Positions 1 to 48,921 of a stretch of 48,921 bases of DNA are shown one piece after another. Location: IMG/VR virus record IMGVR_UViG_2778261394_000010. One strand, 5' to 3'. The translations under genes were made by a program, and so were the position numbers. The DNA comes from a virus. Its lineage: Duplodnaviria; Heunggongvirae; Uroviricota; Caudoviricetes. The notes beneath the pieces are model-generated. The model was not told where the DNA came from. It did no database searches and saw only the letters and a program-made list of their open reading frames with translations. Positions within the stretch are counted from its first letter, which is position 1; each line of letters starts with the position of its first letter.

Positions 1-2670
<2,670 letters not shown>

Positions 2671-2727
2671 TCACGCTCCATAAACGACAAAACCGCCCGC
2701 AGGCGGTTTCACATAAAACATTCTGCA

Positions 2728-3399
2728 TCAGCGACCAATCACCACAACCTGACCACCGTCCCCTTCGTCTGCCGTGCTGATCTCCTGAGAAACCACGCGT
2801 GACCCCACGCGCATTTCCCCGTACAGAACAGGCAGAACATTGCCCTGGGCAACCATGTTATCCAGTGAGGAGAAATAGGTGTTCTGCTTACCGTTATCCG
2901 TTGTCTGTGTACGGGGAGTTCTGGCTTTCGGTGCCAGCATCTGCGCCACACCACCAAGTACCATACTGGCACCGAGAGAAAACAGGATACTGGTCATACC
3001 ACCGGCCCCAATGGCTGCCCCCCATGCTGCAAGGGTGGCTCCGGCAGTAAAGAATGATCCGGCAATGGCGGCAGCCCCCAGAACAATCTGGAATACGCCC
3101 CCTGACTTGGCCCCGGCGACTCTGGGAACAATATGAATCACAGCGCCGTCAGGCAGAACCTCATGTAACTGCGCCGTCAATCCGGACGTGCTGACGTCCC
3201 GCCCGGAAATCCGTACCTGATACCAGCCGTCGCTCAGTTTCTGACGAAACGCCGGGAGCTGTGTGGCCAGCGCCCGGATGGCTTCAGCCCCCGTTTTCAC
3301 ACGAAGGTCGATGCGGCGGCCAAATCGTTGTAAATCCCCGTAAAGGCAGATGCGCGCCATGCCCGGTGACGCCAGAGGGAGTGTGTGCGTCGCTGCCAT
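2728..3399 (-). CDS. I: Tail assembly protein I
   Basis: 223-aa ORF MAATHTLPLASPGMARICLYGDLQRFGRR… matches lambda gpI in length and sequence; overlaps K 3' end as in lambda. Confidence 0.9.
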   Translation of the reverse strand: MAATHTLPLASPGMARICLYGDLQRFGRRIDLRVKTGAEAIRALATQLPAFRQKLSDGWYQVRISGRDVSTSGLTAQLHEVLPDGAVIHIVPRVAGAKSGGVFQIVLGAAAIAGSFFTAGATLAAWGAAIGAGGMTSILFSLGASMVLGGVAQMLAPKARTPRTQTTDNGKQNTYFSSLDNMVAQGNVLPVLYGEMRVGSRVVSQEISTADEGDGGQVVVIGR

Positions 3400-4040
3400 T
3401 TGTCGGTATACCTCTCTCGTTTGCTCAGTTGTTCAGGAATATGGTGCAGCAGCTCGCCGTCACCACAGTAAATGGCGGCATGATTCGGCACCGATGAACC
3501 AAAACAGCACAGCAGCACATCGCCCGGCTGTGCCGCTGACAACGGCACCTGATACAGCCCTGTGGCCTCCAGATTATCCAGATAGAGATTCTGGCCGTGA
3601 CGCCACCAGTCATCCCCGCGATGAAAATTCGGCATCTCAATCCCCGCCAGATGATAAGCATCCCGGAACAGCGTGTAACAGTCCGTCACCCCGTGCTCAA
3701 AGCGCCGCCCGGTGAGATGCGGCACACAGCGGAACTTATGAATCGCCCCCCGGCAGACCAGCAACCACGGCAAATCACTCTGCACCTGCAGCCGCCGGTC
3801 AGCCTCACTCAGCCAGGGCAGACCACCGGGGTGGCTGTGGACCAGCGCCACAATCTCACCCTGCATTTCTGCCTGCAGCCAGTCCTCCGGAGCCATCCGG
3901 AAATAATCCTCCGGCTCACCGGAAATATTCACGCAGGGAAAATATCTTTCCCCCTCCGGCGTTCTCACCACGAAGCCGCACGACTCCGCTGGCGCACATC
4001 GCCGGGCGTGCGCCAGAATCGCTGATTCTGTCTCTGTCAT
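3297..4040 (-). CDS. K: Tail assembly protein K
   Basis: Internal ATG at 4038-4040 gives MTETESAILAHARRCAPAESCGFVV…, lambda gpK-like; starts 5 nt after the L stop. Exact start relative to the lambda annotation is uncertain. Confidence 0.8.
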   Translation of the reverse strand: MTETESAILAHARRCAPAESCGFVVRTPEGERYFPCVNISGEPEDYFRMAPEDWLQAEMQGEIVALVHSHPGGLPWLSEADRRLQVQSDLPWLLVCRGAIHKFRCVPHLTGRRFEHGVTDCYTLFRDAYHLAGIEMPNFHRGDDWWRHGQNLYLDNLEATGLYQVPLSAAQPGDVLLCCFGSSVPNHAAIYCGDGELLHHIPEQLSKRERYTDKWQRRTHSLWRHRAWRASAFTGIYNDLAAASTFV

Positions 4041-4044
4041 GGGA

Positions 4045-4743
4045 TTACTGCGAAAGTTTGTTAATGGAAAGGAAGCCGCCAAAGTTGCCGACGTTATTGC
4101 GGAACTTACAGCCACTCAGGCATTTGCTGCATTTATCCTTCGTGATATCGGACGTCGGCTGGTCATATTCATCCGCGACAGCCGGACCGCTATAACCGCA
4201 CTCGTCACCGCGATAGGTCCAGGTGCAGGTGTTGGCCAGCATGATACGTCCCGGAAAAACAGCGCCATCCGTTTCCGTCGGCGTGGACAGTACAAAGGAG
4301 GCACTCACCGCGCTCAGTTCGCTGCACTGCTCGATGCGCCAGCGGCTGATCACCTCCTGCTCCGGATCGGCGTCACTGTTTCCGTTGACGAAGTTCACCG
4401 CATCCAGAAAACGGGCGTAAACCTTACGCCGGACCACCGTTCCGCCGACCAGACTCTGCAGATCTTCCGCCATCCCGGTGACCATACCGTACAGGTTAGA
4501 AACCGTCAGCGTGGGGCGCGTACTGGTGCCTTTGCCATTCAGTTCAAAACCGCTCCCCTGAATGGGATACGGCTGATACTGTCGCCCCTGCCAGGTGACC
4601 GGCTCACCTTTTTCGTTCTGCTCATTACAGAAAAAATAACGTTCTCCACCGACCTCTGTCAGGTCGATTTCCCAGAGCACCACGCTGGCCGACTGCTCCG
4701 CACGGGTGCATTCATTCAGTGTTTCCTGCCGGATATCCTGCAT
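4045..4743 (-). CDS. L: Minor tail protein L
   Basis: 232-aa ORF MQDIRQETLNECTRAEQSASVVLWEIDLTEVGGERYFFCNE… matches lambda gpL. Confidence 0.92.
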   Translation of the reverse strand: MQDIRQETLNECTRAEQSASVVLWEIDLTEVGGERYFFCNEQNEKGEPVTWQGRQYQPYPIQGSGFELNGKGTSTRPTLTVSNLYGMVTGMAEDLQSLVGGTVVRRKVYARFLDAVNFVNGNSDADPEQEVISRWRIEQCSELSAVSASFVLSTPTETDGAVFPGRIMLANTCTWTYRGDECGYSGPAVADEYDQPTSDITKDKCSKCLSGCKFRNNVGNFGGFLSINKLSQ

Positions 4744-5072
4744 CAGTTCACCACCTGTTCAAACTCTGCGCTGAACTCAACACGCAGCATACTGACCCGC
4801 GACGACCATTTTGCGCAGGTCACCTTTATCTGCCGCCACTCATAAGGCGGCGTCCACAGAAAGGATTTCCAGCCCCCGTGCTCTTCCAGAAACGACTCCA
4901 GTACCGTGGCCTCCTCACGGGGGACAGAAAGCGTCACGCTGTACGTTTTCAGGTTGGCATTCAGCCCGGCAGGCGCTCGCTGGGAATAGCCATCACCAAA
5001 GCGCACCTTTCTTACAGAAGGGGCCGAAGCCACATCCATACCGGGTTTCACTTTCCAGCGGAAGGTCTTCAT
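4743..5072 (-). CDS. M: Minor tail protein M
   Basis: 109-aa ORF MKTFRWKVKPGMDVASAPSVRKVRFGDGYSQRAP… matches lambda gpM; overlaps the L start. Confidence 0.92.
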   Translation of the reverse strand: MKTFRWKVKPGMDVASAPSVRKVRFGDGYSQRAPAGLNANLKTYSVTLSVPREEATVLESFLEEHGGWKSFLWTPPYEWRQIKVTCAKWSSRVSMLRVEFSAEFEQVVN

Positions 5073-7630
5073 CGTCCACCTCCGGAGAACAGGCCACCAT
5101 CACGCATCTGTGTCTGAATTTCATCACGGGCACCCTTGCGGGCCATGTCATACACCGCCTTCAGAGCAGCCGGACCTATCTGCCCGTTCGTGCCGTCGTT
5201 GTTAATCACCACATGGTTATTCTGCTCAAACGTCCCGGACGCCTGCGACCGGCTGTCTGCCATGCTGCCCGGTGTACCGACATAACCGCCGGTGGCATAG
5301 CCGCGCATCAGCCGGTAAAGATTCCCCACGCCAATCCGGCTGGTTGCCTCCTTCGTGAAGACAAACTCACCACGGTGAACAATCCCCGCTGGCTCATATT
5401 TGCCGCCGGTTCCCGTAAATCCTCCGGTTGCAAAATGGAATTTCGCCGCAGCGGCCTGAATGGCTGTACCGCCTGACGCGGATGCGCCGCCACCAACAGC
5501 ACCGCCAATGGCGCTGCCGATACTCCCGACAATCCCCACCATTGCCTGCTTAAGCAGAATTTCTGTCATCATGGACAGCACGGAACGGGTGAAGCTGCGC
5601 CAGTTCTGCTCACTGCCGGTCAGCATCGCCGCCATATTCTGTGCAATACCATCAAAGGTCTGCGTGGCTGCACTTTTTACCTGCGACATACTGTCCGTGG
5701 CGCTCTCTTCCCACTCACTCCAGCCGGACTTCAGGCCTGCCATCCAGCTCCCGCGAAGCTGGTCTTCAGCCGCCCAGGTCTTTTTCTGCTCTGACATGAC
5801 GTTATTCAGCGCCAGCGGATTATCGCCATACTGTTCCTTCAGGCGCTGTTCCGTGGCTTCCCGTTCTGCCTGCCGGTCAGTCAGCCCCCGGCTTTTCGCA
5901 TCAATGGCGGCCCGTTTTGCCCGTTGCTGCTGTGCGAATTTATCCGCCTGCTGCGCCAGCGCGTTCAGGCGCTCCTGATACGTAACCTTGTCGCCAAGTG
6001 CAGCCAGCTGGCGTTTGTACTCCAGCGTCTCATCTTTATGCGCCAGCAGGGATTTCTCCTGTGCAGACAGCTGGCGACGTTGCGCCGCCTCCTCCAGTAC
6101 CGCGAACTGACTCTCCGCCTTCCACAAATCCCGGCGCTGCTGGCTGATTTTCTCATTTGCTCCGGCATGCTTCTCCAGCGTCCGGAGTTCTGCCTGAAGC
6201 GTCAGCAGGGCAGCATGAGCACTGTCTTCCTGACGATCGCCCGCAGACACCTTCACGCCGGACTGTTTCGGCTTTTTCAGCGTCGCTTCATAATCCTTTT
6301 TCGCCGCCGCCATCAGCGTGTTGTAATCCGCCTGCAGGATTTTCCCGTCTTTCAGTGCCTTGTTCAGTTCTTCCTGACGGGCGGTATATTTCTCCAGCGG
6401 CGTCTGCAGCCGTTCGTAAGCCTTCTGCGCCTCTTCGGTATATTTCAGCCGTGACGCTTCGGTATCGCTCTGCTGCTGCGCATTTTTGTCCTGTTGAGTC
6501 TGCTGCTCAGCCTTCTTTCGGGCGGCTTCAAGCGCAAGACGGGCCTTTTCACGATCATCCCAGTAACGCGCCCGCGCTTCATCGTTAACAAAATAATCAT
6601 CCTTGCGCAGATTCCAGATGTCGTCTGCTTTCTTAAACGCAGCCTCTGCCTTAATCAGCATCTCCTGCGCGGTATCAGGACGACCAATATCCAGCACCGC
6701 ATCCCACATGGATTTGAATGCCCGCGCAGTCCTGTCTGCCCAGGTCTCCAGCGTGCCCATGTTCTCTTTCAGGCGGCGGGTCTGGTCATCAAACCCTTTC
6801 GTTGCGGCCTCGTTCGCCGCCTGCAATGCCCCGGCTTCATCGCCGGAACGCTGCAACTGAGCAACATACGCAATCTGCTCCGCCGTCACGTTATGGAACT
6901 GGCGTGCCATCACCGTCAGCCCCGACGTCGGGTCTGTGGTCAGCTTCCCGAAGGCTTCAGCGACCTTGTCCACCTCCACGCCGGATGCAGAGGAGAAACG
7001 CGCCACACTCTGGCTGATGGACGCAATCTGAGCCTCACCGCTTACCCCCGCCTTAACCAGTGCGCTGAGTGACTCGCTGGTCTGGTTAAACGTCAGCCCT
7101 GCCGCCTGCCCGGCTCTGGACAAGACCAGCATACGATCTGCCGTCAGTCCCGCCTGATTGCCGGAAAGGACCAGCGTTTTGTTGAAATCGGACAGGGTTG
7201 AGTTGCCCTGATACCAGGCATACGCCAGCGCACCGGTCGCCACCGCCAGCGAGGTGGCCCCCACCATCGGCAGGGTGATCGCACCGGCAAGCCCCCTGAA
7301 CATGGGGATCATCCCGCCGAAGGAGTCCTTCACCTGCCCCCCCTGTTGCAGCAGGATCAGCCACGGACTTTGCCCGCCTGCAAGCTGCGTGGCCACGTCG
7401 GTGAACTGTGCAGGCAGCATACGCATGCCGGCTTTATACTGCCCGACGGAAATCCCCGCTTTCTGTGCAGCCAGCGCCTGTCGGCTCAGCGACTGTTCAA
7501 CGACTGCCGCTGTTTTTTTCGCATCACTTTCCGTACCGAAAAAATGACGCCTGACTCTGGCCATCTGCTCGTCAAATCTGGCCGCATCCAGACTCAAATC
7601 AACGACCAGATCGCCTACCGGTTCAGCCAT
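5069..7630 (-). CDS. H: Tail tape measure protein H
   Basis: 853-aa ORF, coiled-coil rich, with the glycine-rich segment GGAVGGGASASGGTA; same length and position as lambda gpH. Confidence 0.95.
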   Translation of the reverse strand: MAEPVGDLVVDLSLDAARFDEQMARVRRHFFGTESDAKKTAAVVEQSLSRQALAAQKAGISVGQYKAGMRMLPAQFTDVATQLAGGQSPWLILLQQGGQVKDSFGGMIPMFRGLAGAITLPMVGATSLAVATGALAYAWYQGNSTLSDFNKTLVLSGNQAGLTADRMLVLSRAGQAAGLTFNQTSESLSALVKAGVSGEAQIASISQSVARFSSASGVEVDKVAEAFGKLTTDPTSGLTVMARQFHNVTAEQIAYVAQLQRSGDEAGALQAANEAATKGFDDQTRRLKENMGTLETWADRTARAFKSMWDAVLDIGRPDTAQEMLIKAEAAFKKADDIWNLRKDDYFVNDEARARYWDDREKARLALEAARKKAEQQTQQDKNAQQQSDTEASRLKYTEEAQKAYERLQTPLEKYTARQEELNKALKDGKILQADYNTLMAAAKKDYEATLKKPKQSGVKVSAGDRQEDSAHAALLTLQAELRTLEKHAGANEKISQQRRDLWKAESQFAVLEEAAQRRQLSAQEKSLLAHKDETLEYKRQLAALGDKVTYQERLNALAQQADKFAQQQRAKRAAIDAKSRGLTDRQAEREATEQRLKEQYGDNPLALNNVMSEQKKTWAAEDQLRGSWMAGLKSGWSEWEESATDSMSQVKSAATQTFDGIAQNMAAMLTGSEQNWRSFTRSVLSMMTEILLKQAMVGIVGSIGSAIGGAVGGGASASGGTAIQAAAAKFHFATGGFTGTGGKYEPAGIVHRGEFVFTKEATSRIGVGNLYRLMRGYATGGYVGTPGSMADSRSQASGTFEQNNHVVINNDGTNGQIGPAALKAVYDMARKGARDEIQTQMRDGGLFSGGGR

Positions 7631-8461
7631 ACCGGACTCCTCCTGCGATCCCTTCTGATACTGTCATCAGCATTACGTCATCCTCCGTCATGTCCGCCAC
7701 ATCCGGGGAAGTAGGGATAACTTCATTCCCGTCCGGGCCAAAGCGGACACCTCCGGCAAGCCCTGCCGCTTTCTGCATCAGCACATCATCTTCAGGCTCT
7801 TCGTCAGCCTCGCGCCGGTTCAGCAGACTGAAATCCAGCGGATGCATATCCGGATCGCTGAAAAACAGGCTGAGTACGGTGTACGTCAGCCCGGAAAAGT
7901 GCATATCCAGCAGAACATCATGAAAATAATGGGTACTGTAAAAGCGGTGCCAGTCGGCATACTCCGTGGATGACATCCCGGCAAGCATGGCACGCCAGTC
8001 GGGTCGCCCCATCTCGCGCGCCAGTTTCAGGGCAAAACTCAGCTCACCGTCGAACACTTTCCCGCAGAAACAGGCTCTGCAGGCCCGGCGTCCTCTGCCT
8101 GATCAGGGGCATCATTCACCACAAACTCATACATTCCGGACAGCCGGTACACCACGTTTTCAGCATGAGAAATTGCCTCCGTGGGCCAGGTGGTAAGCAC
8201 TTCCTGCTCAATCTGTTTAACGGCTTCATTCATGGACGGCATCTGCGTCTTCTGCGGATGGTTATGCCAAAGGGACATCGCCACCAGAAACGCGCCGGTT
8301 CTGATGGCGTCTTCCACAGTAAACTTCCGGTTGCTGTCTGACTCCGCCTGTTCTGCCTGCCGTTTCATCAGGGCGAGATGCTCAATGCGCTGCAGGGCTG
8401 ACAGTTCAGAAAGCGTGACGGTCACACCGTTATGTTCAAATGATTCGGTTTTCAGGAACAT
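7623..8461 (-). CDS. T: Tail assembly chaperone G-T, product of programmed -1 ribosomal frameshift (G frame to 8057, then T frame to 7623)
   Basis: T-frame ORF 7623..8057 (VFDGELSFALKLAREMGRPDWRAMLAGMSS…) has no independent start and overlaps the G 3' end; the slippery heptamer sits at the overlap, as in lambda G-T. Confidence 0.8.
8039..8461 (-). CDS. G: Tail assembly chaperone G
   Basis: 140-aa ORF MFLKTESFEHNGVTVTLSELSALQRIEHLALMKR…AGKCSTVS matches lambda gpG. Confidence 0.92.
   Translation of the reverse strand: MFLKTESFEHNGVTVTLSELSALQRIEHLALMKRQAEQAESDSNRKFTVEDAIRTGAFLVAMSLWHNHPQKTQMPSMNEAVKQIEQEVLTTWPTEAISHAENVVYRLSGMYEFVVNDAPDQAEDAGPAEPVSAGKCSTVS
8057..8063 (-). promoter_or_regulatory. 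Slippery heptanucleotide G GGA AAG for the G/G-T -1 frameshift
   Basis: Minus-strand sequence GGGAAAG lies in G codons 134-135 (Gly-Lys), five codons before the G stop; plus strand reads ctttccc. Confidence 0.8.
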
Positions 8462-8476
8462 CGCTGACTCTCCGGA

Positions 8477-9217
8477 TTAACTGGCGGTGACGGTAATTTC
8501 TGCAACCGCAGCAAACTCACCATTACCGGATACAACCGGAATGTTGACCTTGCCTGCAGCAACGCCGTTCACGGTGATGGTCATACCACTGACCGACACG
8601 GTGGCTTTTGTTTTATCCGCAGACACCGCACGAAAGCTCTTGTCGGTTACGCCCTCCGGCTGGAAGGCCACGGTCAGCGTGGTGCTCTGCCCTTTCACCA
8701 CCGAGGTGCTGGCAGGCGTCACGGTCATGCCGGTTGCCGCTGTTACCGTGCTGCGATCTTCTGCCATCGACGGACGTCCCACATTGGTGACTTTCACCGT
8801 GCGGGTGATCACTTCCTTCGCCGTCACCGCCTTACCGATACTGCTGACCCAGCCACGGAACACATCGACCGTGCCGTTCGGGAAGCGGATTTTATAGGCA
8901 CGGGTATCACCTTCATTAAACCACGCCAGCAGCGCCTGCTGCCCCTGCTCTCCGGGCATCCACGCCAGCGTGAAGCTGGTATCTCCGGCGGATTTCTGAC
9001 CCTGCCCGGTCGCGGTCCAGTCCGCATCTTCATCATCGAGATAACTGTCGTCATAGGACTCAGCGGTCAGTTCGCCGGGCGTCAGGTCTTTAACTTTAGC
9101 CAGACGCGACCAGTCAACGTCTGAAAGCGGGTTCGCATAAGGGTCGCCGCTCCCGTTATAAACCCACAGGGTGGTTCCGGCACCTTTCACCGGCATTGTA
9201 GGATTTGGTACAGGCAT
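8477..9217 (-). CDS. V: Major tail protein V
   Basis: ATG at 9215-9217 gives [20 protein letters not shown]…, 246 aa, matching lambda gpV; the ORF track extends 10 codons upstream to an earlier Met. Confidence 0.92.
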
Positions 9218-9224
9218 AGCGTCC

Positions 9225-9620
9225 TCACATTTCATAGGTAATGACATAAGTCAGATCGGCAGAACTCCACAGGCCCGCATCATCGTCGCGCCGGTAGTCA
9301 TAGCCGCTGGCCACCATACTGGTGATCAAATCTGACAGTGCCGGGATATCGCTCATCACCGGATAAATCCGGGACTCCATCCACGCATCCAGCTCTGAAT
9401 CCGGCACCTGAGCAGGCAGGAAAACTTCGATATGCAGCTCCGCCTGCCAGGTATCGCTGTCCAGCTCTTCGCCCGTGTATTCAGCGCCGGTGAGATAAAC
9501 GGCAACTGCCGGAAAATCCGCCTCATCAAAAACAGCGGGGCGACCATCAAAAAACGTCGTCCCGGTGTCATGCTTCTCCAGTGCATCCAGTACGGCTGCA
9601 CGGAGTTCAGTATGTTTCAT
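9225..9620 (-). CDS. U: Tail terminator protein U
   Basis: 131-aa [23 protein letters not shown]… matches lambda gpU. Confidence 0.92.
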
Positions 9621-10195
9621 CGCTTTATTACCATCCTCAGTTGATGCTGCAGCGCATAGCCCAGCTCTTTCGGAAGACGCTCACGCCGTATCCGCTCAAT
9701 ATTCTGTTTAAACGCCGTGGTCAGCGGCACCGCCATCGGGATTTTCACCACATCAATGGGGTAACGATTTTTCCCGGCCACACGCTGCATGACATGCCAG
9801 CGGCCATTTTTCAGTTGCTGAATAAACGCGCCGGGAATACGACGGTTTCCCACCACAAGCACGCTGCCGCCACCTTTCAGGGCTGAACGCTGCCCCTTTT
9901 TACGACGCCTGCGTCGGGACAGGACAATCCGCGCGTTACCCAGCTTTATTACGGGCAAATCCCCCCGGTTAACCTTGATTTTGGCCTGCGGATTTTTGAC
10001 CGTGGCCCTTTTCAGCCTGGCCCTTTCCTTTACCAGTTTCCGGCGTACCTTTGTCTCACGGGCAACCTGTGACGCCGACTGCGATATCGCGGATGAAGCA
10101 ACGCGGTTAATGGCCATTGCGGCGGCACCGGGCACCGCCGTTCTGCTGATACGGCTGAGGTTTTCAACGGCCTGCTCAAGACCTTTTATGGCCAT
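9617..10195 (-). CDS. Z: Tail completion protein Z
   Basis: 192-aa ORF MAIKGLEQAVENLSRIS… with an RRRRRKKGQR stretch, matching lambda gpZ. Confidence 0.92.
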   Translation of the reverse strand: MAIKGLEQAVENLSRISRTAVPGAAAMAINRVASSAISQSASQVARETKVRRKLVKERARLKRATVKNPQAKIKVNRGDLPVIKLGNARIVLSRRRRRKKGQRSALKGGGSVLVVGNRRIPGAFIQQLKNGRWHVMQRVAGKNRYPIDVVKIPMAVPLTTAFKQNIERIRRERLPKELGYALQHQLRMVIKR

Positions 10196-10206
10196 ACATC
10201 CCCCTT

Positions 10207-10560
10207 TCAGCGGCGACGGTTAACGGCAGGCGGTACGCCCCGCCCAAGCCAGAGATGACAGCTTCCGCCATCATCCGGCGAAATCCGATCTACCCAGAAA
10301 TTTTCCTCACCGATGGTCAGCGTGTCTCCACGCCGCAGCTGCCGCACCTCATCAGTCCGGACAAACAGGGACGGGCTGGAGCCTTCAACGCGCACGCCCT
10401 GTCCGGCATAGCTGATATTTTCAGGGTCATCAAAAACACCACGTATCACCGCACCTGACTGCTCACCGGATGTAATGGTGGCTGACGTTCCCATGTACCC
10501 GCGTATCGTTTCATCGGCGCGGGCAATGGCAGCATCGAACAGGTTATCGAAATCAGCCAC
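10207..10560 (-). CDS. FII: Head-tail connector protein FII
   Basis: 117-aa ORF MADFDNLFDAAIARADETIRGYMGTSATITSG… matches lambda gpFII. Confidence 0.92.
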   Translation of the reverse strand: MADFDNLFDAAIARADETIRGYMGTSATITSGEQSGAVIRGVFDDPENISYAGQGVRVEGSSPSLFVRTDEVRQLRRGDTLTIGEENFWVDRISPDDGGSCHLWLGRGVPPAVNRRR

Positions 10561-10571
10561 AGCGCCTCCCG

Positions 10572-10970
10572 TTATTGCATTCTGGCCAGGCCGCGCTCTG
10601 TCATTTCGGCTGCCACACCGGCAGAGACACGAAACGCCGTTCCCGGCAGCACAAATGCCACAGGTTCATCCCGCGTGGCGTGAAGTGCATCAGTATGCAG
10701 CTTCACCAGTGCCACGACCGTGACCAGTTCAGACGTATCCAGAATCACGGTATCCGGCTGCGCTGATCCCACCTCATTTTCATGTCCGGTCAGCACATTT
10801 TCCCGGCTGAGAGGGGTGTCCTGACCGGCAGTTTCATCCGTGTCATCAAGCTCCTCTTCCAGCTCTGCCACACGGAGCGCCAGTTCTTCTTTCGTCCCCC
10901 TCAGGCTGACATCACGGTTCAGTTGTTCACCCAGCGAGCGGAGACGGGCAATCAGTTCATCTTTCGTCAT
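10572..10970 (-). CDS. FI: DNA-packaging / head assembly protein FI
   Basis: ATG at 10968-10970 gives MTKDELIARLRSLGEQLNRDVS…, 132 aa, lambda gpFI; 41-nt gap to the E stop as in lambda. Confidence 0.9.
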   Translation of the reverse strand: MTKDELIARLRSLGEQLNRDVSLRGTKEELALRVAELEEELDDTDETAGQDTPLSRENVLTGHENEVGSAQPDTVILDTSELVTVVALVKLHTDALHATRDEPVAFVLPGTAFRVSAGVAAEMTERGLARMQ

Positions 10971-11011
10971 GGACTCCTCCACAGAGAAACAATGGCCCCG
11001 AAGGGCCATGA

Positions 11012-11802
11012 TTACGCCAGTTGTACGGACACGAACTCATCAGGGTCAGCCAGCAGCATCAGCGGTGCTGACTGAATCATGGTGAACTCACGCGCCGGAT
11101 CGCCGGTGGTCACCCAGTTTTTCGGGTAACGGGCAGAGGCGTTAATGCCTTCGCGCTGTGCGTCCGCATCCTGAATGCAGCCATAGGTGCGCAGACCGCG
11201 TGCCTGAGTGTTCCCCAGCACCATCGTGTTGTCCGGCAGGAAGTTCTTTTTGACGCCGTTTTCCACGTACTGTCCGGAATACACGACGATGGCCACATCG
11301 CCATACATCCCCTTATAGGACACCGCTTTACCTAGGTCTTTCACCGCTGTCTCCAGCTCGGAATTAGAGCCACGACGGGTATCCAGCTTTTCCTTGACGG
11401 CTTTGAAGGAACGGAACAGCGCCCAGCCTTTCGGATCAAACACGATGATATTCACCACACCGCTGGCGTTCAGCGCGTAGGCTTCGATATCGTCGGTCGG
11501 GTCATACGTGGACTTGTCACGCTTGCTCCACTCCGTGCCGCCGGACTGCGTGATGTTATTCTCCTCACTGCGGCCCATATCCACCTCAACCGGATCGAAG
11601 GCTTCACCGGTCATGGTGTATTTGCCCTTAAGCACGGCAGAAACTGCCTGCATCTCTTCGACCTGAGCAATGGCCAGCTCTTCGTCACGCATGTTCTGCA
11701 TGATGATGCGACGGCGGCGGTAAGCCGGGTCCGCCAGATTCTGCGGATCTTCATCCGGCAGGCGACGCAGGGTCATCTGCGGATTCACTTCATGCTTCGG
11801 CT
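11012..11802 (-). pseudogene. E: Major capsid protein E, 3' fragment (codons ~83-341), separated from its 5' part by the inserted element
   Basis: Frame reads …PKHEVNPQMTLRRLPDEDPQNLADP… to the normal E C-terminus (…DEFVSVQLA); an in-frame TAG immediately upstream at 11801-11803 marks the insertion junction. Confidence 0.9.
11793..11802. repeat. Left junction core of inserted element (TGCTTCGGCT; rc AGCCGAAGCA)
   Basis: Identical 10-mer recurs at 22723..22732; E-derived sequence is continuous across the two copies once the intervening 10.9 kb is removed. Confidence 0.85.
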
Positions 11803-11874
11803 ACATGAGTCAAATATGAAAGGAACTGAATGATTTTTAATGAAATAAATGGCTCTCTCTATCAAAATACAGCT

Positions 11875-11900
11875 AAAAAGCAATACACGTAGCAATACAG
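11875..11900. repeat. 26-bp terminal direct repeat, left copy (aaaaagcaatacacgtagcaatacag)
   Basis: Near-identical copy (aaaaagcaatacaagctgcaatacag) at 22570..22595 just inside the right junction; contains tandem GCAATACA half-sites. Confidence 0.6.
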
Positions 11901-11929
11901 CGCTTCGCAAAGGTATGTCACTATATCTA

Positions 11930-12865
11930 CTAGTGCCAACCAGAATACGAATATCTTTGCTTTGCTTCTTCTGGGCTCATACCCACTAGTAAAGATACTA
12001 ATTCAAAGTCAGGTTGTGGAATTGGAATCAATGCAGCCAAATATGCTGGCTTATTGAGAACAATTGTTGATAATTTAGCTTTATTCACCTTAGATAACTC
12101 AATATTACTTTCCGCCACCTTCGGGAACTCCATAATAAATGAATTAATTTCCCTTATGAGATAATCGATCAACGCCACTATACTTTCTGTCAAATCAATA
12201 TATTTTGACAACTCACTAGCACCAATTTCTTTCTTTATTTCATCCAATTTAATTTCAAACACTGGCTTGTCTTTACTGGCAATATTAGACAAACGTTTCT
12301 TTAAATCTGAATCAAGCTGATTCCTGACAATTAAACTTTTCAAAACAAAATTATAATTAAACAAAAAAGCATCAATTCGAGCAATATTCCTCCATGAGTT
12401 TCCAATTTCTTCATCTGACGGCATAATAAGTTCATGTTTTAGTATCTTGTACTTAATAAAAAAAACAAACCTCTCAAATAGAGATTTATTAGCTGTGGGT
12501 ATCTTTTTTATAAATGAAAGACGGCTAATATCGTAATTCACCTCCCCGGCGTTAAATAAAAATTCATTTATTGCCAGCGCTCTTAATATCGGATTTCTAG
12601 ATCTCAAACCAATATAACTACTTTTAATTCCCACAAGTGTATTTATCATCTGAAAAGAAACCATCATAAGCGTATTAGCAGAATTAAATTTCTCCGTTTC
12701 TATTTTAATCTTCTCTTGCCTATTATTGATGTAATAAGCAGTTAAGCCTCCCATAAGCGCCGATAAAAAAGATAATGCAATAGGGAATACATAATCTTTT
12801 GTATAATCAACATCTGCTTTCAACATTAGTATTGCTTTAGCAATCAAAACTGCATCAGGGGTCAT
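11930..12865 (-). CDS. Hypothetical protein, AT-rich cargo gene with a predicted N-terminal transmembrane segment
   Basis: Long ORF with low-GC codon usage unlike its neighbours; hydrophobic stretch YVFPIALSFLSALMGGLTAYYI; no recognisable motif. ATG at 12865 preferred over the TTG at 12895 used by the ORF track. Confidence 0.5.
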   Translation of the reverse strand: MTPDAVLIAKAILMLKADVDYTKDYVFPIALSFLSALMGGLTAYYINNRQEKIKIETEKFNSANTLMMVSFQMINTLVGIKSSYIGLRSRNPILRALAINEFLFNAGEVNYDISRLSFIKKIPTANKSLFERFVFFIKYKILKHELIMPSDEEIGNSWRNIARIDAFLFNYNFVLKSLIVRNQLDSDLKKRLSNIASKDKPVFEIKLDEIKKEIGASELSKYIDLTESIVALIDYLIREINSFIMEFPKVAESNIELSKVNKAKLSTIVLNKPAYLAALIPIPQPDFELVSLLVGMSPEEAKQRYSYSGWH

Positions 12866-13565
12866 GTTAGAGCCGTCATTAAAAATTAAACACAATACCC
12901 ATAAAATATAACAGCTTATTGTTTAGAAAAGCAATATCATACACTCTATGATAAGCGTAATATCTGACAGGCATGGTGTGTTACGACACTTAATTAAACG
13001 TAATTTGCTAAAATTTTACACACAGAATCACACCTGGCTCTAACTCTCCTTTCATTACAATTGTAAGCATACAATTATCCTACCAGAACTTTATTGTTGA
13101 GCTCTCCCTTTTGAGCCCATCCCATAATGAATTGACGAAAGAACCGTATCTGTGGAGTAATCATTTCTGCGCGGTTCTATGTCGAAGACAAAATGTGGTA
13201 TGCGCATCTAGTCAGAGGGAAAGCAATTTTTCAGGGAAATATCATCTCTACATGGTTAAGACAACCAGAAGAAGTTATCAAGCAAGTTGGGTATGAAGAT
13301 TTTCCTATAATAGTAACGAAACGGGTTTCACCTGAGCGGTTGTGTTCGATCCGCCACAATACGCATAGGATGCCCTGTAATCCGTATTCTGCTTACTCAA
13401 CAGCTTACCAGCAGGACTCGTAAGGCTGTTGCGATAGTGCAGAAGTAGGCCACGACCATAAAGTGAAGCCAGTGGCGCGTTATCGACTACTTTAGTGTAG
13501 AGCCTGATTTCAACGCAAGCATGAGAGTTTTTTCTGGCGATAGGCCGTGACAAACAGCAACAAAA

Positions 13566-13766
13566 TCAGAGAAAGGAAACGGCAGAGGCCAAAAAGCCCG
13601 TTTTCAGCGCCTGTCATTTCCTTTCTTTTCAGAGGGTATTTTAAATAAAAACATAAAGTTACGGCGAAGAAGAACGGAAACGCCTTAAACCGGAAAATTT
13701 CCATAAATAGAGAAAAACTGCGCGCCTGACGCCCCGTAGCCTGTCAGATCGCCGGAAAGGACCCGC
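13566..13766. other. cos-like site of the inserted element, homologous to the helper cos region but with a diverged cosN 12-mer
   Basis: About 200 bp aligns without gaps to helper 28935..29133 (most positions identical by eye); the cosN position reads cgcctgacgccc (13723..13734) against helper aggtcgtcgccc. Confidence 0.8.
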
Positions 13767-13790
13767 CAGCCAGAGCGGGCCCTAATTTCA

Positions 13791-14174
13791 TCAACCAATC
13801 AGCTTATAGCGACCATCCCGTGCATTGCGGCGTACACGCTCAATCTTGAGGCATAGCGCCGCATCTGGCTTTTTTGGGACAGGTACGCGGCAATATTCAG
13901 AAGCGCGAGGAATATTATTTATCCAGTCGATCACTTCACTTAAATACCAGGCCTTACGCCCTTCCGTAACCTGCACACGCTCCGGGAACTCTCCACTAGC
14001 CTCAAGGTTTAGCAGTGTACGCCGACTCAGGGTTGTAATTTCCATCACCTGATTCATATCAACAAGGCGCTCGCTTAAACACATTTTGTCAGCGATAGCT
14101 TTTAATTCCTCTACAGCTGGATTCGGGTACATCATTTCGGCAATTGGCTTAAGGTCATTGTAATCATTCTGCAT
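13791..14174 (-). CDS. HTH protein with an AlpA/MerR-like C-terminal half, function unknown (regulator or packaging-specificity factor)
   Basis: 127-aa ORF; segment EITTLSRRTLLNLEASGEFPERVQVTEGRKAWYLSEVIDWI resembles AlpA-family HTH; strong SD AAGGGGG; immediately downstream of the D-like gene and upstream of the cos-like site. Confidence 0.55.
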   Translation of the reverse strand: MQNDYNDLKPIAEMMYPNPAVEELKAIADKMCLSERLVDMNQVMEITTLSRRTLLNLEASGEFPERVQVTEGRKAWYLSEVIDWINNIPRASEYCRVPVPKKPDAALCLKIERVRRNARDGRYKLIG

Positions 14175-14185
14175 TGTATCCCCCT

Positions 14186-14527
14186 TTACACACGAGCCAG
14201 CGGCTGAACAGAAATACCTGAGCCAACAAACGCGGCAACCTTTGCCGACAGTTCTCTTACAGACTCAGGCCAGTTCAGAGCATCAACATTTAAAACACCT
14301 GTCTTATAAACCTGTGCCTGTGTTTTTTTCGCTGTGTCGATTTGTACAGCGGAAACATAAACCGCTTTGCCTGCGCTCGTTCCATCCCATACCACTAGCG
14401 CACCAGTTGCATCTTCCTGCATCAGTGGCGTAAACGCAGGTATTACCCCTTTATTGGCTGAAAATATCCCCAGCGTAGTAACCAGTGCTTCAGTGCCAGA
14501 CATGAGTTCAGTGTAATGAGTAGCCAT
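14186..14527 (-). CDS. Head decoration protein, diverged gpD homolog carried by the element
   Basis: 113 aa; …AFTPLMQEDATGALVVWDGTSAGKAVYVSAVQ… parallels lambda gpD …[35 protein letters not shown]…; strong SD AAGGGGGAG. Confidence 0.7.
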   Translation of the reverse strand: MATHYTELMSGTEALVTTLGIFSANKGVIPAFTPLMQEDATGALVVWDGTSAGKAVYVSAVQIDTAKKTQAQVYKTGVLNVDALNWPESVRELSAKVAAFVGSGISVQPLARV

Positions 14528-14536
14528 TGCTCCCCC

Positions 14537-15577
14537 TTAGCCAATGCGAACGGTAACAAAACGATTGATGCGGGCCGGTATTGGCTGTGGTGCTGAATGT
14601 GTCTGCACATATTCAATAGCCGGATCACCAGGCACAATATAGTTTTTCGGTGCAAGTTCGGCTTTAGTCAGCCCCATTCGGATTAGCTCCGGATCCTGAA
14701 TACCGCCATAGGCGACAATCCCCTGAAGAGCCGTATTGCCAAGCACCATCAAATCAGGATCAAGGAAATGTTTTTCAGTTCCGTCCTCGTCGGTATAACG
14801 CCCGCTGTATACAACAATCGCAACATCGCCCATATACCCTTTAAAACTCACCGAATCACCAAGGTCTTTAAGGGCCGTTTCCAGTTCGGAATTAGAACCA
14901 CGACGGGTATCCAGAGCCTCTTTTATCGCTCTGAATGAACGGTATTTCTTCCATACATTACCGCCCATAATGATGATATTAGTGACGCCCTCACTAAATT
15001 CTGCGTAGCTCTCAATATCATCATTTGGATCAAAAGTTTCTTTATCCTTACCTGACCACTCAGCACCGCCAGACTGAGTGATGATATTTTGTGGTTTAAT
15101 ATTCCAGTCCAGCTCATAACGTTCAATACCATCGCCCTCAATGATATTTTTCCCCGTTGTGATTGCCTGAACGGCAAGCCATTCAATACGTGCACGAATA
15201 GCTTTAGCCTGATTTACAATCGCCTGTTTAACTTTAATATTACGCGCTCCAAAAGCATTGTATTGCTCAGGTGATACACCAGCAGGGCGCACAGCTAACT
15301 TATTTGGATCAATGCTGCTTTTCGGCTTCATATAGCCTGGACGAATTGTTTTTGATTCGTACCCTTCGTCACGTGAAACTTTACTACCCACCATAGGAGA
15401 ACAAAACGCTGCAATTGGGATATTTGGATCGTCGATTGTATCAAGAATAATATCGCGCGATTCAAACATTACCGAGCGAGTAAAAAACAAACTGGTAAAC
15501 AACGCATTTAGTTGTTTTTGTACATCTACAGCATTAACCACCTGTACAAGCTGGGTAGGCGAATATAAATCAACCAT
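14537..15577 (-). CDS. Major capsid protein, diverged gpE homolog carried by the element
   Basis: 346 aa from ATG at 15577 (SD AAGAGGA); shares ITQSGG.EWS, TRRGSNSELET and GDVAIVVYSG motifs with lambda gpE but is clearly diverged; earlier in-frame starts at 15583 and 15598 are possible. Confidence 0.85.
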   Translation of the reverse strand: MVDLYSPTQLVQVVNAVDVQKQLNALFTSLFFTRSVMFESRDIILDTIDDPNIPIAAFCSPMVGSKVSRDEGYESKTIRPGYMKPKSSIDPNKLAVRPAGVSPEQYNAFGARNIKVKQAIVNQAKAIRARIEWLAVQAITTGKNIIEGDGIERYELDWNIKPQNIITQSGGAEWSGKDKETFDPNDDIESYAEFSEGVTNIIIMGGNVWKKYRSFRAIKEALDTRRGSNSELETALKDLGDSVSFKGYMGDVAIVVYSGRYTDEDGTEKHFLDPDLMVLGNTALQGIVAYGGIQDPELIRMGLTKAELAPKNYIVPGDPAIEYVQTHSAPQPIPARINRFVTVRIG

Positions 15578-15749
15578 ACGCATCCTCTTTGCATTCATTA
15601 AAAATAATTGTGGATATATGCTATCACCGATATTTGTCATGCGAATACATGCAACCGAGTGCAATGTTGTATAAAGTTTTGGGATGACAACTTCAGCACG
15701 GATAATTAGTGTTAATATCTTCACTCCCTTTGGTCTGGATTTATGTAGC

Positions 15750-15790
15750 ATGCCGGAAAATTTATTTTTTTTCCGGCCTTTTTTATTGGC
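15750..15790 (+). terminator. Hairpin with flanking T-tract (gccggaaaa…ttttccggc + ttttttatt)
   Basis: 9-bp perfect stem followed by a T-run on the plus strand, between the SSB and capsid genes; may act in either direction given the flanking A/T tracts. Confidence 0.4.
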
Positions 15791-15795
15791 AATAT

Positions 15796-16245
15796 TTAAA
15801 ACGGAATATCATCTCCCCATTGCTCATTATCTCCCACTGGTGGATGGCTTCCTTGCTGATCTGCCTGTTGTTTTGCTCTGTTCAGTGCGTCAGTAGCCTG
15901 ACCCTGTTGATCTTTTTTGCCGCCCGGTCGCACCGTTCGCGCACTGATTACGCTGTCTGCGATAACCTGCCAGCCCTGCCGCGTTTCACCGTTCTGTCCA
16001 GTCCACTGGCTCACCTGCATATTACCCGCCACGCTCAGGAGTTCGCCTTTGTGATGCTTTGCCAGCGTGTCGGCTTGTCTGCCAAACGCCAGCACAGATA
16101 ACCACATCGTCGCCGTTCCGTCATCTGCCTGGCTGCATGGCAAAGATACCGCCATCCGTGCCAGTGTCATGGGTGTTCCCTTGCTGGTATGTTTTACCTG
16201 TGGGTCGTCCACCAGCCGCCCGTAAGCTGCTATTTGCGCCGTCAT
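15796..16245 (-). CDS. ssb: Single-stranded DNA-binding protein
   Basis: 149 aa with Gly/Gln-rich linker and acidic C-terminal tail ending DDIPF, the SSB hallmark. Confidence 0.85.
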   Translation of the reverse strand: MTAQIAAYGRLVDDPQVKHTSKGTPMTLARMAVSLPCSQADDGTATMWLSVLAFGRQADTLAKHHKGELLSVAGNMQVSQWTGQNGETRQGWQVIADSVISARTVRPGGKKDQQGQATDALNRAKQQADQQGSHPPVGDNEQWGDDIPF

Positions 16246-16256
16246 GCTGCCTGCTC

Positions 16257-16499
16257 TCAGGACTTAATATTGATGGTTGTCACTTCCTCCGCTTCGGCAA
16301 TCTCCCGTTCGGTCAGCGTGGCAAAGTTTGCAGCCGCCGTTGTCATGAATGCGCTTATCAGTTCGGGATGTGCTTTCGCGTATCCTTCCCCGGCGTTGCG
16401 GTCTATTGCCTTAATCGCCACCCTTAGCCAGTGTTCAGCCATATCAAGGGCGCGGTAATGTGGCTTTATATGTTTGTTCAGTTTTCCTGATGTGTGCAT
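16257..16499 (-). CDS. Hypothetical protein
   Basis: 80-aa ORF between the iteron origin and ssb, co-oriented with the replication operon; no motif recognised. Confidence 0.4.
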   Translation of the reverse strand: MHTSGKLNKHIKPHYRALDMAEHWLRVAIKAIDRNAGEGYAKAHPELISAFMTTAAANFATLTEREIAEAEEVTTINIKS

Positions 16500-16546
16500 T
16501 TTTATTTTTACCCCCTCGTTTAAAAAGTTTTTTGTGCACCACCACC

Positions 16547-16777
16547 TTGTCTACCTTGTCTACCTGATTAGTTATCAGGCCAGTAATGGCGCGGGTTTCA
16601 GGGAGGTAGACAGCCCCAAATAGCTGTCTACCTCATCTCTACCCGTCTCCTTACCTGTCTACAAAAATGGGTAGATAAGGTAGATAACAGGTAGACAGTG
16701 AAAAATAGTTATCTACCTGCATTAATACATTGAAATAAAAGCATTTTATTTCAGTCAGGTAGACAAGGTAGATAACC
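16547..16777. repeat. Iteron cluster, putative replication origin of the element
   Basis: At least 12 copies of GGTAGAYA / TRTCTACC in both orientations, some tandem (ggtagataaggtagataacaggtagacag), with AT-rich spacers, immediately downstream of the primase-helicase gene. Confidence 0.7.
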
Positions 16778-16788
16778 ATTGCCATTTT

Positions 16789-18540
16789 TTATAAAAACGC
16801 ATCGCAATCATCAGTAGTCGTTGCGTTGGTCTGCGTGACTCCCTTAACTTTTCGCGTAATATATTCATATCCGTAAACTTTCGCCGCTGACCTCATAGCC
16901 TTTCCGAACTCATTCACGCTCAAACATTTCCCCTTTCCTGTATATGCCATGAAGGCCATATAGACACGGTAAAGGCTGTTTCTGGTCGTGTACTTCACGG
17001 TGTCACCACCACCGCCCATCATTAGCCCACGAGCTTCCTCCAGAAACTCCAGCGCCGCGCAAAGCTCAACAACCGGATCCGTTTGCTGCTTTATTGCCAG
17101 AGCTTCATCACCGTCACGCTGTTCCAGTAATAAAGCCCGTGCCTTTTCAGGGTCAGCAAAATTAGCCAGCAAGCGGCGGATAATTACGGGGATTTCTGCC
17201 GCTATCTTTTCCGGTAATTCCTTGTCTTTTTCGTCCTCCCTTACAATGTTGTCGAACCGGAAAATCACCCGACGGCGTGACACACCTCCGGCCCGTTCGG
17301 TAAAGATCATCGGGTCGTTATTGGTTGCCAGTACCACCGCCCTTATTATCGTCGTGAATCGCTTCTCATATTTCGGGTTAATTTCAACGGGATCGCCTCC
17401 CGTGATTTTCTTGATGCCCGTGCCTTCCCCCGTATATTTCGGCTGATCGGCAAGGACGATAAGACGACTCCCGACAACCTGCGCACGCCCTCCTGCATCA
17501 TCGAGTGATGTCATCTCTGCGCTTACGGTGTTCTGTTTGCCAGCAAGCAGGGTGGCAATATGGGTAAATGTACTCTTACCGCTTCCCCCGTCTCCGGTGG
17601 CCTCAATGAACATCTGCCAGTCGTACCGGTTCGCCATAATCATGTACAGCGCGGCACATATACGCATCATCTTGCGCGGGTCTTTTCCGGCTGCGTGCTC
17701 AAGCCATTTATGAAAGTTTGGCGCGTTATCGCGGATGTTCTCCCCTGGTGCTGGTGGCGTGTACTCAATGCCGTTGTGCGTGGTGATCCAGTTCTCCGGC
17801 GTGTGCGGGGAAAATTCCCCCGTTTTCAGGTCAAGCGCACCATTGGCGAACGGCAGCAAATCGCCGGACGGCTCGCCCATTGGTTCGGCAATAACTTTTA
17901 ACGCTTCAACGGCGTTATTGATCACGCGTTTGCTGAAAGTGGCCCTGTGCTCTGAATAGATCGCCACCATTTCGCGGCTCAGCTCCATTGTGCTGATCGG
18001 ACACCATACCCCGCCGCGCCATACGTGAACGATTTCACTTTCCGGATGCACACAAACGCCATCAAAGCGCTCGGCAAGCAGCTGCGCGCGCTCACTGTCT
18101 GCCATCTGTGAAAGTTGCGCCTTTTGCTTCGTCGGAAGATTAAGCACCAGGCTTTCCCCACGCTCGCATTCCTCTTTGAGTCGCGGCAACTGGTCGGATA
18201 AATCCACTGGGCTGGTGTCAGTAATCCCCGCGTATTCGTGTACGGTCTTCACTCCAGCCACAGCCAGTAACGTAACAATCTGCGTCATGCTGTGCTCTGT
18301 GATATGTCCTGCGCGGTAAACACGCACACACTGACGATCTTCATCAATGATCCGGTAATCGGTGATGTTTTTCAGTTGCTCATCAGCCAACACGACAGGC
18401 GGCACATCGTCGGCGGCAATATGTTTACCCGCCCATTCCTGCCACTCTTTCGCATGGCTCCACGCATCACTACCTGCAAAGATGATTATCTCTGTCAGTC
18501 TGTCGCGTGGCTGTTTTTTTAAGTTCGGTGCCAGTTTCAT
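16789..18540 (-). CDS. Primase-helicase replication protein (P4-alpha / D5-like, SF3 helicase)
   Basis: 583 aa; Walker A GDGGSGKST followed by a D5_N/SF3-like region (…IVLADQPKYTGEG…LATNNDP…); adjacent to the iteron origin. Confidence 0.85.
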   Translation of the reverse strand: MKLAPNLKKQPRDRLTEIIIFAGSDAWSHAKEWQEWAGKHIAADDVPPVVLADEQLKNITDYRIIDEDRQCVRVYRAGHITEHSMTQIVTLLAVAGVKTVHEYAGITDTSPVDLSDQLPRLKEECERGESLVLNLPTKQKAQLSQMADSERAQLLAERFDGVCVHPESEIVHVWRGGVWCPISTMELSREMVAIYSEHRATFSKRVINNAVEALKVIAEPMGEPSGDLLPFANGALDLKTGEFSPHTPENWITTHNGIEYTPPAPGENIRDNAPNFHKWLEHAAGKDPRKMMRICAALYMIMANRYDWQMFIEATGDGGSGKSTFTHIATLLAGKQNTVSAEMTSLDDAGGRAQVVGSRLIVLADQPKYTGEGTGIKKITGGDPVEINPKYEKRFTTIIRAVVLATNNDPMIFTERAGGVSRRRVIFRFDNIVREDEKDKELPEKIAAEIPVIIRRLLANFADPEKARALLLEQRDGDEALAIKQQTDPVVELCAALEFLEEARGLMMGGGGDTVKYTTRNSLYRVYMAFMAYTGKGKCLSVNEFGKAMRSAAKVYGYEYITRKVKGVTQTNATTTDDCDAFL

Positions 18541-18836
18541 TTTTTGCCCCTGAATGCGTTAATCATGCTTTTCATTTTCTGGATGTTTCCCCGCGCTTTT
18601 TCCCTGCTGATGGGCTTACTGCGGGGTGCGGCATATACCAGGGAAAAATCACGCCGGAACTGATAAACAGGCATCACGCAGTCATAGCTATACCCCTCAC
18701 GACGGTAAGTGATGCGCCGTTCTGCCACGCCTTTAATCGTTACCGTGCCGCCGTATTTATCGCGGTAAATATCGCCGTTCATAAATTCAGGCCGAGCGGG
18801 GCCGCTGGCAATAAAGCCAGAATTTTTCATTTCCAT
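18537..18836 (-). CDS. Hypothetical protein
   Basis: 99-aa ORF whose stop overlaps the primase-helicase start (4-nt overlap), suggesting translational coupling. Confidence 0.4.
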   Translation of the reverse strand: MEMKNSGFIASGPARPEFMNGDIYRDKYGGTVTIKGVAERRITYRREGYSYDCVMPVYQFRRDFSLVYAAPRSKPISREKARGNIQKMKSMINAFRGKK

Positions 18837-18853
18837 ATTATTTATTCCTCGAC

Positions 18854-19075
18854 TTAACTCGACTTATTTGATAGCAGGGCACTATTTATTGCGTCATTGA
18901 GTTTTTCTGCTGCTTCATCAATAAGTGACAACAGGCCATAAGCAATATTTGCATCTTCATTGTCATTTATGCAATCAAGCCACATATTTAATATTGCTTT
19001 TGCTGAATTATTTAAAGTTAATGAACTTTCTGCACATGCTAACAATTTAAAAAAGACTTCCCGTTCTGTATTCAT
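18854..19075 (-). CDS. Hypothetical small protein (AT-rich)
   Basis: 73-aa ORF in the same operon; low GC. Confidence 0.3.
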   Translation of the reverse strand: MNTEREVFFKLLACAESSLTLNNSAKAILNMWLDCINDNEDANIAYGLLSLIDEAAEKLNDAINSALLSNKSS

Positions 19076-19267
19076 TTAATCCCCCACCAGCTTACTTTCT
19101 TCCTCAATCAAAAAACTAGCGACACTTCCCGAAAGACGCGCCAGTAGGCTCGCCAGTGCGGATATATCAGCATCTGTAATTTTGTTCGGGTATACCTCAA
19201 GAAGGCGGCAAATAATTTCTGTCTGGTGCGCACGTTCAGCGGCTTCGTGTAATGTGATTTCCTGCAT
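19076..19267 (-). CDS. Hypothetical small protein
   Basis: 63-aa ORF tightly packed between neighbours. Confidence 0.3.
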   Translation of the reverse strand: MQEITLHEAAERAHQTEIICRLLEVYPNKITDADISALASLLARLSGSVASFLIEEESKLVGD

Positions 19268-19452
19268 TAATGCACCTCTTTTAATTCATACACTGCTGAA
19301 ATAATGACTTGTGATAAGCCATATTCTGATGATTCGCTTCTCACCGCAGCAATAGCCGTCTGAACATTAACAGCCTTCACATTCTGAGCGATACCAATTG
19401 TGTGGCCTATTGGGTTAACAGCTCGGGCAAATACACGGAAGGTTTTAAGCAT
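19267..19452 (-). CDS. Hypothetical small protein, first gene of the element's leftward operon
   Basis: 61-aa ORF directly downstream of the divergent control region. Confidence 0.3.
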   Translation of the reverse strand: MLKTFRVFARAVNPIGHTIGIAQNVKAVNVQTAIAAVRSESSEYGLSQVIISAVYELKEVH

Positions 19453-19832
19453 GACTCACTCCCTGGCGGATTTTTGCAGCGAATACAGCAACACAACCGG
19501 ACGGGCAACGGCTACGCGCTTCGCGTTCCGTCCAGGCGGTTACGTGGATGATTTGAGATTCTCCGGCACTCAGTGCCAGAAAACGCCACACAAAGGCCGT
19601 TTGTGTGTGTACAAGGTGTGGTATATGATTTACAGCAACCATAACGGCTCCTAGTTTACGTTGTTGGTTAGACGCCCCGTATGTGTTCCCAGCACTGCGG
19701 GGCGTTGCTCTTTGTATTTCAACAATCCTTTCGGTGTGTTTCATGTTATGAGCGCATGAAACACACGTCAAGGCTTTTTGTATTTCTTTTTTTGTGTATA
19801 CTGAAACACACCGATGATTAGGAGTTTCAGAA

Positions 19833-20138
19833 ATGGCAACGGCTAACAAAAACGCAAAATCACAACTGACAACTGTCAGAGTCCCACTAGATGTTATGCA
19901 AGGGATGGAATCCGTTAAGCTGGACGGTGAAAGCAATGCCGGATTTATCGTAACCGCCATGCGCGGTGAAATCGCCCGCCGCCAGGCAGAAGGAAGCGGA
20001 GAAAATCCCCTCGTGTCTTCACTGGATACCTTAGCTAAGGTCGAACAAATCGGCATCAAGGCAGCGGAGGAAATCGGGCAACTCGTAGCCGTCGCTCGTG
20101 AAGAACTCCAGCGGCGTAAAGCCAAAGAATCTGAATAA
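19833..20138 (+). CDS. Putative regulator of the element, fold not assigned
   Basis: 101-aa ORF with strong SD AGGAG, transcribed divergently from the replication/capsid operon across a structured intergenic region. Confidence 0.4.
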   Translation: MATANKNAKSQLTTVRVPLDVMQGMESVKLDGESNAGFIVTAMRGEIARRQAEGSGENPLVSSLDTLAKVEQIGIKAAEEIGQLVAVAREELQRRKAKESE

Positions 20139-20488
20139 TTAGTATCAGCGCCGTGATGTGAGTAACTACGGCGCATTGCTATGTAAATACTGGCAATAAA
20201 CAGAAAAGGTAGTTCTACTCCGAATAATTTTATCTGACACTACTCCTGAACTAACATGCGCTTATCTTACAGGATATAAATATAAATCCATAAAATCACG
20301 ATTAAATAAAGTCGCTCCAAACATAAACCACACCCAACGCTTAACAAGATAGCAACAAACAGGTAAATAACTTGCAGAAATATTTATCGCAAGGATTATC
20401 ATTATTAATGACAAATCACTTTACCAAGTCATTCCCCTCTCTTATCATAAAGAGAAAGTAATAAATAAGTTAAGGGAGTTAGAATGCT

Positions 20489-21025
20489 ATGAATCTAAAA
20501 AAAATAGCCACAAACACAAAAAACAAGATAACAGAAACATTTAATAAACTTATATTAGAGGCATCTAAAACCCCCACACAAGATGAAATTAAAATACTTG
20601 AGAGAAGGAGTAAGAAGTTTAATTACTCCTTTTTCTCATACGCAGTCACAGGAGCTATAATAGTTTTTTGCTCTCAACCATTAATTAAATACGCAAACCC
20701 AATACTTATTTTATTGAGTGGTCTGTTACTGTCTATCATCATTATCATTCTCAGAATGATTTATATTTCACAAGCGAATGCATCATGGACAACCAAAAAA
20801 CGCTCACATGTACTAGTTCATTTTCTTTCTGCATGTTTCATAGCATCAACATTGACGTTGCTATATCAGGCTTACGATAATAACATCACACACAAATTGT
20901 ACTGTAAAAATATACAACAACTTATTGAAAAAAGGATAGAAACAGAAAAAAACATCAGCATATTCAGTGGGATGCAATGCACCCCGGTATATGATTACTC
21001 TTTATTTGGATTTAATCTCTTATAA
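20489..21025 (+). CDS. Hypothetical membrane protein, AT-rich cargo gene
   Basis: 178 aa with hydrophobic segments (AVTGAIIVFCSQPLI, ILILLSGLLLSIIIIIL); very low GC; followed by a perfect 13-bp inverted repeat. Confidence 0.5.
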   Translation: MNLKKIATNTKNKITETFNKLILEASKTPTQDEIKILERRSKKFNYSFFSYAVTGAIIVFCSQPLIKYANPILILLSGLLLSIIIIILRMIYISQANASWTTKKRSHVLVHFLSACFIASTLTLLYQAYDNNITHKLYCKNIQQLIEKRIETEKNISIFSGMQCTPVYDYSLFGFNLL

Positions 21026-21034
21026 AGAATGTTA

Positions 21035-21068
21035 TTACTGATTTGAGTACAAATTCTCAAATCAGTAA
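21035..21068. terminator. Perfect 13-bp inverted repeat (ttactgatttgag / ctcaaatcagtaa), probable bidirectional terminator
   Basis: Lies between the convergent cargo gene (+) and the AlpA gene (-), flanked by A/T runs. Confidence 0.5.
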
Positions 21069-21094
21069 TTCATAATATTTTATTCTGAGATAAT

Positions 21095-21331
21095 TTAAAC
21101 TACCCACTCACCTCGAATCCATGCCTGCACTTCTGAAAGACGATATGCAACAGCAGTGGAACCAATCTTGATCCGCTTAGGAAATTTTCCTTCCTTCTCC
21201 AGCTTCCAGCGTGTGCTGTTCGCAAGAGTGGTTAGCTCCCGACATTCTTTCTCACGGATCATTCGGTCAATGTTAGGAATGTACTCCAGACCCTTTTTAT
21301 CAACAATTGCCATTTTTTTCATGTTAACCAA
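21095..21331 (-). CDS. alpA: AlpA-family HTH regulator / excisionase-like protein
   Basis: 78 aa; ELTTLANSTRWKLEKEGKFPKRIKIGSTAVAYRLSEVQAWI fits the AlpA/Xis HTH_17 pattern; immediately downstream of the integrase. Confidence 0.75.
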   Translation of the reverse strand: MVNMKKMAIVDKKGLEYIPNIDRMIREKECRELTTLANSTRWKLEKEGKFPKRIKIGSTAVAYRLSEVQAWIRGEWVV

Positions 21332-22559
21332 CCTTTTGTTTGAGGATTGTCACTTTTGAATCAGCACCTGCGATGCTATTGAGATATGTAGTCCAGAGTT
21401 CCAGAGCATCCAGTTTTTTAGCCATAAACTTACTCCGGTTGTAAACACCTGCCACGCCAGGTAGCGCATGGCCTAACAGTTGTTCTACTACATAAAATTC
21501 AACACCGAGATCACTTAGATGAGTAGATAGCGTTCTTCTAAGGTCGTGTAGTGACCATTGTTTTTCATGGCCCAAACGTTTACCGATTTTCCCCCCAATC
21601 TTGCTTACGCTTTCTCTAATTCGCAGACTTCCCAGCACATAACCAGTATGTTTTGTCTCTTCGTGAACATCCGTTACCCACTGTCGTAGAATTTCAGGTA
21701 CTGGTCTGACGATTTCAACACCAGTTTTTGAGTGATCTTTTGGTACAGTCCAAACCCAACTTTCGAGATCCCATTCGCTCCATTCTGATAATCGGGCTTC
21801 ACTCATTCGACATCCAAATACTGTACAAAGCACAAACATTTTTCGCGTGTATTCAGACATTAGTTTTAAATCAGGCTCGACAAAAATTGCCTTCCAGAGC
21901 TGGCCGAGTTCGGCTTCATCCAGAACCCGATCCCGCTTACCTGCAATCTGCCCCACATCACTCATGCGCAAATCCTTTAAAGCATCACACGTCGCGTACT
22001 GGCGTACCCGACAAAAACGAAGAGCTAATTTAGTGTCAGAAAAAACATACGCCGCCATAACTGGTGCATTACGTTTAATTCGGTCAAAACAGTCCAGCCA
22101 TTCATATAGGTGAGTGTCATTTACGGGCAAATGACCGATATAGGGAAAGATATGCTTTCGAAATCTGCCAAGCGTTACAGCATGAGTTTTACGACGCACC
22201 TTACAGTAATTTTCATACCAGTAATTTAGTGCATCCTCCACTGTAACCGGCTTTAAGCGTTCTTCAGCCTGAATCTTAATCTGGATACGCGGATCACGTT
22301 TGTCAGCCAACCAACCACGGCACTCGTCGCGCTTTTCCCTTGCCTGTTTGAGTGACATATCAGGATATTTACCCAACGTTAGCCAGACCGGAGCAGCCCG
22401 GCCACCTGCTAACCTGTAGAAGAAAACAAAGCTCACAGCCCCTTTAGTACTCACACGAATAGAAAGCCCCTTTCCATCAGCAATGGTGATCTGCTTTTCT
22501 CTGGGTTTCCCCAGATATCCTTTAAGCGCTTTGTCGCTCAGTTTGTTCTCGCCAGCCAT
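21324..22559 (-). CDS. int: Tyrosine integrase (P4-type) of the inserted element
   Basis: ATG at 22559 gives MAGENKLSDKALKGYLG…; C-terminal catalytic region with …HDLRRTLSTHLSDLGV…LLGHA…; about 160 bp from the right junction core. Confidence 0.9.
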   Translation of the reverse strand: MAGENKLSDKALKGYLGKPREKQITIADGKGLSIRVSTKGAVSFVFFYRLAGGRAAPVWLTLGKYPDMSLKQAREKRDECRGWLADKRDPRIQIKIQAEERLKPVTVEDALNYWYENYCKVRRKTHAVTLGRFRKHIFPYIGHLPVNDTHLYEWLDCFDRIKRNAPVMAAYVFSDTKLALRFCRVRQYATCDALKDLRMSDVGQIAGKRDRVLDEAELGQLWKAIFVEPDLKLMSEYTRKMFVLCTVFGCRMSEARLSEWSEWDLESWVWTVPKDHSKTGVEIVRPVPEILRQWVTDVHEETKHTGYVLGSLRIRESVSKIGGKIGKRLGHEKQWSLHDLRRTLSTHLSDLGVEFYVVEQLLGHALPGVAGVYNRSKFMAKKLDALELWTTYLNSIAGADSKVTILKQKVG

Positions 22560-22569
22560 TTTTAGCCCC

Positions 22570-22595
22570 AAAAAGCAATACAAGCTGCAATACAG
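22570..22595. repeat. 26-bp terminal direct repeat, right copy
   Basis: aaaaagcaatacaagctgcaatacag, matching the left copy at 11875..11900 at 24 of 26 positions by eye. Confidence 0.6.
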
Positions 22596-22722
22596 AGATG
22601 ATTGCAACACACAGATAACGAGGAAAATTCAGTGAAAGCACCAGATAAACTTATTCTTTATTATCAAAAGATTAAGTGTAAAAACCAGCAACTACACGAA
22701 AGCCTCAGAAAGCCATGCTAAG

Positions 22723-22732
22723 TGCTTCGGCT
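22723..22732. repeat. Right junction core of inserted element (TGCTTCGGCT)
   Basis: Second copy of the 10-mer; on the minus strand E reads …GTC AAG CCG AAG CAC and then diverges into element sequence (LAWLSEAFV stop). Confidence 0.85.
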
Positions 22733-22967
22733 TGACGTATCCCGGCGTAAATTCAGAGGTGGAGCCGCCACGGGAACGGATAACCTCACCGGAAACAATC
22801 GGCGAAACGTACAGCGCCATGTTTACCAGTCCCGGAATTTGTGAGAGATAGACTTTCTCCGTGGTGAAGGGATAGCTCTCACGGAAAAAGAGACGCAGAA
22901 ACAGCGGATCAAACTTAAATTTCTGCTCATTTGCCGCCAGCAGTTGGGCGGTTGTGTACATCGACAT
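22723..22967 (-). pseudogene. E: Major capsid protein E, 5' fragment (codons 1-82)
   Basis: ATG at 22967 gives MSMYTTAQLLAANEQKFKFDPLFLRLFFRESYPFTTEKVYLSQIPGLVNMALYVSPIVSGEVIRSRGGSTSEFTPGYVKPKH, the lambda gpE N-terminus, then runs into the element. Confidence 0.9.
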
Positions 22968-23022
22968 AAAAAAATCCCGTAAAAAAAGCCGCACAGGCGG
23001 CCTTTAGTGATGAAGGGTCAGG

Positions 23023-23355
23023 TTAAACGATGCTGATTGCCGTTCCGGCAAACGCGGTCCGTTTTTTCGTCTCGTCGCTGGCAGCCTCCGGCCAGAGCAC
23101 ATCCTCATAACGGAACGTGCCGGACTTGTAGAACGTCAGCGTGGTGCTGGTCTGGTCAGCAGCAACCGCAAGAATGCCAACGGCAGCACCGTCGGTGGTG
23201 CCATCCCACGCAACCAGCTTACGGCTGGAGGTGTCCAGCATCAGCGGGGTCATTGCAGGCGCTTTCGCACTCAATCCGCCGGGCGCGGTTGCGGTATGAG
23301 CCGGGTCACTGTTGCCCTGCGGCTGGTAATGGGTAAAGGTTTCTTTGCTCGTCAT
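23023..23355 (-). CDS. D: Head decoration protein D
   Basis: [52 protein letters not shown]…, 110 aa, lambda gpD. Confidence 0.92.
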
Positions 23356-23364
23356 AAACATCCC

Positions 23365-23970
23365 TTACACTGGTGTGTTCAGCAAATCGTTAACGGCATC
23401 AGATGCCGGGTTACCTGCAGCCAGCGGTGCCGGTGCCCCCTGCATCAGACGATCCAGCGCAGTGTCACTGCGCGCCTGTGCACTCTGTGGTGCTGCGGCC
23501 AGAATGCGGCGGGCCGTTTTCACGGTCATACCGGGGGTTTCTGCCAGCACGCGTGCCTGTTCTTCGCGTCCGTGAGCCTCCTCACAGTTGAGGATCCCCA
23601 TAATGCGGCTGTTTTCTGCCGCAACCGCTGCGGTGATCTGCGCGTTCACGTCCGGCTGCGCCGCGCTGGCGTTCTCGCCCTCCGTCGCTGGCACCACGTC
23701 AGTAACGTCAGCCTGCGAAGCAGTGGCTGAAACAGTTGTTGATTGAGTCTCTTTGGTCATTCGCCCTCCTGAGAGACGGGATTTACGTGCATCCAGTGCA
23801 TCACGCATGACGGTGATCGCATCGGTGCTGTTAACAAGTTCATCAGCCAGTCCGGCATCAATGGCCTCCTGACCGCTGTACACTGCAGCCTCGGTATCCA
23901 GCACAGCCTGCACGGACAGGCCGGTATATGCCGACACCTTCTGCGCAAACATCTGGCGGGTTGCGTCCAT
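23365..23970 (-). CDS. Nu3: Scaffolding protein Nu3 (in-frame internal start within C)
   Basis: ATG at 23968-23970 (MDATRQMFAQKV…) at the position expected for lambda Nu3, sharing the C reading frame and stop. Confidence 0.7.
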   Translation of the reverse strand: MDATRQMFAQKVSAYTGLSVQAVLDTEAAVYSGQEAIDAGLADELVNSTDAITVMRDALDARKSRLSGGRMTKETQSTTVSATASQADVTDVVPATEGENASAAQPDVNAQITAAVAAENSRIMGILNCEEAHGREEQARVLAETPGMTVKTARRILAAAPQSAQARSDTALDRLMQGAPAPLAAGNPASDAVNDLLNTPV

Positions 23971-24664
23971 CCGGGACTGCAGTGTCTCCCGGACGTCATC
24001 CGGAAGATGGCTGTAGGGGTTGCCATCCACCTTATGGCTGCCGCTGTAAATCAGCGTGATTTCCACACCCTGTTTCTCCAGCGCAGCACCGTAATTACTG
24101 TGAGCCATCATGACGCCGATGGAGCCTGTCCGGGCGGTCTGCGTGACCAGACGCCGGGAGGCGGCACTGGCAAGCAACTGACCTGCACTGCAGTTCATGT
24201 CGTTGGCAAGCGCCCATACCGGTTTTATGTCACGCACACGGGCGATGATGTCAGCGCAGTCAAATGCCCCCGCCACCATCCCGCCGGGCGTGTCCATATC
24301 GAGCAGAATGCCATCCACCATCGGATCGCTGGCAGCCTGTTGCAGACGGGCGATAATGCCGTTGTAACCGGTCATCCCCGAGTACGGCTGCAGCGCCCGC
24401 GTCCGGCTGACCAGCGTGCCGGACACCGGCAGCACGGCGATGCCGTTCATGACCTGATAACTGCGGGCCTGTCGTGGTCCGTCATCATCACCGGATAATG
24501 CCAGCGTCGCGAGTGCCTCCTGGGCAGTCAGGCTGTCGCCGGACACCGCATCCGTCAGGCGGCTGATCCCAAGCTGGCCTGCAAGCGCACAAAAGAAAAC
24601 CCGCGCATAGGCGGGTTCAAGCATCAGCGGCTCATTAAAGGCCATGCTGGCAATATGCGGGAGA

Positions 24665-24684
<20 letters not shown>
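23365..24684 (-). CDS. C: Head assembly protease / minor capsid protein C
   Basis: 439 codons from GTG at 24684 (VTAELRNLPHIASMAFNEPLMLEPAYARVFF…), lambda gpC; 20-nt overlap with the B 3' end as in lambda. Confidence 0.9.
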
Positions 24685-28365
<3,681 letters not shown>

Positions 28366-28391
<26 letters not shown>

Positions 28392-28911
28392 TCAGCAACC
28401 CCGGTATCAGTTCATCCAGCGCGGCTGCTTTGTTCATGGCTTTGATGATATCCCGTTTCAGGAAATCAACATGTCGGTTTTCCAGTTCCGGAAAACGCCG
28501 CTGCACCGACAGGGGGATCCCGTCGAGAATACTGGCAATTTCACCTGCGATCCGCGACAGCACGAAAGTACAGAATGCGGTTTCCACCACTTCAGCTGAG
28601 TCTCTGGCATTCTTCAGTTCCTGTGCGTCGGCCTGCGCACGCGTAAGTCGATGGCGTTCGTACTCAATAGTCCCTGGCTGGAGATCTGCCTCGCTGGCCT
28701 GGCGCAGTTCTTCAACCTCCCGGCGCAGCTTTTCGTTCTCAATTTCAGCATCCCTTTCGGCATACCATTTTATAACGGCGGCAGAGTCATAAAGCACCTC
28801 ATTACCCTTGCCACCGCCTCGCAGAACGGGCATTCCCTGCTCCTGCCAGTTCTGAATGGTACGGATACTCGCACCGAAAATGTCAGCCAGCTGCTTTTTG
28901 TTGACTTCCAT
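28366..28911 (-). CDS. Nu1: Terminase small subunit Nu1
   Basis: 181-aa ORF MEVNKKQLADIFGASIRTIQNWQEQGMPVLRGGGKGNEVLYDS…, lambda gpNu1; cos lies immediately upstream. Confidence 0.95.
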
Positions 28912-29135
28912 TGTTCATTCCACGGCCAAAAACAGAGAAAGGAAACGACAAAGGCCCAAAAGTTCGTTTTCAGCACCTGTCGTTTCCTTTCTTTTCAGGG
29001 GGTATTTTAAATAAAAACATTAAGTTACGACGAAGAAGAACGGAAACGCCTTAAACCGGAAAATTTTCATAAATAGCGAAAACCCGCGAGGTCGTCGCCC
29101 CGTAACCTGTCGGATCGCCGGAAAGGACCCGCAAA
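28912..29135. other. Helper phage cos region (cosB - cosN - cosQ); cosN 12-mer at 29089..29100
   Basis: Sequence is the reverse complement of the remembered lambda genome ends; cosN reads aggtcgtcgccc, one position different from lambda aggtcgccgccc; the Nu1 start abuts the cosB side. Confidence 0.85.
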
Positions 29136-29299
29136 ATGATAATAATTATCATCTACATGTCACAACGTGCATCTACGCCATCAAACCACGTCAAATAATC
29201 AATTATGACGCAGGTATCGTATTAATTGATCTGCATCAACTTAACGTAAAAACAACTTCAGACAATACAAATCAGCGACACTGAATACGGGGCAACCTC

Positions 29300-29494
29300 A
29301 TGTCAACGAAGAACAGAACCCGCAGAACAACAACCCGCAACATCCGCTTTCCTAACCAAATGATTGAACAAATTAACATCGCTCTTGAGCAAAAAGGGTC
29401 CGGGAATTTCTCAGCCTGGGTCATTGAAGCCTGCCGTCGGAGACTAACGTCAGAAAAGAGAGCATATACATCAATTAAAAGTGATGAAGAATGA
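29300..29494 (+). CDS. ylcI: Small DNA-binding-like protein (YlcI-like)
   Basis: 64-aa ORF MSTKNRTRRTTTRNIRFPNQMIEQINIALEQKGSGNFSAWVIEACRR…; position and sequence recall DLP12 ylcI near cos. Confidence 0.55.
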   Translation: MSTKNRTRRTTTRNIRFPNQMIEQINIALEQKGSGNFSAWVIEACRRRLTSEKRAYTSIKSDEE

Positions 29495-29658
29495 ACATCC
29501 CGCGTTCTTCCCTCCGAACAGGACGATATTGTAAATTCACTTAATTACGAGGGCATTGCAGTAATTGAGTTGCAGTTTTACCACTTTCCTGACAGTGACA
29601 GACTGCGTGTTGGCTCTGTCACAGGCTAAATAGTTTGAATGATTAGCAGTTATGGTGA

Positions 29659-29865
29659 TCAGTCAACCACCAGGGAATAATCCTTCATATTATTATCGTG
29701 CTTCACCAACGCTGCCTCAATTGCTCTGAATGCTTCCAGAGACACCTTATGTTCTATACATGCAATTACAACATCAGGGTAACTCATAGAAATGGTGCTA
29801 TTAAGCATATTTTTTACACGAATCAGATCCACGGAGGGATCATCAGCAGATTGTTCTTTATTCAT
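29659..29865 (-). CDS. ybcW: Hypothetical protein (YbcW-like)
   Basis: 68-aa ORF between ylcI and ybcV, as in the DLP12 gene order. Confidence 0.5.
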
Positions 29866-30108
29866 TTTGTCGCTCCATGCGCTTGCTCTTCATCTAGCGG
29901 TTAAAATATTACTTCAAATCTTTCTGTATGAAGGTTTGAGCACGTTGGCCTTACATACATCTGTCGGTTGTATTTCCCTCCAGAATGCCAGCAGGACCGC
30001 ACTTTGTTACGCAACCAATACTATTAATTGAAAACATTCCTAATATTTGACATAAATCATCAACAAAACACAAAGAGGTCAGACCAGATTGAAGCGATAA
30101 AAACGATA

Positions 30109-30561
30109 ATGCAAACTACGCGCCCTCGTATCACATGGAAGGTTTTACCAATGGCTCAGGTTGCCATTTTTAAAGAAATATTCGATCAAGTGCGAAAAGA
30201 TTTAAACTGTGAATTGTTTTATTCTGAACTAAAACGTCACAATGTCTCACATTATATTTACTATCTAGCCACAGATAATATTCACATTGTGTTAGAAAAC
30301 GATAACACCGTGTTAATAAAAGGACTTAAAAAGGTTGTAAATGTTAAATTCTCAAGAAATACGCATCTTATAGAAACGTCCTATGATAGGTTGAAATCAA
30401 GAGAAATCACATTTCAGCAATACAGGGAAAATCTTGCTAAAGCAGGAGTTTTCCGATGGGTTACAAATATCCACGAACATAAAAGATATTACTATACCTT
30501 TGATAATTCATTACTATTTACTGAGAGCATTCAGAACACTACACAAATCTTTCCACGCTAA
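30109..30561 (+). CDS. ybcV: Hypothetical protein (YbcV-like)
   Basis: [47 protein letters not shown]…; first ATG in frame at 30109, alternative at 30151. Confidence 0.55.
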
Positions 30562-30851
30562 ATCATAACGTCCGGTTTCTTCCGTGTCAGCACCGGGGTG
30601 TTGGCATAATACAATACATGTACGCGCTAAACCCTGTGTGCATCGTTTTTAATTATTCCCGGACACTCCCGCAGAGAAGTTCCCCGTCAGGGCTGTGGAC
30701 ATAGTTAATCCGGGAATACAATGACGATTCATCGCACCTGGCATACATTAATAAATATTAACAATATGAAATTTCAACTCATTGTTTAGGGTTTGTTTAA
30801 TTTTCTACACATACGATTCTGCGAACTTCAAAAAGCATCGGGAATAACACC

Positions 30852-31145
30852 ATGAAAAAAATGCTACTCGCTACTGCGCTGGCCCTGCTTATTACAGGAT
30901 GTGCTCAACAGACATTTACTGTTCAAAACAAACAGACAGCAGTAGCACCAAAGGAAACCATCACCCATCATTTCTTCGTTTCTGGAATTGGGCAGAAGAA
31001 AACTGTCGATGCAGCTAAAATTTGTGGCGGCGCAGAAAATGTTGTTAAAACAGAAACCCAGCAAACATTCGTAAATGGATTGCTCGGTTTTATTACTTTA
31101 GGCATTTATACTCCGCTGGAAGCGCGTGTGTATTGCTCAAAATAA
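30852..31145 (+). CDS. bor: Bor lipoprotein (serum-resistance moron)
   Basis: 97 aa with lipobox LLITGCAQ; matches lambda Bor; between cos and Rz on the opposite strand, as in lambda. Confidence 0.9.
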   Translation: MKKMLLATALALLITGCAQQTFTVQNKQTAVAPKETITHHFFVSGIGQKKTVDAAKICGGAENVVKTETQQTFVNGLLGFITLGIYTPLEARVYCSK

Positions 31146-31176
31146 TTGCATGAGTTGCCCATCGATATGGTCAGCT

Positions 31177-31650
31177 CTATCTGCACTGCTCATTAATATA
31201 CTTCTGGGTTCCTTCCAGTTGTTTTTGCATAGTGATCAGCCTCTCTCTGAGGGTGAAATAATCCCGTTCAGCGGTGTCTGCCAGTCGGGGGGAGGCTGCA
31301 TTATCCACGCCGGAGGCCGTGGTGGCTTCACGCACTGACTGACAGACTGCTTTGATGTGCAACCGACGACGACCAGCGGCAACATCATCACGCAGAGCAT
31401 CATTTTCAGCTTTCGCATCAGCTAACTCCTTCGTGTATTTTGCATCGAGCGCAGCAACATCACGCTGACGCATCTGCATGTCAGTAATTGCCGCGTTCGC
31501 TAGCTTCAGTTCTCTGGCATTTTTGTCGCGCTGGGCTTTGTAGGCGATTGCGTTATCACGGTAATGATTGACCGCCCATGACAGGCTGACGATGATGCAG
31601 ATAATCAGAGCGGATATAATCGCGGTTACTCTGCTCACTGTTGCCCCCAC
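31177..31650 (-). CDS. Rz: Inner-membrane spanin Rz
   Basis: N-terminal TM segment ([18 protein letters not shown]), coiled-coil body, C-terminal …YINEQCR; overlaps the endolysin 3' end. Confidence 0.85.
31236..31418 (-). CDS. Rz1: Outer-membrane lipoprotein spanin Rz1 (embedded in Rz, +1 frame)
   Basis: 60-aa ORF with lipobox LVVVGC and a proline-rich mature part ([15 protein letters not shown]), entirely inside Rz. Confidence 0.8.
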
Positions 31651-32132
31651 AAACAGACTTCACGCTCAATCTCACGACGAGTCATCAGGCCTTTCCATTG
31701 CTTACCGCCAGCGTATGTCCAGCGACGCAGCTGATCACATGCGCCTTTGATATCGCCCTGGTTTATTTTGCGAAGAAGCGTCGATGTTCTAAAATTGCCA
31801 GCACCCACGTTGTAAACGAATGAGTAAAGAGCGCCGCGCGTTGTTTCCGGTATATCGACTTTGATATACGGGTTAATTTGTCTGGCGACAGTGGCAAGGT
31901 CTTTATTCAAGAGTGCTTTGCATTCTGCTTTGGTATACGTTTTACCGAGCATGATGTCTTTTCCGGTGTGTCCGTGACATACAGTCCATACACCAACAAT
32001 ATCTTTGTATGGTATGTAGCTGACACCTTCCAGACCATCGTTACCACTTGGGCCAGTGATTAACACTGATGCTATAGCAATTGCTCCGCCACCAATAGCA
32101 GCAGCAACGGCTTTTCGTAATGATGGAGGCAT
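31635..32132 (-). CDS. R: SAR-endolysin (phage 21 R-type lysozyme)
   Basis: 165 aa; N-terminal signal-anchor-release segment [20 protein letters not shown] followed by a T4-lysozyme-like domain. Confidence 0.9.
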
Positions 32133-32347
32133 TATTCACCTCTCGCAGCCTTGCGCTTATCTTCTTTAATCTTGAAATAAAGGTTTGTCAGGTACGTCAG
32201 CAGGCCAAATACCAGGCTACCCAGCACACCTATTGCTGCCCACTGTGAGGGAGTGACTTTATCGAGCAGCTGTAAAAACCAGTAACCGGCACTACCTGCT
32301 GAGGTGCCATAGGCGACTCCAGTTGTTAACTTATCCATGAATTTCAT
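32132..32347 (-). CDS. S: Pinholin S (phage 21 S-type), dual-start motif
   Basis: [26 protein letters not shown]… with two TM segments; Met-Lys-Phe-Met dual start like S21; the ORF track extends further upstream. Confidence 0.85.
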
Positions 32348-32935
32348 AACCCCACCTCGCAGACAAAGCGGGTGTAAATTGAGGGAATACAACGTATCGC
32401 AAAAAAGCAGAAACGTAACTGACTCCGAGTCAGTGAATAACTCAGGTATTGAGTTATCAGCTAATATCGAGACTCAAAAAATGGAAAAACCAGCTCGACG
32501 GCGGGTTTAAGCTGTGTGACGAAGTAACCACTCTTAACAGCATAACCAATTTTTTACGTACGTAAACCACTGAATGATATTTATGAGAATGCTACCGAGT
32601 GTTCAAAACATCACCACAAATACATAAGAAAACCTCAACAAATAACCAATAAATAATTTCCAGTGTTATTTTTAGCTGGTTTAAATTAAACAGACGAATT
32701 ATAGAACCACCATAAATAACAGCCATTAATATAAATTAGCTAATAGATTTATTTTTGTTCAAATAAGAGCCATAAATAGATTTCGATAGAAAAAGTTCAG
32801 ATAAAAATAGAGATCTACTTCACAAATTAAATGAGAAACTAAAACTTACATCTTGAAATAATCACATTGATTAGATGAATATTTATCGCGCAGTGACATC
32901 ATTTTTTAATAATAGTTCAAAAAAAAGGGCTCACG

Positions 32936-34033
32936 ATGAAAAAATTAACAGTGGCAATTTCTGCTGTAGCTGCATCAGTACTGATGGCGATGTCTGCTCA
33001 GGCAGCTGAAATTTATAATAAAGACAGTAACAAGCTGGATCTGTACGGGAAAGTTAATGCCAAGCACTACTTTTCCTCTAACGATGCAGATGATGGTGAT
33101 ACTACTTATGTTCGTCTGGGCTTCAAAGGCGAAACCCAAATCAACGATCAGCTGACTGGTTTCGGTCAGTGGGAATATGAATTCAAAGGCAACCGCGCTG
33201 AATCTCAAGGTTCCTCCAAAGACAAAACCCGTCTTGCATTTGCAGGCCTGAAATTCGGTGACTACGGCTCAATCGATTACGGCCGTAACTACGGTGTAGC
33301 ATACGACATCGGTGCGTGGACTGACGTTCTGCCAGAATTCGGTGGCGATACCTGGACCCAAACAGATGTGTTCATGACTGGTCGCACCACAGGTGTTGCA
33401 ACCTATCGTAACAACGACTTCTTTGGTCTGGTTGATGGTCTGAACTTTGCTGCTCAGTACCAAGGCAAAAACGATCGTAGCGATTTCGATAACTACACCG
33501 AAGGTAACGGTGATGGCTTCGGTTTCTCTGCTACCTATGAATACGAAGGATTCGGTATCGGTGCAACTTATGCGAAATCTGATCGTACCGACACTCAAGT
33601 TAATGCAGGGAAAGTTCTTCCTGAAGTATTTGCTTCCGGTAAAAATGCAGAAGTTTGGGCCGCAGGTCTGAAATATGACGCTAACAACATTTACCTGGCC
33701 ACTACCTATTCTGAAACCCAGAATATGACTGTATTTGCTGATCACTTCGTTGCTAATAAAGCTCAAAACTTCGAAGCTGTTGCACAATATCAGTTCGATT
33801 TCGGTCTGCGTCCGTCCGTTGCTTACCTGCAATCTAAAGGTAAGGATCTTGGAGTATGGGGCGATCAGGACTTAGTCAAATATGTTGATGTAGGTGCAAC
33901 CTATTACTTCAACAAAAATATGTCTACTTTCGTTGATTACAAAATCAACCTGCTTGACAAAAATGACTTCACTAAAGCACTCGGTGTAAGCACTGATGAC
34001 ATCGTTGCTGTAGGTCTGGTTTACCAGTTCTAA
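32936..34033 (+). CDS. Outer-membrane porin (NmpC/Lc/OmpC family, prophage moron)
   Basis: 365 aa with signal peptide (…[12 protein letters not shown]), trimeric-porin motifs and C-terminal …VGLVYQF; between Q and S on the opposite strand, as for nmpC in DLP12. Confidence 0.9.
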
Positions 34034-34171
34034 TCTGATTACGAAAAAGATATGTTGCGGGAGGCTTTGCCTCCCCAACATATAAGTGGCTCCCTCAAGC
34101 CACTTCCTTTAGGAGCACAACCTTGCTTCTAACTATATAAACCTTCTGTTATATATTACCCTTTATTTTTG

Positions 34172-34195
34172 GGGGCGTTGCAACGCCCCATTTTT
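34172..34195 (+). terminator. Rho-independent terminator downstream of the porin gene
   Basis: GC-rich hairpin ggggcgttgcaacgcccc followed by atttttaataattttt. Confidence 0.6.
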
Positions 34196-34222
34196 AATAA
34201 TTTTTAGTAAACAATTGGCATA

Positions 34223-34606
34223 TTAATTAGAGTTATTAACAACGATATCCATCTCTAACCGGATATCTAATGCCATTAACATCCCTTCAATTATGCCCTC
34301 AGCCTTCTGTAACCTTTTCCCGATATAACCATCAGAGCAGCAATGCTTACCTGCTAGTGACATGAATGTCATACCGACTACATAATAATCTACTAATAAA
34401 TCGTGCAAATCGCTGTTGTTCTTTTTCAGACGGGCCATGCACCCGCAAATGATCATCGCGTCATCGTCACAACATTGCGGGCGAGATTTTACTTTTGAAG
34501 GAATTAATCCCTTAAAACCGGCGGCAATGGACGACCAGGTCACATCTTCATGATTATTAGCCGCCCACGCTCCCCAACGCTCAAGAACCATCTGAATATC
34601 ACGCAT
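34223..34606 (-). CDS. Q: Late antiterminator Q (QuuD/phage-82 type)
   Basis: ATG at 34606 gives [31 protein letters not shown]… with Cys-rich region [12 protein letters not shown]…CCSDGY; QuuD-like. Confidence 0.85.
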
Positions 34607-34691
34607 CAACTTACTCCACAAAAATCAGACCAGAACGCCAATTACAAGCAAAAATCAACAAAACAGTATTAGTTGATTGTTATCTCTGACT

Positions 34692-34829
34692 TCATACTCC
34701 TGCTCCTGTCAGGGTTTTGGCGTAATTCTTCAGTATTCGGTAATCGGTCAAAACAGAACCGGGGAAACGATATAAGCGCAGACGCCCCCAGCGGTGGCGA
34801 AGAAGTTCTGCCATATTAAACTCAAACAT
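34692..34829 (-). CDS. ylcG: Small protein YlcG-like (45 aa)
   Basis: Minus-strand translation [45 protein letters not shown]; below the ORF-track cutoff; between rusA and Q. Confidence 0.55.
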   Translation of the reverse strand: MFEFNMAELLRHRWGRLRLYRFPGSVLTDYRILKNYAKTLTGAGV

Positions 34830-35191
34830 CATTCATTCCCCATTTCGGTGATGGTCAGTTCCAGCCTCCCACCTTTGGTAACAGGCATCTTCACAACGCG
34901 GTAATCAACGACCTGAGCATCATCCAGCCAGAAACCTGCTTTAGTGAGTGCGTCAAAAGCGGCTTTTTGCAGATTATCCAGGTCACGGCGACGGCGATCC
35001 GGCATGTGGCACTCAATGCGGATTTTCACAGGCATAGCCAGGCCGATATCCAGCATTGCGTTTTTAATGATTCGGGCGACGTTATCGCGGTATGCCTGCC
35101 CCTCTGCGCTGACGTGCGTGCGCCCGCGATTATGGCGGTAATAGCGATTATTGCTCGGAGGCCAGGGTAATGTGATACTGTAGGTATTCAC
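34829..35191 (-). CDS. rusA: Holliday-junction resolvase RusA
   Basis: 120-aa [42 protein letters not shown]…DDAQVVDY…, RusA family. Confidence 0.9.
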
Positions 35192-35478
35192 GCCTTAATA
35201 ACCCCCTCTTTCAGCCAGATAACCTGTGTTCTCGCCATACCTTCCAGCGCGCATTCTTTTGCATATGCAGCATCGACAAAATGTGTGCGGCGGTCGATTT
35301 CGTCGTGGCAGGCAGAACATGCAATGGTGGCAATCAGGTCTGGCGGTTTGATACCGGTACCGCACAATCCAGCCAGCCGGATATGTGCCAGTACAGACGT
35401 TTCAGAATTGCCATTACATACGCCAGGGATTCTTACCTGGCATTCCCGACCACGCGCTGCTTTTCTCAAATCAGCCAT
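35188..35478 (-). CDS. ybcO: YbcO-like protein (DUF1364, putative nuclease)
   Basis: ATG at 35478 gives [37 protein letters not shown]…; Cys/His-rich. Confidence 0.75.
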
Positions 35479-35641
35479 GATTCCTCCTTGCTGCCAGTCG
35501 CAACCATTTTTTATCAACCAGGCTAGCGGTATATCCGAGTAGTGTTGGTATTTCGGATGGCTTCGGCTCAGGCTTACGCTTACGACGATTTGATACTCTG
35601 TAGATGTGTCCGTTCATGACACGAATAAGCGGTGTAGCCAT
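35471..35641 (-). CDS. ninE: NinE-like small protein (56 aa)
   Basis: Minus-strand translation [56 protein letters not shown]; overlaps the ybcO start (ATGGCTGA); below the ORF-track cutoff. Confidence 0.65.
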   Translation of the reverse strand: MATPLIRVMNGHIYRVSNRRKRKPEPKPSEIPTLLGYTASLVDKKWLRLAARRNHG

Positions 35642-36096
35642 TACGCCTCCTGCTTGTCACGGAGCTGCTGGAACTCGCAGCTCTGCGGAATAGTCAGATG
35701 GCAACCAATATTCATCGCCCAGGCTTCAACCTTACACAGGAAGACATACATCTCTCCGGTATCAAGATCGGAGGTATGGCGTAACGACTGGATAGTGGTG
35801 ATATCACCGGTTACGACATCAACCAGGTCTTTGGTTTCATAACCGAGATATGTGTGTTTGAGAGCATCTTTTACCCAAGCTGGAGTGGCGAACGTTTTAC
35901 CCCTGCTGATGAGGTATTCACTGATTTCGCTGTACCACATGTGGCTGAGTGCATTCTGGGAAAGACTGCGTCTCTCGCGCCACGGTTTAAGCACCATGCG
36001 AAAGCATTTGCCTTCCTCCAGATAAGGCTGGATCTGCTGGCCGATAGCGGTGAAGTTGCCGCGATGTAATTTGATGCCGTCTTGTGGGAGGTTCAC
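35641..36096 (-). CDS. ybcN: NinB/Orf-family recombination mediator (YbcN-like)
   Basis: 151-aa ORF; [12 protein letters not shown] segment parallels lambda NinB RSLDQNRKLWACL; standard nin-region position. Confidence 0.75.
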
Positions 36097-36285
36097 GCTT
36101 CACCTCCGCAGAGGTCAAACGCTGGATGCAAAAAATCGCAGGTGCATTTCTGCATCTGTGACAGCAAAAGAGAGTTTAGATTGTATGTGCGCATAAACGT
36201 CCCCGTTTAGCGCAGAAGTCACCGATGTTGTTCAGGCTCCGGTGACATTATTATTGCTGGTTGATTATGGAAAATCAAAGGTAGA

Positions 36286-36768
36286 TTAATTTAATAATCC
36301 TTGGAGAAATCTCACGCACCACCTCAATAGTTGCGCTTGCTCTTGAGAATCAACAAAAAGATAAGCGTCTTTATTTCCGTGGAAAAGGTTATTTCTTATC
36401 CTTATAACTATCTTTAATACTGTAGACATGGTGTTTAGATCTGTTGCTGCGTCATTTTGAAGTCCATTAACTATTCCCCGCCTATCTCTCTCTCGACCGA
36501 CACAGAGGGCGTCAAGTCTTTCCTGCGCATCCCCGTTCAAAATGTATCTCTGCTTAAAATCGTGAAAAAGTTCGTTGGGCACCTTTATCCCGGCGTCAAG
36601 TAACGTTCGCGCATAATTTAAACTGTCTTCCCCCTAAGCAAAGCCACCAAAAAAACTTTGCTCGACCCTAGGAAAAATCATGCAGAATTGAAGATAAACA
36701 TCAATCAGTTCATCAGATGGAGGCTCCGATAAATTAAGTAACCGCTGCAGTCCTTCTGCACTTATCAT
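36286..36768 (-). pseudogene. Nin-region gene of unknown function interrupted by an in-frame amber codon (TAG at 36634..36636)
   Basis: ATG at 36768 with SD GGAAGGTG opens a frame of about 160 codons ([44 protein letters not shown]-stop-GEDSLNYARTLL…QGLLN) broken once by TAG; the listed 98-aa ORF is only its downstream part. Confidence 0.5.
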
Positions 36769-37024
36769 TTTTCACCTTCCTGCTTAAGATGTCGAGGAGC
36801 GGATGCCTTGGGCAGCGCGATGCTCTGCTCGCGGTAATGTCGTGGCCGCTCCAAAAAATAGTCCCGCAAATGCTCAGGCTGCTCACGCATCACCGCTTCG
36901 GCAATAACCGGTATATTAAGGCGCTCTTTGTAGGTAACTCAGGAGACAGCAAGGTCAACGTTAACCTTCTCGCGCTCTTCTTGTGTTTTAGCGGCAATAT
37001 TCCGCTTCGACATGGCGTTACGTT

Positions 37025-37777
37025 TTACTCCTTTTTGGGTGCATACACGTTGTTTATCCGTTCAATATGAATAGTTACATCCGGGCTTTCTAAGAATAAG
37101 AAGTCAATCAAATGACCAATGAGAATGCAGGCATCATTAATAGAGGACCTTGTGACTTTAATCCCTCCATGACTGCCGTGATTCCCCAACCACTTTAACG
37201 CCATGAATGCATCTTTATTTGATCCCAGTTTATCTGAATAATTTGTGATTCTTTCATGCGTAGAAAGACGTATTATCTTGCCTTTAACTGTTTTCTCTCT
37301 TGGTACATCAAGACTATCAAGCATCATCTCCAGTATGGTTCTCATGGTGTTCACCGCTGAAGCTGGGTGCGAGGGGATCAGAGCTGATACTTCCGCCAAG
37401 AGATCAGCTATATCTTCAGGGCACTTTTCAGGAAACAGGAATAGAGGAAGTGGTGGATAGAAATACTTAGGACGGAAACCAGAAACATACCAACGCTCCG
37501 TCATTTCGTCATTGAAGCATTCTACAGCAACAACCTGCCCAGACAAAGCAACATTCTCCTGACAGGCTTGGCGGGTACAGCGCAGCACGCAACTGAATAC
37601 TCCTCCCGACATTTCCTCATCAAACCATACTTCATCTCTAAACTGAGTTGTTGCGCTTGAATCAGTTTCTACAAAACTATCAGCGACAATCTCCAGTGTT
37701 TCATTCATACAGTTCGGGCAGCGCCAAGCTGGTGCGTCATTTCGTTTAAACGTGGCATACAGTAATTTAGGATCCAT
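37025..37777 (-). CDS. Hypothetical protein (250 aa), possible DUF4145-like moron in the ren/nin hotspot
   Basis: N-terminal Cys pairs (CPNC…C…C) and a C-terminal WLGNHGSHGG segment; GC composition differs from flanks; family assignment is from memory only. Confidence 0.45.
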   Translation of the reverse strand: MDPKLLYATFKRNDAPAWRCPNCMNETLEIVADSFVETDSSATTQFRDEVWFDEEMSGGVFSCVLRCTRQACQENVALSGQVVAVECFNDEMTERWYVSGFRPKYFYPPLPLFLFPEKCPEDIADLLAEVSALIPSHPASAVNTMRTILEMMLDSLDVPREKTVKGKIIRLSTHERITNYSDKLGSNKDAFMALKWLGNHGSHGGIKVTRSSINDACILIGHLIDFLFLESPDVTIHIERINNVYAPKKE

Positions 37778-38065
37778 GTTTTTTTCTCCGTGCTTAACGT
37801 TTTTGGTTGCGTTAACACTCTATAGGATTTTGCAGCCTTTACTAGTTCATACCCAACCGGTCTTAGTAGGCATATTGAATTACAATCAGCTAATTAAGTT
37901 CCTCTACATCGAGGGTATAGTCGCATCAGCAACACGGAACTCGCGCTCAAATTCTGCAAGATCCTGCTCAAGTGCAACGTAGTCTTCGCAACACAACCAT
38001 GACGCCCTCAGCACTCTCTACCACATCGCAATGGCACGAATACCCACACACTCATAACGTTTCGC

Positions 38066-38359
38066 TTATACCCCTACCCCCCCCAAAAACATCAATACCC
38101 GTTTCATCACGGCACTCTGGCGACACTCCTTGAAAATCAGGTTCGTGCTCACCTTTCCTTCCCGCTCCTCCCTGGTAGCGAACCGGTAATACACCTTTCG
38201 CCAGACCTTGCCATCAACGACCAGGATTCCTGCCCGTGCCATTTTGGCTGCTGCCTGATTGATGCTGGTTACAGTCACGCCTGTTGCCGCAGCTACATCC
38301 GGCGCGCAGAAAGTCCGGTGCGTTTTCAGGTAGTGAAGAATTGCCTCTTTGCCTGTCAT
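38066..38359 (-). CDS. ren: Ren exclusion protein
   Basis: 97-aa ORF MTGKEAILHYLKTHRTFCAPDVAAATGVTVTSINQAAAKMARAG… matches lambda Ren; overlaps the P stop. Confidence 0.85.
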   Translation of the reverse strand: MTGKEAILHYLKTHRTFCAPDVAAATGVTVTSINQAAAKMARAGILVVDGKVWRKVYYRFATREEREGKVSTNLIFKECRQSAVMKRVLMFLGGVGV

Positions 38360-39057
38360 ACACTGGCTCCTTTCAGTCCGAACTTAGCTTTGATTTCTGC
38401 GATCTTCGCCAGAGCCTGAGCCCGGTTAAGTGGTCTACCGCCCATGACAGGAAGTTGTTTTACTGGTTCAGGTATAGCCTCACCACGGTTAATTCGTGCG
38501 GTCATACAGGACAGTTCATCGGCAGCCTTGCGCCGTAATTCCGCGTCAGTCAACGCATTGGCCCGCATGTTCTGATACAGGTTGGTAACCAGCCAGTAGT
38601 GCGCGTTTGATTTCCACGGATAAGACTCTGCATCCGGATACAGCCCGCGCTTCCGGCAATACTCGTAAACCATATCAACCAGCTCGCTGGCGTCTGGCAG
38701 CCCGGCGGTAACGGATGCTTCTTCCCGGCACCAGGCGACAAACTGCCCGGGTGATGGCAGGAATGGTCGATTCTGCCGACGGGCTACGCGCATTCCAGCG
38801 TTAACCTGTTCCATTGTGGTGATCCCGTTTTCCCGGAAAGCCAGAACCCACTGGCGGCGAATTTCGTTCAGTTCGTTCTGGTCACGGTTAGCCAGGCTCG
38901 CAGGGAAAGTTGCCAGCAACTGGCTGAATACACCGTTGATGATCTGCGCTACCTGCTGTACCTGCGGCTTTTCGTCGTACTGTTCCGGCATGTTGTTGGC
39001 GATCCGACGCATCTGCTCACGGTCAAAGTTAATCATCTGTGCGGCGATGTTTTTCAT
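38356..39057 (-). CDS. P: Replication protein P (DnaB helicase loader)
   Basis: 233-aa ORF MKNIAAQMINFDREQMRRIANNMPEQYDEKPQVQQVAQ…, lambda gpP. Confidence 0.95.
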   Translation of the reverse strand: MKNIAAQMINFDREQMRRIANNMPEQYDEKPQVQQVAQIINGVFSQLLATFPASLANRDQNELNEIRRQWVLAFRENGITTMEQVNAGMRVARRQNRPFLPSPGQFVAWCREEASVTAGLPDASELVDMVYEYCRKRGLYPDAESYPWKSNAHYWLVTNLYQNMRANALTDAELRRKAADELSCMTARINRGEAIPEPVKQLPVMGGRPLNRAQALAKIAEIKAKFGLKGASV

Positions 39058-39983
39058 AGATCCACCCCGTAAATCCAGTCTGTGTTTGTCAGGTCGAGTT
39101 TTGATTTTCCGGCTGTCACGCCAGCCTGTTGTTTGTTACGGTTGATTTCGAGTTGGGTCCACTTGTCGCGAAGTTTGGCCGGGCTCAGCACGTTACCAGA
39201 CCAAAAGTTGTCCTGGCATGCCCAGCGGAACAGCACGCACATGTCGCGGTGGTTACGTCCGTCACGTTCACGCATCAGGCGGATATCGTTAGCCCATCCT
39301 GCAAAATTCGGTTTTCTGGCTGATGGCGCGATGGTCTTCACCATGTCAAACATCCACTCTGCGGCGGTCAGGTCTTCTGCTGTCCCCCACTTGCTGCCGC
39401 TCTGAATTGCAGCATCTGGTTTCACCACAGGAAGATCGTTTTCTGATTGGTCAGAGGATTCGCCAGAATTCTCGGACGAAAAAGGTTTTATATTGTCTTT
39501 TGTTAGTTTGTCTTTTGTGTTTACCTGATTCGGGTAAACGCCTTTACCTGATTTGGGTAAACTTTTCTTACCTGATTCAGGTAAATTTACCTCTTTCAGG
39601 TAAACTTTATTTTTCTTACCTGATTCGGGTAATGTTGACCATTCACTGACCACATTATTAATGCCGATATTCCGCCCGCTCTGAATAAAAATCCCACGCT
39701 TTACCAGAATACTTTTTGCAGCAGAACACTTGTGCGGCAATATCCCGGTTAATTCGGAAAGTTGCTCGTTGCTAACCCAATCCTGTTTTTTATTAAAGCC
39801 ATATGTTTTGCGCATGACAGCCAGAAAGACCAGAAGCTGGTGCTGTGTTAATCCGGCCAGCATCACAGCTTCCAGCAACTCATTTGCAATGCGCGTATAA
39901 CCATCATCGAGATCTGCCACGCGCCGCTCCTTTTGTGCCTCATCCGGCACTGGAAAATTGAATATCTCAGCAGTGTTTGCCAT
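39054..39983 (-). CDS. O: Replication initiator O (lambda O family; central region diverged, contains the ori)
   Basis: ATG at 39983 with SD GGAGG gives MANTAEIFNFPVPDEAQKERRVADLDDGY…; conserved O N-terminal and P-interacting C-terminal parts; iterons inside the gene. Confidence 0.85.
   Translation of the reverse strand: MANTAEIFNFPVPDEAQKERRVADLDDGYTRIANELLEAVMLAGLTQHQLLVFLAVMRKTYGFNKKQDWVSNEQLSELTGILPHKCSAAKSILVKRGIFIQSGRNIGINNVVSEWSTLPESGKKNKVYLKEVNLPESGKKSLPKSGKGVYPNQVNTKDKLTKDNIKPFSSENSGESSDQSENDLPVVKPDAAIQSGSKWGTAEDLTAAEWMFDMVKTIAPSARKPNFAGWANDIRLMRERDGRNHRDMCVLFRWACQDNFWSGNVLSPAKLRDKWTQLEINRNKQQAGVTAGKSKLDLTNTDWIYGVDL
39521..39633. repeat. Helper replication origin: four to five ~19-bp iterons within O
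   Basis: ttacctgattcgggtaaac, ttacctgatttgggtaaac, ttacctgattcaggtaaat, tacctctttcaggtaaac and ttacctgattcgggtaat, adjacent to an AT-rich stretch, as at ori-lambda. Confidence 0.75.
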
Positions 39984-40069
39984 AATTCCTCCCGCAATGA
40001 GTGTGTTACGATTTGCACCTGAAAGTCGGTTCTGTTCGCGCAGACCGGCTTTCGCCATTTCCGAACCTG

Positions 40070-40615
40070 TCATATTGCCCCCAGCATGGTGGTGACCATC
40101 GCCATCAGTGGACCAGCCAGATCCGGGTCCACACGAAACATCGACACAATGCCTTCACTCATCTCCTTCAGTTTCTGGTGGCGTGGTGCGTTGAGAATGA
40201 CAGCCTGTTTTGCCTCACTGAGTTCCTTTTCCATTTCAGCCAGCCGAGCCATGTAGCTATCCTGCTCAACCAGGTGGCCGCGATATTCCAGCGGTAGTAC
40301 CGCCAGAATTGCCGGGGTCAGTTCACGCACGTTATTTCGGTATTTTTCAGAATCGAATTTGTTATCGAGGAAGCGGAACAGCTTCTGGCGTGCACGACTG
40401 ACATCATCAGGGAAATCGATGGTGCCGCCGCCCTGCTCCCGATACTCATTCACAATGAGTGCGGCAACAACATCCTGATTATCTGCAGCCGACCAGGCGC
40501 GAACGGCATCACGGATTTTTTCGTGGCCTGGCGCCTGTTTTGTTTGAGAACGATTTATCACCGCAGTCGGGCTAAATCCGCTAGTCTGTTGGTATGTAAG
40601 TGGTTGCATAGTCAT
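40070..40615 (-). CDS. Hypothetical protein in the cII position (YdaT-like)
   Basis: 181-aa ORF directly downstream of the cro-like gene and upstream of O; family assignment is from memory only. Confidence 0.45.
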   Translation of the reverse strand: MTMQPLTYQQTSGFSPTAVINRSQTKQAPGHEKIRDAVRAWSAADNQDVVAALIVNEYREQGGGTIDFPDDVSRARQKLFRFLDNKFDSEKYRNNVRELTPAILAVLPLEYRGHLVEQDSYMARLAEMEKELSEAKQAVILNAPRHQKLKEMSEGIVSMFRVDPDLAGPLMAMVTTMLGAI

Positions 40616-40639
40616 TGCCTTATCAGTTAACGCCGCAGT

Positions 40640-40873
40640 TTAGGCGGCAGAATTACTCGCGTTAAACAATGGTGCGAGGTCGGGACGAATATCTGCTGGT
40701 TTAATCTTTCCACCAGTGGCTGAGACAATTTTCATTACATAGCGGGCATCAATTCCGCCACCGTGTAGCCAACGCCAAACTGTGGGTTGGGCTACACCGC
40801 ATAGATCTGCCAGTCGTTTTTGACTACCTGTAATACTGATTGCGAGTTGAATGGTTTGATTTGTCATTATCAA
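40640..40873 (-). CDS. cro: Cro-like HTH repressor (YdaS family)
   Basis: 77 aa; LADLCGVAQPTVWRWLHGGG HTH; divergent from the cI-like gene across an operator region. Confidence 0.7.
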   Translation of the reverse strand: MIMTNQTIQLAISITGSQKRLADLCGVAQPTVWRWLHGGGIDARYVMKIVSATGGKIKPADIRPDLAPLFNASNSAA

Positions 40874-40977
40874 TTCCTATTGGTATTGCAATGAATGAAT
40901 AATAGCAATGCGTATTAACCCAAGCAATAGCAAAACGTGTTTTGACCATCAATACGCAAGCGTATAAATTAAAACTT
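40874..40977. promoter_or_regulatory. OR-like operator / divergent promoter region between cro and cI
   Basis: Repeated operator-like elements sharing a TAGCAAT / CAATACG core (attgcaatg, atagcaatgcgtat, caatagcaaaacg, caatacgcaagcg); the same motif family recurs at OL (43540..43600). Confidence 0.5.
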
Positions 40978-41670
40978 ATGAAAAAAGAAACTCTTGCTGA
41001 TCGCTTAAACCTAGCGATGGAACAATCTGGAATGTCTCAAGGCGCTCTTGCAAAGGCGTCTGGCGTAGCTCAACCCACAATCTGGAGACTGACAAGCGGC
41101 AACGCGCGCGGCTCAACAAAAATTGTTGAAATAGCTAATGCATTGGGTGTTCGAACAGAATGGCTCTCATCAGGCATAGGCCCGATGAGAAATGACGGTC
41201 AACAATCAGGGAAGCCTGCTGTCAGCCATTCCAAATACTTCAAAATTGACGTTCTTGATATAGAAGTCAGTGCCGGGCCGGGTGTAATCAACCGTGAGTT
41301 TGTAGAAGTTCTACGCTCGGTTGAGTACTCGTTTGACGATGCTCGTCACATGTTCGATGGCAGGAAGGCAGAAAATATCCGCATCATTAACGTGCGTGGT
41401 GACAGCATGTCAGGAACGATCGAACCAGGTGATCTGCTGTTCGTTGATATCACGGTTAAATCTTTCGACGGTGATGGTATCTATGCGTTTCTGTACGACG
41501 ACACAGCCCATGTAAAGCGTCTGCAAATGATGAAGGATAAGCTGCTGGTTATCTCTGATAACAAGAGCTACTCACCGTGGGACCCGATCGAGAAAGACGA
41601 GATGAACCGGGTGTTCATCTTCGGTAAGGTTATTGGGAGCATGCCGCAGACGTATAGGAAGCATGGGTAG
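40978..41670 (+). CDS. cI: CI-like repressor (HTH plus S24 LexA-type peptidase domain)
   Basis: N-terminal HTH (LADRLNLAMEQSGMSQGALAKASGVAQPTIWRL) and C-terminal S24 motifs (GDSMSGTIEPGDLLFVD…VKRL); start 40978 preferred over 40942, which overlaps operator repeats. Confidence 0.8.
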   Translation: MKKETLADRLNLAMEQSGMSQGALAKASGVAQPTIWRLTSGNARGSTKIVEIANALGVRTEWLSSGIGPMRNDGQQSGKPAVSHSKYFKIDVLDIEVSAGPGVINREFVEVLRSVEYSFDDARHMFDGRKAENIRIINVRGDSMSGTIEPGDLLFVDITVKSFDGDGIYAFLYDDTAHVKRLQMMKDKLLVISDNKSYSPWDPIEKDEMNRVFIFGKVIGSMPQTYRKHG

Positions 41671-41716
41671 CGGATTAGCTAATCATTATGATGTTGTTCA
41701 AATTTAAGAGGTCCGC

Positions 41717-42565
41717 ATGTCTTCGATTTGGGGAAAAAAGTTGATGACGAAAGAACAAGAGCCAAACACTGATGAAGTGAAACCAGAGCAAGGAAGTTTG
41801 TTTGAATTAGAATTTCATGAATATACACCTTCAAGCTTAGGCACTGCACACCTTTCTGGTTTCGCTATTGCCACTGATGAAATGGAATATGCAGTTAAAA
41901 GCATGCGTTCCACCCCACCTTTTCCTGTACAAAACCCAACTCAAGTACCGGCAGCGGAATGGTTTTGCACAAATTTAGCTGAAAAATGCGGCATCGCTAC
42001 ACCTGTGTGCAAAATTCTCAAGTGTATTGCTAATGGGGAGTATGTTTTTGGCTCTCGCATAGAGTTTTCAGCCTGGAAATCTGGTCTCAATAGTCCTCAA
42101 TGGATAAATTTGCTCTCAAATGCTTCTGAATCCTTAAAGAAGCAACTCTGGGCAATTTATGCATTTGATCAGTTTGTATATAACATTGACAGACACCTCA
42201 ACAACTACTTATACATGGAAAACACCCGAGGCAATGTTATAGTTAAAACATTCGATTTTAGTCTAAGCTCTTTTGTTATAGGCTGGCCACGAAATACCCC
42301 TCATATACTACCAACAGACTCCAGTACAACAACAAACTGGACGATTGCTAAACAATTCATTGGCGACACTGATGATCTGAGAAAGTGCGCATTATCTGTC
42401 CTTGACAAAATTGAAAAAATTGGAGTTGAGACTATATCTGATATACTTAACTCTATGCCTGAAGCATGGATGCCACCAATGCATAAGGAGTATTTTTTGA
42501 AGTGGTGGGACAGCGAGGAGCGAATCGATAGGCTAAATGCCATAAGACTGGAGATAACATCTTGA
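41717..42565 (+). CDS. Kinase-fold protein (HipA/CtkA- or PI3/4-kinase-like catalytic loop), first gene of an immunity-region module
   Basis: 282 aa; catalytic-loop-like YNIDRHLNNYLY (D-R-H-x-N-N) followed by FDFSLSSF; co-transcribed with cI at the lambda rexA position. Confidence 0.5.
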   Translation: MSSIWGKKLMTKEQEPNTDEVKPEQGSLFELEFHEYTPSSLGTAHLSGFAIATDEMEYAVKSMRSTPPFPVQNPTQVPAAEWFCTNLAEKCGIATPVCKILKCIANGEYVFGSRIEFSAWKSGLNSPQWINLLSNASESLKKQLWAIYAFDQFVYNIDRHLNNYLYMENTRGNVIVKTFDFSLSSFVIGWPRNTPHILPTDSSTTTNWTIAKQFIGDTDDLRKCALSVLDKIEKIGVETISDILNSMPEAWMPPMHKEYFLKWWDSEERIDRLNAIRLEITS

Positions 42566-43368
42566 AAACTTTCAAATACAGCTTAATCAGAGTTACACCG
42601 AACTTAGAGAAAGGTGAAACGATTAACGTTGGTTTGATCGTTTACCATGACTCTGACATAGACGTACGTATGCTCAATTCAGTTTCAAAACTTAAAGCGA
42701 TTGACAAAGATCTTACCTTAGATTACTTAGAGGATCTTTCAACCTCGCTTTTTGATTTGTCACAAAAAATCAACAATGCTGAACTTCTTCCTTGTCTTTT
42801 TAAGGGAGCATTATCGTTATCGTCATTTGGCATGTTCACTCTTCAAGCCAACGAAGATTACGAAGCTAAAGTTACTGATCTAATGAATCGGTTAGTAAAC
42901 CCACAAAAACAACCACATAAGCAGTTGAAAAAAAAGGTTTTTTCTGAATTAAAATCCACCTTTATACAACATGGAATTTTCAGTAAGTATTTTGAAGATC
43001 TTTCCCAACATAAAATCGTAGCTAATTATCCAATTAGTAATGAAGAAGGGTTAGTTGCAGATTTTTTGTTAAAAAATGGCAAATACCATCTTACAGAAAC
43101 ATTAGATTTTCGTTCTGAAAATATAAAAAAACAAATGGGTGAAGCTGCGATAAGTGTTTTAACAATTACTAAAGCCTACGAATTATACAATTCAAATATT
43201 GATTCATTTGTAATTTTTGCCGCTGAAACGACAGCACAAGAAAAGTCAGCAAAACAGCAGCTAAATCTACTGGAAAAACACGCTGATAATCTTATCAACG
43301 CATATAGCAAAGAAGACATGCGTTCATATTACGAAAAGATGCTGAATGCTGCCTCTATGTTACAGTAG
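42562..43368 (+). CDS. Hypothetical partner protein, translationally coupled to the kinase-fold gene
   Basis: 268 aa; TTG start overlapping the upstream stop (cTTGA); N-terminus YSLIRVTPNLEKGETINVGLIVY may resemble DUF3037-type proteins (from memory, unverified); AT-rich. Confidence 0.4.
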   Translation: MKTFKYSLIRVTPNLEKGETINVGLIVYHDSDIDVRMLNSVSKLKAIDKDLTLDYLEDLSTSLFDLSQKINNAELLPCLFKGALSLSSFGMFTLQANEDYEAKVTDLMNRLVNPQKQPHKQLKKKVFSELKSTFIQHGIFSKYFEDLSQHKIVANYPISNEEGLVADFLLKNGKYHLTETLDFRSENIKKQMGEAAISVLTITKAYELYNSNIDSFVIFAAETTAQEKSAKQQLNLLEKHADNLINAYSKEDMRSYYEKMLNAASMLQ

Positions 43369-43394
43369 AAAAAACTGACTAATTTAATTAATAA

Positions 43395-43421
43395 CCCGGC
43401 CACCGTGCCGGGTTTTCTTTT
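43395..43421 (+). terminator. Rho-independent terminator ending the cI operon
   Basis: Hairpin cccggc-caccgt-gccggg followed by ttttctttt. Confidence 0.65.
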
Positions 43422-43539
43422 GTCCCCTCCCCTCATCACACACCGCTCAAAAAACCACCACACCACTGCTTCAGTTATCGCTATGCGATGCAAGTCACAA
43501 AATTAATTCTTTTTGCTATCAAACATTTAATATCAAAAC

Positions 43540-43600
43540 ACATCAACCAATAGCAATAAGTATTGATATCACCAATAGCAATAGCTATTATCACCATATC
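43540..43600 (+). promoter_or_regulatory. pL-like promoter with OL operators
   Basis: -35 TTGATA (43564..43569), 17-bp spacer, -10 TATTAT (43587..43592), embedded in repeated caatagcaat operator-like motifs shared with the OR region. Confidence 0.55.
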
Positions 43601-43664
43601 GCAACAACACAACGATACGGCAACCACCTGATTCACCGTTGCGATGACCGCTTAGATCCGCAGC

Positions 43665-44075
43665 TTGAATTTCAGCAGGCTCCGGGGAGTGCGAGGGGTG
43701 AAGCGGACGCGTGAACGTCGGTGTGACCAGCTGAAATCAACACAACACTTTATACCTCAGTCGCTTCAACGAGGCGGCTTAGTTATGACAACCGGCGGCC
43801 ATCCACCGCCTGAATACGCGCAGAAGTCTCTATATGTTCAGCAGCCCAGTTTACGGGCAGGAGTTTTTATGGTTCATCAACATTACGGAACGCAGACCGT
43901 TAATCGCGGCGCGGTCATGCCAGGAATGCTGGTCAAACACAAAGATGGTACCTGGACTGCATCAGCTAATTTACGCGGACGGCTTTATCTGCATCGCGGC
44001 ATCGAGCGCACTTATACCCGTGATTTGCTCGTGGAAGTTTTTCTCGACGGACGCGGTAACGGCCTGAATCACTAA
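43665..44075 (+). CDS. Hypothetical first gene of the pL operon; Arg-rich N-terminal motif if a non-ATG start is used (possible N-like protein)
   Basis: Open frame from 43665 (TTG); GTG at 43698 or ATG at 43780 are alternative starts; the upstream part encodes RLRGVRGVKRTRERR, reminiscent of N-protein arginine-rich motifs. Confidence 0.35.
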   Translation: MNFSRLRGVRGVKRTRERRCDQLKSTQHFIPQSLQRGGLVMTTGGHPPPEYAQKSLYVQQPSLRAGVFMVHQHYGTQTVNRGAVMPGMLVKHKDGTWTASANLRGRLYLHRGIERTYTRDLLVEVFLDGRGNGLNH

Positions 44076-44151
44076 CCCCCCTTTCCTGTTTTCCTAATCA
44101 GCCTGGCATTTCGCGGGCGCTATTTTCACAGCCATTTTCAGGAGTTCAGCC

Positions 44152-44448
44152 ATGAACGCTTATTACATTCAGGATCGTCTTGAGGCTCAGAGCTGGGCGC
44201 GTCACTACCAGCAGATCGCCCGTGAAGAGAAAGAGGCAGAACTGGCAGACGACATGGAAAAAGGCCTGCCCCAGCACCTGTTTGAATCGCTATGCATCGA
44301 TCATTTGCAACGCCACGGGGCCAGCAAAAAAGCCATTACCCGTGCGTTTGATGACGATGTTGAGTTTCAGGAGCGCATGGCAGAACACATCCGGTACATG
44401 GTTGAAACCATTGCTCACCACCAGGTTGATATTGATTCAGAGGTATAA
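44152..44448 (+). CDS. gam: Gam (RecBCD inhibitor), short form
   Basis: 98 aa [56 protein letters not shown]…, lambda GamS. Confidence 0.9.
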
Positions 44449-44453
44449 AACGA

Positions 44454-45239
44454 ATGAGTACAGCACTCGCAACGCTGGCAGGGAAGCTGGCTGAACGTGT
44501 CGGCATGGATTCTGTCGACCCACAGGAACTGATCACCACTCTTCGCCAGACGGCATTTAAAGGCGATGCCAGCGATGCGCAGTTCATCGCATTGCTGATC
44601 GTCGCCAACCAGTACGGCCTTAATCCGTGGACGAAAGAAATTTACGCCTTTCCTGATAAGCAGAACGGCATCGTTCCGGTGGTGGGCGTTGATGGCTGGT
44701 CCCGCATCATCAATGAAAACCAGCAGTTTGATGGCATGGACTTTGAGCAGGACAATGAATCCTGTACATGCCGGATTTACCGCAAGGACCGCAATCATCC
44801 GATCTGCGTTACCGAGTGGATGGATGAATGTCGCCGCGAACCATTCAAAACTCGCGAAGGCAGAGAAATCACGGGGCCGTGGCAGTCGCATCCCAAACGA
44901 ATGTTACGGCATAAAGCCATGATTCAGTGTGCCCGTCTGGCCTTCGGATTTGCTGGTATCTATGACAAGGATGAAGCCGAGCGCATTGTCGAAAATACTG
45001 CATACACTGCAGAACGCCAGCCGGAACGCGACATCACTCCGGTTAACGATGAAACCATGCAGGAGATTAACACTCTGCTGATCGCCCTGGATAAAACATG
45101 GGATGACGACTTATTGCCACTCTGTTCCCAGATATTTCGCCGCGACATTCGTGCATCGTCAGAACTGACACAGGCCGAAGCAGTAAAAGCTCTTGGATTC
45201 CTGAAACAGAAAGCCGCAGAGCAGAAGGTGGCAGCATGA
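44454..45239 (+). CDS. bet: Bet (Red-beta single-strand annealing protein)
   Basis: 261-aa [40 protein letters not shown]…, lambda Bet. Confidence 0.95.
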
Positions 45240-45916
45240 CACCGGACATTATCCTGCAGCGTACCGGGATCGATGTGAGAGCTGTCGAACAGGGGGATGA
45301 TGCGTGGCACAAATTACGGCTCGGCGTCATCACCGCTTCAGAAGTTCACAACGTGATAGCAAAACCCCGCTCCGGAAAGAAGTGGCCTGACATGAAAATG
45401 TCCTACTTCCACACCCTGCTGGCTGAGGTTTGCACCGGTGTGGCTCCGGAAGTTAACGCTAAAGCGCTGGCCTGGGGAAAACAGTACGAGAACGACGCCA
45501 GAACCCTGTTTGAGTTCACTTCCGGCGTAAATGTTATTGAATCCCCGATCATCTATCGCGACGAAAGTATGCGCACCGCCTGCTCTCCCGATGGTTTATG
45601 CAGTGACGGCAATGGCCTTGAGCTGAAATGCCCGTTTACCTCCCGGGATTTCATGAAGTTCCGGCTCGGTGGTTTCGAGGCCATAAAGTCGGCTTACATG
45701 GCCCAGGTGCAGTACAGCATGTGGGTGACGCGAAAAGATGCCTGGTACTTTGCCAACTATGACCCGCGTATGAAGCGTGAAGGCCTGCATTATGTCGTGG
45801 TTGAGCGGGATGAAAAGTACATGGCGAGTTTTGACGAGATGGTGCCGGAGTTCATCGAAAAAATGGACGAGGCACTGGCTGAAATTGGTTTTGTATTTGG
45901 GGAGCAATGGCGATGA
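45236..45916 (+). CDS. exo: Exo (lambda exonuclease)
   Basis: 226-aa [47 protein letters not shown]…, lambda Exo. Confidence 0.95.
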
Positions 45917-46074
45917 AGCATCCTCACGATAATATCCGGGTAGGCACGATCACTTTCGTCTACTCCGTTACAAAGCGAGGCTGGATATTTCCCGGCCTTT
46001 CTGTTATCCGAAATCCCCTGAAAGCACAGCGGCTGGCTGAGGCGATAAATAATAAACGGGGGCTGTATGACTGA
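45913..46074 (+). CDS. Small hypothetical protein (53 aa) coupled to exo
   Basis: ATG overlaps the exo stop (ATGA); [53 protein letters not shown]; its stop overlaps the methylase start. Confidence 0.4.
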
Positions 46075-46624
46075 TTTCACCGGAAGCAATACTCCTGCCG
46101 AACATCGCGACAGCTGGCGCACACCACCAGAGATTTTTGCTGCGCTTAATGCAGAGTTCGTTTTTCAACTTGATGCTGCCGCCAGCGAAAAAAACCGACT
46201 ATGTCGGCTTTTTATCTCACAGGAGCAGAACACATTAACCACTTCATGGCCTGAAGCAATGGGATATGCCTCTGGTTATGTCTGGTTGAATCCACCATAC
46301 AGCAATATTTCCCCTTTTGTGAAAAAGGCAGCCACTGAAAACAAATTCAGTAGTGTGGGATGTGTAATGTTATTGCCTGCTGACACATCTGTCGGATGGT
46401 TTCATGAAGCGATACAAACCGCCAGTGAGGTCAGATTCATCACGGCAGGACGACTGGCATTTATTAACCCACTCACTGAGAAACCCGTCAGTGGAAATAA
46501 TAAAGGCTCGATGCTCATTATCTGGCACCCATACCCCCGTACACACTGCCACTTTACGACCGTTGATCGTGGAGAGTTGATGGCGTTCGGCTCAAGGATT
46601 CTTGCCCGTCGGGAGGCTGCATGA
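46067..46624 (+). CDS. DNA N6-adenine methyltransferase (phage Dam-like, orphan)
   Basis: 185 aa with catalytic NPPY motif (YVWLNPPYSN); no adjacent restriction endonuclease gene. Confidence 0.8.
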   Translation: MTDFTGSNTPAEHRDSWRTPPEIFAALNAEFVFQLDAAASEKNRLCRLFISQEQNTLTTSWPEAMGYASGYVWLNPPYSNISPFVKKAATENKFSSVGCVMLLPADTSVGWFHEAIQTASEVRFITAGRLAFINPLTEKPVSGNNKGSMLIIWHPYPRTHCHFTTVDRGELMAFGSRILARREAA

Positions 46625-46700
46625 CAACCACGGAATGCATTTTTCTGGCAGCGGGCTTCATATTCTGTGTGCTTATGCTTGCCGACATGGGACTTGTTCA

Positions 46701-46916
46701 ATGACACCTCAGCAGGAAAACGCCCTTCGCAGCATTGCCCGTCAGGCTAATTCTGAAATCAAAAAAGCCAGACAGCAGTTTCCGGATAAAAACGTCGATG
46801 ACATTTGCCGTAGCGTACTTAAGAAGCACCGCGAAACGGTAACGCTGATGGGATTCACACCGACTCATTTAAGCCTGGCGATCGGCATGTTAAACGGCGT
46901 CTTTAAGGAACGGTGA
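46701..46916 (+). CDS. Hypothetical protein
   Basis: ATG at 46701 gives MTPQQENALRSIARQANSEIKKARQQFPDKNVDDICRSVLKK…; the ORF track starts it at an upstream Met overlapping the methylase gene. Confidence 0.4.
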   Translation: MTPQQENALRSIARQANSEIKKARQQFPDKNVDDICRSVLKKHRETVTLMGFTPTHLSLAIGMLNGVFKER

Positions 46917-47014
46917 ACATGAAAAGCAAAATCATCAGGGAGCTACAGGCTCCTTTTTTATTGTTCGCATTCATCCTCAAGCGTATTAACCAACAATTCA
47001 GGGATTAATGGAAG

Positions 47015-47233
47015 ATGGCAGACATCATTGATTCAGCATCAGAAATCGAAGAATTACAGCGCAATACAGCAATAAAAATGCGTCGTCTGAACTACCAGAC
47101 TGTATCCGCAACTCATTGTTGTGAGTGTGGCGATCCGATAGATGAGCGAAGACGCCTGGCTGTTCAGGGTTGTCGGACTTGTGCAAGTTGCCAGGAGGAG
47201 ATCGAACTTAAGAACAAACAATGGGGACTGTGA
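47015..47233 (+). CDS. TraR/DksA-family C4 zinc-finger protein
   Basis: 72 aa with C-x2-C-x17-C-x2-C (CCECGDPIDERRRLAVQGCRTCASC). Confidence 0.75.
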   Translation: MADIIDSASEIEELQRNTAIKMRRLNYQTVSATHCCECGDPIDERRRLAVQGCRTCASCQEEIELKNKQWGL

Positions 47234-47280
47234 TGGCCTCAAAGCAGCAAATTTCAACATCGTCCAACTGAGGTGTAAAA

Positions 47281-47559
47281 ATGTTCAGAATCATTTTTCC
47301 TAACACCTGGTACGTCGACCACCACGGCACTCCCTGCAAAATCCTGCGTTCTACCCACAACAAAGTTCACTACATCCGAAAAGGCAGAACATGTATCGCC
47401 AGCATGTTCCGCTTTAATCATGACTTTGAACCTGTGAATAAAGCTGATGCAGATCGGATAGCAGAAGAGATCGAAACGGCAGAACACATTAAGAAGTTAC
47501 GTGACATGCGTTCAAAAAGCAGAGGTAACCATGGAATCATACAGCCTCACACTCGATGA
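47281..47559 (+). CDS. Hypothetical protein
   Basis: 92-aa ORF between the TraR-like gene and xis; no motif recognised. Confidence 0.35.
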   Translation: MFRIIFPNTWYVDHHGTPCKILRSTHNKVHYIRKGRTCIASMFRFNHDFEPVNKADADRIAEEIETAEHIKKLRDMRSKSRGNHGIIQPHTR

Positions 47560-47902
47560 GGCCTGTCAGTTTCTTAAGATATCCAGACCAACCGCCACCA
47601 ACTGGATACGAACAGGCCGCCTACAGGCAACACGTAAAGATCCAACCAAGCCAAAATCTCCTTACCTCACAACACGGCAAGCCTGCATTGCGGCGCTTCA
47701 GTCTCCGCTGCATACTGTCCAGGTGAGCGCGGGTGATGGCATAACAGAGGAAAGAAAATGTCACTCTTCCGCAGAAATGAAATATGGTATGCCTCGTATT
47801 CGCTCCCGGGCGGGAAACGAATTAAGGAATCTCTTGGCACAAAGGACAAGCGGCAAGCTCAGGAGTTGCACGACAAGCGAAAAGCAGAACTCTGGCGAGT
47901 AG
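47531..47902 (+). CDS. xis: Excisionase-like protein
   Basis: ATG at 47531 (SD AGAGGT) gives [36 protein letters not shown], an Xis-type HTH; directly upstream of and overlapping int. The long overlap makes the 3' end uncertain. Confidence 0.5.
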
Positions 47903-48921
47903 AAAAGCTAGGGGATTTACCTGATGTCACTTTTGAAGAGGCCTGCCTAAGATGGCTTGAGGAAAAAGCTGATAAAAAATCTCTCGATTCAGATAAAAGC
48001 CGGATTGAGTTCTGGCTTGAACATTTTGAGGGTATAAGGCTTAAAGATATCTCGGAGGCAAAAATTTACTCTGCTGTAAGCAGAATGCATAACAGAAAGA
48101 CGAAAGAAATATGGAAACAGAAAGTTCAGGCCGCCATCAGGAAAGGTAAAGAACCGCCTGTTTATGAACCAAAGCCAGTATCAACTCAGACAAAGGCAAA
48201 GCATCTTGCCATGATAAAGGCCATTCTCCGTGCTGCAGAACGCGACTGGAAGTGGCTGGAAAAAGCGCCTGTCATCAAGATACCAGCGGTCAGAAACAAG
48301 CGAGTCAGATGGCTGGAAAAGGAGGAAGCAAAACGCCTTATTGATGAGTGCCCCGAACCACTGAAATCTGTCGTCAAGTTTGCGCTGGCAACTGGTCTGA
48401 GAAAGTCGAACATCATAAATCTGGAATGGCAACAAATCGACATGCAGCGACGAGTTGCCTGGGTGAATCCAGAAGAGAGCAAATCAAACCGCGCCATTGG
48501 TGTGGCGCTGAACGATACCGCCTGTAAAGTGTTGCGTGATCAAATAGGCAAGCATCACAAATGGGTGTTTGTACATACCAAGGCGGCTAAGCGAGCAGAT
48601 GGAACATCAACGCCTGCGGTCAGGAAGATGCGCATCGACAGCAAGACATCATGGCTATCAGCTTGTCGTCGTGCAGGAATTGAAGATTTCCGTTTCCATG
48701 ACCTCAGACACACCTGGGCAAGCTGGCTGATTCAGTCAGGCGTCCCATTATCAGTGCTTCAGGAAATGGGCGGATGGGAGTCCATAGAAATGGTTCGTAG
48801 GTATGCTCACCTTGCGCCTAATCATTTGACAGAGCATGCGAGGAAAATAGACGACATTTTTGGTGATAATGTCCCAAATATGTCCCACTCTGGAATTATG
48901 GAGGATATAAAGAAGGCGTAA
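47758..48921 (+). CDS. int: Prophage tyrosine integrase (DLP12 IntD-like); stop codon is the last triplet of the window
   Basis: 387-aa [45 protein letters not shown]… with catalytic [11 protein letters not shown]…GGWES…VRRYAHL motifs. Confidence 0.9.

What the first reader, a model, noticed from the sequence alone, without database searches (positions are those of the whole stretch)
8057..8063. Conserved G/G-T programmed -1 frameshift site
Slippery heptamer GGGAAAG at the G-T overlap, as in lambda. Noted so that the T ORF (no own start) is not mis-annotated as an independent gene or pseudogene.
Basis: established knowledge. Interest (0 to 1): 0.2.

Follow-up and report, generated by a model that had tools for sequence, protein, structure and literature searches.

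The report
Lambda G/GT tail-chaperone frameshift site
This is the well-known ribosomal "slip" site of phage lambda's tail-assembly genes G and T, sitting in a lambda-like prophage of E. coli with sequence identical to lambda, so it is real but ordinary.

Summary
The heptamer GGGAAAG is at 8057..8063, on the minus strand. It lies in the X_XXY_YYZ phase (G_GGA_AAG, Gly134-Lys135) of a 140-codon ORF that is lambda gene G. G stops five codons later. The -1 frame is open for only 13 codons upstream but 146 codons downstream, and it encodes lambda T. The site plus 17 nt upstream and 40 nt downstream are identical to lambda (site = lambda 10109..10115). The fused 279-aa product matches the curated G and T families. 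The heptamer alone is not significant (12 copies against about 6 expected), but only this copy has the frameshift geometry. In 125 related loci, down to 37% T-protein identity, N_NNA_AAG is always present at the aligned position. The GTG that databases use as the "T start" is not conserved and has no usable Shine-Dalgarno. A possible RNA structure 7 nt downstream (z = -2.9) has weak covariation and stays inconclusive. Separately, the prophage's capsid gene E is split by a known "helper-embedded PICI" satellite.

The parts
8057..8063 (-). Slippery heptamer G_GGA_AAG (zero-frame codons Gly134 GGA, Lys135 AAG; -1 frame GGG AAA)
   Evidence: identical to lambda 10109..10115
8039..8461 (-). Gene G, zero-frame product gpG, 140 aa, tail assembly chaperone; stop TGA at 8041..8039
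   Evidence: PF06894 3.7e-60 and TIGR01674 8.4e-65
7623..8057 (-). T segment, -1 frame relative to G, read only as the C-terminal part of gpGT. The full GT coding path is 8461..8057 joined to 8057..7623, giving 279 aa. Stop TGA at 7625..7623.
   Evidence: PF06223 6.1e-14 and TIGR01715 2e-55 on the fused protein
8468..8473 (-). Shine-Dalgarno of G (GGAGAG, 7-nt spacing), the only initiation signal serving both gpG and gpGT
   Evidence: -6.6 kcal/mol; sequence
7623..7630 (-). ATGGCTGA overlap: H start codon (7630..7628) overlaps the T-frame stop (7625..7623); strong SD for H lies upstream
5069..7630 (-). Gene H, tape measure protein (853 aa), the binding partner of gpG and the G part of gpGT
8477..9217 (-). 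Gene V, major tail tube protein (lambda-equivalent start; the ORF list shows a longer 256-aa ORF reaching 9247), the binding partner of the T domain
7979..8049 (-). Putative, unproven RNA structure starting 7 nt 3' of the heptamer (two helices)
   Evidence: z = -2.9, but weak covariation and weak synonymous constraint. Inconclusive.

Best explanation
This is the programmed -1 ribosomal frameshift site of the lambda-type tail assembly chaperone genes G and T, in a lambda-like prophage on the minus strand. Ribosomes start at the G ATG (8461). Most read G_GGA_AAG in frame and terminate five codons later, giving gpG (140 aa). A few percent slip: with tRNA-Gly on GGA in the P site and tRNA-Lys (anticodon mnm5s2UUU) on AAG in the A site, both tRNAs move back one base and re-pair with GGG and AAA. 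Those ribosomes continue in the -1 frame through T and produce gpGT (279 aa). In lambda the rate is about 4%, giving about 30:1 gpG:gpGT. gpG and the G part of gpGT bind the tape measure protein H. The T domain recruits the tail tube protein V. Neither protein ends up in the virion. Shown here: sequence, phase, ORF geometry, identity to lambda, family membership, conservation of the slip motif, and the lack of a credible T start. Inferred from lambda experiments on an identical site: the slip itself, its rate, and the chaperone function.
For: Heptamer and phase. This is the only one of 12 GGGAAAG copies with frameshift geometry. The region is 98.9% identical to lambda V-G-T-H, and the site with 17 nt upstream and 40 nt downstream is identical. 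It lies between the major tail gene and the tape measure gene. The fused 279-aa product hits PF06894 + PF06223 and the equivalogs TIGR01674 + TIGR01715. Comparative evidence: 9 phages and 26 species-level prophages, down to 37% T identity, all keep N_NNA_AAG (GGGAAAG, GGAAAAG, GGTAAAG, AAAAAAG) at the aligned position, mostly 7 codons before the G stop. The Lys codon at the site shows 0 synonymous differences in 435 pairs, against about 0.4 elsewhere. T-frame amino-acid conservation starts right at the slip site. The GTG 'start' is not conserved and has a poor SD. N15 and LLS records annotate the homologous site explicitly as a -1 frameshift. Literature.
Against: No expression data exist for this particular prophage. 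Its capsid gene E, upstream in the same late operon, is interrupted by a 10.9-kb satellite, so late-gene expression here may be delayed or altered. A GTG codon does exist at the start of the T frame, and major databases treat it as a start.
Confidence: 0.95

Rival explanations
1. T is an independent gene initiated at GTG 8057..8055, as annotated in RefSeq lambda and by PGAP.
For: the ORF listing reports a 144-aa GTG-initiated ORF at 7623..8057. NC_001416 and NZ_CP027462 annotate it as a separate CDS. One record even marks a 3-nt 'RBS' there.
Against: The best anti-SD pairing is -4.3 kcal/mol with about 1-nt spacing and is formed by the slip-site G's themselves. G and H have -6.6 and -10.3 kcal/mol at 7-nt spacing. 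In all 27 diverged loci in the tally the homologous codon is GCC, GTC, GTA, GCT or GTT, none of them a start codon. The next ATG lies 15-44 codons into the open -1 frame, in or beyond the conserved LKLAREMGRPDW motif. Lambda experiments show a G-T fusion (Levin 1993).
Confidence: 0.02
2. The frame change is made by RNA polymerase slippage (transcriptional realignment) on the A run rather than by the ribosome.
For: Transcriptional slippage is known in bacteria on homopolymer runs (reviewed in PMC5009743). The Stx-phage homologues have a run of six A.
Against: The run here is only three A's, far shorter than the runs that support polymerase slippage (established knowledge). The conserved feature is the phase-specific A_AAG codon arrangement, not run length. 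In lambda the gpG:gpGT ratio responds to tRNA-Lys U34 thiolation, which is a ribosomal signature (PMC3296357).
Confidence: 0.01
3. The site is an inert relic: the prophage is defective because capsid gene E is split, and G-T is no longer expressed or selected.
For: E is interrupted by a 10,920-bp insert at 11803..22722. A Shigella flexneri copy of G-T (L131) is visibly degraded, showing that such decay happens.
Against: All tail ORFs here are intact and 98-99% identical to lambda. The insert is a known helper-embedded PICI that excises precisely and is thought to depend on the helper's structural proteins (PMC10111431). That would keep the tail genes, including G/GT, under selection.
Confidence: 0.03

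Closest known systems
Phage lambda G / G-T programmed -1 frameshift (Levin, Hendrix & Casjens 1993; Xu, Hendrix & Duda 2004, 2013, 2014)
   Same: Same heptamer G_GGA_AAG, same phase, same distance to the G stop, and identical flanking sequence (17 nt upstream, 40 nt downstream). Same gene order V-G-T-H. The T-frame peptide is 99% identical.
   Different: There are a few substitutions elsewhere in G and T (14 differences in 1301 nt). This copy sits in a prophage whose capsid gene carries an embedded satellite.
N15 / phi80 / mEp213 / LLS-type G-T sites (G_GAA_AAG) and Stx-phage sites (A_AAA_AAG)
   Same: Homologous G and T proteins, the same aligned position, and the same A_AAG A-site codon.
   Different: The P-site codon differs: GAA to GGA re-pairing is imperfect, while AAA to AAA is perfect. 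The codon after the site is not GTG.
E. coli dnaX -1 frameshift (A_AAA_AAG, tau/gamma)
   Same: The same shift-prone Lys AAG A-site codon, read by the single E. coli tRNA-Lys (established knowledge; PMC5009743).
   Different: dnaX has an upstream SD-like stimulator and a downstream stem-loop and reaches about 50% efficiency. The lambda-type site is low-efficiency and is reported to work without stimulators. I found no SD-like element 10-14 nt upstream in the sequence, and only an unproven downstream fold.
Tail assembly chaperone frameshifts of other long-tailed phages (HK97, mycobacteriophages, P2 E/E', Mu -2)
   Same: The same logic and the same genomic position between the tail tube gene and the tape measure gene (PMC5009743, PMC10885494).
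   Different: These proteins generally have little or no sequence similarity to G/T, and some use other slip motifs or shift directions.

Membership tests
Lambda-type G/GT tail assembly chaperone -1 PRF | Located between the major tail tube gene and the tape measure gene, co-oriented with them | tested here: met
   V 8477..9217, G 8039..8461, T 7623..8057 and H 5069..7630 are all on the minus strand.
Lambda-type G/GT tail assembly chaperone -1 PRF | [quoted passage not shown] | tested here: met
   G_GGA_AAG lies at heptamer index 398 of the G mRNA (phase 2), with the G stop 5 codons after AAG.
Lambda-type G/GT tail assembly chaperone -1 PRF | The downstream ORF is in the -1 frame, overlaps the end of G, and lacks its own conserved start and RBS | tested here: met
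   The -1 frame is open 13 codons upstream and 146 downstream. The GTG has a poor SD and is not conserved.
Lambda-type G/GT tail assembly chaperone -1 PRF | Sequence homology to gpG and gpT | tested here: met
   PF06894 201.7 bits, PF06223 52.6 bits, TIGR01674 216.8 bits and TIGR01715 185.8 bits are all above the curated cut-offs.
Lambda-type G/GT tail assembly chaperone -1 PRF | Slip motif conserved at the homologous position in diverged relatives | tested here: met
   All 125 loci that include the region have N_NNA_AAG there. The Lys codon is invariant.
Lambda-type G/GT tail assembly chaperone -1 PRF | A fused gpGT polypeptide is made at a few percent of gpG and is required for tail assembly | not testable with these tools
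   This was shown for lambda on an identical site (Levin 1993; Xu 2013, 2014, as cited). No protein data exist for this prophage.
Stimulator-dependent bacterial -1 PRF (dnaX / IS-element type) | A 3' stem-loop or pseudoknot 5-9 nt downstream, supported by covariation, and/or an SD-like element upstream | tested here: inconclusive
   The 90-nt downstream fold has z = -2.9 and starts 7 nt after the site, but a 50-nt window gives z = +1.07. On 30 sequences, 85.6% of cells pair against 83.5% in shuffles. Essentially one pair covaries, and the structure is broken in the most diverged loci. Synonymous diversity is 0.365 against 0.441. There is no Rfam match.

The most novel reading that the evidence does not exclude
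In the lambda/N15 group of G-T genes, the first ~75 nt of T (window 8049..7979, minus strand) may fold into a two-helix RNA structure starting 7 nt after the slip site. That structure would tune the gpG:gpGT ratio, contrary to the textbook view that this frameshift needs no stimulator.
Probability: 0.1. Interest if true: 0.3.

Novelty: already known. Interest (0 to 1): 0.08.

Why it matters
The main value is practical. The site tells annotators that 7623..8057 is not a free-standing gene or a pseudogene but the C-terminal half of a 279-aa frameshift product. Reference annotations (RefSeq lambda, PGAP output for E. coli prophages) still list T as a separate GTG-initiated CDS, so the caution is justified. 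Biologically it adds nothing new, because the site is identical to the experimentally characterised lambda site. It does show that the tail-assembly module of this satellite-bearing prophage is intact.

Tried and rejected
(1) I used the heptamer count as evidence and rejected it: 12 copies against about 6 expected is uninformative. (2) The scan of viral contigs with the T alignment returned only 99-100% identical copies, which are useless for covariation. The species-level genome scan gave the needed diversity. (3) I tested a downstream stimulatory RNA structure. It looked promising on energy and in RNAalifold on 9 sequences, but it was not upheld convincingly on 30 sequences or by synonymous-site analysis, and a 50-nt window is unremarkable. 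My first structure string was unbalanced (error). (4) The Rfam scan of 7400..8700 gave only chance-level hits. (5) I tried to read Xu et al. 2013 (PMC3762263) and it is not held. Levin 1993 and Xu 2004-2014 are therefore cited only through reviews. (6) I looked for an upstream dnaX-like SD stimulator by eye in the sequence and saw none 10-14 nt upstream of the heptamer. (7) The first Python run failed on file naming. (8) PADLOC and NCBIfam scans of the satellite's unassigned ORFs gave nothing, apart from an Icd-like domain.

Full report
**Observation**

The plus strand of the window reads CTTTCCC at 8057..8063, so the claimed GGGAAAG is present at exactly those coordinates but on the minus strand. 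The heptamer by itself carries no weight. It occurs 12 times in the window on both strands, against 6.2 +/- 2.2 expected from dinucleotide-preserving shuffles.

I therefore scored every copy for frameshift geometry. Only the 8057..8063 copy meets all four conditions:
- It is in X_XXY_YYZ phase.
- A long zero-frame ORF lies upstream (138 open codons).
- The zero-frame stop follows shortly after.
- The -1 frame is closed 13 codons upstream but open for 146 codons downstream.

Translation confirms this. The zero-frame ORF 8461..8039 (140 aa) ends ...PVSAGKCSTVS*. The -1 frame reads ...CFCGKVFDGELSFALKLAREMGRPDW... through to a TGA at 7625..7623. That stop overlaps the ATG of the next gene (7630) in the sequence ATGGCTGA.

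**What it is**

The 1.3 kb around the site is 98.9% identical to phage lambda V-G-T-H and to many lambda-like phages. There are 14 single-base differences. None lies between 8080 and 8017, so the heptamer, 17 nt upstream and 40 nt downstream are identical to lambda. The site corresponds to lambda 10109..10115.

The conceptual fusion protein has 279 aa (G residues 1-135 followed by the T frame). It matches Pfam PF06894 (lambda tail assembly chaperone G, 3.7e-60) and PF06223 (minor tail protein T, 6.1e-14). It also matches the NCBIfam equivalogs TIGR01674 and TIGR01715, all well above the curated cut-offs. Gene order is tail tube V, G, T, tape measure H, all on the minus strand.

**Comparative test of the slip site**

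I collected homologous loci at increasing divergence:
- Seven annotated phages in addition to lambda.
- 80 viral contigs, all near-identical to the window.
- 46 loci from species-dereplicated bacterial genomes, with T identity down to 37%.

In all 125 loci that include the region, an N_NNA_AAG motif occupies the aligned position. The forms are GGGAAAG, GGAAAAG, GGTAAAG and AAAAAAG. AAG is always the zero-frame Lys codon, and the G stop usually follows 7 codons after the first heptamer codon. The Lys codon shows no synonymous variation in 435 sequence pairs, whereas conserved residues elsewhere in T differ synonymously in about 40% of pairs. Amino-acid conservation in the -1 frame starts immediately at the site (K2, E7, L8, F10...). 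N15 and LLS records annotate the homologous heptamer explicitly as a -1 frameshift site.

**Does T start on its own?**

A GTG does begin at the last base of the heptamer (8057..8055). Three observations argue against it being a start:
1. Its best pairing with the anti-Shine-Dalgarno sequence is -4.3 kcal/mol at about 1-nt spacing and is formed by the slip-site G's. G and H have -6.6 and -10.3 kcal/mol at 7-nt spacing.
2. In every diverged homologue the corresponding codon is GCC, GTC, GTA, GCT or GTT, none of which is a start codon.
3. The first ATG in the T frame lies 15-44 codons into the open -1 frame, in or beyond the conserved LKLAREMGRPDW motif.

**Mechanism**

Established knowledge for lambda, taken from PMC3296357, PMC5009743 and PMC7618472, which cite Levin et al. 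1993 and Xu et al. 2004, 2013, 2014:
- About 96% of ribosomes read G_GGA_AAG in frame and make gpG.
- About 4% slip back one base, with tRNA-Gly re-pairing GGA to GGG and tRNA-Lys(mnm5s2UUU) re-pairing AAG to AAA. These ribosomes make gpGT.
- The gpG:gpGT ratio of about 30:1 matters for tail assembly and responds to tRNA-Lys U34 thiolation.
- gpG and the G part of gpGT bind the tape measure protein. The T domain recruits the tail tube protein.
- Neither protein is in the virion.

Because the site and its flanks here are identical to lambda, I infer the same mechanism. The slip itself was not and cannot be shown with these tools.

**A possible stimulatory RNA**

The 90 nt after the heptamer fold to -40.3 kcal/mol (z = -2.9), with the first helix starting 7 nt after the site. 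RNAalifold on nine homologues recovers two helices with one GC-to-AU compensatory pair.

The signal did not hold up well on further testing:
- A 50-nt window is unremarkable (z = +1.07).
- On 30 distinct sequences, 85.6% of cells pair against 83.5% in column-preserving shuffles.
- Covariation rests essentially on one pair, which separates the lambda-type sequences from the N15-type ones.
- The structure is broken in the five most diverged loci, which still keep the slip motif.
- Synonymous diversity over the region is only mildly reduced (0.365 against 0.441).
- No Rfam family matches.

[quoted passage not shown] I record the structure as inconclusive. It is most likely a by-product of the highly conserved N-terminal peptide of T.

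**Context**

The window is a lambda-like prophage on the minus strand:
- Window 1..11802 corresponds to lambda 18171..6370.
- Window 22723..29100 corresponds to lambda 6379..1.
- Window 29101..31637 corresponds to lambda 48502..45967.

Its major capsid gene E is interrupted by a 10,920-bp insert at 11803..22722, flanked by the 10-bp direct repeat AGCCGAAGCA. The insert carries an integrase, AlpA, a D5-type primase, SSB, its own E-family capsid gene, a D-family decoration gene, and a 164-bp cos-like segment. This matches the published helper-embedded PICI '11capE', which sits in capsid gene E of a lambda-like prophage with the same 10-bp identity block (PMC10111431). It is known, not new. It does mean that late-operon expression of G/GT in this prophage may be entangled with the satellite. 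All tail ORFs are nevertheless intact.

**Verdict**

The feature is already known and of low interest. Its value is correct annotation: G is 8461..8039, and GT is 8461..8057 joined to 8057..7623.

Noticed in passing
window 11803..22722 (direct repeats at 22732..22723 and 11802..11793): The prophage's major capsid gene E is split by a 10,920-bp integrase-bearing element flanked by the 10-bp repeat AGCCGAAGCA. The element carries int, AlpA, a D5-type primase, SSB, and its own lambda-E-family capsid and D-family decoration genes. It matches the published helper-embedded PICI '11capE' (Mageeney et al. 2023, PMC10111431). 201 of 5426 complete E. coli genomes cover at least 80% of window 6000..16000, which spans one junction.
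   Followed up: yes
window 13560..13722: Inside the satellite, a 164-bp segment is 92% identical to lambda 13..176 (the cos/cosB region). It is presumably the satellite's own cos site for packaging by the helper terminase, as the HE-PICI paper suggests.
   Followed up: partly
window 11930..12895 (-) and 20489..21025 (+): Two satellite accessory ORFs have no assigned function. The first is an AT-rich 321-aa ORF (PHROG 21267, unknown function; no Pfam, NCBIfam or PADLOC hit). The second is a 178-aa ORF on the opposite strand with no hit in any library. In a related element the equivalent position holds a 'putative abortive infection protein', so these are candidate defence or accessory cargo.
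   Followed up: partly
L093-L107, L117, L126, L133 (genome-contig hits): Lambda G-T segments 99-100% identical to the window turn up in assemblies labelled Neobacillus, Oceanobacillus, Kitasatospora, Shewanella, Pseudomonas, Chromatium and others. Coverage is often about 1x, and some contigs are 48.4-48.5 kb, which is lambda's genome size. This looks like lambda control-DNA contamination of those assemblies.
   Followed up: no
L001 (NC_001416 10115..10549); L004 16943..17377: RefSeq lambda and PGAP-annotated E. coli prophages still list T as a separate GTG-initiated CDS rather than as a ribosomal-slippage join. LLS (PQ299149) annotates the join, and LLS and N15 mark the slip site.
   Followed up: yes
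L131 (Shigella flexneri CP182557.1), around 1201: This copy of G-T keeps GGGAAAG, but both reading frames are broken nearby (G frame open for only 7 codons, T frame for 11 codons). It is a decaying prophage remnant.
   Followed up: no
window 7979..8049 (-): A predicted two-helix RNA fold begins 7 nt after the slip site (z = -2.9). The synonymous sites in GAC TGG CGN GCC ATG are unusually conserved. Covariation evidence is weak.
   Followed up: partly
window 29100/29101: Lambda coordinate 1 abuts coordinate 48502, so the cos ends are joined, as expected for an integrated, circularly permuted prophage. Similarity to lambda in the early region (window 31638..48921) is patchy, which indicates a mosaic lambdoid phage rather than lambda itself.
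   Followed up: no

Follow-up and report, generated by a model that had tools for sequence, protein, structure and literature searches.

Background

Gram-negative PICIs are satellites of about 10-15 kb that carry int and alpA at one end, lack tail and lysis genes, encode a pri-rep protein with an iteron origin directly 3' of its gene, possess a cos site or terS, and are induced by a helper and transferred at high frequency in phage particles (Fillol-Salom 2018). In 2023, 'helper-embedded PICIs' (HE-PICIs) were described by Tommasini, Mageeney and Williams (PMC10111431); these are inserted within a lambdoid prophage, in one of its late genes, have their int, alpA and primase genes in the orientation of that gene, and are laid out as four ordered zones, namely Integration, Bro, Replication and Late. 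The prototype, Eco567.11capE, is an 11-kb island that lies in gene E, has an identity block of 10 bp and brings a capsid gene of its own, and its site group, E:Phage_cap_E:80, comprises 201 instances with the identity blocks agccgaagca or aacccaagca (PMC10111431, supplementary file 3). The chromosomal sites of HE-PICI helpers include icd, proP, ybhC and R, together with dsbB/tehB in Salmonella (PMC10111431). In the prototype, mitomycin C leads to precise excision, demonstrated by qPCR and deep sequencing and seen from 2 h, after replication of the composite, and replication after excision was observed in only one of three repeats (PMC10111431).

Results and discussion

Integration site and the split gene E

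The window, which is the whole stretch of 48,921 nucleotides that was analysed, contains an insert of 10,920 bp (~10.9 kb) within gene E, the major capsid gene of a lambda-like helper prophage. The parts of the split gene and the two att core copies are as follows.

11012-11802, minus strand: helper major capsid gene E, 3' part, codons 79-341 plus stop, one att core copy included (restored ORF)
11793-11802: att core copy TGCTTCGGCT (reverse complement AGCCGAAGCA), cargo-side end of the element
22723-22732: att core copy, exact repeat, integrase-side end of the element
22723-22967, minus strand: helper gene E, 5' part, codons 1-82 (PGAP pseudogene 'missing C-terminus')

The window has two copies of the 10-mer TGCTTCGGCT and no others (0.16 matches expected by chance; two or more copies in 2 of 100 shuffles), and the 10-mer spans codons K79-P80-K81-H82 of E. 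From the ATG at 22967 the E frame proceeds to ...TPGYVKPKH and is followed by nine element-encoded codons (LAWLSEAFV) and a stop, while the 3' part is recorded by PGAP as the pseudogene 'major capsid protein, missing N-terminus'. Deletion of 11803-22732 gives a single 341-codon E ORF whose DNA is 99.5% identical to lambda E (J02459, 6135-7160) and 100% identical to the intact E of E. coli OkiPb01714. The first-pass annotation, which had reported an E frame broken after KPKH, the 10-mer at both junctions and a continuous E upon removal of the insert, was thus correct on all three points.

The helper lies at the lambda attB, between ybhB and ybhC, and has the full lambda gene complement (int, xis, red, N, cI, cro, O, P, Q, lysis, head and tail). 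With the E split point at 11802/22723, the satellite int, alpA and primase genes are all on the minus strand, as is the late operon. The composite measures 57.5 kb and exceeds the lambda packaging limit; the helper alone measures 46.6 kb.

Integration and replication genes

The following features were identified between the integrase-side junction and the SSB gene, and one arm-type motif lies at the opposite end of the element.

22575-22594, minus strand: doubled arm-type motif, second copy, GCAATACAagctGCAATACA, at ~133 bp from the centre of the core (repeat family D5)
21324-22559, minus strand: tyrosine integrase, 411 aa (Pfam Arm-DNA-bind_3 and Phage_integrase)
21095-21322, minus strand: AlpA, excisionase/regulator (Pfam Phage_AlpA, E 2.8e-15)
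20489-21025, plus strand: 178-aa protein, no function assigned
19833-20138, plus strand: YlcI/YnfO-family protein, 101 aa
18537-19642, minus strand: DUF4222 protein, three small conserved ORFs and an Icd-like protein (Pfam DUF4222; PGAP 'Icd-like')
16789-18540, minus strand: D5-type primase-helicase, 583 aa (Pfam D5_N, DUF5906 and Pox_D5)
16548-16775: predicted replication origin, 10 iterons GGTAGAYA in both orientations, flanking an AT-rich stretch (motif count)
15796-16245, minus strand: single-stranded DNA-binding protein, SSB (Pfam SSB, E 3.4e-15)
11880-11899, minus strand: doubled arm-type motif GCAATACAcgtaGCAATACA, ~82 bp from the core centre (repeat family D5)

The integrase ATG at 22559 is 164 bp from the junction, close to the ~160 bp originally estimated, and AlpA has the RefSeq accession WP_000737991.1, which is also that of the prototype. 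A doubled motif specific to HE-PICIs, tgTGTATTGCantgTGTATTGCa, was reported 81±2 bp upstream of the attP centre with a second copy 132±2 bp downstream (PMC10111431), and the two co-oriented doubled TGTATTGCnnnnTGTATTGC/TGTATTGC motifs were found in the element at the reported spacing. The primase matched phrog_864 (DNA primase, E 6e-162). The iterons form a cluster in the interval that follows the primase stop codon and precedes the next gene, with zero copies of GGTAGAYA elsewhere in the window. Pfam confirms the gene content proposed at first (integrase, AlpA, primase, SSB and capsid homologues), and the iteron origin was recovered as proposed.

Only two element genes, 19833-20138 and 20489-21025, are on the plus strand and all others run in the direction of the helper late operon, in agreement with the near-complete co-orientation first noted. 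Neither plus-strand protein had a Pfam match above the curated cut-off or a PADLOC match, and the 178-aa protein had no match in PHROGs; the ORFs of 18537-19642 matched phrog_2196, phrog_1478 and phrog_3672. A single candidate terminator hairpin was located 3' of alpA on the coding strand (21069-21034), in a scan that gave as many terminator-like sites as are expected from shuffled sequence. Of the HE-PICI plan, the Integration, Replication and Late zones are evident in the element. Between alpA and the primase gene there are small ORFs, the Icd-like gene and the two opposite-strand genes, and among 'Bro zone' features no Bro-N domain (Pfam) and no C4/isrK RNA (Rfam, gathering threshold) were detected in the element.

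Comparison with the HE-PICI prototype

The element shares with Eco567.11capE the insertion codon in E, the presence of a 10-bp identity block, the orientation and the succession of features (int, alpA, small genes, primase, SSB, capsid, decoration, HTH, cos, cargo). Over int-alpA, its DNA and that of the prototype (NRG857c 11capE) are ~99% identical; the integrase gave a tblastn identity of 100% (a rounded value) over 411 aa, which places it by pairwise identity in the 11capE subclade. In the capsid gene 1 of 1,041 nt is different (99.9% identity), the gene of a 127-aa HTH protein is identical, and the doubled arm motif and a variant cosN are common to both. The att core differs, being AGCCGAAGCA at codons 79-82 in the element and AACCCAAGCA in the prototype, and both forms appear in the published table (PMC10111431). 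Further differences are found in the primase (47% identity), in the iterons, which have the same location, in the cargo (a 311-aa protein versus HEPN and DUF262) and in the helper site (ybhB/ybhC versus icd). A primase/iteron module that differs in this way from that of the prototype was not found described in the HE-PICI and PICI literature consulted.

Judged from these sequence comparisons, the insert is very probably an HE-PICI of the E:Phage_cap_E:80 group, a close relative of Eco567.11capE that would be mobile upon helper induction. A satellite inside helper E is real, but an arrangement at the same site has been known since 2023 (PMC10111431). The satellite biology envisaged in the first-pass annotation fits the published HE-PICI model, whereas its statement that this was 'not a standard described arrangement' has to be withdrawn in view of the 201 published instances and the excision data.

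The cos site and the capsid-decoration-HTH module

The late part of the element and the helper cos comprise the following features.

14537-15577, minus strand: satellite major capsid protein, lambda E homologue, 346 aa (Pfam Phage_cap_E, E 1.4e-41)
14186-14527, minus strand: satellite head-decoration protein, lambda D homologue (Pfam HDPD, E 4.6e-15)
13791-14174, minus strand: second AlpA-family HTH protein, 127 aa (phrog_2790 'excisionase and transcriptional regulator', E 1e-49)
13561-13766, minus strand: satellite cos, cosQ-cosN-cosB, cosN 12-mer at 13723-13734 (repeat family D1)
12866-13560: ~0.7 kb without annotated gene, part of the variable cargo module (no PGAP feature)
11930-12865, minus strand: variable cargo gene, product of 311 aa (phrog_21267, function unknown, E 1.6e-131)
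28927-29132, minus strand: helper prophage cos, directly upstream of Nu1, cosN 12-mer at 29089-29100 (repeat family D1, lambda alignment)

The cos site of the satellite had been overlooked in the first reading. It is 89% identical to the helper cos and, when aligned with lambda 48443-48502/1-200, is similar from cosQ to just before the Nu1 start. The cosB region is of near-helper type and the differences are mostly in and around cosN, where GGGCGTCAGGCG in the satellite replaces GGGCGACGACCT in the helper and 5 of the 12 cohesive-end positions differ; such divergence might reduce cutting by the resident terminase. A divergent satellite cosN beside a helper-type cosB was not found described in the HE-PICI and PICI literature consulted.

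The 127-aa HTH protein matched PDB 8c3t, an AlpA family protein (E 2e-9). The cargo end (query 1-1757) is swapped out in other copies of the element, and similarity to other variants starts at query 1758, that is, window position 13560. Neither a PADLOC match for the 311-aa cargo protein nor an Rfam match in 12866-13560 was obtained.

The capsid and decoration genes raise the alternative that the satellite E-like and D-like genes stand in for the interrupted gene of the helper, so that satellite capsid protein would make up the heads with or without excision, possibly with altered head size or packaging exclusivity. A full-length E homologue (42% identity to helper E) and a D homologue (40% identity to helper D) adjoin cos; genes of the capsid-decoration-HTH set are encoded in the flanks of 34 of 34 viral contigs with the variant cosN (93-100% identity), all three of them in 30; and a 'backup copy' role for the satellite capsid gene was raised in PMC10111431. 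The same module, however, is also found with a 53%-identical integrase, presumably at another target site, and hence has no fixed link with the disruption of E, and at 42% identity the satellite capsid protein may not be compatible with the portal, protease and scaffold of the helper. Within the satellite capsid gene the att-equivalent codons read AAGCCGAAAAGCAGC versus AAGCCGAAGCATGAA in E. We regard replacement of the helper gene as unlikely, and an HE-PICI whose excision would restore E as the better account.

Comparison with other satellites

By its genes, its 10,920-bp length, its iterons (16548-16775) and its cos (13561-13766), the element agrees with the Gram-negative PICI definition (Fillol-Salom 2018). 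The cos PICIs of the EcCICFT073/Rpp type resemble it in a length of ~11 kb and in int, alpA and a primase with a downstream iteron origin (Fillol-Salom 2018, 2019; Feiss 2022), and further in capsid and decoration homologues, cos and lambdoid helpers. Those PICIs are integrated in genes of the chromosome and work solely in trans, whereas the element resides inside its helper. They have helper-like cosQ and cosN, no cosB match, and Rpp encoded beside cos (Feiss 2022), while in the element the pattern is the opposite, cosB being of helper type and cosN divergent, with no Rpp detected. No gene is annotated by PGAP on the Nu1 side of the satellite cos. The PDB includes Rpp entries, and the cos-adjacent 127-aa protein had no match to Rpp in a PDB sequence search. 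Assignment to the Rpp-type cos PICIs was rejected because the cos-adjacent gene is of the AlpA family and cosB is helper-like.

Capsid-forming PICIs also have a satellite-encoded major capsid protein, but as described they encode all capsid-making proteins and take only tails from the helper; as the element has capsid and decoration homologues only and no complete capsid-building and packaging set, this class was rejected. P4, too, is a satellite of ~11 kb that has a temperate coliphage as its helper, a D5-like primase and a helper-type cos, and its integrase belongs to the same broad clade (PMC10111431). A P4-like satellite was rejected since no Sid, Psu or Delta is annotated, Rfam gave no C4 (CI immunity) RNA at gathering threshold, and the cos is of lambda type, not P2 type. 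The helper of the element is lambdoid whereas that of P4 is P2, and P4 integrates in a tRNA gene and not in its helper.

Occurrence in other genomes and mobility

A search of 5,426 complete E. coli genomes recovered the junction between the element arm and the E 5' fragment in 173. Uninterrupted E, which the first-pass annotation proposed to look for among relatives, was found in 3,154 of these genomes and in all 89 phage records. Near-identical copies are included in the published catalogue (CP019903.1/2738644-2749573 and AP017610.1/911619-922546; PMC10111431), and these correspond to our genome matches of 99.8% and 99.9% identity to the element, respectively.

A single integration into a now-defective prophage, inherited vertically without excision or transfer, would be consistent with the many HE-PICI helpers that appear truncated and with the authors' failure to detect virions of the prototype satellite or its helper (PMC10111431); the present helper has two small pseudogenes, and its b region contains IS1 and transposase fragments. 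Nevertheless, every satellite ORF is intact, the two att repeats match perfectly and the integrase is ~99% identical to one shown to excise precisely. Moreover, the element variants have cargo ends of at least three kinds and two alleles of primase/ori, with helpers at several chromosomal sites, Salmonella included, a pattern that requires repeated integration events, and a dead insertion is thus very improbable. That the junctions are an assembly chimera, for which no evidence was found, is effectively refuted by the recurrence of this junction in 173 complete genomes that come from independent projects and by the att sites of the prototype, which were verified by qPCR and deep sequencing (PMC10111431).

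Proposed life cycle

For an HE-PICI of this group, the tyrosine integrase would have recombined a 10-bp attP core with codons 79-82 of E in a lambda-like prophage. Upon SOS induction the 57.5-kb composite would be expected, by analogy with the prototype, to excise and replicate as a single unit, and helper late transcription probably runs on beyond D/E into int, alpA, primase and capsid genes, which have the same orientation. Int and AlpA would then excise the satellite precisely, as in the prototype, yielding a restored E and a 10.9-kb circle that, having its own primase and iteron origin, may replicate independently. With a lambda-type cosQ-cosN-cosB on the satellite, packaging by the helper terminase is expected, most plausibly as concatemers of about four units (43.7 kb) in phage-sized heads, a mode of packaging reported for the PICI EcCICFT073.

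Elements of 'active lysogeny', such as skin in Bacillus sigK, similarly split a gene that excision restores at a defined time, and the comparison with regulated gene integrity elements was made in PMC10111431 itself. While the satellite is integrated and E is split, the helper is without a major capsid protein of its own, and its E expression is blocked until the satellite excises; in contrast to skin-type elements, the split gene is that of another mobile element and the timing benefits the satellite, not the cell.

Insertion of the element into the helper capsid gene

An exact search of the 48,921-bp window found the 10-mer TGCTTCGGCT at 11793-11802 and 22723-22732 only. The minus-strand frame that starts at 22967 reads MSMYTTAQ...TPGYVKPKH and continues into nine foreign codons and a stop, and the repeat corresponds to codons K79-P80-K81-H82 of E, the major capsid gene of the surrounding lambda-like helper prophage. 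When 11803-22732 was removed, a single 341-codon ORF was obtained, the DNA of which is 100% identical to the intact capsid gene of E. coli OkiPb01714 and 99.5% identical to lambda E (J02459, 6135-7160). The 10-mer by itself is of weak significance (two copies were present in 2 of 100 shuffles); chance is implausible because a full-length conserved gene is exactly restored. The first-pass annotation, which had proposed an insertion splitting E with the 10-mer at both junctions, was thus confirmed. Excision is predicted to yield an attP with ...CATGGCTTTCTGAGG/.../AGCCGAAGCA joined to the 11803 side, and an attB, the restored E junction, with ...GGATACGTCAAGCCGAAGCATGAAGTGAATCCG....

The genes of the insert are listed below in late-operon (minus-strand) orientation, with domains assigned by profile searches.

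Table. Genes and sites of the insert (11803-22732), from the integrase end to the cargo end
Minus strand, 411 aa: tyrosine integrase with Arm-DNA-bind_3 and Phage_integrase domains, ATG 164 bp from the junction
Minus strand: AlpA, next after the integrase
Opposite strand (two genes): a 178-aa unknown protein and a YlcI/YnfO-family protein
Minus strand: Icd-like protein, three small conserved ORFs and a DUF4222 protein
Minus strand, 583 aa: primase-helicase (D5_N/DUF5906), followed by an 80-aa ORF and SSB
Minus strand, 346 aa: satellite capsid protein (Phage_cap_E), 42% identical along its whole length to helper E
Minus strand, 113 aa: decoration protein of the lambda-D family, 40% identical to helper D
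Minus strand, 127 aa: second AlpA-family protein, adjoining cos
13561-13766: cos site, then about 0.7 kb without an annotated gene
Minus strand, 311 aa: protein of unknown function (phrog_21267), the last (cargo) gene

An Rfam search of the whole window at gathering thresholds gave no P4-type C4/isrK immunity RNA and no other match.

Membership in a published satellite family

The element belongs to a system that had been described before, as had its insertion site, and near-identical copies have been catalogued. Tommasini, Mageeney and Williams (NAR Genomics and Bioinformatics 2023; PMC10111431) reported the HE-PICI Eco567.11capE, an 11-kb island of E. coli NRG857c that is inserted in, and interrupts, a gene very closely related to lambda E, with a 10-bp identity block, its own capsid gene and a cos match of 258 bp at 90% identity. 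Following mitomycin C treatment, the composite was found by qPCR and deep sequencing to excise and replicate, with precise satellite excision following from about 2 h onwards; attempts by the authors to recover virions failed (PMC10111431).

Compared with this prototype, the present element has the same gene order, int-alpA DNA that is about 99% identical, a nearly identical attachment arm, a capsid gene differing at 1 of 1,041 nt and an identical 127-aa gene. The HE-PICI-specific doubled motif TGTATTGCnnnnTGTATTGC was found at 11880-11899 and 22575-22594, about 82 and 133 bp from the core centres, against published spacings of 81+/-2 and 132+/-2 bp from the attP centre (PMC10111431). Two entries listed as E_Phage_cap_E_80 HE-PICIs in the supplementary table of that paper, CP019903.1/2738644-2749573 and AP017610.1/911619-922546, are 99.8% and 99.9% identical, respectively, to the whole insert; both lie in ybhC-site helpers, and the block of the CP019903 entry is agccgaagca. 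The biological interpretation given in the first-pass annotation described a real finding, correctly read and matching a published HE-PICI; its remark that this was "not a standard described arrangement" did not hold, since system and site were both already published in PMC10111431.

Distribution and variable modules

Among 5,426 complete E. coli genomes, the junction between the element arm and the 5' fragment of E was present in 173, and an uninterrupted E was found in 3,154 as well as in each of the 89 phage records that matched. In 47 genomes, 80% or more of this element was recovered, with at least three alternative cargo ends among the copies, and helpers carrying such islands are tabulated at icd, proP, ybhC, R and, in Salmonella, dsbB/tehB (PMC10111431). 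The arrangement is therefore the outcome of repeated integration, and not of a single inherited accident or an assembly error.

The cargo end (11803-13560) encodes the 311-aa phrog_21267 protein here, HEPN and DUF262 proteins in the prototype and DUF2971 proteins in others. A PADLOC run on the cargo protein and on ORFs that are small or without assignment returned nothing but a marginal match of an AlpA-like protein (E 0.003), and assignment of the cargo to a known defence system is unsupported, the cargo protein itself having no match. The HEPN and DUF262 genes at the same position of the prototype suggest a variable accessory or defence slot.

One IMG/VR contig, L029 (IMGVR_UViG_2740892440_000002), carries a capsid-decoration-HTH-cos module 99-100% identical to that of the window linked to an integrase that is 53% identical, and islands of this type presumably use another attachment site. 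The occurrence of the late module with a 53%-identical integrase means that the capsid/decoration pair is not specific to E-disrupting elements. Deletion of the homologous capsid/decoration genes of EcCICFT073 gave no phenotype (EcCICFT073 literature).

Origin and replication module

Ten GGTAGAYA iterons form a 230-bp cluster at 16548-16775, directly 3' of the primase gene, and were assigned as the origin. The cluster was recognized by direct motif counting, which found GGTAGAYA nowhere else in the window; Tandem Repeats Finder reported merely two tiny arrays at the origin. The primase shares 47% protein identity with that of the prototype (window 16548-18540 versus 4930-7030 of the prototype locus, L004), in which the iterons are a GGTGAACA-like motif instead of GGTAGAYA, whereas identity is 95-100% in int, alpA, SSB and the capsid gene on either side. 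Relative to the prototype, primase and iterons appear to have been swapped together as one replication module, and their joint exchange supports the origin assignment.

The cos site and its variant cosN

The first-pass inventory of the insert had missed a cos site at 13561-13766, which is 89% identical to the helper cos at 28927-29132, the latter adjoining Nu1 upstream. In alignment with lambda, the similarity runs from cosQ to just short of the Nu1 start codon and spans cosQ, cosN and the whole cosB interval. It is the packaging signal expected of a satellite of a cos phage. The cosN 12-mer is GGGCGTCAGGCG in the satellite (13723-13734) and GGGCGACGACCT in the helper (29089-29100), the lambda cosN being GGCGGCGACCT with a G before it (GGGCGGCGACCT); five of the 12 cosN positions distinguish the satellite from the helper, and cosQ and most of cosB are kept.

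The same variant cosN is present in the NRG857c prototype. An exact search of IMG/VR found it in 34 contigs, all of which have satellite late-module genes (capsid, decoration, 127-aa HTH) in the available flanking sequence, and 30 have the full set of three. The possibility that the variant is the own cos of another phage, which would be the true helper, was rejected, as none of the 34 contigs has a phage-type arrangement. A Nu1/TerS homologue, 71-72% identical to that of the helper, lies directly downstream of the variant cos in four contigs (L014, L020, L024 and L037); just the first 15 Nu1 codons, fused to unrelated sequence, are left in the prototype (L004 9979-10173), and Nu1 is entirely lost from the element in the window. 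This series suggests that the cos module was captured together with terS, which would then have eroded.

Rpp-type PICIs, the E. coli cos PICIs such as EcCICFT073, resemble the helper in cosQ and cosN, lack cosB and carry rpp adjacent to cos (Feiss and colleagues). The reverse pattern was observed here, with a divergent cosN, a mostly conserved cosB and no Rpp homologue found. The 127-aa gene beside cos was considered as a candidate rpp and rejected, the PDB sequence search having given an AlpA-family structure only.

The helper prophage

The window matches E. coli MN06021 (NZ_CM129879.1) at 100% identity, and in that genome the helper is integrated at the lambda attachment site, flanked by ybhB and ybhC; of the two prophage att cores, one reads GCTTTTTTATACTAA and the second departs from it by one mismatch. 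The composite prophage measures 57.5 kb, or 46.6 kb without the insert. It carries the full lambda-type set of int, xis, exo/bet/gam, N, cI, cro, cII, O, P, nin genes, Q and lysis genes, together with Nu1, A, W, B, C, D, [E], FI to J, lom, stf and tfa, and its E protein is identical to that of lambda.

Several accessory genes were also noted. Beside cI, at about 37530-40270 of the window (NZ_CM129879.1 3154083-3157426), a truncated hypothetical gene is followed by a gene for an NYN-domain protein; in lambda this position carries rexAB, and the two genes may be prophage-encoded defence or exclusion cargo. Moron-type genes occur in the helper at about 29300-33020 (record 3146457-3150178). They are iss, which encodes a serum-resistance lipoprotein, and a ylcI/ynfO-family gene, both between the lysis genes and cos, and a porin gene located after Q and before the lysis cassette; a YlcI/YnfO-family protein is also encoded by the satellite (19833-20138). 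The helper b region, outside the window (L003, a further stretch of the helper record, 4389-6838; record 3108388-3110837), contains an IS1A copy, transposase fragments and an AraC-family regulator gene. With IS1A and transposase fragments in its b region, the helper is therefore modified relative to lambda, and phage production is not guaranteed.

Proposed cycle and implications

The anatomy of the element, its perfect att duplication, its intact genes and its identity with the prototype were observed directly. Q-dependent late transcription would read through from D/E into int; a terminator scan listed no terminator-like hairpin between the E fragment and int, the counts of promoter-like and terminator-like sites overall being close to chance. 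That E cannot be expressed before excision, and that helper late transcription runs passively into the co-oriented satellite, had been suggested in the first-pass annotation, and the same proposals, with passive spread of helper replication added, are made in PMC10111431. The iteron origin would drive autonomous satellite replication, and the helper terminase would package the satellite, four units of which (43.7 kb) would fit a lambda-sized head. The phage-sized DNA reported for EcCICFT073 offers a parallel to such four-unit packaging (EcCICFT073 literature).

It is conceivable, though in our judgement unlikely, that the HE-PICI group has a packaging strategy distinct from that of Rpp-type PICIs, in which TerS is not retargeted by Rpp, helper cosQ and cosB are kept so that helper TerS binds directly, the satellite has its own variant cohesive ends, E is withheld in cis by splitting, and the conserved E-/D-like pair might build satellite-only or altered-size heads. 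If this were true, the difference in cohesive ends would prevent cross-annealing between satellite and helper DNA ends.

The variant cosN, the swapped replication module, the variable cargo and the late module with another integrase go beyond the HE-PICI and PICI papers cited here. Since both the idea of the system and the first experiments supporting it have already been published, the window is one more catalogued instance and not a discovery; its residual value is that of a clean, apparently complete example, with a helper at lambda attB and the E protein of lambda. A satellite lodged within its helper's capsid gene represents a striking cis-acting hyperparasitism, in which head-building by the helper is blocked for as long as the satellite stays, and the helper replicates it, and probably transcribes it, at no cost to the satellite.

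Follow-up and report, generated by a model that had tools for sequence, protein, structure and literature searches.

What are the two near-identical repeats that lie just inside both ends of the satellite carried by this prophage, and which protein reads them? The window, that is the whole stretch of 48,921 bp analysed here, is a lambda-like prophage that adjoins ybhC and is co-linear with E. coli MN06021; we take the ybhC neighbourhood to be the classical lambda attB region. The late genes of the prophage are on the minus strand. A satellite bounded by a 10-bp identity block is inserted among them and splits the capsid gene E, with the following layout:

11801..22721, minus strand: helper-embedded PICI satellite (capE type), ~10.9 kb, in the same orientation as the late genes of the prophage
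11012..11800, minus strand: C-terminal fragment of the prophage major capsid gene E
22722..22967, minus strand: N-terminal fragment of the prophage major capsid gene E, which reads on into the satellite in the direction of int
11791..11800, unstranded: left copy of the 10-bp attL/attR identity block tgcttcggct (minus-strand AGCCGAAGCA), the crossover region
22722..22731, unstranded: right copy of the 10-bp identity block tgcttcggct
21324..22559, minus strand: tyrosine integrase gene (int), 411 aa, with PF13356 Arm-DNA-bind_3 (E 3.7e-19) and PF00589
21095..21322, minus strand: alpA (Phage_AlpA/HTH_17), Pfam PF05930 (E 3.1e-15)

The satellite genes are all co-oriented with the late genes and encode Int, AlpA, an Icd-like protein, a DUF4222 protein and a D5/DUF5906 primase, to which are added an SSB, an E-like capsid protein of its own, a D-like decoration protein, a second AlpA-like regulator and a low-GC cargo gene. 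The alpA gene directly follows int, and its product is a candidate excision/activation factor. The second AlpA-like HTH gene and the satellite's own lambda E-like capsid and D-like decoration genes occupy 13791-14174 and 14186-15577. In the gap 3' of the primase gene, an iteron array of direct and inverted GGTAGACA/GGTAGATAA (16547-16780) is likely the replication origin of the satellite. A search of the satellite against Rfam returned no RNA family.

By using the satellite plus ~100 bp of flanking E gene on each side as a query, we found at least 80% of it covered in 47 complete E. coli genomes, with variation at the cargo end only. The cargo gene (11930-12865), next to the distal arm motif described below, has no Pfam domain and lies in DNA of ~32% GC (12001-13000). 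Near-identical elements of other E. coli strains have DUF262/HEPN or DUF2971 genes annotated within the matched region, and the 11930-12865 segment is likely the part left uncovered in those strains. The cargo position beside the distal arm motif therefore looks like a variable hotspot, with a content that is probably defence-related.

The initial annotation had pointed to near-identical 26-bp direct repeats near both ends of the element, each with tandem half-sites, and both features were recovered. As read on the plus strand, the left repeat AAAAAGCAATACACGTAGCAATACAG (11875-11900) and the right repeat AAAAAGCAATACAAGCTGCAATACAG (22570-22595) are identical at 23 of 26 positions (88%, according to a repeat-family listing of the window) and are in the same orientation. 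They lie 75 bp inside the left core and 127 bp inside the right core, in line with the ~75 and ~130 bp first estimated. Each of them consists of two exact GCAATACA octamers spaced by 12 bp from start to start (starts 11880/11892 and 22575/22587). The minus strand carries int and the prophage late genes, and read on it the half-site is TGTATTGC, so that the four exact octamers form two doubled motifs, cTGTATTGCtacgTGTATTGCt and cTGTATTGCagctTGTATTGCt, made of tandem TGTATTGC with a 12-bp period:

11875..11900, minus strand: distal (cargo-side) doubled motif, minus-strand CTGTATTGCtacgTGTATTGCTTTTT; half-sites 11880-11887 and 11892-11899
22570..22595, minus strand: int-proximal doubled motif, minus-strand CTGTATTGCagctTGTATTGCTTTTT; half-sites 22575-22582 and 22587-22594
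22603..22610, minus strand: possible third, degenerate half-site TGTGTTGC, one mismatch, 16 bp from the second half-site

Since int starts with an ATG at 22559 (minus strand), the right repeat stops 10 bp upstream of this codon. The putative third half-site is weak because it has two mismatches in the related Kosakonia and Cedecea elements.

One concern raised at the outset was that such a motif might recur by chance elsewhere in the genome. We searched both strands of the 48,921 bp with a pattern made of the positions common to both 26-mers, allowing up to three mismatches, and found it at two places only, which are the two repeats, where 100 dinucleotide-preserving shuffles gave an expectation of 0. 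The GCAATACA octamer alone occurs 10 times in the window compared to 2.0 expected (maximum 6 in 100 shuffles). Its six single occurrences outside the arms (1899, 15259, 30417, 31129, 42023 and 47061), none of which is doubled, are possibly due to chance; within the satellite there is one such single octamer besides the arms, in the capsid gene. The octamer scan of the window did not find a doubled motif in the int 3' region.

This arrangement has a published precedent. Tommasini, Mageeney & Williams (2023, NAR Genom Bioinform 5:lqad036; PMC10111431) described helper-embedded PICIs (HE-PICIs), the type element of which, Eco567.11capE of E. coli NRG857c, is an 11-kb satellite inserted in the capsid gene of a lambda-like prophage. 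With a 10-bp identity block in gene E, 11capE was found by experiment to excise precisely after induction of the helper (PMC10111431). The same study reported the motif tgTGTATTGCantgTGTATTGCa as two co-oriented copies per element, with one 81±2 bp upstream of the attP centre and the other 132±2 bp downstream, shared by 491 HE-PICIs and unique to them, being absent from fis PICIs; Int arm domains, AlpA or a DNA-binding protein not yet known were named as candidate binders (PMC10111431). Measured from the middle of the identity block to the nearer edge of each octamer pair, the distances in the window are 84.5 and 132.5 bp, a small offset from the published ones that depends on how the centre and the motif edge are defined. 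The window satellite fits the HE-PICI type, since it sits in the late gene E and the minus strand carries int and alpA as well as the late genes. It has in common with 11capE the motif tgTGTATTGCantgTGTATTGCa, its co-orientation and its distances from the attP centre, the gene set (int, alpA, icd-like, primase and own E and D homologues) and the target, a 10-bp block in a lambda-like capsid gene E. Apart from the left-end cargo gene, which differs among strains, and the location of the helper prophage (beside ybhC in the window, icd in the 11capE comparison), nothing essential distinguishes them. The window integrase is also 100% identical to a protein cluster of 1098 members. Because motif and geometry match those of PMC10111431, ours is a rediscovery, and both the arm-repeat motif and the satellite type are already known. 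The initial annotation likewise arrived at a reading that the authors of that paper had put forward as a possibility. A literature search for the octamer returned this paper alone in a relevant context.

The initial annotation had called for a check of the motif in related elements. By searching contigs for the integrase, we obtained three loci, one of them truncated, which is enough for a footprint and too few for an outgroup. The integrase relatives of Kosakonia (88% identity) and Cedecea (83%) belong to elements inserted in E-like capsid genes of other prophages, and both elements have the doubled motif at both ends. The int-side arm is ~90% conserved throughout and is thus uninformative as a footprint. 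The cargo-side arm is only 72% identical between E. coli, Kosakonia and Cedecea, and the cargo of Cedecea is unrelated. Despite this divergence, both octamers and their 12-bp spacing are invariant in the cargo-side arm, where the conservation island is made of the octamer pair and the core-adjacent TTGACTCATGTA. The repeats had also been proposed to back the boundaries of the satellite: their layout fits the published HE-PICI attP, and the Kosakonia and Cedecea elements are bracketed in the same way.

Beyond these close relatives, the motif is invariant in the HE-PICI subclades inserted at portal, terminase and ClpP protease genes, whose Int proteins are 49-57% identical to that of the window. 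A scan of viral contigs for TGTATTGCNNNNTGTATTGC gave at least 118 loci, ~75 of which encode proteins related to the satellite or the prophage, the other ~43 being without homology to window proteins (chance matches or unknown contexts); as a motif-based scan is biased by design, we used it only for the diversity within the TGTATTGC class. In contrast, the integrase relatives considered next were collected without regard to the motif, from a protein search and contig look-ups that also supplied the outgroup. A distant blastn of int against E. coli genomes returned the terminase and ClpP protease HE-PICI groups and no fis PICI.

The int start codon is preceded at a short distance by a doubled motif of 12-bp period in almost every full-length relative collected in this way, and the sequence of this motif depends on the clade. 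At least five such motifs were seen:

Class A, half-site TGTATTGC: all HE-PICI subclades and two Salmonella PICIs; several different late genes as targets
Class B, half-site TGTATCAC: Klebsiella-type fis PICIs; target fis
Class C, half-site TGTATAAAC: a second fis clade; target fis
Class D, half-site TGTAGTCT: one locus (L207); target fis
Class E, half-site TGGGGTAC: one locus (L172)

One of the two class-A Salmonella PICIs (L128) is chromosomal, next to plsY. Two loci (L171 and L208) have no clear motif upstream of int. In every class-A integrase relative examined, the doubled motif starts 33-71 bp upstream of the ATG. When the class-A loci within 1.37 Mb of sequence gathered by Int homology alone were screened for stray doubled TGTATTGC with up to one mismatch, no opposite-strand or off-position copy was found, with the single exception of a contig in attP form. 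In the portal-targeting HE-PICI subclade (L037, L012, L163-L166), the doubled motif is further from the ATG (~-70) and is followed by a third, single TGTATTGC ~30 bp before int, so that this arm has three half-sites, within ~72 to 20 bp upstream of int. In E. coli 90-9280 (L125, ~6972-27400), an HE-PICI is inserted inside the ClpP-protease/capsid fusion gene of another PICI, which itself sits at a tRNA-Ile gene; the distal doubled motif of this HE-PICI has one mismatch. Such an "HE-PICI in a PICI" arrangement has been described previously (PMC10111431).

The second copy of the motif was also found outside HE-PICIs. Five class B elements (L126, L193, L195, L196 and L200) have a co-oriented distal copy at ~10.6 kb, the two doubled motifs of L126 being at 7113-7132 and 17828-17847. 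The integrated class C loci showed no distal copy within 11.2 kb, probably because these elements are longer, and a class C contig in attP form (L180) supplied one. This contig (4200-4570) and its class A counterpart L144 (6430-6795), the element of which is near-identical to the window satellite, are metagenome contigs with both doubled motifs ~235 bp apart around a core; by their layout, they are excised circles or tandem copies of a fis PICI and of a capE-type HE-PICI, respectively. The distance from pair to pair (start to start) is 236 bp for the reconstructed attP of the window (a 342-bp sequence), 235 bp for L144 and 233 bp for both L126 and L180. A fis core common to classes B, C and D is found at -181 to -200 relative to the ATG. 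One fis core thus goes with three arm motifs and one class-A motif goes with several cores, which is the modularity expected of heterobivalent integrases. The heterogeneity of the fis motifs could also account for the absence of a motif from the single alignment of fis attPs made in the 2023 study. On this sequence evidence, the doubled-motif architecture extends, with clade-specific sequences, to fis-targeting relatives published as motif-free (the motif loci noted outside HE-PICIs being L126, L174-L194 and L207, plus L172), which is the modest new element of our analysis.

What reads the half-sites? We consider that the four TGTATTGC half-sites, two per arm, are probably the arm-type sites of the satellite's heterobivalent tyrosine integrase, with a probability of roughly three in four given the sequence comparisons that follow. 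Int has an N-terminal arm-binding domain (approximately residues 1-92, nt 22284-22559), recognized by PF13356. Residues 17-98 match the solved arm-binding domains PDB 3JTZ and 3JU0 (phmmer E 2e-5 and 2e-4), and AlphaFold predicts a sheet-plus-helix fold (helix 9-15; strands 24-27, 32-36, 42-48 and 58-65; helix 70-85; mean pLDDT 82.5). The repeats themselves are present on both arms, ~84 and 132 bp from the core, and TGTATTGC is unrelated to the core sequence AGCCGAAGCA.

We then compared how Int and AlpA vary with the motif. Within class A, the N-domain of Int (1-92) has a median identity of 68% (minimum 58%) compared to 47% (minimum 39%) for the rest of Int, and, for the AlpA whose gene adjoins int, identity goes down to 27%, with differing recognition helices, e.g. 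ANSTRWKLEKEG, GRRHRALLEKEG and SRRIRVDMEIKG; class-A counts are inflated by redundancy, and classes D and E are single loci. Conversely, L172 (TGGGGTAC) and L174 (TGTATAAAC) are 78% identical in AlpA and 81% in the rest of Int, for 62% in the N-domain. For L206 (TGTATCAC) and L207 (TGTAGTCT), the rest of Int is 87% identical and the N-domain 67%, and the AlpAs of L206, L207 and L199 are 61-65% identical for different motifs. A second AlpA paralog, found in some class-A elements, shares 67% identity with the AlpA of class C (TGTATAAAC). Taken over all these comparisons, a single motif occurs with AlpAs that are 27-50% identical and different motifs occur with AlpAs that are 61-78% identical, so that AlpA does not co-vary with the motif.

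The identity of the whole N-domain was dropped as a predictor of motif class, because its within- and between-class distributions overlap: the minimum within class A is 58% and the maximum between A and non-A is 61%, and two TGTATCAC elements have N-domains that are 68% identical, for 67% in a TGTATCAC/TGTAGTCT pair. Because of this overlap, we relied on the specific pairs above and on class-specific residues, defined as conserved in at least 95% of class A and present in at most 5% elsewhere. Eight residues of Int fit this definition, four of which (Q23, F44, W59 and R91) fall within the 92-residue N-domain, although some clade-specific residues are expected from shared ancestry alone since the motif classes coincide with integrase clades. 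In non-class-A sequences, F44 is replaced by W in 29/29 and W59 by R in 27/29. In the AlphaFold model, F44 is in strand 42-48, W59 in strand 58-65 and Q23 directly before strand 24-27. Under the same definition, AlpA has no class-specific residue. Together, these correlative comparisons suggest that the motif type is independent of AlpA and fits the arm-binding domain of Int better, via clade-specific residues of its beta-sheet.

The doubled motifs could instead be sites of AlpA, acting as directionality factor and/or activator, whose binding to tandem repeats would remodel attL and attR for excision. The AlpA family comprises winged-helix relatives of excisionases (Xis/TorI family) that bind tandem direct repeats, and in the satellite alpA comes immediately after int. 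Besides, alpA is required for excision and circularisation of the PICI EcCIMP1 (PMC11773190), and AlpA is among the binders proposed in PMC10111431. Binding of AlpA could also be co-operative, next to or over Int sites. Against this, AlpA and motif types are uncoupled in both directions, down to the second paralog of class-A elements that resembles the AlpA of TGTATAAAC elements, and not a single AlpA residue is class-specific. Directionality factors usually occupy one arm, whereas the motif is on both. Nor is there a doubled copy in the 3' region of int, which must contain the promoter of alpA. We therefore find it unlikely that AlpA is the reader, and of the two binders put forward by the initial annotation, integrase and AlpA, the comparison favours Int. 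A different protein, from the satellite, the helper phage or the host nucleoid, is quite unlikely, and so is a split role in which the proximal copy is an operator or leader element of int and the distal copy serves otherwise. PMC10111431 leaves room for such a binder, and the proximal copy is always immediately upstream of int. However, TGTATTGC, TGTATCAC and TGTATAAAC elements are spread over the same group of enterobacterial genera (e.g. Escherichia and Klebsiella), which argues against a shared host factor, and HE-PICIs keep one motif across lambda-like helpers, HK97-like helpers and another PICI, which argues against a factor of the helper. Apart from AlpA, Int alone adjoins the motif in every element examined, and its arm-binding domain would otherwise be left without an assigned site. 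The distal copy, for its part, occupies a 3' intergenic site where there is no gene for it to regulate, and keeps a fixed distance to the core.

That the repeats are a chance similarity, or the functionless leftover of a sequence duplication, has a negligible probability in our view. Short two-copy repeats are indeed common, many of them being listed at 70-80% identity in the window. Nevertheless, the shuffles predict no match to the pattern, both copies are kept across genera within diverged DNA, and the geometry is fixed in dozens of independent elements in addition to the 491 published HE-PICIs. This reading was rejected on conservation.

If Int is indeed the reader, the following mechanism can be proposed. 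In the excised circle, the doubled motifs would be ~236 bp apart (start to start), co-oriented and flanking the 10-bp crossover core. Each monomer of an Int tetramer would hold a core-type site through its core-binding and catalytic domains, and its N-terminal DUF4102/Arm-DNA-bind_3 domain would reach an arm half-site, such that the four half-sites would serve the four N-domains of the core-assembled tetramer. The loop would be closed by DNA bending, for which IHF bound at a consensus site of the long arm is the probable agent. After integration, the pairs would be split between attL and attR and reunited for excision, which would rebuild the capsid gene E. AlpA probably acts at other sites or through Int, for which a GAAAGCC repeat near the core would be a candidate site. 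This direct repeat (22698-22704 and 22708-22714) has a 10-bp period, and lies 8-24 bp from the core on the int side. Almost unchanged in the Kosakonia and Cedecea elements, it may serve as a core-proximal site for Int or as a site for AlpA. The candidate bending site is the following:

22662..22674, plus strand: perfect match to the IHF consensus, TATCAAAAGATTA, located between the core and the int-proximal motif

The IHF consensus WATCAANNNNTTR has two matches in the 48.9-kb window, one of which is this site, in the long (132 bp) arm. It has one mismatch in Kosakonia and Cedecea, and the short arm is without a clear site. Bending by IHF at this position would let the long arm fold back onto the core.

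As the int-proximal pair is located 10-36 bp ahead of the int start codon, bound Int would probably damp int expression, by analogy with the negative autoregulation exerted through arm-type sites over the int regulatory region in KplE1 IntS and, according to the same paper, P4 Int (PMC2951348). The sole sigma-70-like match in the promoter scan is weak and lies upstream of the int-proximal motif (22682-22653), with the IHF site overlapping its spacer. The motif would thus be in the 5' leader, off the -35/-10 hexamers, so that autoregulation via the proximal pair is weakly supported and is the weakest step of the mechanism. An operator over the promoter is unsupported for the int-proximal motif, since no promoter overlapping it came out of the scan. 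It has also been proposed that, in the integrated state, int can be read by read-through from the helper late operon (PMC10111431).

Several known recombination systems resemble this design. Lambda attP has five arm-type sites, P1, P2 and P'1-P'3, bound by the heterobivalent Int. In both lambda and the window satellite, attP measures ~240 bp and short repeats, partly in tandem, are placed far from the core on both arms, with a small N-terminal beta-sheet domain as reader and an IHF bending site between arm and core (both of these putative in the satellite). However, the arm domain of the satellite Int belongs to the DUF4102 / IntSXT-P4 type, which has an additional strand and helix, and the satellite has four half-sites as two pairs spaced by 12 bp instead of five sites. 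Unlike in lambda, the int gene is 5'-proximal to attP, which puts one pair of the putative arm sites in the int leader. The KplE1 IntS/TorI and P4 Int/Vis systems share with the satellite an int transcribed away from att and arm-type sites in the int regulatory region, but in the satellite the sole promoter-like match is upstream of the motif and repression is proposed by analogy. Finally, the integrases of the Yersinia HPI and Pectobacterium HAI7 islands (PDB 3JTZ and 3JU0) have an N-terminal domain homologous to that of the satellite Int, although sequence identity is low and the arm sites of the islands are different sequences.

At the level of this satellite, the repeats independently confirm its boundaries and mark it as a capE-type helper-embedded PICI, the excision timing of which governs when the helper phage can make capsids. 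More broadly, the TGTATTGC pair could be one allele of a family-wide arm-site code of Gram-negative PICI integrases, read by the DUF4102 domain and with positions 44 and 59 setting specificity, a proposal that we see as evenly balanced between right and wrong; such a generalisation beyond HE-PICIs appears to be unreported. The constant geometry combined with clade-specific half-sites provides a simple sequence signature for delimiting PICI ends, as well as a natural set of matched arm-domain/arm-site pairs for tests of DNA reading by DUF4102 and for orthogonal integrase systems. If the proposed code is true, the three motifs found among fis-targeting satellites would insulate co-resident or tandem satellites from cross-excision.

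Follow-up and report, generated by a model that had tools for sequence, protein, structure and literature searches.

Two cos sites lie within the window, that is, the whole 48,921-nt stretch of DNA analysed here: one belongs to a lambdoid prophage, and the other to a smaller element embedded in that prophage. The 12-nt cosN of the element is unlike that of the prophage around it, which raises the question of whether the prophage terminase could still package the element from such a site, or whether a packaging-specificity factor of the element would be needed. The answer depends on what the element is, on how complete its cos site is, and on which positions of cosN have changed.

The element is of a published kind, a PICI of the helper-embedded class (HE-PICI) of the 11capE type lying in the capsid gene E of a lambdoid prophage, and is referred to below as the satellite.

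11793..22732, minus strand: satellite, helper-embedded PICI (capE or "11capE" type), delimited by a low-GC block and by gene content.
22723..22732, minus strand: attL, 10-bp identity block AGCCGAAGCA, where the 5' fragment of helper E meets the int end of the satellite.
11793..11802, minus strand: attR, 10-bp identity block AGCCGAAGCA, where the cargo end of the satellite meets the 3' fragment of helper E.
21324-22610: satellite integrase (Int).
21095-21331: canonical 78-aa AlpA of the satellite.
16789-18540: satellite D5 primase.

The predicted excised circle is 10,930 bp, and its genes encode a tyrosine integrase, AlpA, a D5-type primase, SSB, an E-like capsid protein, a D-like decoration protein and a second AlpA-like HTH protein. 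The traits by which HE-PICIs are recognised are present, namely a tyrosine integrase adjoining AlpA, a replication module of the primase type, genes in a single orientation and a size of 10-20 kb; gene and domain annotation of the element found no terminase or tail genes. Judging from the identical target site and the gene content, the integrase would fall in the single HE-PICI integrase clade. An Rfam search of the whole element returned no matches. The 404-aa satellite capsid ORF shows an apparent 70-aa N-terminal extension, RefSeq calling the protein 346 aa, and the extension probably reflects an upstream in-frame start. The rest of the window is a lambdoid prophage on the minus strand, with Nu1, A, W, B, C and D followed by tail genes. 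Its major capsid gene E is split, with Pfam positions 1-78 encoded at 22692-22994 and positions 94-328 at 11012-11788, and joining the two fragments across one att copy restores a lambda-E-like frame (...GYVKPKH/EVNPQMTLRR..., the slash marking the joint). Arm-type repeats lie just inside both satellite ends, and the att block agrees with the 10-bp block published for 11capE (PMC10111431). Copies in complete E. coli genomes are 99.9% identical to the satellite over its full length, at least 80% of it is present in 47 of 5,426 genomes, and the prophage capsid gene was again split by the satellite in all four complete genomes opened. Among IMG/VR contigs of about 11 kb, no excised or circular satellite forms were found, and all examined contigs were without terminal repeats; those with informative flanks are integrated forms, since they carry capsid-gene fragments or att cores.

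The prophage, hereafter the helper, supplies the cos site and the terminase against which the satellite site can be compared.

28927..29132, minus strand: helper prophage cos, with cosQ at 29124-29130, cosN at 29089-29100 (GGGCGACGACCT) and R3 at 29036-29051.
28366..28911, minus strand: helper TerS (Nu1), predicted binder of the satellite cosB; Pfam Phage_Nu1, 9e-101.
26466..28391, minus strand: helper TerL (gpA), predicted nuclease/ATPase for the satellite cosN; Pfam GpA_ATPase and GpA_nuclease.

On the minus strand, the helper site reads ...GGGTCCTTTCCGGCGATCCGACAGGTTACG, then GGGCGACGACCT, then CGCGGGTTTTCGC..., followed by the Nu1 start codon. Its cosN departs from that of lambda by one base (G6A), and its spacer and R3 are those of lambda. 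Alignment with MAFFT and a repeat finder placed satellite positions 13561-13766 and helper positions 28927-29132 in an ungapped direct repeat of 206 nt with 89% identity (22 mismatches), the largest among the repeats of the region and not of low complexity. The earlier note on this DNA had described about 200 bp aligning with the helper cos, and pairwise comparison of the intervals that it named, 13566..13766 and 28935..29133, confirmed that the similarity is real and not confined to low-complexity stretches; the helper region was rightly located, with a register 1-3 nt off that is immaterial. Read directly, the two 12-mers, CGCCTGACGCCC in the element (13723-13734) and AGGTCGTCGCCC in the helper (29089-29100), differ at 5 of 12 bases, as had been claimed. 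The mismatches are denser in cosN (5/12) than in the rest of the repeat (17/194; Fisher p=0.004), and a scan statistic over any 12-nt window gave a permutation p of 0.036 for the cluster. The conserved cosN frame has exactly two matches within the window, against 0.03 expected by chance. As both lie on the minus strand, the satellite and helper sites are co-oriented; their spacing of 15,366 bp bears out the earlier figure of about 15.4 kb. From this geometry, sub-genomic cutting between both cos in the integrated state is possible. Termination of lambda packaging depends on head filling.

Within the repeat, each element of a lambda cos can be located in the satellite.

13758..13764, minus strand: satellite cosQ, reading GGGTCCT in lambda orientation; same sequence in the helper (29124-29130) and in lambda.
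13723..13734, minus strand: satellite cosN, predicted 12-nt 5' cohesive end GGGCGTCAGGCG, 7/12 against the helper.
13686..13722, minus strand: cosN-to-R3 spacer, lambda bp 13-49, including I2; 33/37 to helper and lambda, no indel.
13670..13685, minus strand: R3, the key TerS (Nu1) site; 16/16 with both lambda (bp 50-65) and the helper.
13632..13669, minus strand: I1 region, IHF bend site between R3 and R2; 35/38 to helper and lambda, by homology only.
13611..13626, minus strand: R2, inverted TerS site; AGAAAGGAAATGACAG against lambda AGAAAGGAAACGACAG, one mismatch.
13570..13585, minus strand: R1, TerS site; CTGCCGTTTCCTTTCT against lambda CTGTCGTTTCCTTTCT, one mismatch.

The exact 7-bp extent of cosQ follows Wieczorek and Feiss (2001). 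A conserved 7-bp cosQ has been confirmed in later work (PMC4669245). Around cosN, the satellite reads ...CTGACAGGCTACG, GGGCGTCAGGCG, CGCAGTTTTTCTC... on the minus strand. The changes from the helper fall at bp 6, 8, 9, 10 and 12, in the centre and right half, and the left half GGGCG, C11 and the flanks (ACG before and CGC after GGGCGTCAGGCG) are kept; the symmetric G3/C10 pair is lost. As the spacer is free of indels, the cosN-to-R3 distance, shown to be critical by the Feiss laboratory (PMC9026076), is preserved. The I1 region was assigned by homology only because a search with the exact IHF consensus had no match at cos, even in lambda itself. Over 160 nt, the satellite cosB is 91% identical to that of the helper, and the homology ends just past R1 at about 13561-13566, some 15 bp short of where a Nu1 start would lie. 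No convincing terminator or promoter was found at the satellite cos. Judged by these elements, the site is a complete lambda-type cos, with cosQ, the cosN frame and R3-I1-R2-R1 at exact spacing, and the predicted recognition elements for TerS and IHF and the distance from cosN to R3 are all in place, although the four spacer (I2) changes and the one change each in R2 and R1 could lower its efficiency. The conserved cosB and cosQ flanks and the reading as cos mimicry in the earlier note were therefore sound, the cosQ side and the whole cosB of the helper being conserved in the satellite, and the different cohesive ends hold as a prediction (GGGCGTCAGGCG against helper GGGCGACGACCT).

Whether a cosN altered in this way would be accepted can be judged from lambda genetics and from natural variation. 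Previous studies have indicated that lambda TerL is insensitive to changes at cosN bp 7-12, which have minimal effect because bottom-strand nicking is driven by the anchoring of TerS at cosB (Feiss et al. 2015, PMC4669245). G2C lowers yield 10-fold and the symmetric C11G has no effect, while the cosN of lambda and of N15 are cut equally by lambda TerL, which is not cosN-specific (PMC4669245). Natural variants are known at bp 9 and 12 (N15, phiD326) and at bp 8, 9 and 11 (Gifsy-1), with the flanking CG and cosQ conserved (PMC4669245). These differ at 2-3 positions and occur in separate phages, whereas the satellite differs at five (6, 8, 9, 10 and 12) and does so from the helper that surrounds it.

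A wider survey of cos sites, combining an IMG/VR pattern scan in which the 12-mer was left free with relatives of a 127-aa gene beside the satellite cos, yielded at least 202 sites and, among the matches listed, six discrete cosN alleles. Among the 71 unique lambda-cosB sequences in the matches listed, positions 1-5 and 11 of cosN showed zero variation and the block from -30 to -18 (cosQ) was almost invariant, while positions 6-10 and 12 varied more than any other stretch of the site (0.75 bits, compared with 0.14-0.29 for the cosB side). In an exhaustive scan, the exact variant 12-mer occurred at 52 IMG/VR sites, 48 in satellites and four in phage contexts, so that the idea of a satellite-only allele was rejected. 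The four contexts with exactly GGGCGTCAGGCG are predicted prophages (L206, L239, L241 and L227), and where Nu1 is present its identity to that of the helper is 98.9% (L206) or 100% (L239 and L241). The gpA of L206 is 99.2% identical to helper gpA over the full-length 641 aa, and all five differences recur in phages with lambda cosN, leaving no private substitution. The same terminase therefore lives with the variant cosN in nature, as these three prophages pair near-identical Nu1 or gpA with it. Phages with a further allele, GGGCGGAAGGCG, share the right half of the variant cosN, and their gpA is 98.8-99.5% identical to that of the helper; no gpA residue specific to a cosN class was found between the classes, and adaptation of TerL to the cosN class was rejected on this ground. 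The variant allele was not found among 50,697 curated phage genomes, and a literature search on the cohesive-end strings returned unrelated primer matches only. Taken together, the cosN change is predicted to be no barrier to the helper terminase and is best described as a rare natural allele of the variable half that would be tolerated. The changed bases are real, but the earlier wording of a "rewritten" cosN was overstated.

The mechanism that we consider likely is plain cos mimicry by a helper-embedded PICI, with no redirecting protein and with the cosN changes tolerated. The satellite would excise from helper gene E and replicate into concatemers, on which helper Nu1 and IHF would bind the lambda-type cosB. 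Nu1 would place helper gpA on the satellite cosN, where nicks staggered by 12 bp would generate the cohesive ends GGGCGTCAGGCG. The differences in cosN would be tolerated, nicking at the centre and on the cosB-proximal side being led by TerS anchoring more than by sequence. Packaging would then proceed processively until the head is full, with termination most likely after four units (43.7 kb). Four circles amount to 43,720 bp, or 90% of lambda length; four units are expected because three (68%) or five (113%) fall outside the lambda packaging window, and the related PICI EcCICFT073 offers a precedent for phage-sized DNA in particles. The satellite lineage probably captured the rare phage allele along with a lambda-type cosB and has retained it ever since, the allele being invariant over 48 satellite sites despite varying flanks.

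This constancy is one ground for the strongest competing explanation, in which end incompatibility is adaptive: in a satellite that relies on the TerS/cosB recognition of its helper, a cosN allele unlike the helper's would leave hybrid chromosomes of satellite and helper unable to circularise. On this view such hybrids would be inevitable for a satellite co-oriented within its helper, and two hybrid intervals would arise, of 15.4 kb from helper cos to satellite cos and, as derived from a published 61-kb composite, of about 45 kb from satellite cos to helper cos. The products of both would be dead, and satellite-satellite or helper-helper intervals alone could circularise. Satellites with a lambda-type cosB carried the variant at 23/23 sites, and never the lambda allele, in an allele-agnostic scan. 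Counted by unique sequences, the variant was present in 26/26, against lambda cosN in 17 of 24 satellites with their own TerS and cosB. All eight satellite/helper pairs with a lambda-type satellite cosB were mismatched, of which three are IMG/VR composites, four come from RefSeq genomes and one is that of the window, and one composite showed the reverse mismatch, with GGGCGGAAGGCG in the helper and the lambda allele in the satellite. Moreover, cosN is invariant in satellites in which both flanks are mosaic and cosB is 66-97% identical to that of the helper. The predicted hybrid-end duplex has 5 bp paired, at about -8 kcal/mol against -18 to -19, and a 2-bp cohesive-end mismatch is known to cost 4-fold in viable yield (PMC4669245).

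Nevertheless, a founder effect with tight linkage of cosN to cosB adequately accounts for the fixation of the allele, and once it is fixed the mismatch with the helper is automatic, since most helpers carry the lambda allele. The samples of pairs are also phylogenetically non-independent and biased to relatives of the window element, while three embedded satellites of the TerS type have a cosN equal to that of their helper. Killing hybrids brings the satellite no obvious advantage, and lambda termination should in any case be inefficient at a cos lying just 15.4 kb downstream. The adaptive explanation is considered unlikely. Neutral tolerance alone does not explain the fixation in 23/23 sites and 26/26 sequences given the evident recombination of the flanks, and the mosaic flanks around an invariant cosN leave selection for end incompatibility a small probability. 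The question raised is whether cohesive ends are under selection in what lambda genetics suggests is the free-to-vary half of cosN. If such barcoding were true, that half would not be neutral but selected as a means of keeping the parasite and the virus that hosts it apart; it might explain why bp 6-12 are the most polymorphic part of lambdoid cos, and the satellite-to-helper interval of about 45 kb, a perfect lambda head-full, would end as a dead end.

Plain cos mimicry must also be weighed against the possibility that the site is a non-functional scar, a decaying piece of helper cos gained by recombination between satellite and prophage. The clustering of mismatches in cosN would fit such decay, capture of late genes by such satellites has been documented, and no virions were detected for the founding composite (PMC10111431). 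However, G1-G5, C11, the flanking CG, cosQ, R3 and the spacing are all intact, and with every position known to matter preserved the changes are not those of random decay. In addition, the 12-mer is identical at 48 satellite sites over several cosB/TerS module types and several clades of the 127-aa HTH protein, and the site sits where functional cos lie in other PICIs. A scar is accordingly very unlikely.

The last alternative is that the altered cosN requires a satellite-encoded factor that retargets the helper terminase in the manner of Rpp, the redirecting protein of EcCICFT073-type PICIs, for which the earlier note had proposed the adjacent HTH gene.

13791..14174, minus strand: 127-aa AlpA-family HTH protein; Pfam Phage_AlpA, 7.6e-9; about 25 bp upstream of cosQ.

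Its closeness to cosQ and its retention in the lineage speak for this candidate, as does its AlpA/MerR-like winged HTH, which by fold-class inference resembles the fold type of the DNA-binding domains of TerS and Rpp (PMC6739421). The protein matches AlpA in the PDB (8c3t, 2e-9), has no match to RppC, and belongs to PHROG 2790, "excisionase and transcriptional regulator" (1e-49), together with the canonical 78-aa AlpA of the satellite, of which it is a paralogue. It may act as a late regulator or as a second directionality factor. At 100% identity, it adjoins cos both in satellites with lambda cosN (L120, L122 and L151) and in others that carry the variant. Since the identical protein flanks both alleles, and since the gene at this place in EcCICFT073 is unrelated, a role as cosN specificity factor is not supported by these comparisons. 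The same cosN, Nu1 and gpA are combined in phages that do not have the HTH gene, packaging specificity resides in the pairing of TerS with cosB, and the satellite cosB is of helper type; with TerL insensitive at bp 7-12 as well, the earlier idea that the altered cosN calls for a packaging-specificity factor, and this gene as its candidate, can be set aside as highly improbable.

Other possible redirecting factors were also sought. No RppA homologue was found in the window by tblastn with authentic EcCICFT073 RppA, a query whose identity was verified by its match to PDB 6HLK (RppC; 5e-31), and a search of the window with satellite TerS variants had the helper Nu1 as its sole match. The stretch downstream of the satellite R1 lacks any gene for Nu1, TerS or Rpp. 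An 82-aa ORF at the Nu1/rpp position (13305-13553) was rejected, as it has no Pfam or PHROG family, is unannotated in RefSeq contexts and occurs in only some relatives; it is taken as non-coding, with some doubt. Sibling satellites carry a 180-aa TerS homologue or a 183-aa Nu1 chimera, neither of which has a homologue in the window satellite. Among the surveyed sites, L030, L070, L081 and L075 were rejected as Rpp-type PICIs, being prophage cos remnants with no downstream TerS or Rpp ORF, apparently truncated by insertion elements, and L249 was rejected as a satellite with GGGCGGAAGGCG, its site being a helper phage cos.

The element and its cos homology have already been published, and most of the present finding is confirmation. 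A cos that inverts the Rpp design, a fixed non-helper cosN and siblings with chimeric TerS appear to be previously undescribed. A single family of E. coli satellites comprises at least three packaging-site designs, namely a helper-type cosB without a factor, the same with a chimeric TerS, and a private cosB with its own TerS. The Rpp design is a fourth. The type in the window is the simplest, and in it satellite and helper compete head-on for one and the same recognition by terminase. For applications, PICI-based delivery vehicles and cosmid-like tools assume cos compatibility in cosB only.

The closest relative by published description is HE-PICI Eco567.11capE in prophage 50icd of E. coli NRG857c (Tommasini, Mageeney & Williams 2023, PMC10111431). 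In that study, about 258 bp of 90% cos homology was noted and cos packaging of 11capE presumed, with cosN and cosB never mentioned; excision of 11capE was observed, and virions of the helper 50icd were not detected (PMC10111431). Like the window satellite, 11capE is an 11-kb element with int and AlpA, a primase and its own capsid and decoration genes, lying in the orientation of the helper late operon. In both, the insertion in gene E lies at a 10-bp block of identity and lacks a replacement sequence; at the cos position, each matches its helper over about 200-260 bp with about 90% identity. The helper of 11capE sits at icd, whereas that of the window satellite is apparently another lambdoid prophage, with an integrase of the intD type at the end of the window. 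In a context similar to the window (L204), a tRNA-Arg adjoins.

EcCICFT073 (Fillol-Salom 2018/2019; Murialdo & Feiss 2022) resembles the satellite in size, in the order primase-SSB-capsid-decoration-cos, in its conserved cosQ and in its reliance on a lambda-type helper TerS and TerL. It is packaged via its cos by lambda or phi80 terminase into phage-sized DNA (PMC6092414). In PICIs of this type, cosQ and cosN match the helper and cosB is unrelated, with no I1, R2 or R1, and Rpp, encoded just downstream of cos, pairs with helper TerS as a heterodimer and so redirects it to the cosB of the PICI (PMC6739421, PMC9026076). Accordingly, cos1 of EcCICFT073 has a lambda cosN, unrelated sequence after bp 35 and an rppA start 102 bp after cosN. 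The gene upstream of cos also differs, being an unrelated 137-aa gene in EcCICFT073 and the AlpA-like 127-aa gene in the window satellite. Thus, while EcCICFT073 combines the helper cosN with a private cosB and rpp, the window satellite keeps the helper cosB, has no rpp or other redirecting protein and carries a cosN unlike that of the helper, which makes it the inverse of the Rpp design.

More distant parallels are also known. SaPIbov5-type islands of S. aureus, like the satellite, carry the helper's cos, have no terS, use the helper terminase and encode a homologue of the helper capsid protein (PMC6092414). Nonetheless, their lineage, cos and terminase are unrelated, and their own capsid homologue makes small capsids, which that of EcCICFT073 does not. 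In cosmids, about 200 bp of lambda cos is enough for packaging, and small replicons are packaged as multimers filling 78-105% of the lambda head. A cosmid is an engineered vector, whereas the element in the window is a natural, integrative and self-replicating satellite.

The capsid-embedded satellite carries two AlpA-family paralogues assigned to one common PHROG, of which the longer lies next to cos. These and three other genes are located in the window as follows.

11930-12895, minus strand: cargo gene of 321 aa (31.7% GC; PHROG 21267)
13791-14174, minus strand: 127-aa AlpA-family protein, adjoining cos where the late operon reaches its distal limit
14537-15751: satellite capsid protein, longest ORF 404 aa, with Pfam Phage_cap_E over residues 70-401
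21095-21331: canonical AlpA of 78 aa, adjoining int
30852-31145: iss/bor-type serum-survival lipoprotein gene just outside the helper cos, annotated from identical RefSeq contexts

The RefSeq start for the capsid gene in identical elements is later, giving a protein of 346 aa, and the N-terminal extension of the longest ORF is probably not real. Directly downstream of the primase gene, iteron-like repeats were found at 16604-16776, comprising AGGTAGACAG...CTGTCTACCT palindromes together with GGTAGATAAGGTAGATAAC (repeat finder families D4 and D17). Replication origins of GN-PICIs have been reported just downstream of the primase gene.

Comparison of the window with two related loci (L203:17011-18727 and L142:7288-8193) indicated that the interval between cos and attR is a cargo hot spot. 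The 321-aa cargo gene of the window had no match in Pfam or PADLOC; at the same position, strain 104 carries DUF262 and HEPN genes that look like a defence system, and other sibling satellites carry a gene of 301 aa in the opposite orientation. The approximately 670 bp that separate cosB from the cargo gene of the window (12896-13565) contain no convincing gene and no Rfam match, the 82-aa ORF present there belonging to no family and being absent from the RefSeq annotation. Because a TerS-like gene fills the equivalent space in sibling satellites, this stretch may be a deletion scar.

The helper cosN of the window (29089-29100) is GGGCGACGACCT, which departs from that of lambda at central bp 6 and was found only once more, in L010, among approximately 200 sampled cos sites. 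The direction of the mismatch is reversed in a helper and satellite composite formed by L249 and L122 on one contig (IMGVR_UViG_2923302340_000009), where the satellite has the lambda cosN and the helper has GGGCGGAAGGCG. The helper cos of L249 lies at about 4539, and its portal gene B is split at about 870 by this satellite, which is of a different kind (integrase identity, 55%). Satellite L122, like L120, L092, and L165, encodes the same 127-aa HTH protein and has an unrelated cosB. In this group, a full-length TerS homologue of 180 aa (L122:6586-7125, with its equivalent at about 6586-7125 in L120), 34-37% identical to the helper small terminase Nu1, starts 146 bp past cosN, and the lambda cosN is mostly retained. 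By sequence, this homologue matched neither RppC nor any PDB chain.

A different small terminase gene, of 183 aa, directly follows the same variant cos in the capE-embedded sibling satellite L142 (6630-7181) and occurs also in the siblings L143, L144, L145, L126, L127/L087, and L131, whereas the satellite of the window does not carry it. Its product is chimeric: the first ~100 residues, including the DNA-binding domain, are near-identical to helper Nu1, while the C-terminal half has diverged, for an overall identity of 71-72%. In lambda Nu1, the C-terminal half contains the self-assembly and TerL-binding regions. The chimeric terminase may be a hijacking device distinct from the redirecting Rpp proteins of EcCICFT073-type PICIs.

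Follow-up and report, generated by a model that had tools for sequence, protein, structure and literature searches.

Diverged capsid and decoration protein genes in a phage satellite inserted in gene E of a lambda-type prophage

Satellites that carry head genes

Satellites embedded in a gene of their helper (HE-PICIs) were described by Tommasini, Mageeney & Williams (bioRxiv 2022; NAR Genom Bioinform 2023; PMC10111431), and their integration site E:Phage_cap_E:80 was represented by 201 instances. For the prototype, 11capE, the composite was shown to excise and replicate, after which the satellite itself was precisely excised (PMC10111431). The supplement lists E_Phage_cap_E_80 HE-PICIs with the identity block 'agccgaagca' and with helpers at tRNA-Arg. 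The same authors proposed, as a hypothesis, that late transcription reads through the embedded island. A satellite that is embedded in E and has its own capsid gene is an arrangement already published, and a decoration gene is not mentioned in the main text of that paper (PMC10111431).

A pair of genes for a capsid protein (c1499) and a decoration protein (c1500) was noted in EcCICFT073 in 2018 (Fillol-Salom et al., PMC6092414). Deletion of c1499 or c1500 changed neither the transfer of the island nor its interference, no lambda plaques were restored, and all DNA packaged was phage-sized (PMC6092414). When each of the EcCICFT073 genes following ori was expressed singly, only c1503 was found to block lambda (2019, PMC6739421). 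This gene encodes RppA, the protein by which EcCICFT073 retargets the TerS of its helper (PMC6739421). In the later literature that we searched, no function is assigned to the capsid/decoration pair.

The element and its helper prophage

The window analysed here is a stretch of 48,921 nucleotides (IMG/VR record IMGVR_UViG_2778261394_000010). It holds a lambda-type prophage on the minus strand, with tail genes, FI, a split E, D, C/Nu3, B, W, A, Nu1, and cos, while the right end of the window is taken up by the helper early region and then an integrase of the intD type. The GC content goes down from about 0.58 to about 0.44 in the region from 11.8 to 22.7 kb. This is the satellite element, 10.93 kb long and inserted in helper gene E; the excised circle is computed to be 10,930 bp, or 22.5% of the length of lambda. 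All genes and sites of the window that are given coordinates below as features are on its minus strand.

The element is bordered by two copies of the 10-bp att core AGCCGAAGCA, one at the junction with the C-terminal part of E (11793..11802) and one at the N-terminal junction (22723..22732). It is the identity block 'agccgaagca' of the published supplement (PMC10111431). On translation, the N-terminal fragment of E (22692..22967) comprises codons 1-82 and a tail of nine codons derived from the element, followed by a stop, while the C-terminal fragment (11012..11802) completes gpE when joined to it. Rejoined at the core, the two fragments are identical to lambda gpE in 341 of 341 residues, and precise excision would therefore restore wild-type E. 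Helper gene D (23023..23355) is intact and its product is identical to lambda gpD (110/110). The preliminary description, made from the sequence alone, had the element disrupt both E and D. This is correct for E, but D is not disrupted.

Lambda-type E homology starts exactly at position 22723 in 3,207 E. coli genomes. Of 5,426 complete E. coli genomes, 173 have the E::int junction and 47 hold at least 80% of the element. Satellites embedded in the capsid gene of their helper represent an unusual kind of cis parasitism, seen in about 3% of the complete E. coli genomes.

The main genes of the element are all co-oriented with the helper late operon. They start with a tyrosine integrase (21324..22610; Pfam Arm-DNA-bind_3 and Phage_integrase, and annotated as such in RefSeq for near-identical copies) and an adjoining AlpA, the excision/activator protein (21095..21331; Pfam Phage_AlpA, 3.1e-15). 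Then follow a small variable zone that includes an Icd-like gene and a YlcI/YnfO gene, a DUF4222 gene, the primase/helicase that is the replication gene of the satellite (16789..18540; D5_N, DUF5906, and Pox_D5), and an SSB (15796..16245; Pfam SSB, 3.4e-15) directly upstream of the capsid pair. After the SSB come the E-like gene, the D-like gene, a gene for a 127-aa AlpA-type winged-helix protein, a cos-like site, and a cargo ORF of low GC content. The last of these (11930..12895; 321 aa, GC 0.32) occupies a variable cargo slot, in which other copies of the element have DUF262+HEPN or DUF2971; it matches phrog_21267 only, with no Pfam or PADLOC match. No cargo or accessory ORF gave a significant PADLOC match as a defence gene, and a search of 11000-23400 for regulatory RNAs of the C4/isrK type gave no Rfam match at E ≤ 0.1.

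None of the ORFs of the element encodes a portal, protease, head-tail connector, terminase, tail, or lysis protein, and the first four are also absent from the RefSeq annotation of near-identical copies. The preliminary description had concluded that the element has no head genes other than this pair and that it is not a second phage. Both conclusions hold, and the element is best described as an 11-kb integrative satellite. The absence of portal, protease, connectors, and terminase also sets it apart from the capsid-forming PICIs.

When it comes to class, the element has a terminal int, an adjacent alpA, a primase-type replication gene, genes in one direction, and a size between 10 and 20 kb, as is characteristic of Gram-negative PICIs, and its architecture is collinear with that of EcCICFT073 as read from the CFT073 genome. 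The core in E codons 79-82 and the matching attL are those of the helper-embedded group E:Phage_cap_E:80. Indeed, the element shares with HE-PICI Eco567.11capE the insertion in these codons, a 10-bp identity block, an identical attL on the element side, and the order int, alpA, primase, SSB, capsid gene, cos. The prototype differs in being situated in an icd prophage and in having the core aacccaagca. The element is almost certainly an HE-PICI of this published group, and the two ORFs are its late-zone genes, encoding a shell protein of the gpE family and a trimeric cement protein of the gpD type. We are just as confident that it was integrated by its own tyrosine integrase at the 10-bp core in gene E of a lambda-type prophage.

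The shell and cement genes

The E-like gene (14537..15577) encodes a major capsid protein of 346 aa with the HK97 fold, belonging to a satellite type of Phage_cap_E. The Pfam match (1.4e-41, 143.1 bits against a curated cut-off of 22.9 bits) covers positions 4-327 of the 329 in the profile, and the identity to the reconstructed helper E is 42% over the full length (BLASTP, E=3e-86). In the PDB the protein matches the lambda major capsid protein 7VI9 (2.3e-76) and, as its top structural match, 3BQW (2.6e-121), which is c1499. The AlphaFold model (pLDDT 80, pTM 0.81) has a TM score of 0.89 to 3BQW and of 0.82-0.86 to the lambda structures 7VI9/7SJ5. The start giving 346 aa is supported by the alignment to the N-terminus of gpE and by the Shine-Dalgarno sequence AAGAGGA 6 nt ahead of the ATG.

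The similarity to gpE is unevenly distributed. Residues 1-150 are 15-35% identical, while residues 160-270 reach 50-90%, and the central DTRRGSNSELET...GDVAIVVYSG motif is conserved between the two proteins. The blocks TRRGSNSELET and GDVAIVVYSG, quoted in the preliminary description as shared with lambda gpE, are the best-conserved motif of the E family as a whole, among phages as well as satellites.

The D-like gene (14186..14527) begins 9 nt past the stop of the E-like gene, has the Shine-Dalgarno sequence GGGGGAG, and encodes a head decoration (cement) protein of 113 aa. It matches Pfam HDPD (4.6e-15, 56.2 bits; cut-off 29.1 bits) and is 40% identical to helper and lambda gpD over 78 aa (BLASTP, E=2e-17). 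Its PDB matches are SHP 1TD0 (3e-16) and lambda gpD (about 2e-12). The protein was modelled as a monomer (AlphaFold, pLDDT 84), and the model superimposes on phage 21 SHP and lambda gpD (1TD0, 1C5E) with TM scores of 0.81-0.91 and an rmsd of 1.3-2.0 Å. No alignment to gpD is obtained for the N-terminus, which the satellites nevertheless have in common, and this N-terminal motif and a C-terminal SVQPLA extension are both conserved in satellites and specific to them. In the lambda capsid gpD binds via its N-terminus. The divergence from lambda thus appears to be concentrated where gpE and gpD meet, which would fit an E-like and a D-like protein that are adapted to each other.

Profile searches and structure prediction, which had been suggested as checks, hence place both proteins in the gpE and gpD families and folds, and the earlier reading of them as true but diverged homologs is borne out by Pfam, BLASTP, and PDB matches. 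So is the gene order, E-like before D-like, which is the reverse of that in lambda (D 5747-6079, E 6135-7160).

Among 50,697 phage records no E protein was more than 42% identical to the E-like protein and no D protein more than 42% identical to the D-like protein. In a large protein database 45 clusters reach 50% identity to the E-like protein, and with the exception of one chimera they are at most 47% identical to helper E. They come from Escherichia, Salmonella, Cedecea, Scandinavium, Serratia, Edwardsiella, and Lelliottia, and below them there is a sharp fall to phage-type E at 47% or less. The chimera, P0044, is an apparent fusion of lambda E and E-like, and after clustering the satellite and phage groups separate cleanly.

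All ten genomic contexts that were opened for satellite-type E are satellites with the order E then D, while phage-type genes keep the order D then E. The ten are the element described here, EcCICFT073, E. coli PICIs near cspD/clpS and at tRNA-Pro, PICIs at fis in Serratia, Lelliottia, and two further contigs, an Edwardsiella HE-PICI, and a Salmonella element. The Edwardsiella HE-PICI splits the portal gene of its helper and leaves helper D and E intact; it carries E-like and D-like genes but no portal gene, which shows that the choice of this pair does not follow from the gene in which a satellite is inserted.

The element described here shares with its helper only the conserved E block and cos. 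Recent capture of the pair or gene conversion from the helper was considered and rejected, as the block shared with lambda E is found family-wide, including in the E of the Edwardsiella helper. Judged from these comparisons, the E/D pair is a lineage confined to satellites and not a recent copy from the helper. The preliminary description had linked the presence of the pair to the position of the element in E. This link is not upheld, as the same pair is found in PICIs at chromosomal sites (that of EcCICFT073, fis, tRNA-Pro, and the cspD/clpS region) and in the HE-PICI splitting the Edwardsiella portal gene.

These contexts also bear on the idea that the pair is a dedicated backup, captured from the helper to replace the interrupted gene. 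In its favour, E stays split as long as the element has not excised, the element has the orientation of the late operon, and a 'backup intact copy' was suggested by Tommasini et al. (PMC10111431). However, the same pair is found in PICIs that interrupt nothing phage-related, and as it also occurs in satellites that leave E uninterrupted it is not a patch for a broken E; the HE-PICI that splits a portal gene carries the E/D pair and no portal. There is furthermore no close phage copy (the best is 42% identical), and co-variation of satellite E with the E of its own helper was looked for and not found (46% vs. 44%). A D-like gene is carried even though helper D is uninterrupted. Complementation of the disrupted E had been among the possibilities first listed, but excision restores an E identical to that of lambda, and excision after induction has been published (PMC10111431). 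A backup function is therefore regarded as improbable.

Both genes of the pair have dN/dS values of 0.06-0.09 in unsaturated comparisons, which indicates strong purifying selection, and the ORFs are intact in 10 of the 10 contexts and across at least seven genera. That the genes are decaying passengers without a current function would agree with the absence of a phenotype when the homologs in EcCICFT073 were knocked out (PMC6092414). The low dN/dS, the intact ORFs, the strong Shine-Dalgarno sequences, and the confident structure models make this explanation barely credible.

Expression, packaging, and the possible role of the pair

The third gene of the operon (13791..14174) lies directly upstream of cos. 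Its product, the AlpA-type winged-helix protein of 127 aa, matches Pfam Phage_AlpA (7.6e-09), PDB 8C3T (2e-09), and phrog_2790 (1e-49). The trio of E-like, D-like, and winged-helix genes forms a tight operon with strong Shine-Dalgarno sequences and spacers of 9-11 nt, and it is also found in Serratia and Salmonella satellites. Counts of promoters and terminators were at the level of shuffled sequence, and read-through is neither supported nor excluded by them. A candidate terminator between the replication genes and the pair, the hairpin at 15752-15777, was rejected for want of a U-run on the coding strand. Since the element has the same orientation as the helper late operon, expression by read-through is plausible. 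To this extent the earlier suggestion that the late transcript delivers the pair in place of gpE stands, but the pair is not tied to the E site.

The satellite cos site (13561..13766) is 206 bp long and 89% identical to helper positions 28927-29132, just upstream of Nu1. The cosQ and the cosB repeats match those of the helper, while the 12-nt core of cosN differs. The retained cosB suggests that the satellite uses the helper terminase directly. Packaging of the Rpp type, as in EcCICFT073, was considered and rejected, as neither the 127-aa winged-helix protein nor any other ORF is similar to the 144-aa RppA and a cosB-like sequence is kept. Lambda packages DNA of 75-105% of its genome length. 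Three copies of the satellite amount to 68% of the lambda length, four (43.7 kb) to 90%, and five to 113%. Lambda heads require gpD above about 82% of the genome length.

With a satellite of only 22.5% of the lambda length, redirection of capsid size has to be considered. The E-like protein would then act as SaPIbov5 Ccm does and give small heads that fit one or two satellite copies and exclude the helper genome. The literature holds precedents in SaPIbov5 Ccm, a capsid homolog, and in PmCI172, which has a capsid homolog and small heads, and from our own arithmetic by volume scaling a T=3 head would be about 80% full with a single copy. On the other hand, a lambda head would be filled to 90% by four copies, and EcCICFT073, whose pair is 55%/54% identical to the one described here, packaged only phage-sized DNA (PMC6092414; PMC6739421). 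Deletion of c1499 or c1500 also left the interference by EcCICFT073 in place (PMC6092414). Size redirection, which the preliminary description had put forward, is thus contradicted for the EcCICFT073 pair and is unlikely for this one.

Interference with the helper is common in satellites, and the pair might spoil the assembly of helper heads, or the proteins might be decoys that titrate a factor of the helper or the host, such as a defence sensor of capsid protein. The diverged N-terminal half of the E-like protein could indeed make mixed lattices faulty. Nevertheless, c1503 (RppA) is the only EcCICFT073 gene that blocks lambda when expressed singly, expression of c1499 or c1500 having had no such effect (PMC6739421), and plaques were not restored by deletion of either gene (PMC6092414). 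A match to a defence family was not found using PADLOC. There is little reason to favour interference as the role of the pair.

As the overall explanation we favour, with about an even chance of its being right, that these late-zone genes of an HE-PICI act as a matched shell-plus-cement module on the portal and scaffold of the helper. The mechanism proposed for such a module, which would have been inherited within satellites and not recently copied from the helper, is put forward more tentatively. The E-like, D-like, and AlpA-like winged-helix proteins would be translated from the one tight operon that ends at the satellite cos. This operon would be transcribed along with the rest of the one-directional island through the AlpA-driven transcription of the island, and while embedded it is probably also read by the antiterminated late transcript of the helper. 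The E-like protein, alone or mixed with gpE, would assemble on the helper portal, protease, and scaffold into heads of normal size, which presupposes that a protein of 42% identity is compatible with lambda Nu3, C, and B. Cementing of this lattice would fall to the D-like protein. Packaging by the helper terminase would start at the satellite cos, and a head would take up about four copies of the genome (43.7 kb, 90% of the lambda length). At this filling lambda heads need gpD. What the satellite would gain is shell protein that does not have to come from helper E, also before excision, while E is split.

Since knock-outs of c1499 and c1500 had no effect in EcCICFT073, any structural role would be redundant with helper gpE and gpD under the conditions tested (PMC6092414). 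As judged from these knock-outs, the pair is dispensable with a wild-type lambda-like helper in the laboratory. Some relatives carry an S49 protease/scaffold of their own, and the helper scaffold may thus not be ideal for a satellite shell.

A bolder version, which we consider unlikely, is that an old E/D module private to satellites builds its own shell on portal, scaffold, and tails stolen from the helper, and that in the E:80 helper-embedded form the split E makes the first heads formed after induction satellite-type, an enforced capsid swap. If this were true, the particles might also evade defences or helper functions that recognise gpE.

Most Gram-negative PICIs have kept this strongly conserved pair of capsid and cement genes even though it is dispensable in knock-outs. 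What the present analysis adds is that the lineage is confined to satellites, that the order E then D is fixed, that the pair is under purifying selection, and that its presence is independent of the integration site.

Compared with lambda gpE and gpD, the two proteins belong to the same Pfam families and have the same folds. They differ in the level of identity (42%/40%), in the reversed gene order, in the diverged N-terminal half of E and N-terminus of D, and in the C-terminal extension of the D-like protein that is absent from gpD. EcCICFT073 has, like this element, an E-then-D pair after the replication module, with the same fold and with 55% identity of E to c1499 and 54% of D to c1500. 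It is however chromosomal, between roxA and phoQ, lacks the helper cosB, and needs RppA, whereas the element described here has a lambda-like cosB, no Rpp homolog, and the AlpA-like winged-helix protein at that position.

Other satellites also contribute to the head. With Psu/Sid, P4 supplies its own head-decoration or stabilising protein, while it uses the helper capsid protein and an external scaffold, and we know of no homology of Psu or Sid to gpD or gpE. SaPIbov5 Ccm resembles the E-like protein in being a satellite-encoded homolog of the helper major capsid protein, and has to our knowledge no partner decoration protein. Ccm makes small heads, while redirection of capsid size was not observed with the homologs in EcCICFT073 (PMC6092414). 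The cf-PICI EcCIEDL933 likewise combines a PICI backbone with a capsid protein of its own. The cf-PICIs, however, also encode portal, protease, connectors, HNH, and both terminase subunits, while the element described here encodes only shell and cement. Should the E/D module really build a satellite shell on parts of the helper, it would be a half-way stage between the classical PICIs and the capsid-forming ones.

The E-like/D-like module in other genomic contexts

Satellites carrying genes of the same type as the E-like (14537-15577, minus strand) and D-like (14186-14527, minus strand) genes of the window are found in different genomic contexts. The helper-embedded PICI of Edwardsiella tarda (L006 1786-11394) splits the helper portal gene; it encodes an E-like and a D-like protein and lacks a portal gene, and downstream of it both D and E of the helper are intact. 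A Salmonella satellite (L012 4292-13978) with an E-like/D-like/AlpA-like module lies within a P2-type tail gene cluster, between a tail fibre gene and a tail tube gene. The P2-type helper surrounding it would not be expected to have a gpE-type capsid. In some PICIs integrated at fis, the E-like and D-like genes are followed by an S49 protease/scaffold gene (L008 10001-12752; L016 9001-13078), and the latter locus also encodes a Nu1-type small terminase. With these additions the satellites move closer to encoding a more complete head module of their own.

The metagenome scaffold_2787 (ENA ERZ28600228) displays helper B, C, and D followed by a chimeric capsid gene, a D-like gene and a wHTH gene. 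The chimeric gene (L011 2801-3829) encodes residues 1-230 of lambda E joined to residues 231-342 of the E-like protein, and the crossover is found within a 17-nt exact run of the conserved DTRRGSNSELET block. Either a genuine recombinant or an assembly join could account for this gene.

A fusion involving the D-like protein was also observed. P0146, an E. coli protein of 194 aa annotated as a terminase small subunit, consists of a Phage_Nu1 domain fused to the C-terminal 73% of the D-like protein of the window, and is 100% identical to it over that stretch.

Other genes of the helper and the satellite

In the embedded state of the island, the late transcript is predicted to encode a truncated gpE (22692-22967, minus strand) comprising residues 1-82 followed by LAWLSEAFV. 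Plus-strand genes of the helper prophage include one for a porin (32936-34033; Porin_1, 1.8e-156) and, in the early region, one for a HipA-like kinase followed by a DUF3037 gene (41717-43368).

Between cos and the att site, the satellite has an ORF of 321 aa (11930-12895, minus strand; GC 0.32) whose only match is phrog_21267. As near-identical satellites have DUF262+HEPN or DUF2971 genes in this cargo slot, it appears to be a hotspot for variable accessory or defence genes. Another low-GC ORF (178 aa; 20489-21025), of hydrophobic appearance and without a match in Pfam, PHROG or PADLOC, is found on the opposite (plus) strand, with alpA and the YlcI-like gene on either side of it.

The cos sites and the AlpA-type gene of the capsid operon

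The satellite cos (13561-13766) retains the cosQ and the cosB repeats of the helper cos (28927-29132). The 12-nt cohesive-end core is GGGCGTCAGGCG in the satellite, while it is GGGCGACGACCT in the helper, and judged from these differing cores the satellite ends would not be expected to anneal to helper ends.

Third in the capsid operon is a gene (13791-14174, minus strand) for an AlpA-type winged-helix protein of 127 aa; it stops 24 nt short of the satellite cos. The same order of E-like, D-like, and AlpA-like genes is found in satellites of Serratia (L004 11403-11756) and Salmonella (L012 11375-11812). The AlpA-type protein may act as a cos-binding or late regulatory factor, because the position of its gene is the one that in EcCICFT073, a chromosomal PICI with a related capsid/decoration pair, is held by other genes and RppA.

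Follow-up and report, generated by a model that had tools for sequence, protein, structure and literature searches.

The satellite element and its genes

The window, i.e. the whole 48,921-bp stretch of DNA analysed here, contains a smaller element inserted in the lambda-E-like major capsid gene of its helper prophage (Table 1). The helper capsid protein is split by the insertion into amino acids 1-82 on one side and amino acids 80-341 on the other, and the same 10-bp identity block, TGCTTCGGCT, is found at both junctions, as in the helper-embedded PICIs of the capE site (Tommasini 2023). A generic direct-repeat search did not single out the att site, which was located with the help of an intact lambdoid capsid protein mapped to the window. 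E. coli strain 104 has an identical copy, in whose RefSeq annotation the lambdoid major capsid gene on the flanks is given as two pseudogene halves.

The features of the element are those of a Gram-negative PICI: int, alpA and pri all lie on the minus strand, its length of 10.93 kb falls within the range of 10-20 kb, and it carries a copy of the cos site. The only structural homologues in it are a capsid gene and a decoration gene, without tail or lysis genes. More specifically, the element is of the published '11capE' type. The founder of this type is 11capE, found in E. coli NRG857c (Tommasini, Mageeney & Williams 2023, PMC10111431); it is likewise helper-embedded, measures 11 kb, has an identity block of 10 bp and brings a capsid gene of its own. 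The two elements have in common the site in the lambdoid major capsid gene, the 10-bp block, a length of about 11 kb and co-orientation with the helper late genes. The replication module is common: of 5426 complete E. coli genomes, 1060 contain a match to it, with an identity of 95% or higher in 78.

The cos copies of satellite and helper are 89% identical over 206 bp. Their 12-nt cosN cores (helper AGGTCGTCGCCC, satellite GCCTGACGCCCC, plus strand) differ at about 5 positions, a difference that may bear on the mechanism, already published, by which E. coli PICIs redirect packaging. At the far end of the satellite lies a cargo ORF of 321 aa, which has no match in Pfam, NCBIfam or PADLOC. Strains 104 and NRG857c have a DUF262 + HEPN gene pair at this end of the element; therefore, the end looks like a variable accessory slot, possibly for defence. 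For an ORF of 178 aa, PADLOC gave no match and Pfam only a sub-threshold one to DUF443.

Table 1. Features of the satellite element and of its helper in the window
Feature	Position	Strand	Basis or remark
Helper major capsid gene, part for aa 1-82	22967-22722		split lambda-E-like protein
Right 10-bp identity block	22723-22732		TGCTTCGGCT
Helper-embedded PICI, ~10.93 kb (about 11803-22732)	11793..22732	-	10-bp blocks inside helper capsid gene
int	21324-22610	-	
AlpA-family gene, 75 aa	21095-21322	-	adjoins int
Replication cassette (small ORFs, DUF4222, pri, ori, start of 80-aa ORF)	16453..19845	-	segment differing from founder 11capE
DUF4222 gene	18537..18836	-	overlaps pri start by 4 nt; member of conserved replication module
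pri/rep, 583 aa, initiator-helicase (annotated 'DNA primase family protein')	16789..18540	-	Pfam, TIGR01613, PDB, homology to EcCICFT073 and P4
N-terminal domain of Pri, residues 1-130, Toprim-like alpha/beta fold	18151..18540	-	no recognisable primase motifs
Walker A GDGGSGKS of Pri, residues 316-323, SF3 helicase core	17572..17595	-	motif
C-terminal winged-helix domain of Pri, residues 487-578, predicted iteron reader	16807..17082	-	1KA8 match; iteron class tracks domain
Stop codon of pri	16789-16791	-	
Iteron array, 12 sites aGGTAGAYAa	16548..16774	both	pattern counts, shuffles, conservation in 7 E. coli relatives
Iteron starts with strands	16548-, 16557-, 16605+, 16625-, 16636- (GGTAGAGA), 16656- (TGTAGACA), 16670+, 16679+, 16690+, 16710-, 16758+, 16767+	as given	
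AT-rich 40-bp spacer, candidate DNA-unwinding element	16718..16757	.	GC ~0.23, lowest in region
Conserved 22-bp GC-rich block ccagtaatggcgcgggtttcag	16580..16601	.	alignment of 7 E. coli relatives
80-aa ORF directly after origin	16257..16499	-	preceded by conserved RBS block GAGGGGG
Satellite ssb	15796..16245	-	PF00436, E = 3e-15
Satellite capsid gene	14537-15751		
Satellite decoration gene	14186-14527		
Second AlpA-family gene, 127 aa	13791-14174	-	after decoration gene
Satellite cos copy	13561-13766		
Cargo ORF, 321 aa	11930-12895	-	satellite far end
Left 10-bp identity block	11793-11802		TGCTTCGGCT
Helper major capsid gene, part for aa 80-341	11800-11018		split lambda-E-like protein
Helper cos	28927-29132		
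Helper Phage_rep_O gene	39054-40073	-	PF04492
Helper origin repeats	39520-39634		five ~20-bp repeats

The Pri protein and the genes around it

The satellite genes downstream of the intergenic array described below are, in order, the 80-aa ORF, ssb, the lambda-E-like capsid gene, the D-like decoration gene and an AlpA-family gene. The earlier note had placed the array upstream of ssb; the order is right, except that the 80-aa ORF intervenes. This ORF has no match in Pfam, NCBIfam or PADLOC. The DUF4222 gene was considered as a counterpart of P4 Cnr/ORF106, both being located immediately upstream of the initiator gene, and was rejected as such because the two are not similar.

Pri is matched by the Pfam families D5_N, DUF5906 and Pox_D5, and its match to TIGR01613 ('phage/plasmid primase, P4 family') is just under the cut-off of the model. 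Residues 194-441 match the helicase of SaPI5 PriRep (PDB 7OLA, E = 4e-14), and residues 487-578 match the origin-binding domain of P4 alpha (PDB 1KA8, E = 2.3e-7). The identity between Pri and P4 alpha is 41% over residues 137-579.

The N-terminal 136 aa differ from P4 alpha in that they are matched by none of the Zn-ribbon and Toprim families of Pfam, while the 313 aa in their place in P4 alpha are matched by both. A MAFFT alignment of low identity puts the glutamate of 'EGYATA' and the aspartates of 'DRD' in P4 opposite A22 and R76-A-G of Pri. The domain resembles a remnant of Toprim and is probably inactive, judging by its sequence. On this reading of the N-terminus, Pri is probably an initiator-helicase that leaves priming to the host. 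Because the N-terminus has no recognisable primase domain, autonomous replication would still require host priming. Of the 'Walker-A primase-helicase' of 583 aa proposed earlier, the position next to the array, the Walker A motif and the helicase are thus retained, and the primase, for want of a recognisable catalytic domain, is not. The label 'DNA primase' on these 580-aa proteins should be treated cautiously.

The iteron array

Scanning the window for the motif GGTAGAYA yielded ten exact matches, every one of them inside the interval 16548-16774. The chance expectation for the whole window is about 1.25, and ten matches were reached in none of 100 dinucleotide-preserving shuffles. When one mismatch was allowed, two further sites, 16636-16643 (GGTAGAGA) and 16656-16663 (TGTAGACA), were added to the array, making a total of twelve, and no second cluster appeared in the window. 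The invariant core of the motif is the hexamer GGTAGA, which occurs 11 times in 235 bp (Poisson P ~4e-26 from the background rate); the rest of the 10.9-kb element has no copy of it, and elsewhere in the window there is at most one copy per 300 bp. From the twelve aligned sites, the extended consensus a-GGTAGA-Y-A-a was derived.

The sites are equally divided between the strands, six on each, and include four tandem pairs, three at a spacing of 9 bp and one at 11 bp. The claim of at least 12 copies in both orientations, partly in tandem, is thus borne out, with the proviso that two of the twelve carry one mismatch. The successive start-to-start spacings are 9, 48, 20, 11, 20, 14, 9, 11, 20, 48 and 9. 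The series of orientations (- - + - - - + + + - + +) is unchanged when reverse-complemented, which gives the array dyad symmetry about position ~16666. It is wholly intergenic and lies 3' of pri, beginning 15 bp past the stop codon.

The two gaps of the array differ in composition. The AT-rich spacer separates the iteron at 16710(-) from the tandem pair at 16758/16767(+) and is off-centre, two of the iterons (16758+ and 16767+) lying between it and pri and ten beyond it. The 40-bp gap that mirrors it contains the GC-rich block ccagtaatggcgcgggtttcag and no iteron. No sigma-70 promoter or terminator consensus was found in the interval 16200-17000, and no DnaA box, IHF, Fis-like or GATC pattern in the origin region. 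An Rfam scan of the whole element gave no match at E ≤ 0.1, and a megablast search of the region against a phage collection gave none. The possibility that the repeats represent a cos or packaging site was also considered and ruled out, the cos copy of the satellite being located elsewhere (Table 1).

Homology to the tested origin of EcCICFT073

The origins of Gram-negative PICIs are located immediately 3' of pri-rep and have an AT-rich stretch between short iterons of both orientations (Fillol-Salom 2018, PMC6092414). The window array agrees with this description: it immediately follows pri/rep on the 3' side, and its iterons stand on both sides of an AT-rich stretch, although with an unequal split of 2 versus 10. 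Moreover, it is homologous to a validated member of the group, the ori of EcCICFT073. A plasmid carrying pri-ori of EcCICFT073 was maintained at the restrictive temperature, and upon deletion of pri or ori it was lost or its maintenance was much reduced; deletion of pri-rep lowered the transfer of the island about 100-fold (PMC6092414).

The order DUF4222, pri, a 288-bp intergenic region, a small ORF, ssb, and capsid and decoration genes is common to EcCICFT073 and the window element, and the two Pri proteins are 81% identical, the identity being only 44% in the N-terminal 136 aa. The intergenic regions can be aligned; they agree in the positions of the GGTAGA cores and share the AT-rich spacer and the conserved GC-rich block, and they differ at several sites in the bases flanking the hexamers. 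The two elements differ in location, EcCICFT073 residing in the chromosome next to roxA, upstream of phoQ, and the window element inside a prophage gene.

To these two sequences, five further E. coli relatives were added in an alignment of the intergenic region (n = 7). Invariant columns make up 51 of 66 in the GGTAGA hexamers and 84 of 223 in the rest of the region (Fisher p = 2e-8). The block ccagtaatggcgcgggtttcag is nearly invariant in the seven sequences, with C200-G220 constant save for two columns. In six relatives, the 30-mer richest in AT is found equally far past the pri stop; its place and composition are kept, and its sequence differs. Two relatives (L005 and L006) have no DNA similarity detectable by megablast past the pri stop, and still have the hexamers at the same offsets despite altered flanking bases (e.g. 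GGTAGAGG). A chance occurrence or a neutral short tandem repeat, for which nothing speaks beyond the small size of the motif, is ruled out by the shuffles, by the Poisson probability and by the position-conserved hexamers amid diverging spacers.

Co-variation of the iterons and the winged-helix domain

Arrays are found at the same place, past the initiator gene, in other satellites and phages, with different iterons. The window element, EcCICFT073 and strain CI5 have GGTAGA arrays, P4 and the phage/satellite KppS-Ant have GGTGAACA, and in the Serratia phage Scapp the repeat is AAAAGTGCAA. Between KppS-Ant and P4, the identity of the winged-helix domains is 49%, and either domain is only 32-36% identical to those of the GGTAGA group.

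A survey of this relationship was based on a scan of genome contigs with one genome per species, because a large protein search gave only close E. coli relatives (80-92% identical), and it comprised 77 usable loci. In 41 of these, some 7-mer occurs at least five times in the 400 nt past the stop codon, compared with 2-4 in a gene-body control and at most 6 in shuffles. The remaining 36, mostly with ~811-aa P4-like proteins of Xenorhabdus, have no strong array within 400 nt downstream, so that the rule of an array after pri is not universal. Among the loci L043-L080, which are mostly from Xenorhabdus and Photorhabdus and encode P4-alpha-like proteins of ~811 aa, only 2-4 GATGTATA-like words were seen in the 400 nt; their origins may lie elsewhere or be more degenerate.

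The class of the iterons is more closely associated with the winged-helix domain than with the helicase core. Nearest neighbours belong to the same iteron class in 34 of 40 loci by the winged-helix domain and in 25 of 40 by the helicase core. Within a class, the mean identities of the two domains are similar (61.7% and 63.0%, respectively), whereas between classes they are 40.6% and 55.3%. Individual loci show the same trend from both sides. In L015-L019, the helicase core is 62-64% and the winged helix ~30% identical to those of the window Pri, and the iterons are ATGAACAC or GGTATAC; in L090 and L091, the helicase core is 45% and the winged helix 50% identical, and the iterons are GGTAGA. 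Exceptions are L034 (Escherichia ruysiae) and L089 (Kluyvera georgiana), which have arrays of the GGTAGAC/GTAGACA type together with winged helices only 32-35% identical to that of the window.

Exchange of the replication cassette in 11capE

The comparison of the element with the NRG857c locus (L094:9300-20500) provides a case of such a change between otherwise very similar satellites. Two segments of the element, int-alpA and ssb-capsid-decoration-HTH, have a DNA identity of 97.5% to the founder 11capE. Between these segments 11capE has another allele of the replication cassette, with a Pri of 606 aa that is 47% identical to that of the window and, downstream of pri, nine P4-type ACTGTTCACC iterons in place of the GGTAGAYA array. 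The two also differ at the cargo end, where 11capE has DUF262+HEPN and the window element the 321-aa ORF. Since a different Pri and different iterons occur together between near-identical flanks, Pri and the iterons move together as a cassette, as is expected of an initiator and its cognate origin.

This exchange bears on a regulatory interpretation of the array. Plasmid iterons often double as autoregulatory or handcuffing sites. The array might likewise be mainly an operator, at which Pri or another DNA-binding protein of the satellite (AlpA, HTH) controls read-through into the operon of the 80-aa ORF, ssb and capsid genes, or limits copy number by handcuffing, and at which replication is not initiated. 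Its position after pri and ahead of the operon, in a region lacking a terminator consensus, and the conserved non-iteron block inside it are compatible with such a function. We consider this very improbable, because the region 16200-17000 has no promoter consensus, because the iteron class tracks the winged helix of Pri and is swapped together with pri, and because the homologous region of EcCICFT073 is needed for plasmid replication (PMC6092414). Regulation could moreover coexist with origin function instead of replacing it, and a secondary role of the array in regulation or copy control could thus be accommodated.

The founder also provides data on induction. In 11capE, the whole composite was replicated before excision of the satellite, and the satellite attP:attB ratio, determined in three inductions, was ~1 twice and 1.6-1.9 once (PMC10111431). 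The ratios of ~1 suggest that replication after excision may be weak. The origin may then be intact and redundant, the embedded satellite being replicated passively from the O/P origin of the helper with little contribution of its own ori. These data, however, came from a different pri/ori allele. Furthermore, ongoing selection is indicated by the intact pri ORF of the window and by the far stronger conservation of the hexamers than of the spacers in many E. coli genomes, and the deletion of pri-rep in EcCICFT073 had a strong effect on transfer, as described above (PMC6092414). Redundancy therefore seems a slim prospect.

Comparison with the origins of P4, SaPIs and the helper

P4 alpha is homologous to the window Pri in its helicase core and its C-terminal origin-binding winged helix, and the P4 crr corresponds in place to the array: the P4 record annotates ten 8-bp 'type 1' repeats in both orientations, starting 46 bp past the alpha stop. 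The two replicons otherwise differ. P4 alpha has a primase domain of 313 aa with Zn-ribbon and Toprim, which the window Pri lacks; the type-1 iteron of P4 is TGTTCACC, that of the window GGTAGAYA; and P4 needs two clusters in cis, ori and crr, 4.5 kb apart, where the window element has one. Of the features of a P4 replicon, the window module therefore has the winged-helix domain, and lacks the Zn-ribbon/Toprim domain, the TGTTCACC iteron and the second cluster.

The correspondence with crr raises the question of whether the array is a cis-acting replication enhancer, with the true start of replication elsewhere, as in P4. The like position, the like 8-bp repeats in both orientations and the resemblance of Pri to P4 alpha in the helicase and winged-helix regions would all be explained by it. 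A division of the P4 kind is, however, unlikely in view of the single GGTAGA cluster in the 10.9-kb element. In addition, the array holds an AT-rich spacer of its own, and in EcCICFT073 a plasmid was maintained with no more than pri and the region adjoining it on the 3' side (PMC6092414). The enhancer interpretation is accordingly given very little weight here.

The organisation of the window module is also similar to that of the SaPIs (Ubeda et al. 2007; Qiao et al. 2022, PMC9371898), whose Rep, a self-loading helicase-initiator of the SF3 family, has a winged helix at its C-terminus. The iterons recognised by this winged helix, 6-12 in number, directly follow rep and surround an AT-rich region, and the self-loading of two hexamers there has been proposed (PMC9371898). 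Short iterons right after the initiator gene, an AT-rich region and flanking iterons in opposite directions are common to both systems. The SaPIs differ in their distant sequence, their Gram-positive hosts and their iterons of 5-6 nt with other sequences; their AT-rich region is roughly central, while that of the window element is off-centre.

The helper has an origin of a different kind. Five partly palindromic repeats of ~20 bp (TTTACCTGATTCGGGTAAAC type) are located inside its Phage_rep_O gene (Table 1), in agreement with the earlier note, which had described 19-bp iterons inside O at 39521..39633. The lambda origin has four such repeats, so that the helper origin has one more. A lambda-type origin consists of ~19-bp iterons inside the initiator gene and bound by O; the satellite array is intergenic, has an 8-bp motif and is associated with an initiator of a different family. 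The satellite module and the helper origin are therefore distinct, as had been claimed.

Interpretation

The array at 16548-16774 is best interpreted as the cognate replication origin of the helper-embedded PICI satellite, a reading to which we assign a probability of about 0.88. The earlier note had come to the same reading, and it is supported by the position and architecture typical of PICI origins, the homology to the EcCICFT073 ori, the 1KA8-like domain of Pri and the co-variation of the iterons with this domain.

Initiation at this origin may be envisaged as follows. The 583-aa protein encoded just upstream would act as a self-loading SF3 helicase-initiator, and its C-terminal winged-helix domain would read the iterons through their GGTAGA core. 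Given the dyad-symmetric arrangement of the sites in tandem and inverted pairs, the bound protomers would assemble on both sides of the 40-bp AT-rich spacer. The spacer would then melt, and double hexamers would presumably be loaded there, leading to bidirectional theta replication. The satellite SSB, encoded just downstream, would coat the unwound DNA, and the primers would probably be provided by host DnaG and not by Pri. Independent replication after excision, which had been predicted for the element, may be expected of it.

These points may be combined in a broader hypothesis, which we regard as tentative, with the odds somewhat against it. The Pri of a large family of PICIs would be no primase, having a degenerate Toprim N-terminus without the zinc ribbon, the catalytic E and the DxD of P4 alpha. 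Such satellites would encode only an origin-specific, self-loading SF3 helicase and an SSB, with priming by host DnaG or by the helper, and the dyad-symmetric array of 12 sites would load two opposed hexamers. Helper-embedded satellites that are otherwise identical would swap pri and ori as a cassette and thereby change the specificity of the replicon.

The type of origin, and a close relative of the window origin in EcCICFT073, have already been described and tested, and the biology is in this respect known. The result thus mainly confirms existing knowledge and opens no new question. Of practical use is that the iteron sequence is predictable from the C-terminal domain of Pri, which may serve the annotation of satellite origins and the prediction of incompatibility. 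For the helper-embedded PICIs, the result means that the satellite carries a complete module of origin and initiator, of the type validated in EcCICFT073, and it supports the idea that these satellites may replicate alone once excised, or that their origins may even fire while they are embedded.

Follow-up and report, generated by a model that had tools for sequence, protein, structure and literature searches.

How does a satellite island that resides within a prophage keep its own early replication genes silent? In Fillol-Salom et al. 2018 (PMC6092414), the global repressor of Gram-negative PICIs is called unclear, and the control region described here, for which an initial annotation had proposed RNA-based regulation, raises the question in a compact form. 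The window (the whole 48,921-nt stretch of DNA that was analysed) is an E. coli lambdoid prophage with its head and tail genes on the minus strand, the major capsid gene of which is interrupted by an island of ~11 kb (capsid fragments at 11012-11788 and about 22692-22994). This island is a helper-embedded PICI of the ‘11capE’ type, described by Mageeney et al. 2023 (PMC10111431), and matches it in its int, alpA, D5-like primase, SSB and own capsid E/decoration genes, as well as in the insertion site in the prophage capsid gene E. Activation by AlpA, together with the presence of C4/isrK RNAs in some islands, is treated in both papers (PMC10111431, PMC6092414); in the passages retrieved from them by term searches, we found no description of an antisense or SymR-like RNA, or of a YlcI/YnfO operator module, in PICIs.

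The control region and the Icd-like gene

The control region is located at the junction between the leftward early operon of the island and two rightward genes (Table 1). It had initially been taken for a non-coding stretch of 380 bp (19453-19832). While its identification as the divergent control region of the satellite holds, half of this stretch proved to be a gene that had been missed, coding for a small Icd-like protein, and the true intergenic gap is 190 bp long (19643-19832). The Icd-like protein matches NCBIfam NF033153 with 63.7 bits (E 1e-17), and its gene is the first of the leftward early operon, with an ATG at 19642-19640 preceded, five bases before, by a Shine-Dalgarno GGAG at 19651-19648. 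The first ORF past the GC-rich hairpin described below is likewise Icd-like in nearly all relatives. The family name suggests that this protein may act as a toxic division inhibitor. A 46-aa plus-strand ORF in the same region (19681-19821) was also considered, and was rejected as being without support.

Table 1 Positions of the features of the island and its control region in the window.
Feature	Coordinates	Strand	Basis and remarks
Integrase	21324-22610	minus	Island gene, first in transcription order
AlpA-family gene	21095-21331	minus	Island, after the integrase
Icd-like gene, small ORFs, DUF4222 gene		minus	Island, between the AlpA-family gene and the primase
D5_N/DUF5906 primase	16789-18540	minus	Island
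SSB, own capsid E and decoration genes, second AlpA-like gene		minus	Island, after the primase
Icd-like (host cell division inhibitor-like) gene, 65 aa	19445-19642	minus	NCBIfam NF033153; RefSeq annotation
Hairpin CACACAAA-N5-TTTGTGTG	19587-19607		Codons 12-19 of the Icd-like gene
Putative -10 box TATGAT of the antisense RNA	19624-19629	plus	7 nt before A19637, the predicted start; Icd-like codons 5-7
Predicted SymR-like cis-antisense RNA, ~76 nt	19637-19712	plus	Covariance model R1, fold, covariation; 3' end roughly 19707-19716
Stem-loop 1	19637-19669	plus	MFE fold; 19637-19646 pairs with 19659-19669
Stem-loop 2 (GC-rich hairpin)	19671-19706	plus	Core arms 19672-79 and 19698-705; bulge, 3-nt loop
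U-rich tail GCUCUUUGUAUUUC	19707-19720	plus	After stem-loop 2; near-exact repeat at 19773-19786
Operator-like inverted repeat	19731-19766		Arms 19734-45 and 19755-66; covers the PL spacer, -10 box and +1
PL leftward promoter	19743-19771	minus	-35 TTGACG (19771-19766), 17-nt spacer, -10 TAACAT (19748-19743); promoter scan
Putative PR -10 box TATACT	19797-19802	plus	For the YlcI/YnfO gene
Third copy of the probable operator, TGAAACACACCGA	19802-19814		Follows the putative PR -10 box immediately; the copy at 19757 is 45 bp away
YlcI/YnfO-family gene, 101 aa	19833-20138	plus	NCBIfam NF041551; candidate Arc-like repressor, long C-terminal helix

The missed gene also changes the reading of one of the secondary structures that had been pointed out in this region. 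The CACACAAA/TTTGTGTG hairpin exists, but it lies a few bases away from the position first given for it, inside the Icd-like coding sequence, and its folding energy is ordinary, with z-scores (minus strand, -0.40; plus strand, -1.47) that are no better than those of shuffled sequence. Furthermore, the hairpin was found only in relatives that encode the peptide HTQTAFVW at this place. A role as an attenuator of the leftward transcript, which its terminator-like form on the minus strand might suggest, was rejected given this ordinary energy and restricted occurrence, and the hairpin is probably incidental.

We then determined how the region is distributed. Of 5426 complete E. coli genomes searched using blastn, 1189 contain a relative, as do about 100 plasmids; none was found in the phage collection. 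Among the E. coli genomes, the best-shared piece is the stretch around the GC-rich hairpin, and the DNA to the right of this hairpin is swapped wholesale between relatives. The plasmids, about 100 from Klebsiella, E. coli and Salmonella, match positions 19636-19720 of the window only, an interval that corresponds to the predicted RNA described below. In the RefSeq and PLSDB rows examined, the hairpin stretch was either assigned to a protein feature or left unannotated, and was never annotated as RNA. PADLOC gave no match when applied to the control-region proteins and the cargo gene. Since a scan of genome contigs that used the Icd-like protein (65 aa) as query gave just one locus, cross-species sampling was drawn from viral contigs and E. 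coli records.

A conserved plus-strand structure and its likeness to SymR

The GC-rich hairpin, which the initial annotation had placed on the plus strand as a likely intrinsic terminator, is present there and is longer than had been noted, and the wobble and fold tests described below agree on its strand. Its form is that of a strong stem followed immediately 3' by UUGCUCUUUGUAUUUC, a moderately U-rich tail, and a terminator scan called a sub-stem only; across relatives, this tail is variable and often poor. The hairpin (stem-loop 2) most likely represents the 3' or terminator-like hairpin of a longer predicted RNA that begins with stem-loop 1. The apical loop of stem-loop 1 (19647-19658) holds an anti-Shine-Dalgarno sequence, CUCC (19648-19651), and an anti-start CAU (19640-19642) sits in its 5' arm. 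When folded as an 85-nt plus-strand RNA (19634-19718), the sequence reaches -33.6 kcal/mol with a z-score of -4.49, compared with z-scores of -1.27 for the opposite, minus strand of the same interval and -0.44 for the whole PL leader on the minus strand.

To follow this structure across relatives, viral contigs were scanned with a pattern for the outer stem of the hairpin. This identified more than 119 loci with 27 distinct hairpin variants, in which what had appeared to be the loop proved to be a covarying inner stem. An alignment was built from 66 distinct viral-contig sequences, each comprising the hairpin with 50 nt of upstream and 10 nt of downstream flank, from which RNAalifold returned two stem-loops: a first with an outer helix of A(G/A)C(C/U)A paired with UGGUU, closing a 5-bp helix, and a second consisting of the long hairpin. 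In the trimmed alignment of these 66 sequences, 96.4% of stem cells pair, as against 34-57% with slid partners. Double-change cells numbered 82, compared with 33.7 in shuffled alignments, and none of 500 shuffles reached the observed value, although kinship among the aligned sequences inflates these shuffle statistics. Compensatory changes were found at five pairs across the 66 sequences. Helices P1 and P1b both show such changes (CG in 32 and AU in 25; AU in 30, UA in 27 and CG in 1), and the inner stem of stem-loop 2 covaries (GC in 49 and CG in 14, with the next pair occurring as CG, UG, UA, GC and GU). Since the outer stem was fixed by the pattern used to collect the relatives, its invariance carries no information; a Shigella relative that was found independently has a compensatory A-U in this outer stem.

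The same alignment is informative about the strand. In 253 cells a G·U pair is valid on the plus strand only and would read as A·C on the minus strand, whereas a single cell is valid on the minus strand only. At one position the search pattern had let in both C·A and U·G, and there U·G is common and C·A never occurs. Taken together with the fold z-scores, this wobble asymmetry indicates that the structure belongs to an RNA that is antisense to the leftward transcript. Lying opposite the PL leader, the predicted RNA would match the Icd-like mRNA without a single mismatch across its Shine-Dalgarno sequence, AUG and codon 2.

A putative promoter for this RNA can be recognised at the beginning of the Icd-like coding sequence. 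The sequence TAnnnT is invariant in all 66 distinct relatives (alignment columns 7, 8 and 12) and is found 7 nt before an invariant A, which corresponds in the window to A19637, the probable transcription start. It takes the forms TATGAT, TATGCT, TATAAT, TAGACT, TAATAT, TACGAT and TAAGCT, and the peptide encoded beneath it differs among relatives (NHT, QHT, KST, DIT, IVT and QLN). A sigma-70 scan did not call this -10 site and there is no good -35 box, the weakness of the -35 being the reason that the scan missed the promoter.

Sequence comparisons point to SymR as most likely the nearest relative of the predicted RNA, if a distant one. The Rfam symR model (RF01809) matched a plasmid relative (L126) over its full length, with strand and coordinates as predicted, at 25.9 bits (E 0.0024), a score far below the gathering score of 61 bits, and gave no match at E<=10 to the copy in the window itself. 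In the reciprocal comparison, a covariance model built solely from the 66 island sequences (R1) matched the window over its full length with 68 bits (E 1.4e-15) and the plasmids with 75.9 bits. When applied to the E. coli K-12 locus, R1 found symR at its annotated coordinates and strand, the match covering 3836-3915 (25.8 bits, E 1.7e-4, model positions 1-78) and the annotated gene 3836-3912. No off-site match of at least 24 bits was obtained with R1 in 1.07 Mb of related mobile DNA, where the extra matches were further genuine copies.

The likeness extends to the layout of the locus. According to PMC4147584, SymR overlaps the ribosome-binding site and start codon of symE and acts mainly through a block of translation. 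Both SymR, from the type I toxin-antitoxin pair SymR/symE, and the RNA predicted in the window are cis-antisense RNAs (each about 77 nt) with a promoter in the first codons of their target, and by sequence the predicted RNA covers both the Shine-Dalgarno and the ATG of the Icd-like gene. In K-12, TAGAAT is followed by 7 nt and by a +1 that is complementary to the final base of codon 2, as in the window. Each RNA consists of two stem-loops, the first of which bears the anti-Shine-Dalgarno, and each is without a canonical U-tract, so that the K-12 RNA fits the variable tails seen in relatives of the predicted RNA. In both cases a target promoter that is, or in the window would be, controlled by a repressor lies directly beyond the 3' hairpin. 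There are also clear differences. The target in the window is Icd-like rather than the AbrB-fold SymE and heads a satellite replication operon, and its promoter, in place of the LexA control of symE, has element-specific repeats (TGAAACACAC) beside a candidate Arc-like gene and no LexA box. Because its scores fall below the Rfam threshold and because both the target and the transcriptional control are different, we refer to the RNA as SymR-like and not as a member of the family. The symE/symR pair of K-12 is itself situated in a restriction ‘immigration control’ island. A literature search found no paper linking SymR with Icd-like genes, PICIs or satellites, and for the hairpin sequence it returned unrelated primers only.

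Probable operators and a candidate Arc-like repressor

On the other side of the hairpin, the inverted repeat with 12-bp arms that had been reported initially was confirmed: GTGTGTTTCATG (19734-19745) and CATGAAACACAC (19755-19766) are complementary at 12 of 12 positions across a 9-nt gap, and the repeat when folded as RNA has a z-score of -5.5, far beyond chance. During this analysis, we also noted a further copy that was absent from the initial annotation, TGAAACACACCGA, which is a perfect 13-nt complement of 19731-19743. In the 48.9-kb window, the exact 10-mer TGAAACACAC has three occurrences in all, confined to a stretch of 78 bp. These copies are arranged around the promoters, with one arm of the repeat covering the spacer beside the PL -35, the other covering the -10 box together with the probable PL start at about 19736, and the third copy starting at the last base of the conserved TATACT. 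The -35 block of PL is kept across relatives as CTTGA(C/A)(A/G). PR was not called by the promoter scan; at its position, GTATACTGA is kept in several immunity types.

The relatives have the same two-site layout, each with its own motifs. The 84 loci compared encode 21 different repressor N-termini, each of which is accompanied, at corresponding positions, by a repeated 9-13-mer of its own: LTTVRVP (the window) by TGAAACACAC, MTTVRIP by TGAAATACAC, QLNARFP by TGAATCGCAC, QISIRIP by CTGAATCACA, YQMRLPEEF by GGTAATTACC, TFQLRINPEL by ACGTACGTAC and MLPIRIP by ATATGCCTAT. In the window, the three copies overlap PL or follow the PR -10 box, and across relatives a different N-terminus in the neighbouring YlcI/YnfO protein goes with a different motif. 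This co-variation implies that the repeats are probably operators, although linkage of neighbouring DNA could account for part of it.

Several observations bear on the nature of the YlcI/YnfO protein. It belongs to phrog_949, as does a positional equivalent on a plasmid, which also matches the ‘Arc-like repressor’ family phrog_228, and some of its homologues are named ‘Arc-like DNA binding domain’ in UniRef. A structure model of the protein has an extended segment and two helices, followed by a long helix. The alignment with Arc obtained using hhalign is weak, yet in register at R-x-P, and fold searches were uninformative. On the basis of the model and these comparisons, it is plausible that YlcI/YnfO is an Arc-type ribbon-helix-helix (beta-alpha-alpha) repressor. 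Its Arc-like appearance, together with the way in which its N-terminus tracks the repeat motif, implies that the initial impression of a region with no classical repressor nearby is probably wrong.

A comparable combination is known from the immI region of phage P22, in which the ribbon-helix-helix repressors Arc and Mnt act on overlapping divergent promoters and the sar antisense RNA lies over the ribosome-binding site of ant. The window would share with P22 immI the use of a small ribbon-helix-helix repressor plus a short cis-antisense RNA at the ribosome-binding site of the controlled gene. It differs in that the controlled gene is Icd-like and not an antirepressor, and the sequence comparison amounts to the weak Arc alignment only.

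A proposed two-layer switch and its alternatives

We propose, with moderate confidence, that a two-layer switch, composed of a repressor with its operators and a SymR-like antisense RNA, heads the early replication operon of this PICI. In the first layer, YlcI/YnfO would bind the three TGAAACACAC copies, two of them over PL and the third after its own -10 box, thereby turning the leftward operon off and autoregulating its own gene. In the second layer, a presumably constitutive promoter in the first Icd-like codons would drive expression of the ~76-nt plus-strand RNA, which would fold into two stem-loops and expose the anti-Shine-Dalgarno in the loop of the first. By pairing, this RNA would keep Icd-like mRNAs that slip past the repressor from being translated, as SymR does with symE, and by polarity would probably lower expression of the downstream primase and replication genes too. 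Cis-antisense RNAs that control a toxic gene at the head of its operon are already known as a kind of mechanism, of which this would be a divergent variant, new in its target and its setting.

The antisense RNA and the Icd-like gene could instead form a self-contained type I toxin-antitoxin system that stabilises the island and has no role in immunity or induction. This would be in line with a topology that equals that of symE/symR and with the small size and toxin-like family name of the target protein. We consider it unlikely, given that the target is the first cistron of a replication operon and lies directly under what appears to be a repressor-controlled promoter, and that the same cassette (the candidate Arc-like repressor gene, variant-specific operators, promoter, SymR-like antisense RNA and first ORF) also heads non-toxin genes, being found, for example, upstream of a WYL/BrxR-BREX operon on plasmids.

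Somewhat less likely again is that the GC-rich hairpin is a structural element without a discrete sRNA, serving on the plus strand as a terminator or insulator against stray antisense transcription, or as a stem that stabilises the PL mRNA at its 5' end. In favour of this are the terminator-like features on the plus strand recovered by the terminator scan and the distance of about 30 nt between the hairpin and the probable PL start. Against it are the second conserved, covarying stem-loop with its anti-Shine-Dalgarno just upstream, the invariant -10 box at a fixed spacing, and a full-length architecture in common with SymR, and a minus-strand mRNA stem is excluded by the G·U asymmetry.

We give still less credence to the idea that the three TGAAACACAC copies act as RNA attenuator hairpins, or that they represent iterons or recombination sites. 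It is true that 19731-43 has two possible pairing partners, 19755-66 and 19802-14, and that the fold shows both alternatives. However, the PL hexamers lie inside the repeat, most of which is therefore outside the PL transcript, and relatives such as L002 have two direct copies only, with none inverted. In addition, variation in the motif follows that in the N-terminus of the Arc-like protein next to it, and the PICI ori is reported in PMC10111431 to lie downstream of pri.

A further alternative, which takes up the likeness to P4 drawn in the initial annotation, is immunity of the P4/P1 type, in which a small CI/C4-like RNA would be processed from the leftward leader and would bring about premature termination at leader hairpins. 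There are points of resemblance. The Icd-like gene heads its operon as icd does in P1 immI; P1 c4 and P4 CI are likewise directed against the first translated gene of the early operon (icd in P1, kil/eta in P4) and hold the same position in the element. Matches to C4/isrK in some PICIs are reported by Mageeney et al. 2023 (PMC10111431), and we identified isrK and C4 in about 6 of 124 related loci (~5%), downstream of the same hairpin module and on the operon strand, so that a few relatives hold both systems in series. Over the whole window, however, no Rfam family gave a match at its gathering score, C4, isrK and c4-a1b1 (Rfam RF01695, RF01394 and RF03163) included, and at E<=10 the scans around the region gave chance matches only, none of them to these three families. 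As a positive control, the same Rfam library detected C4 (74.9 bits) and isrK (60.8 bits) in P4, in which R1 found nothing (best 12 bits). Moreover, C4 and CI lie on the same strand as their target, are processed from the leader and pair via short loops, whereas the RNA predicted here is on the opposite strand and fully complementary. Since the conserved structure is on the plus strand, opposite the operon, it corresponds to a cis-antisense RNA and not to one processed out of the leader, which on its own, minus strand is not unusually structured (z -0.44). A mechanism of the P4/P1 type is largely refuted by the Rfam control and hardly credible for this island, while the more general suggestion of RNA-based regulation looks likely.

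Returning to the two-layer switch, a broader interpretation can be put forward tentatively, as a possibility that we regard as open to considerable doubt: that this portable cassette serves to silence Gram-negative PICIs, that its RNA may provide immunity in trans, that the module may have been recruited to a place ahead of defence operons such as BrxR-BREX on plasmids, and that symE/symR may be a domesticated offshoot of it. Several leader types of the predicted RNA exist, and for this reason it may also have a trans effect on incoming elements that share its type; if true, this would constitute genuine RNA immunity. The presence of the module upstream of BREX would tie the control of satellites to the control of defence islands, and SymR, rather than an isolated chromosomal curiosity, would be the first-described example of a regulatory RNA that is widespread among mobile elements. 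For the quiescence of Gram-negative PICIs, the region offers two testable candidates: a putative repressor with identifiable operators, and an antisense RNA.

The island and its variable positions

The island is inserted in the prophage capsid gene, which is split into two fragments (see table). This helper-embedded PICI arrangement is already known, since it has been described as the '11capE' type by Mageeney et al. 2023 (PMC10111431). The cargo gene at the island's late end encodes a 321-aa protein that had no match in Pfam or PADLOC; in an otherwise near-identical island of E. coli strain 104, this position is occupied instead by a DUF262 and HEPN pair. The cargo position looks like a variable hotspot, possibly one related to defence. 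Downstream of ylcI, which encodes the Arc-like candidate repressor, the rightward 178-aa gene gave no significant family match (DUF443 was recovered only below threshold) and none in PHROGs or PADLOC, and its position is filled in relatives by AntA/AntB antirepressor, SWIM or HicB-like genes.

Features of the island and its surroundings in the window
Feature	Position	Strand
Island	~11789-22720	
Split capsid gene, fragments	11012-11788 and ~22692-22994	
Cargo gene (321 aa)	11930-12895	minus
178-aa gene	20489-21025	plus
T-rich direct repeat (14 nt), near-identical copies GCTCTTTGTATTTC and GCTTTTTGTATTTC	19707-19720 and 19773-19786	

Recurrence of the module in tandem and on plasmids

One copy of the T-rich direct repeat forms the tail of the SymR-like RNA, a predicted cis-antisense RNA directed at the start of the Icd-like gene, while the second sits immediately upstream of the -35 box of the inferred leftward promoter PL, where the -35 box of the rightward promoter PR would fall. 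In some elements the complete module is present twice in tandem, ~740 bp apart (for example L079, 561-1801), each module having an Arc-like gene, a repeat motif and a SymR-like RNA of its own, and the Icd-like ORF headed by the second module has an N-terminus identical to that in the window. Scanning with the covariance model of the SymR-like RNA gave second matches in L043, L044, L085 and L090.

The same cassette is also carried by conjugative plasmids (~100 plasmids), including S. Typhi plasmid pK91 (L126, 2097-2817) and pNL194 (L125), where it combines the Arc-like gene and an inverted repeat of its own (ATGTAATGTGT/ACACATTACAT) with the SymR-like RNA and an ORF beginning MAGSQHTQTRPEFTWRFL. 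In pK91, the only Icd-like part retained in this first ORF is the N-terminus, and the cassette immediately precedes a WYL (BrxR-like) gene, after which come DUF1819 and DUF1788 (BREX) genes.

The 5' end of the Icd-like gene

In L028 (10284-11173, minus strand), as in a few relatives, a single ORF runs from a leader ATG through the genes for the immunity RNAs isrK and C4 into the Icd-like coding sequence. The Icd-like N-terminus in the window (MVAVNHIPH-LVHTQTAF) looks like such a leader joined straight to icd without the isrK and C4 RNA genes. Across Icd-like genes, several unrelated leader types can be distinguished at the 5' end, and these are freely recombined with the hairpin types; the first ~15 codons, in the window (19590-19640) and in relatives, are CA-rich, encoding runs of His, Thr and Gln. 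These properties suggest that the evolution of the 5' end of the Icd-like gene is constrained by the antisense promoter and RNA, rather than by the protein.
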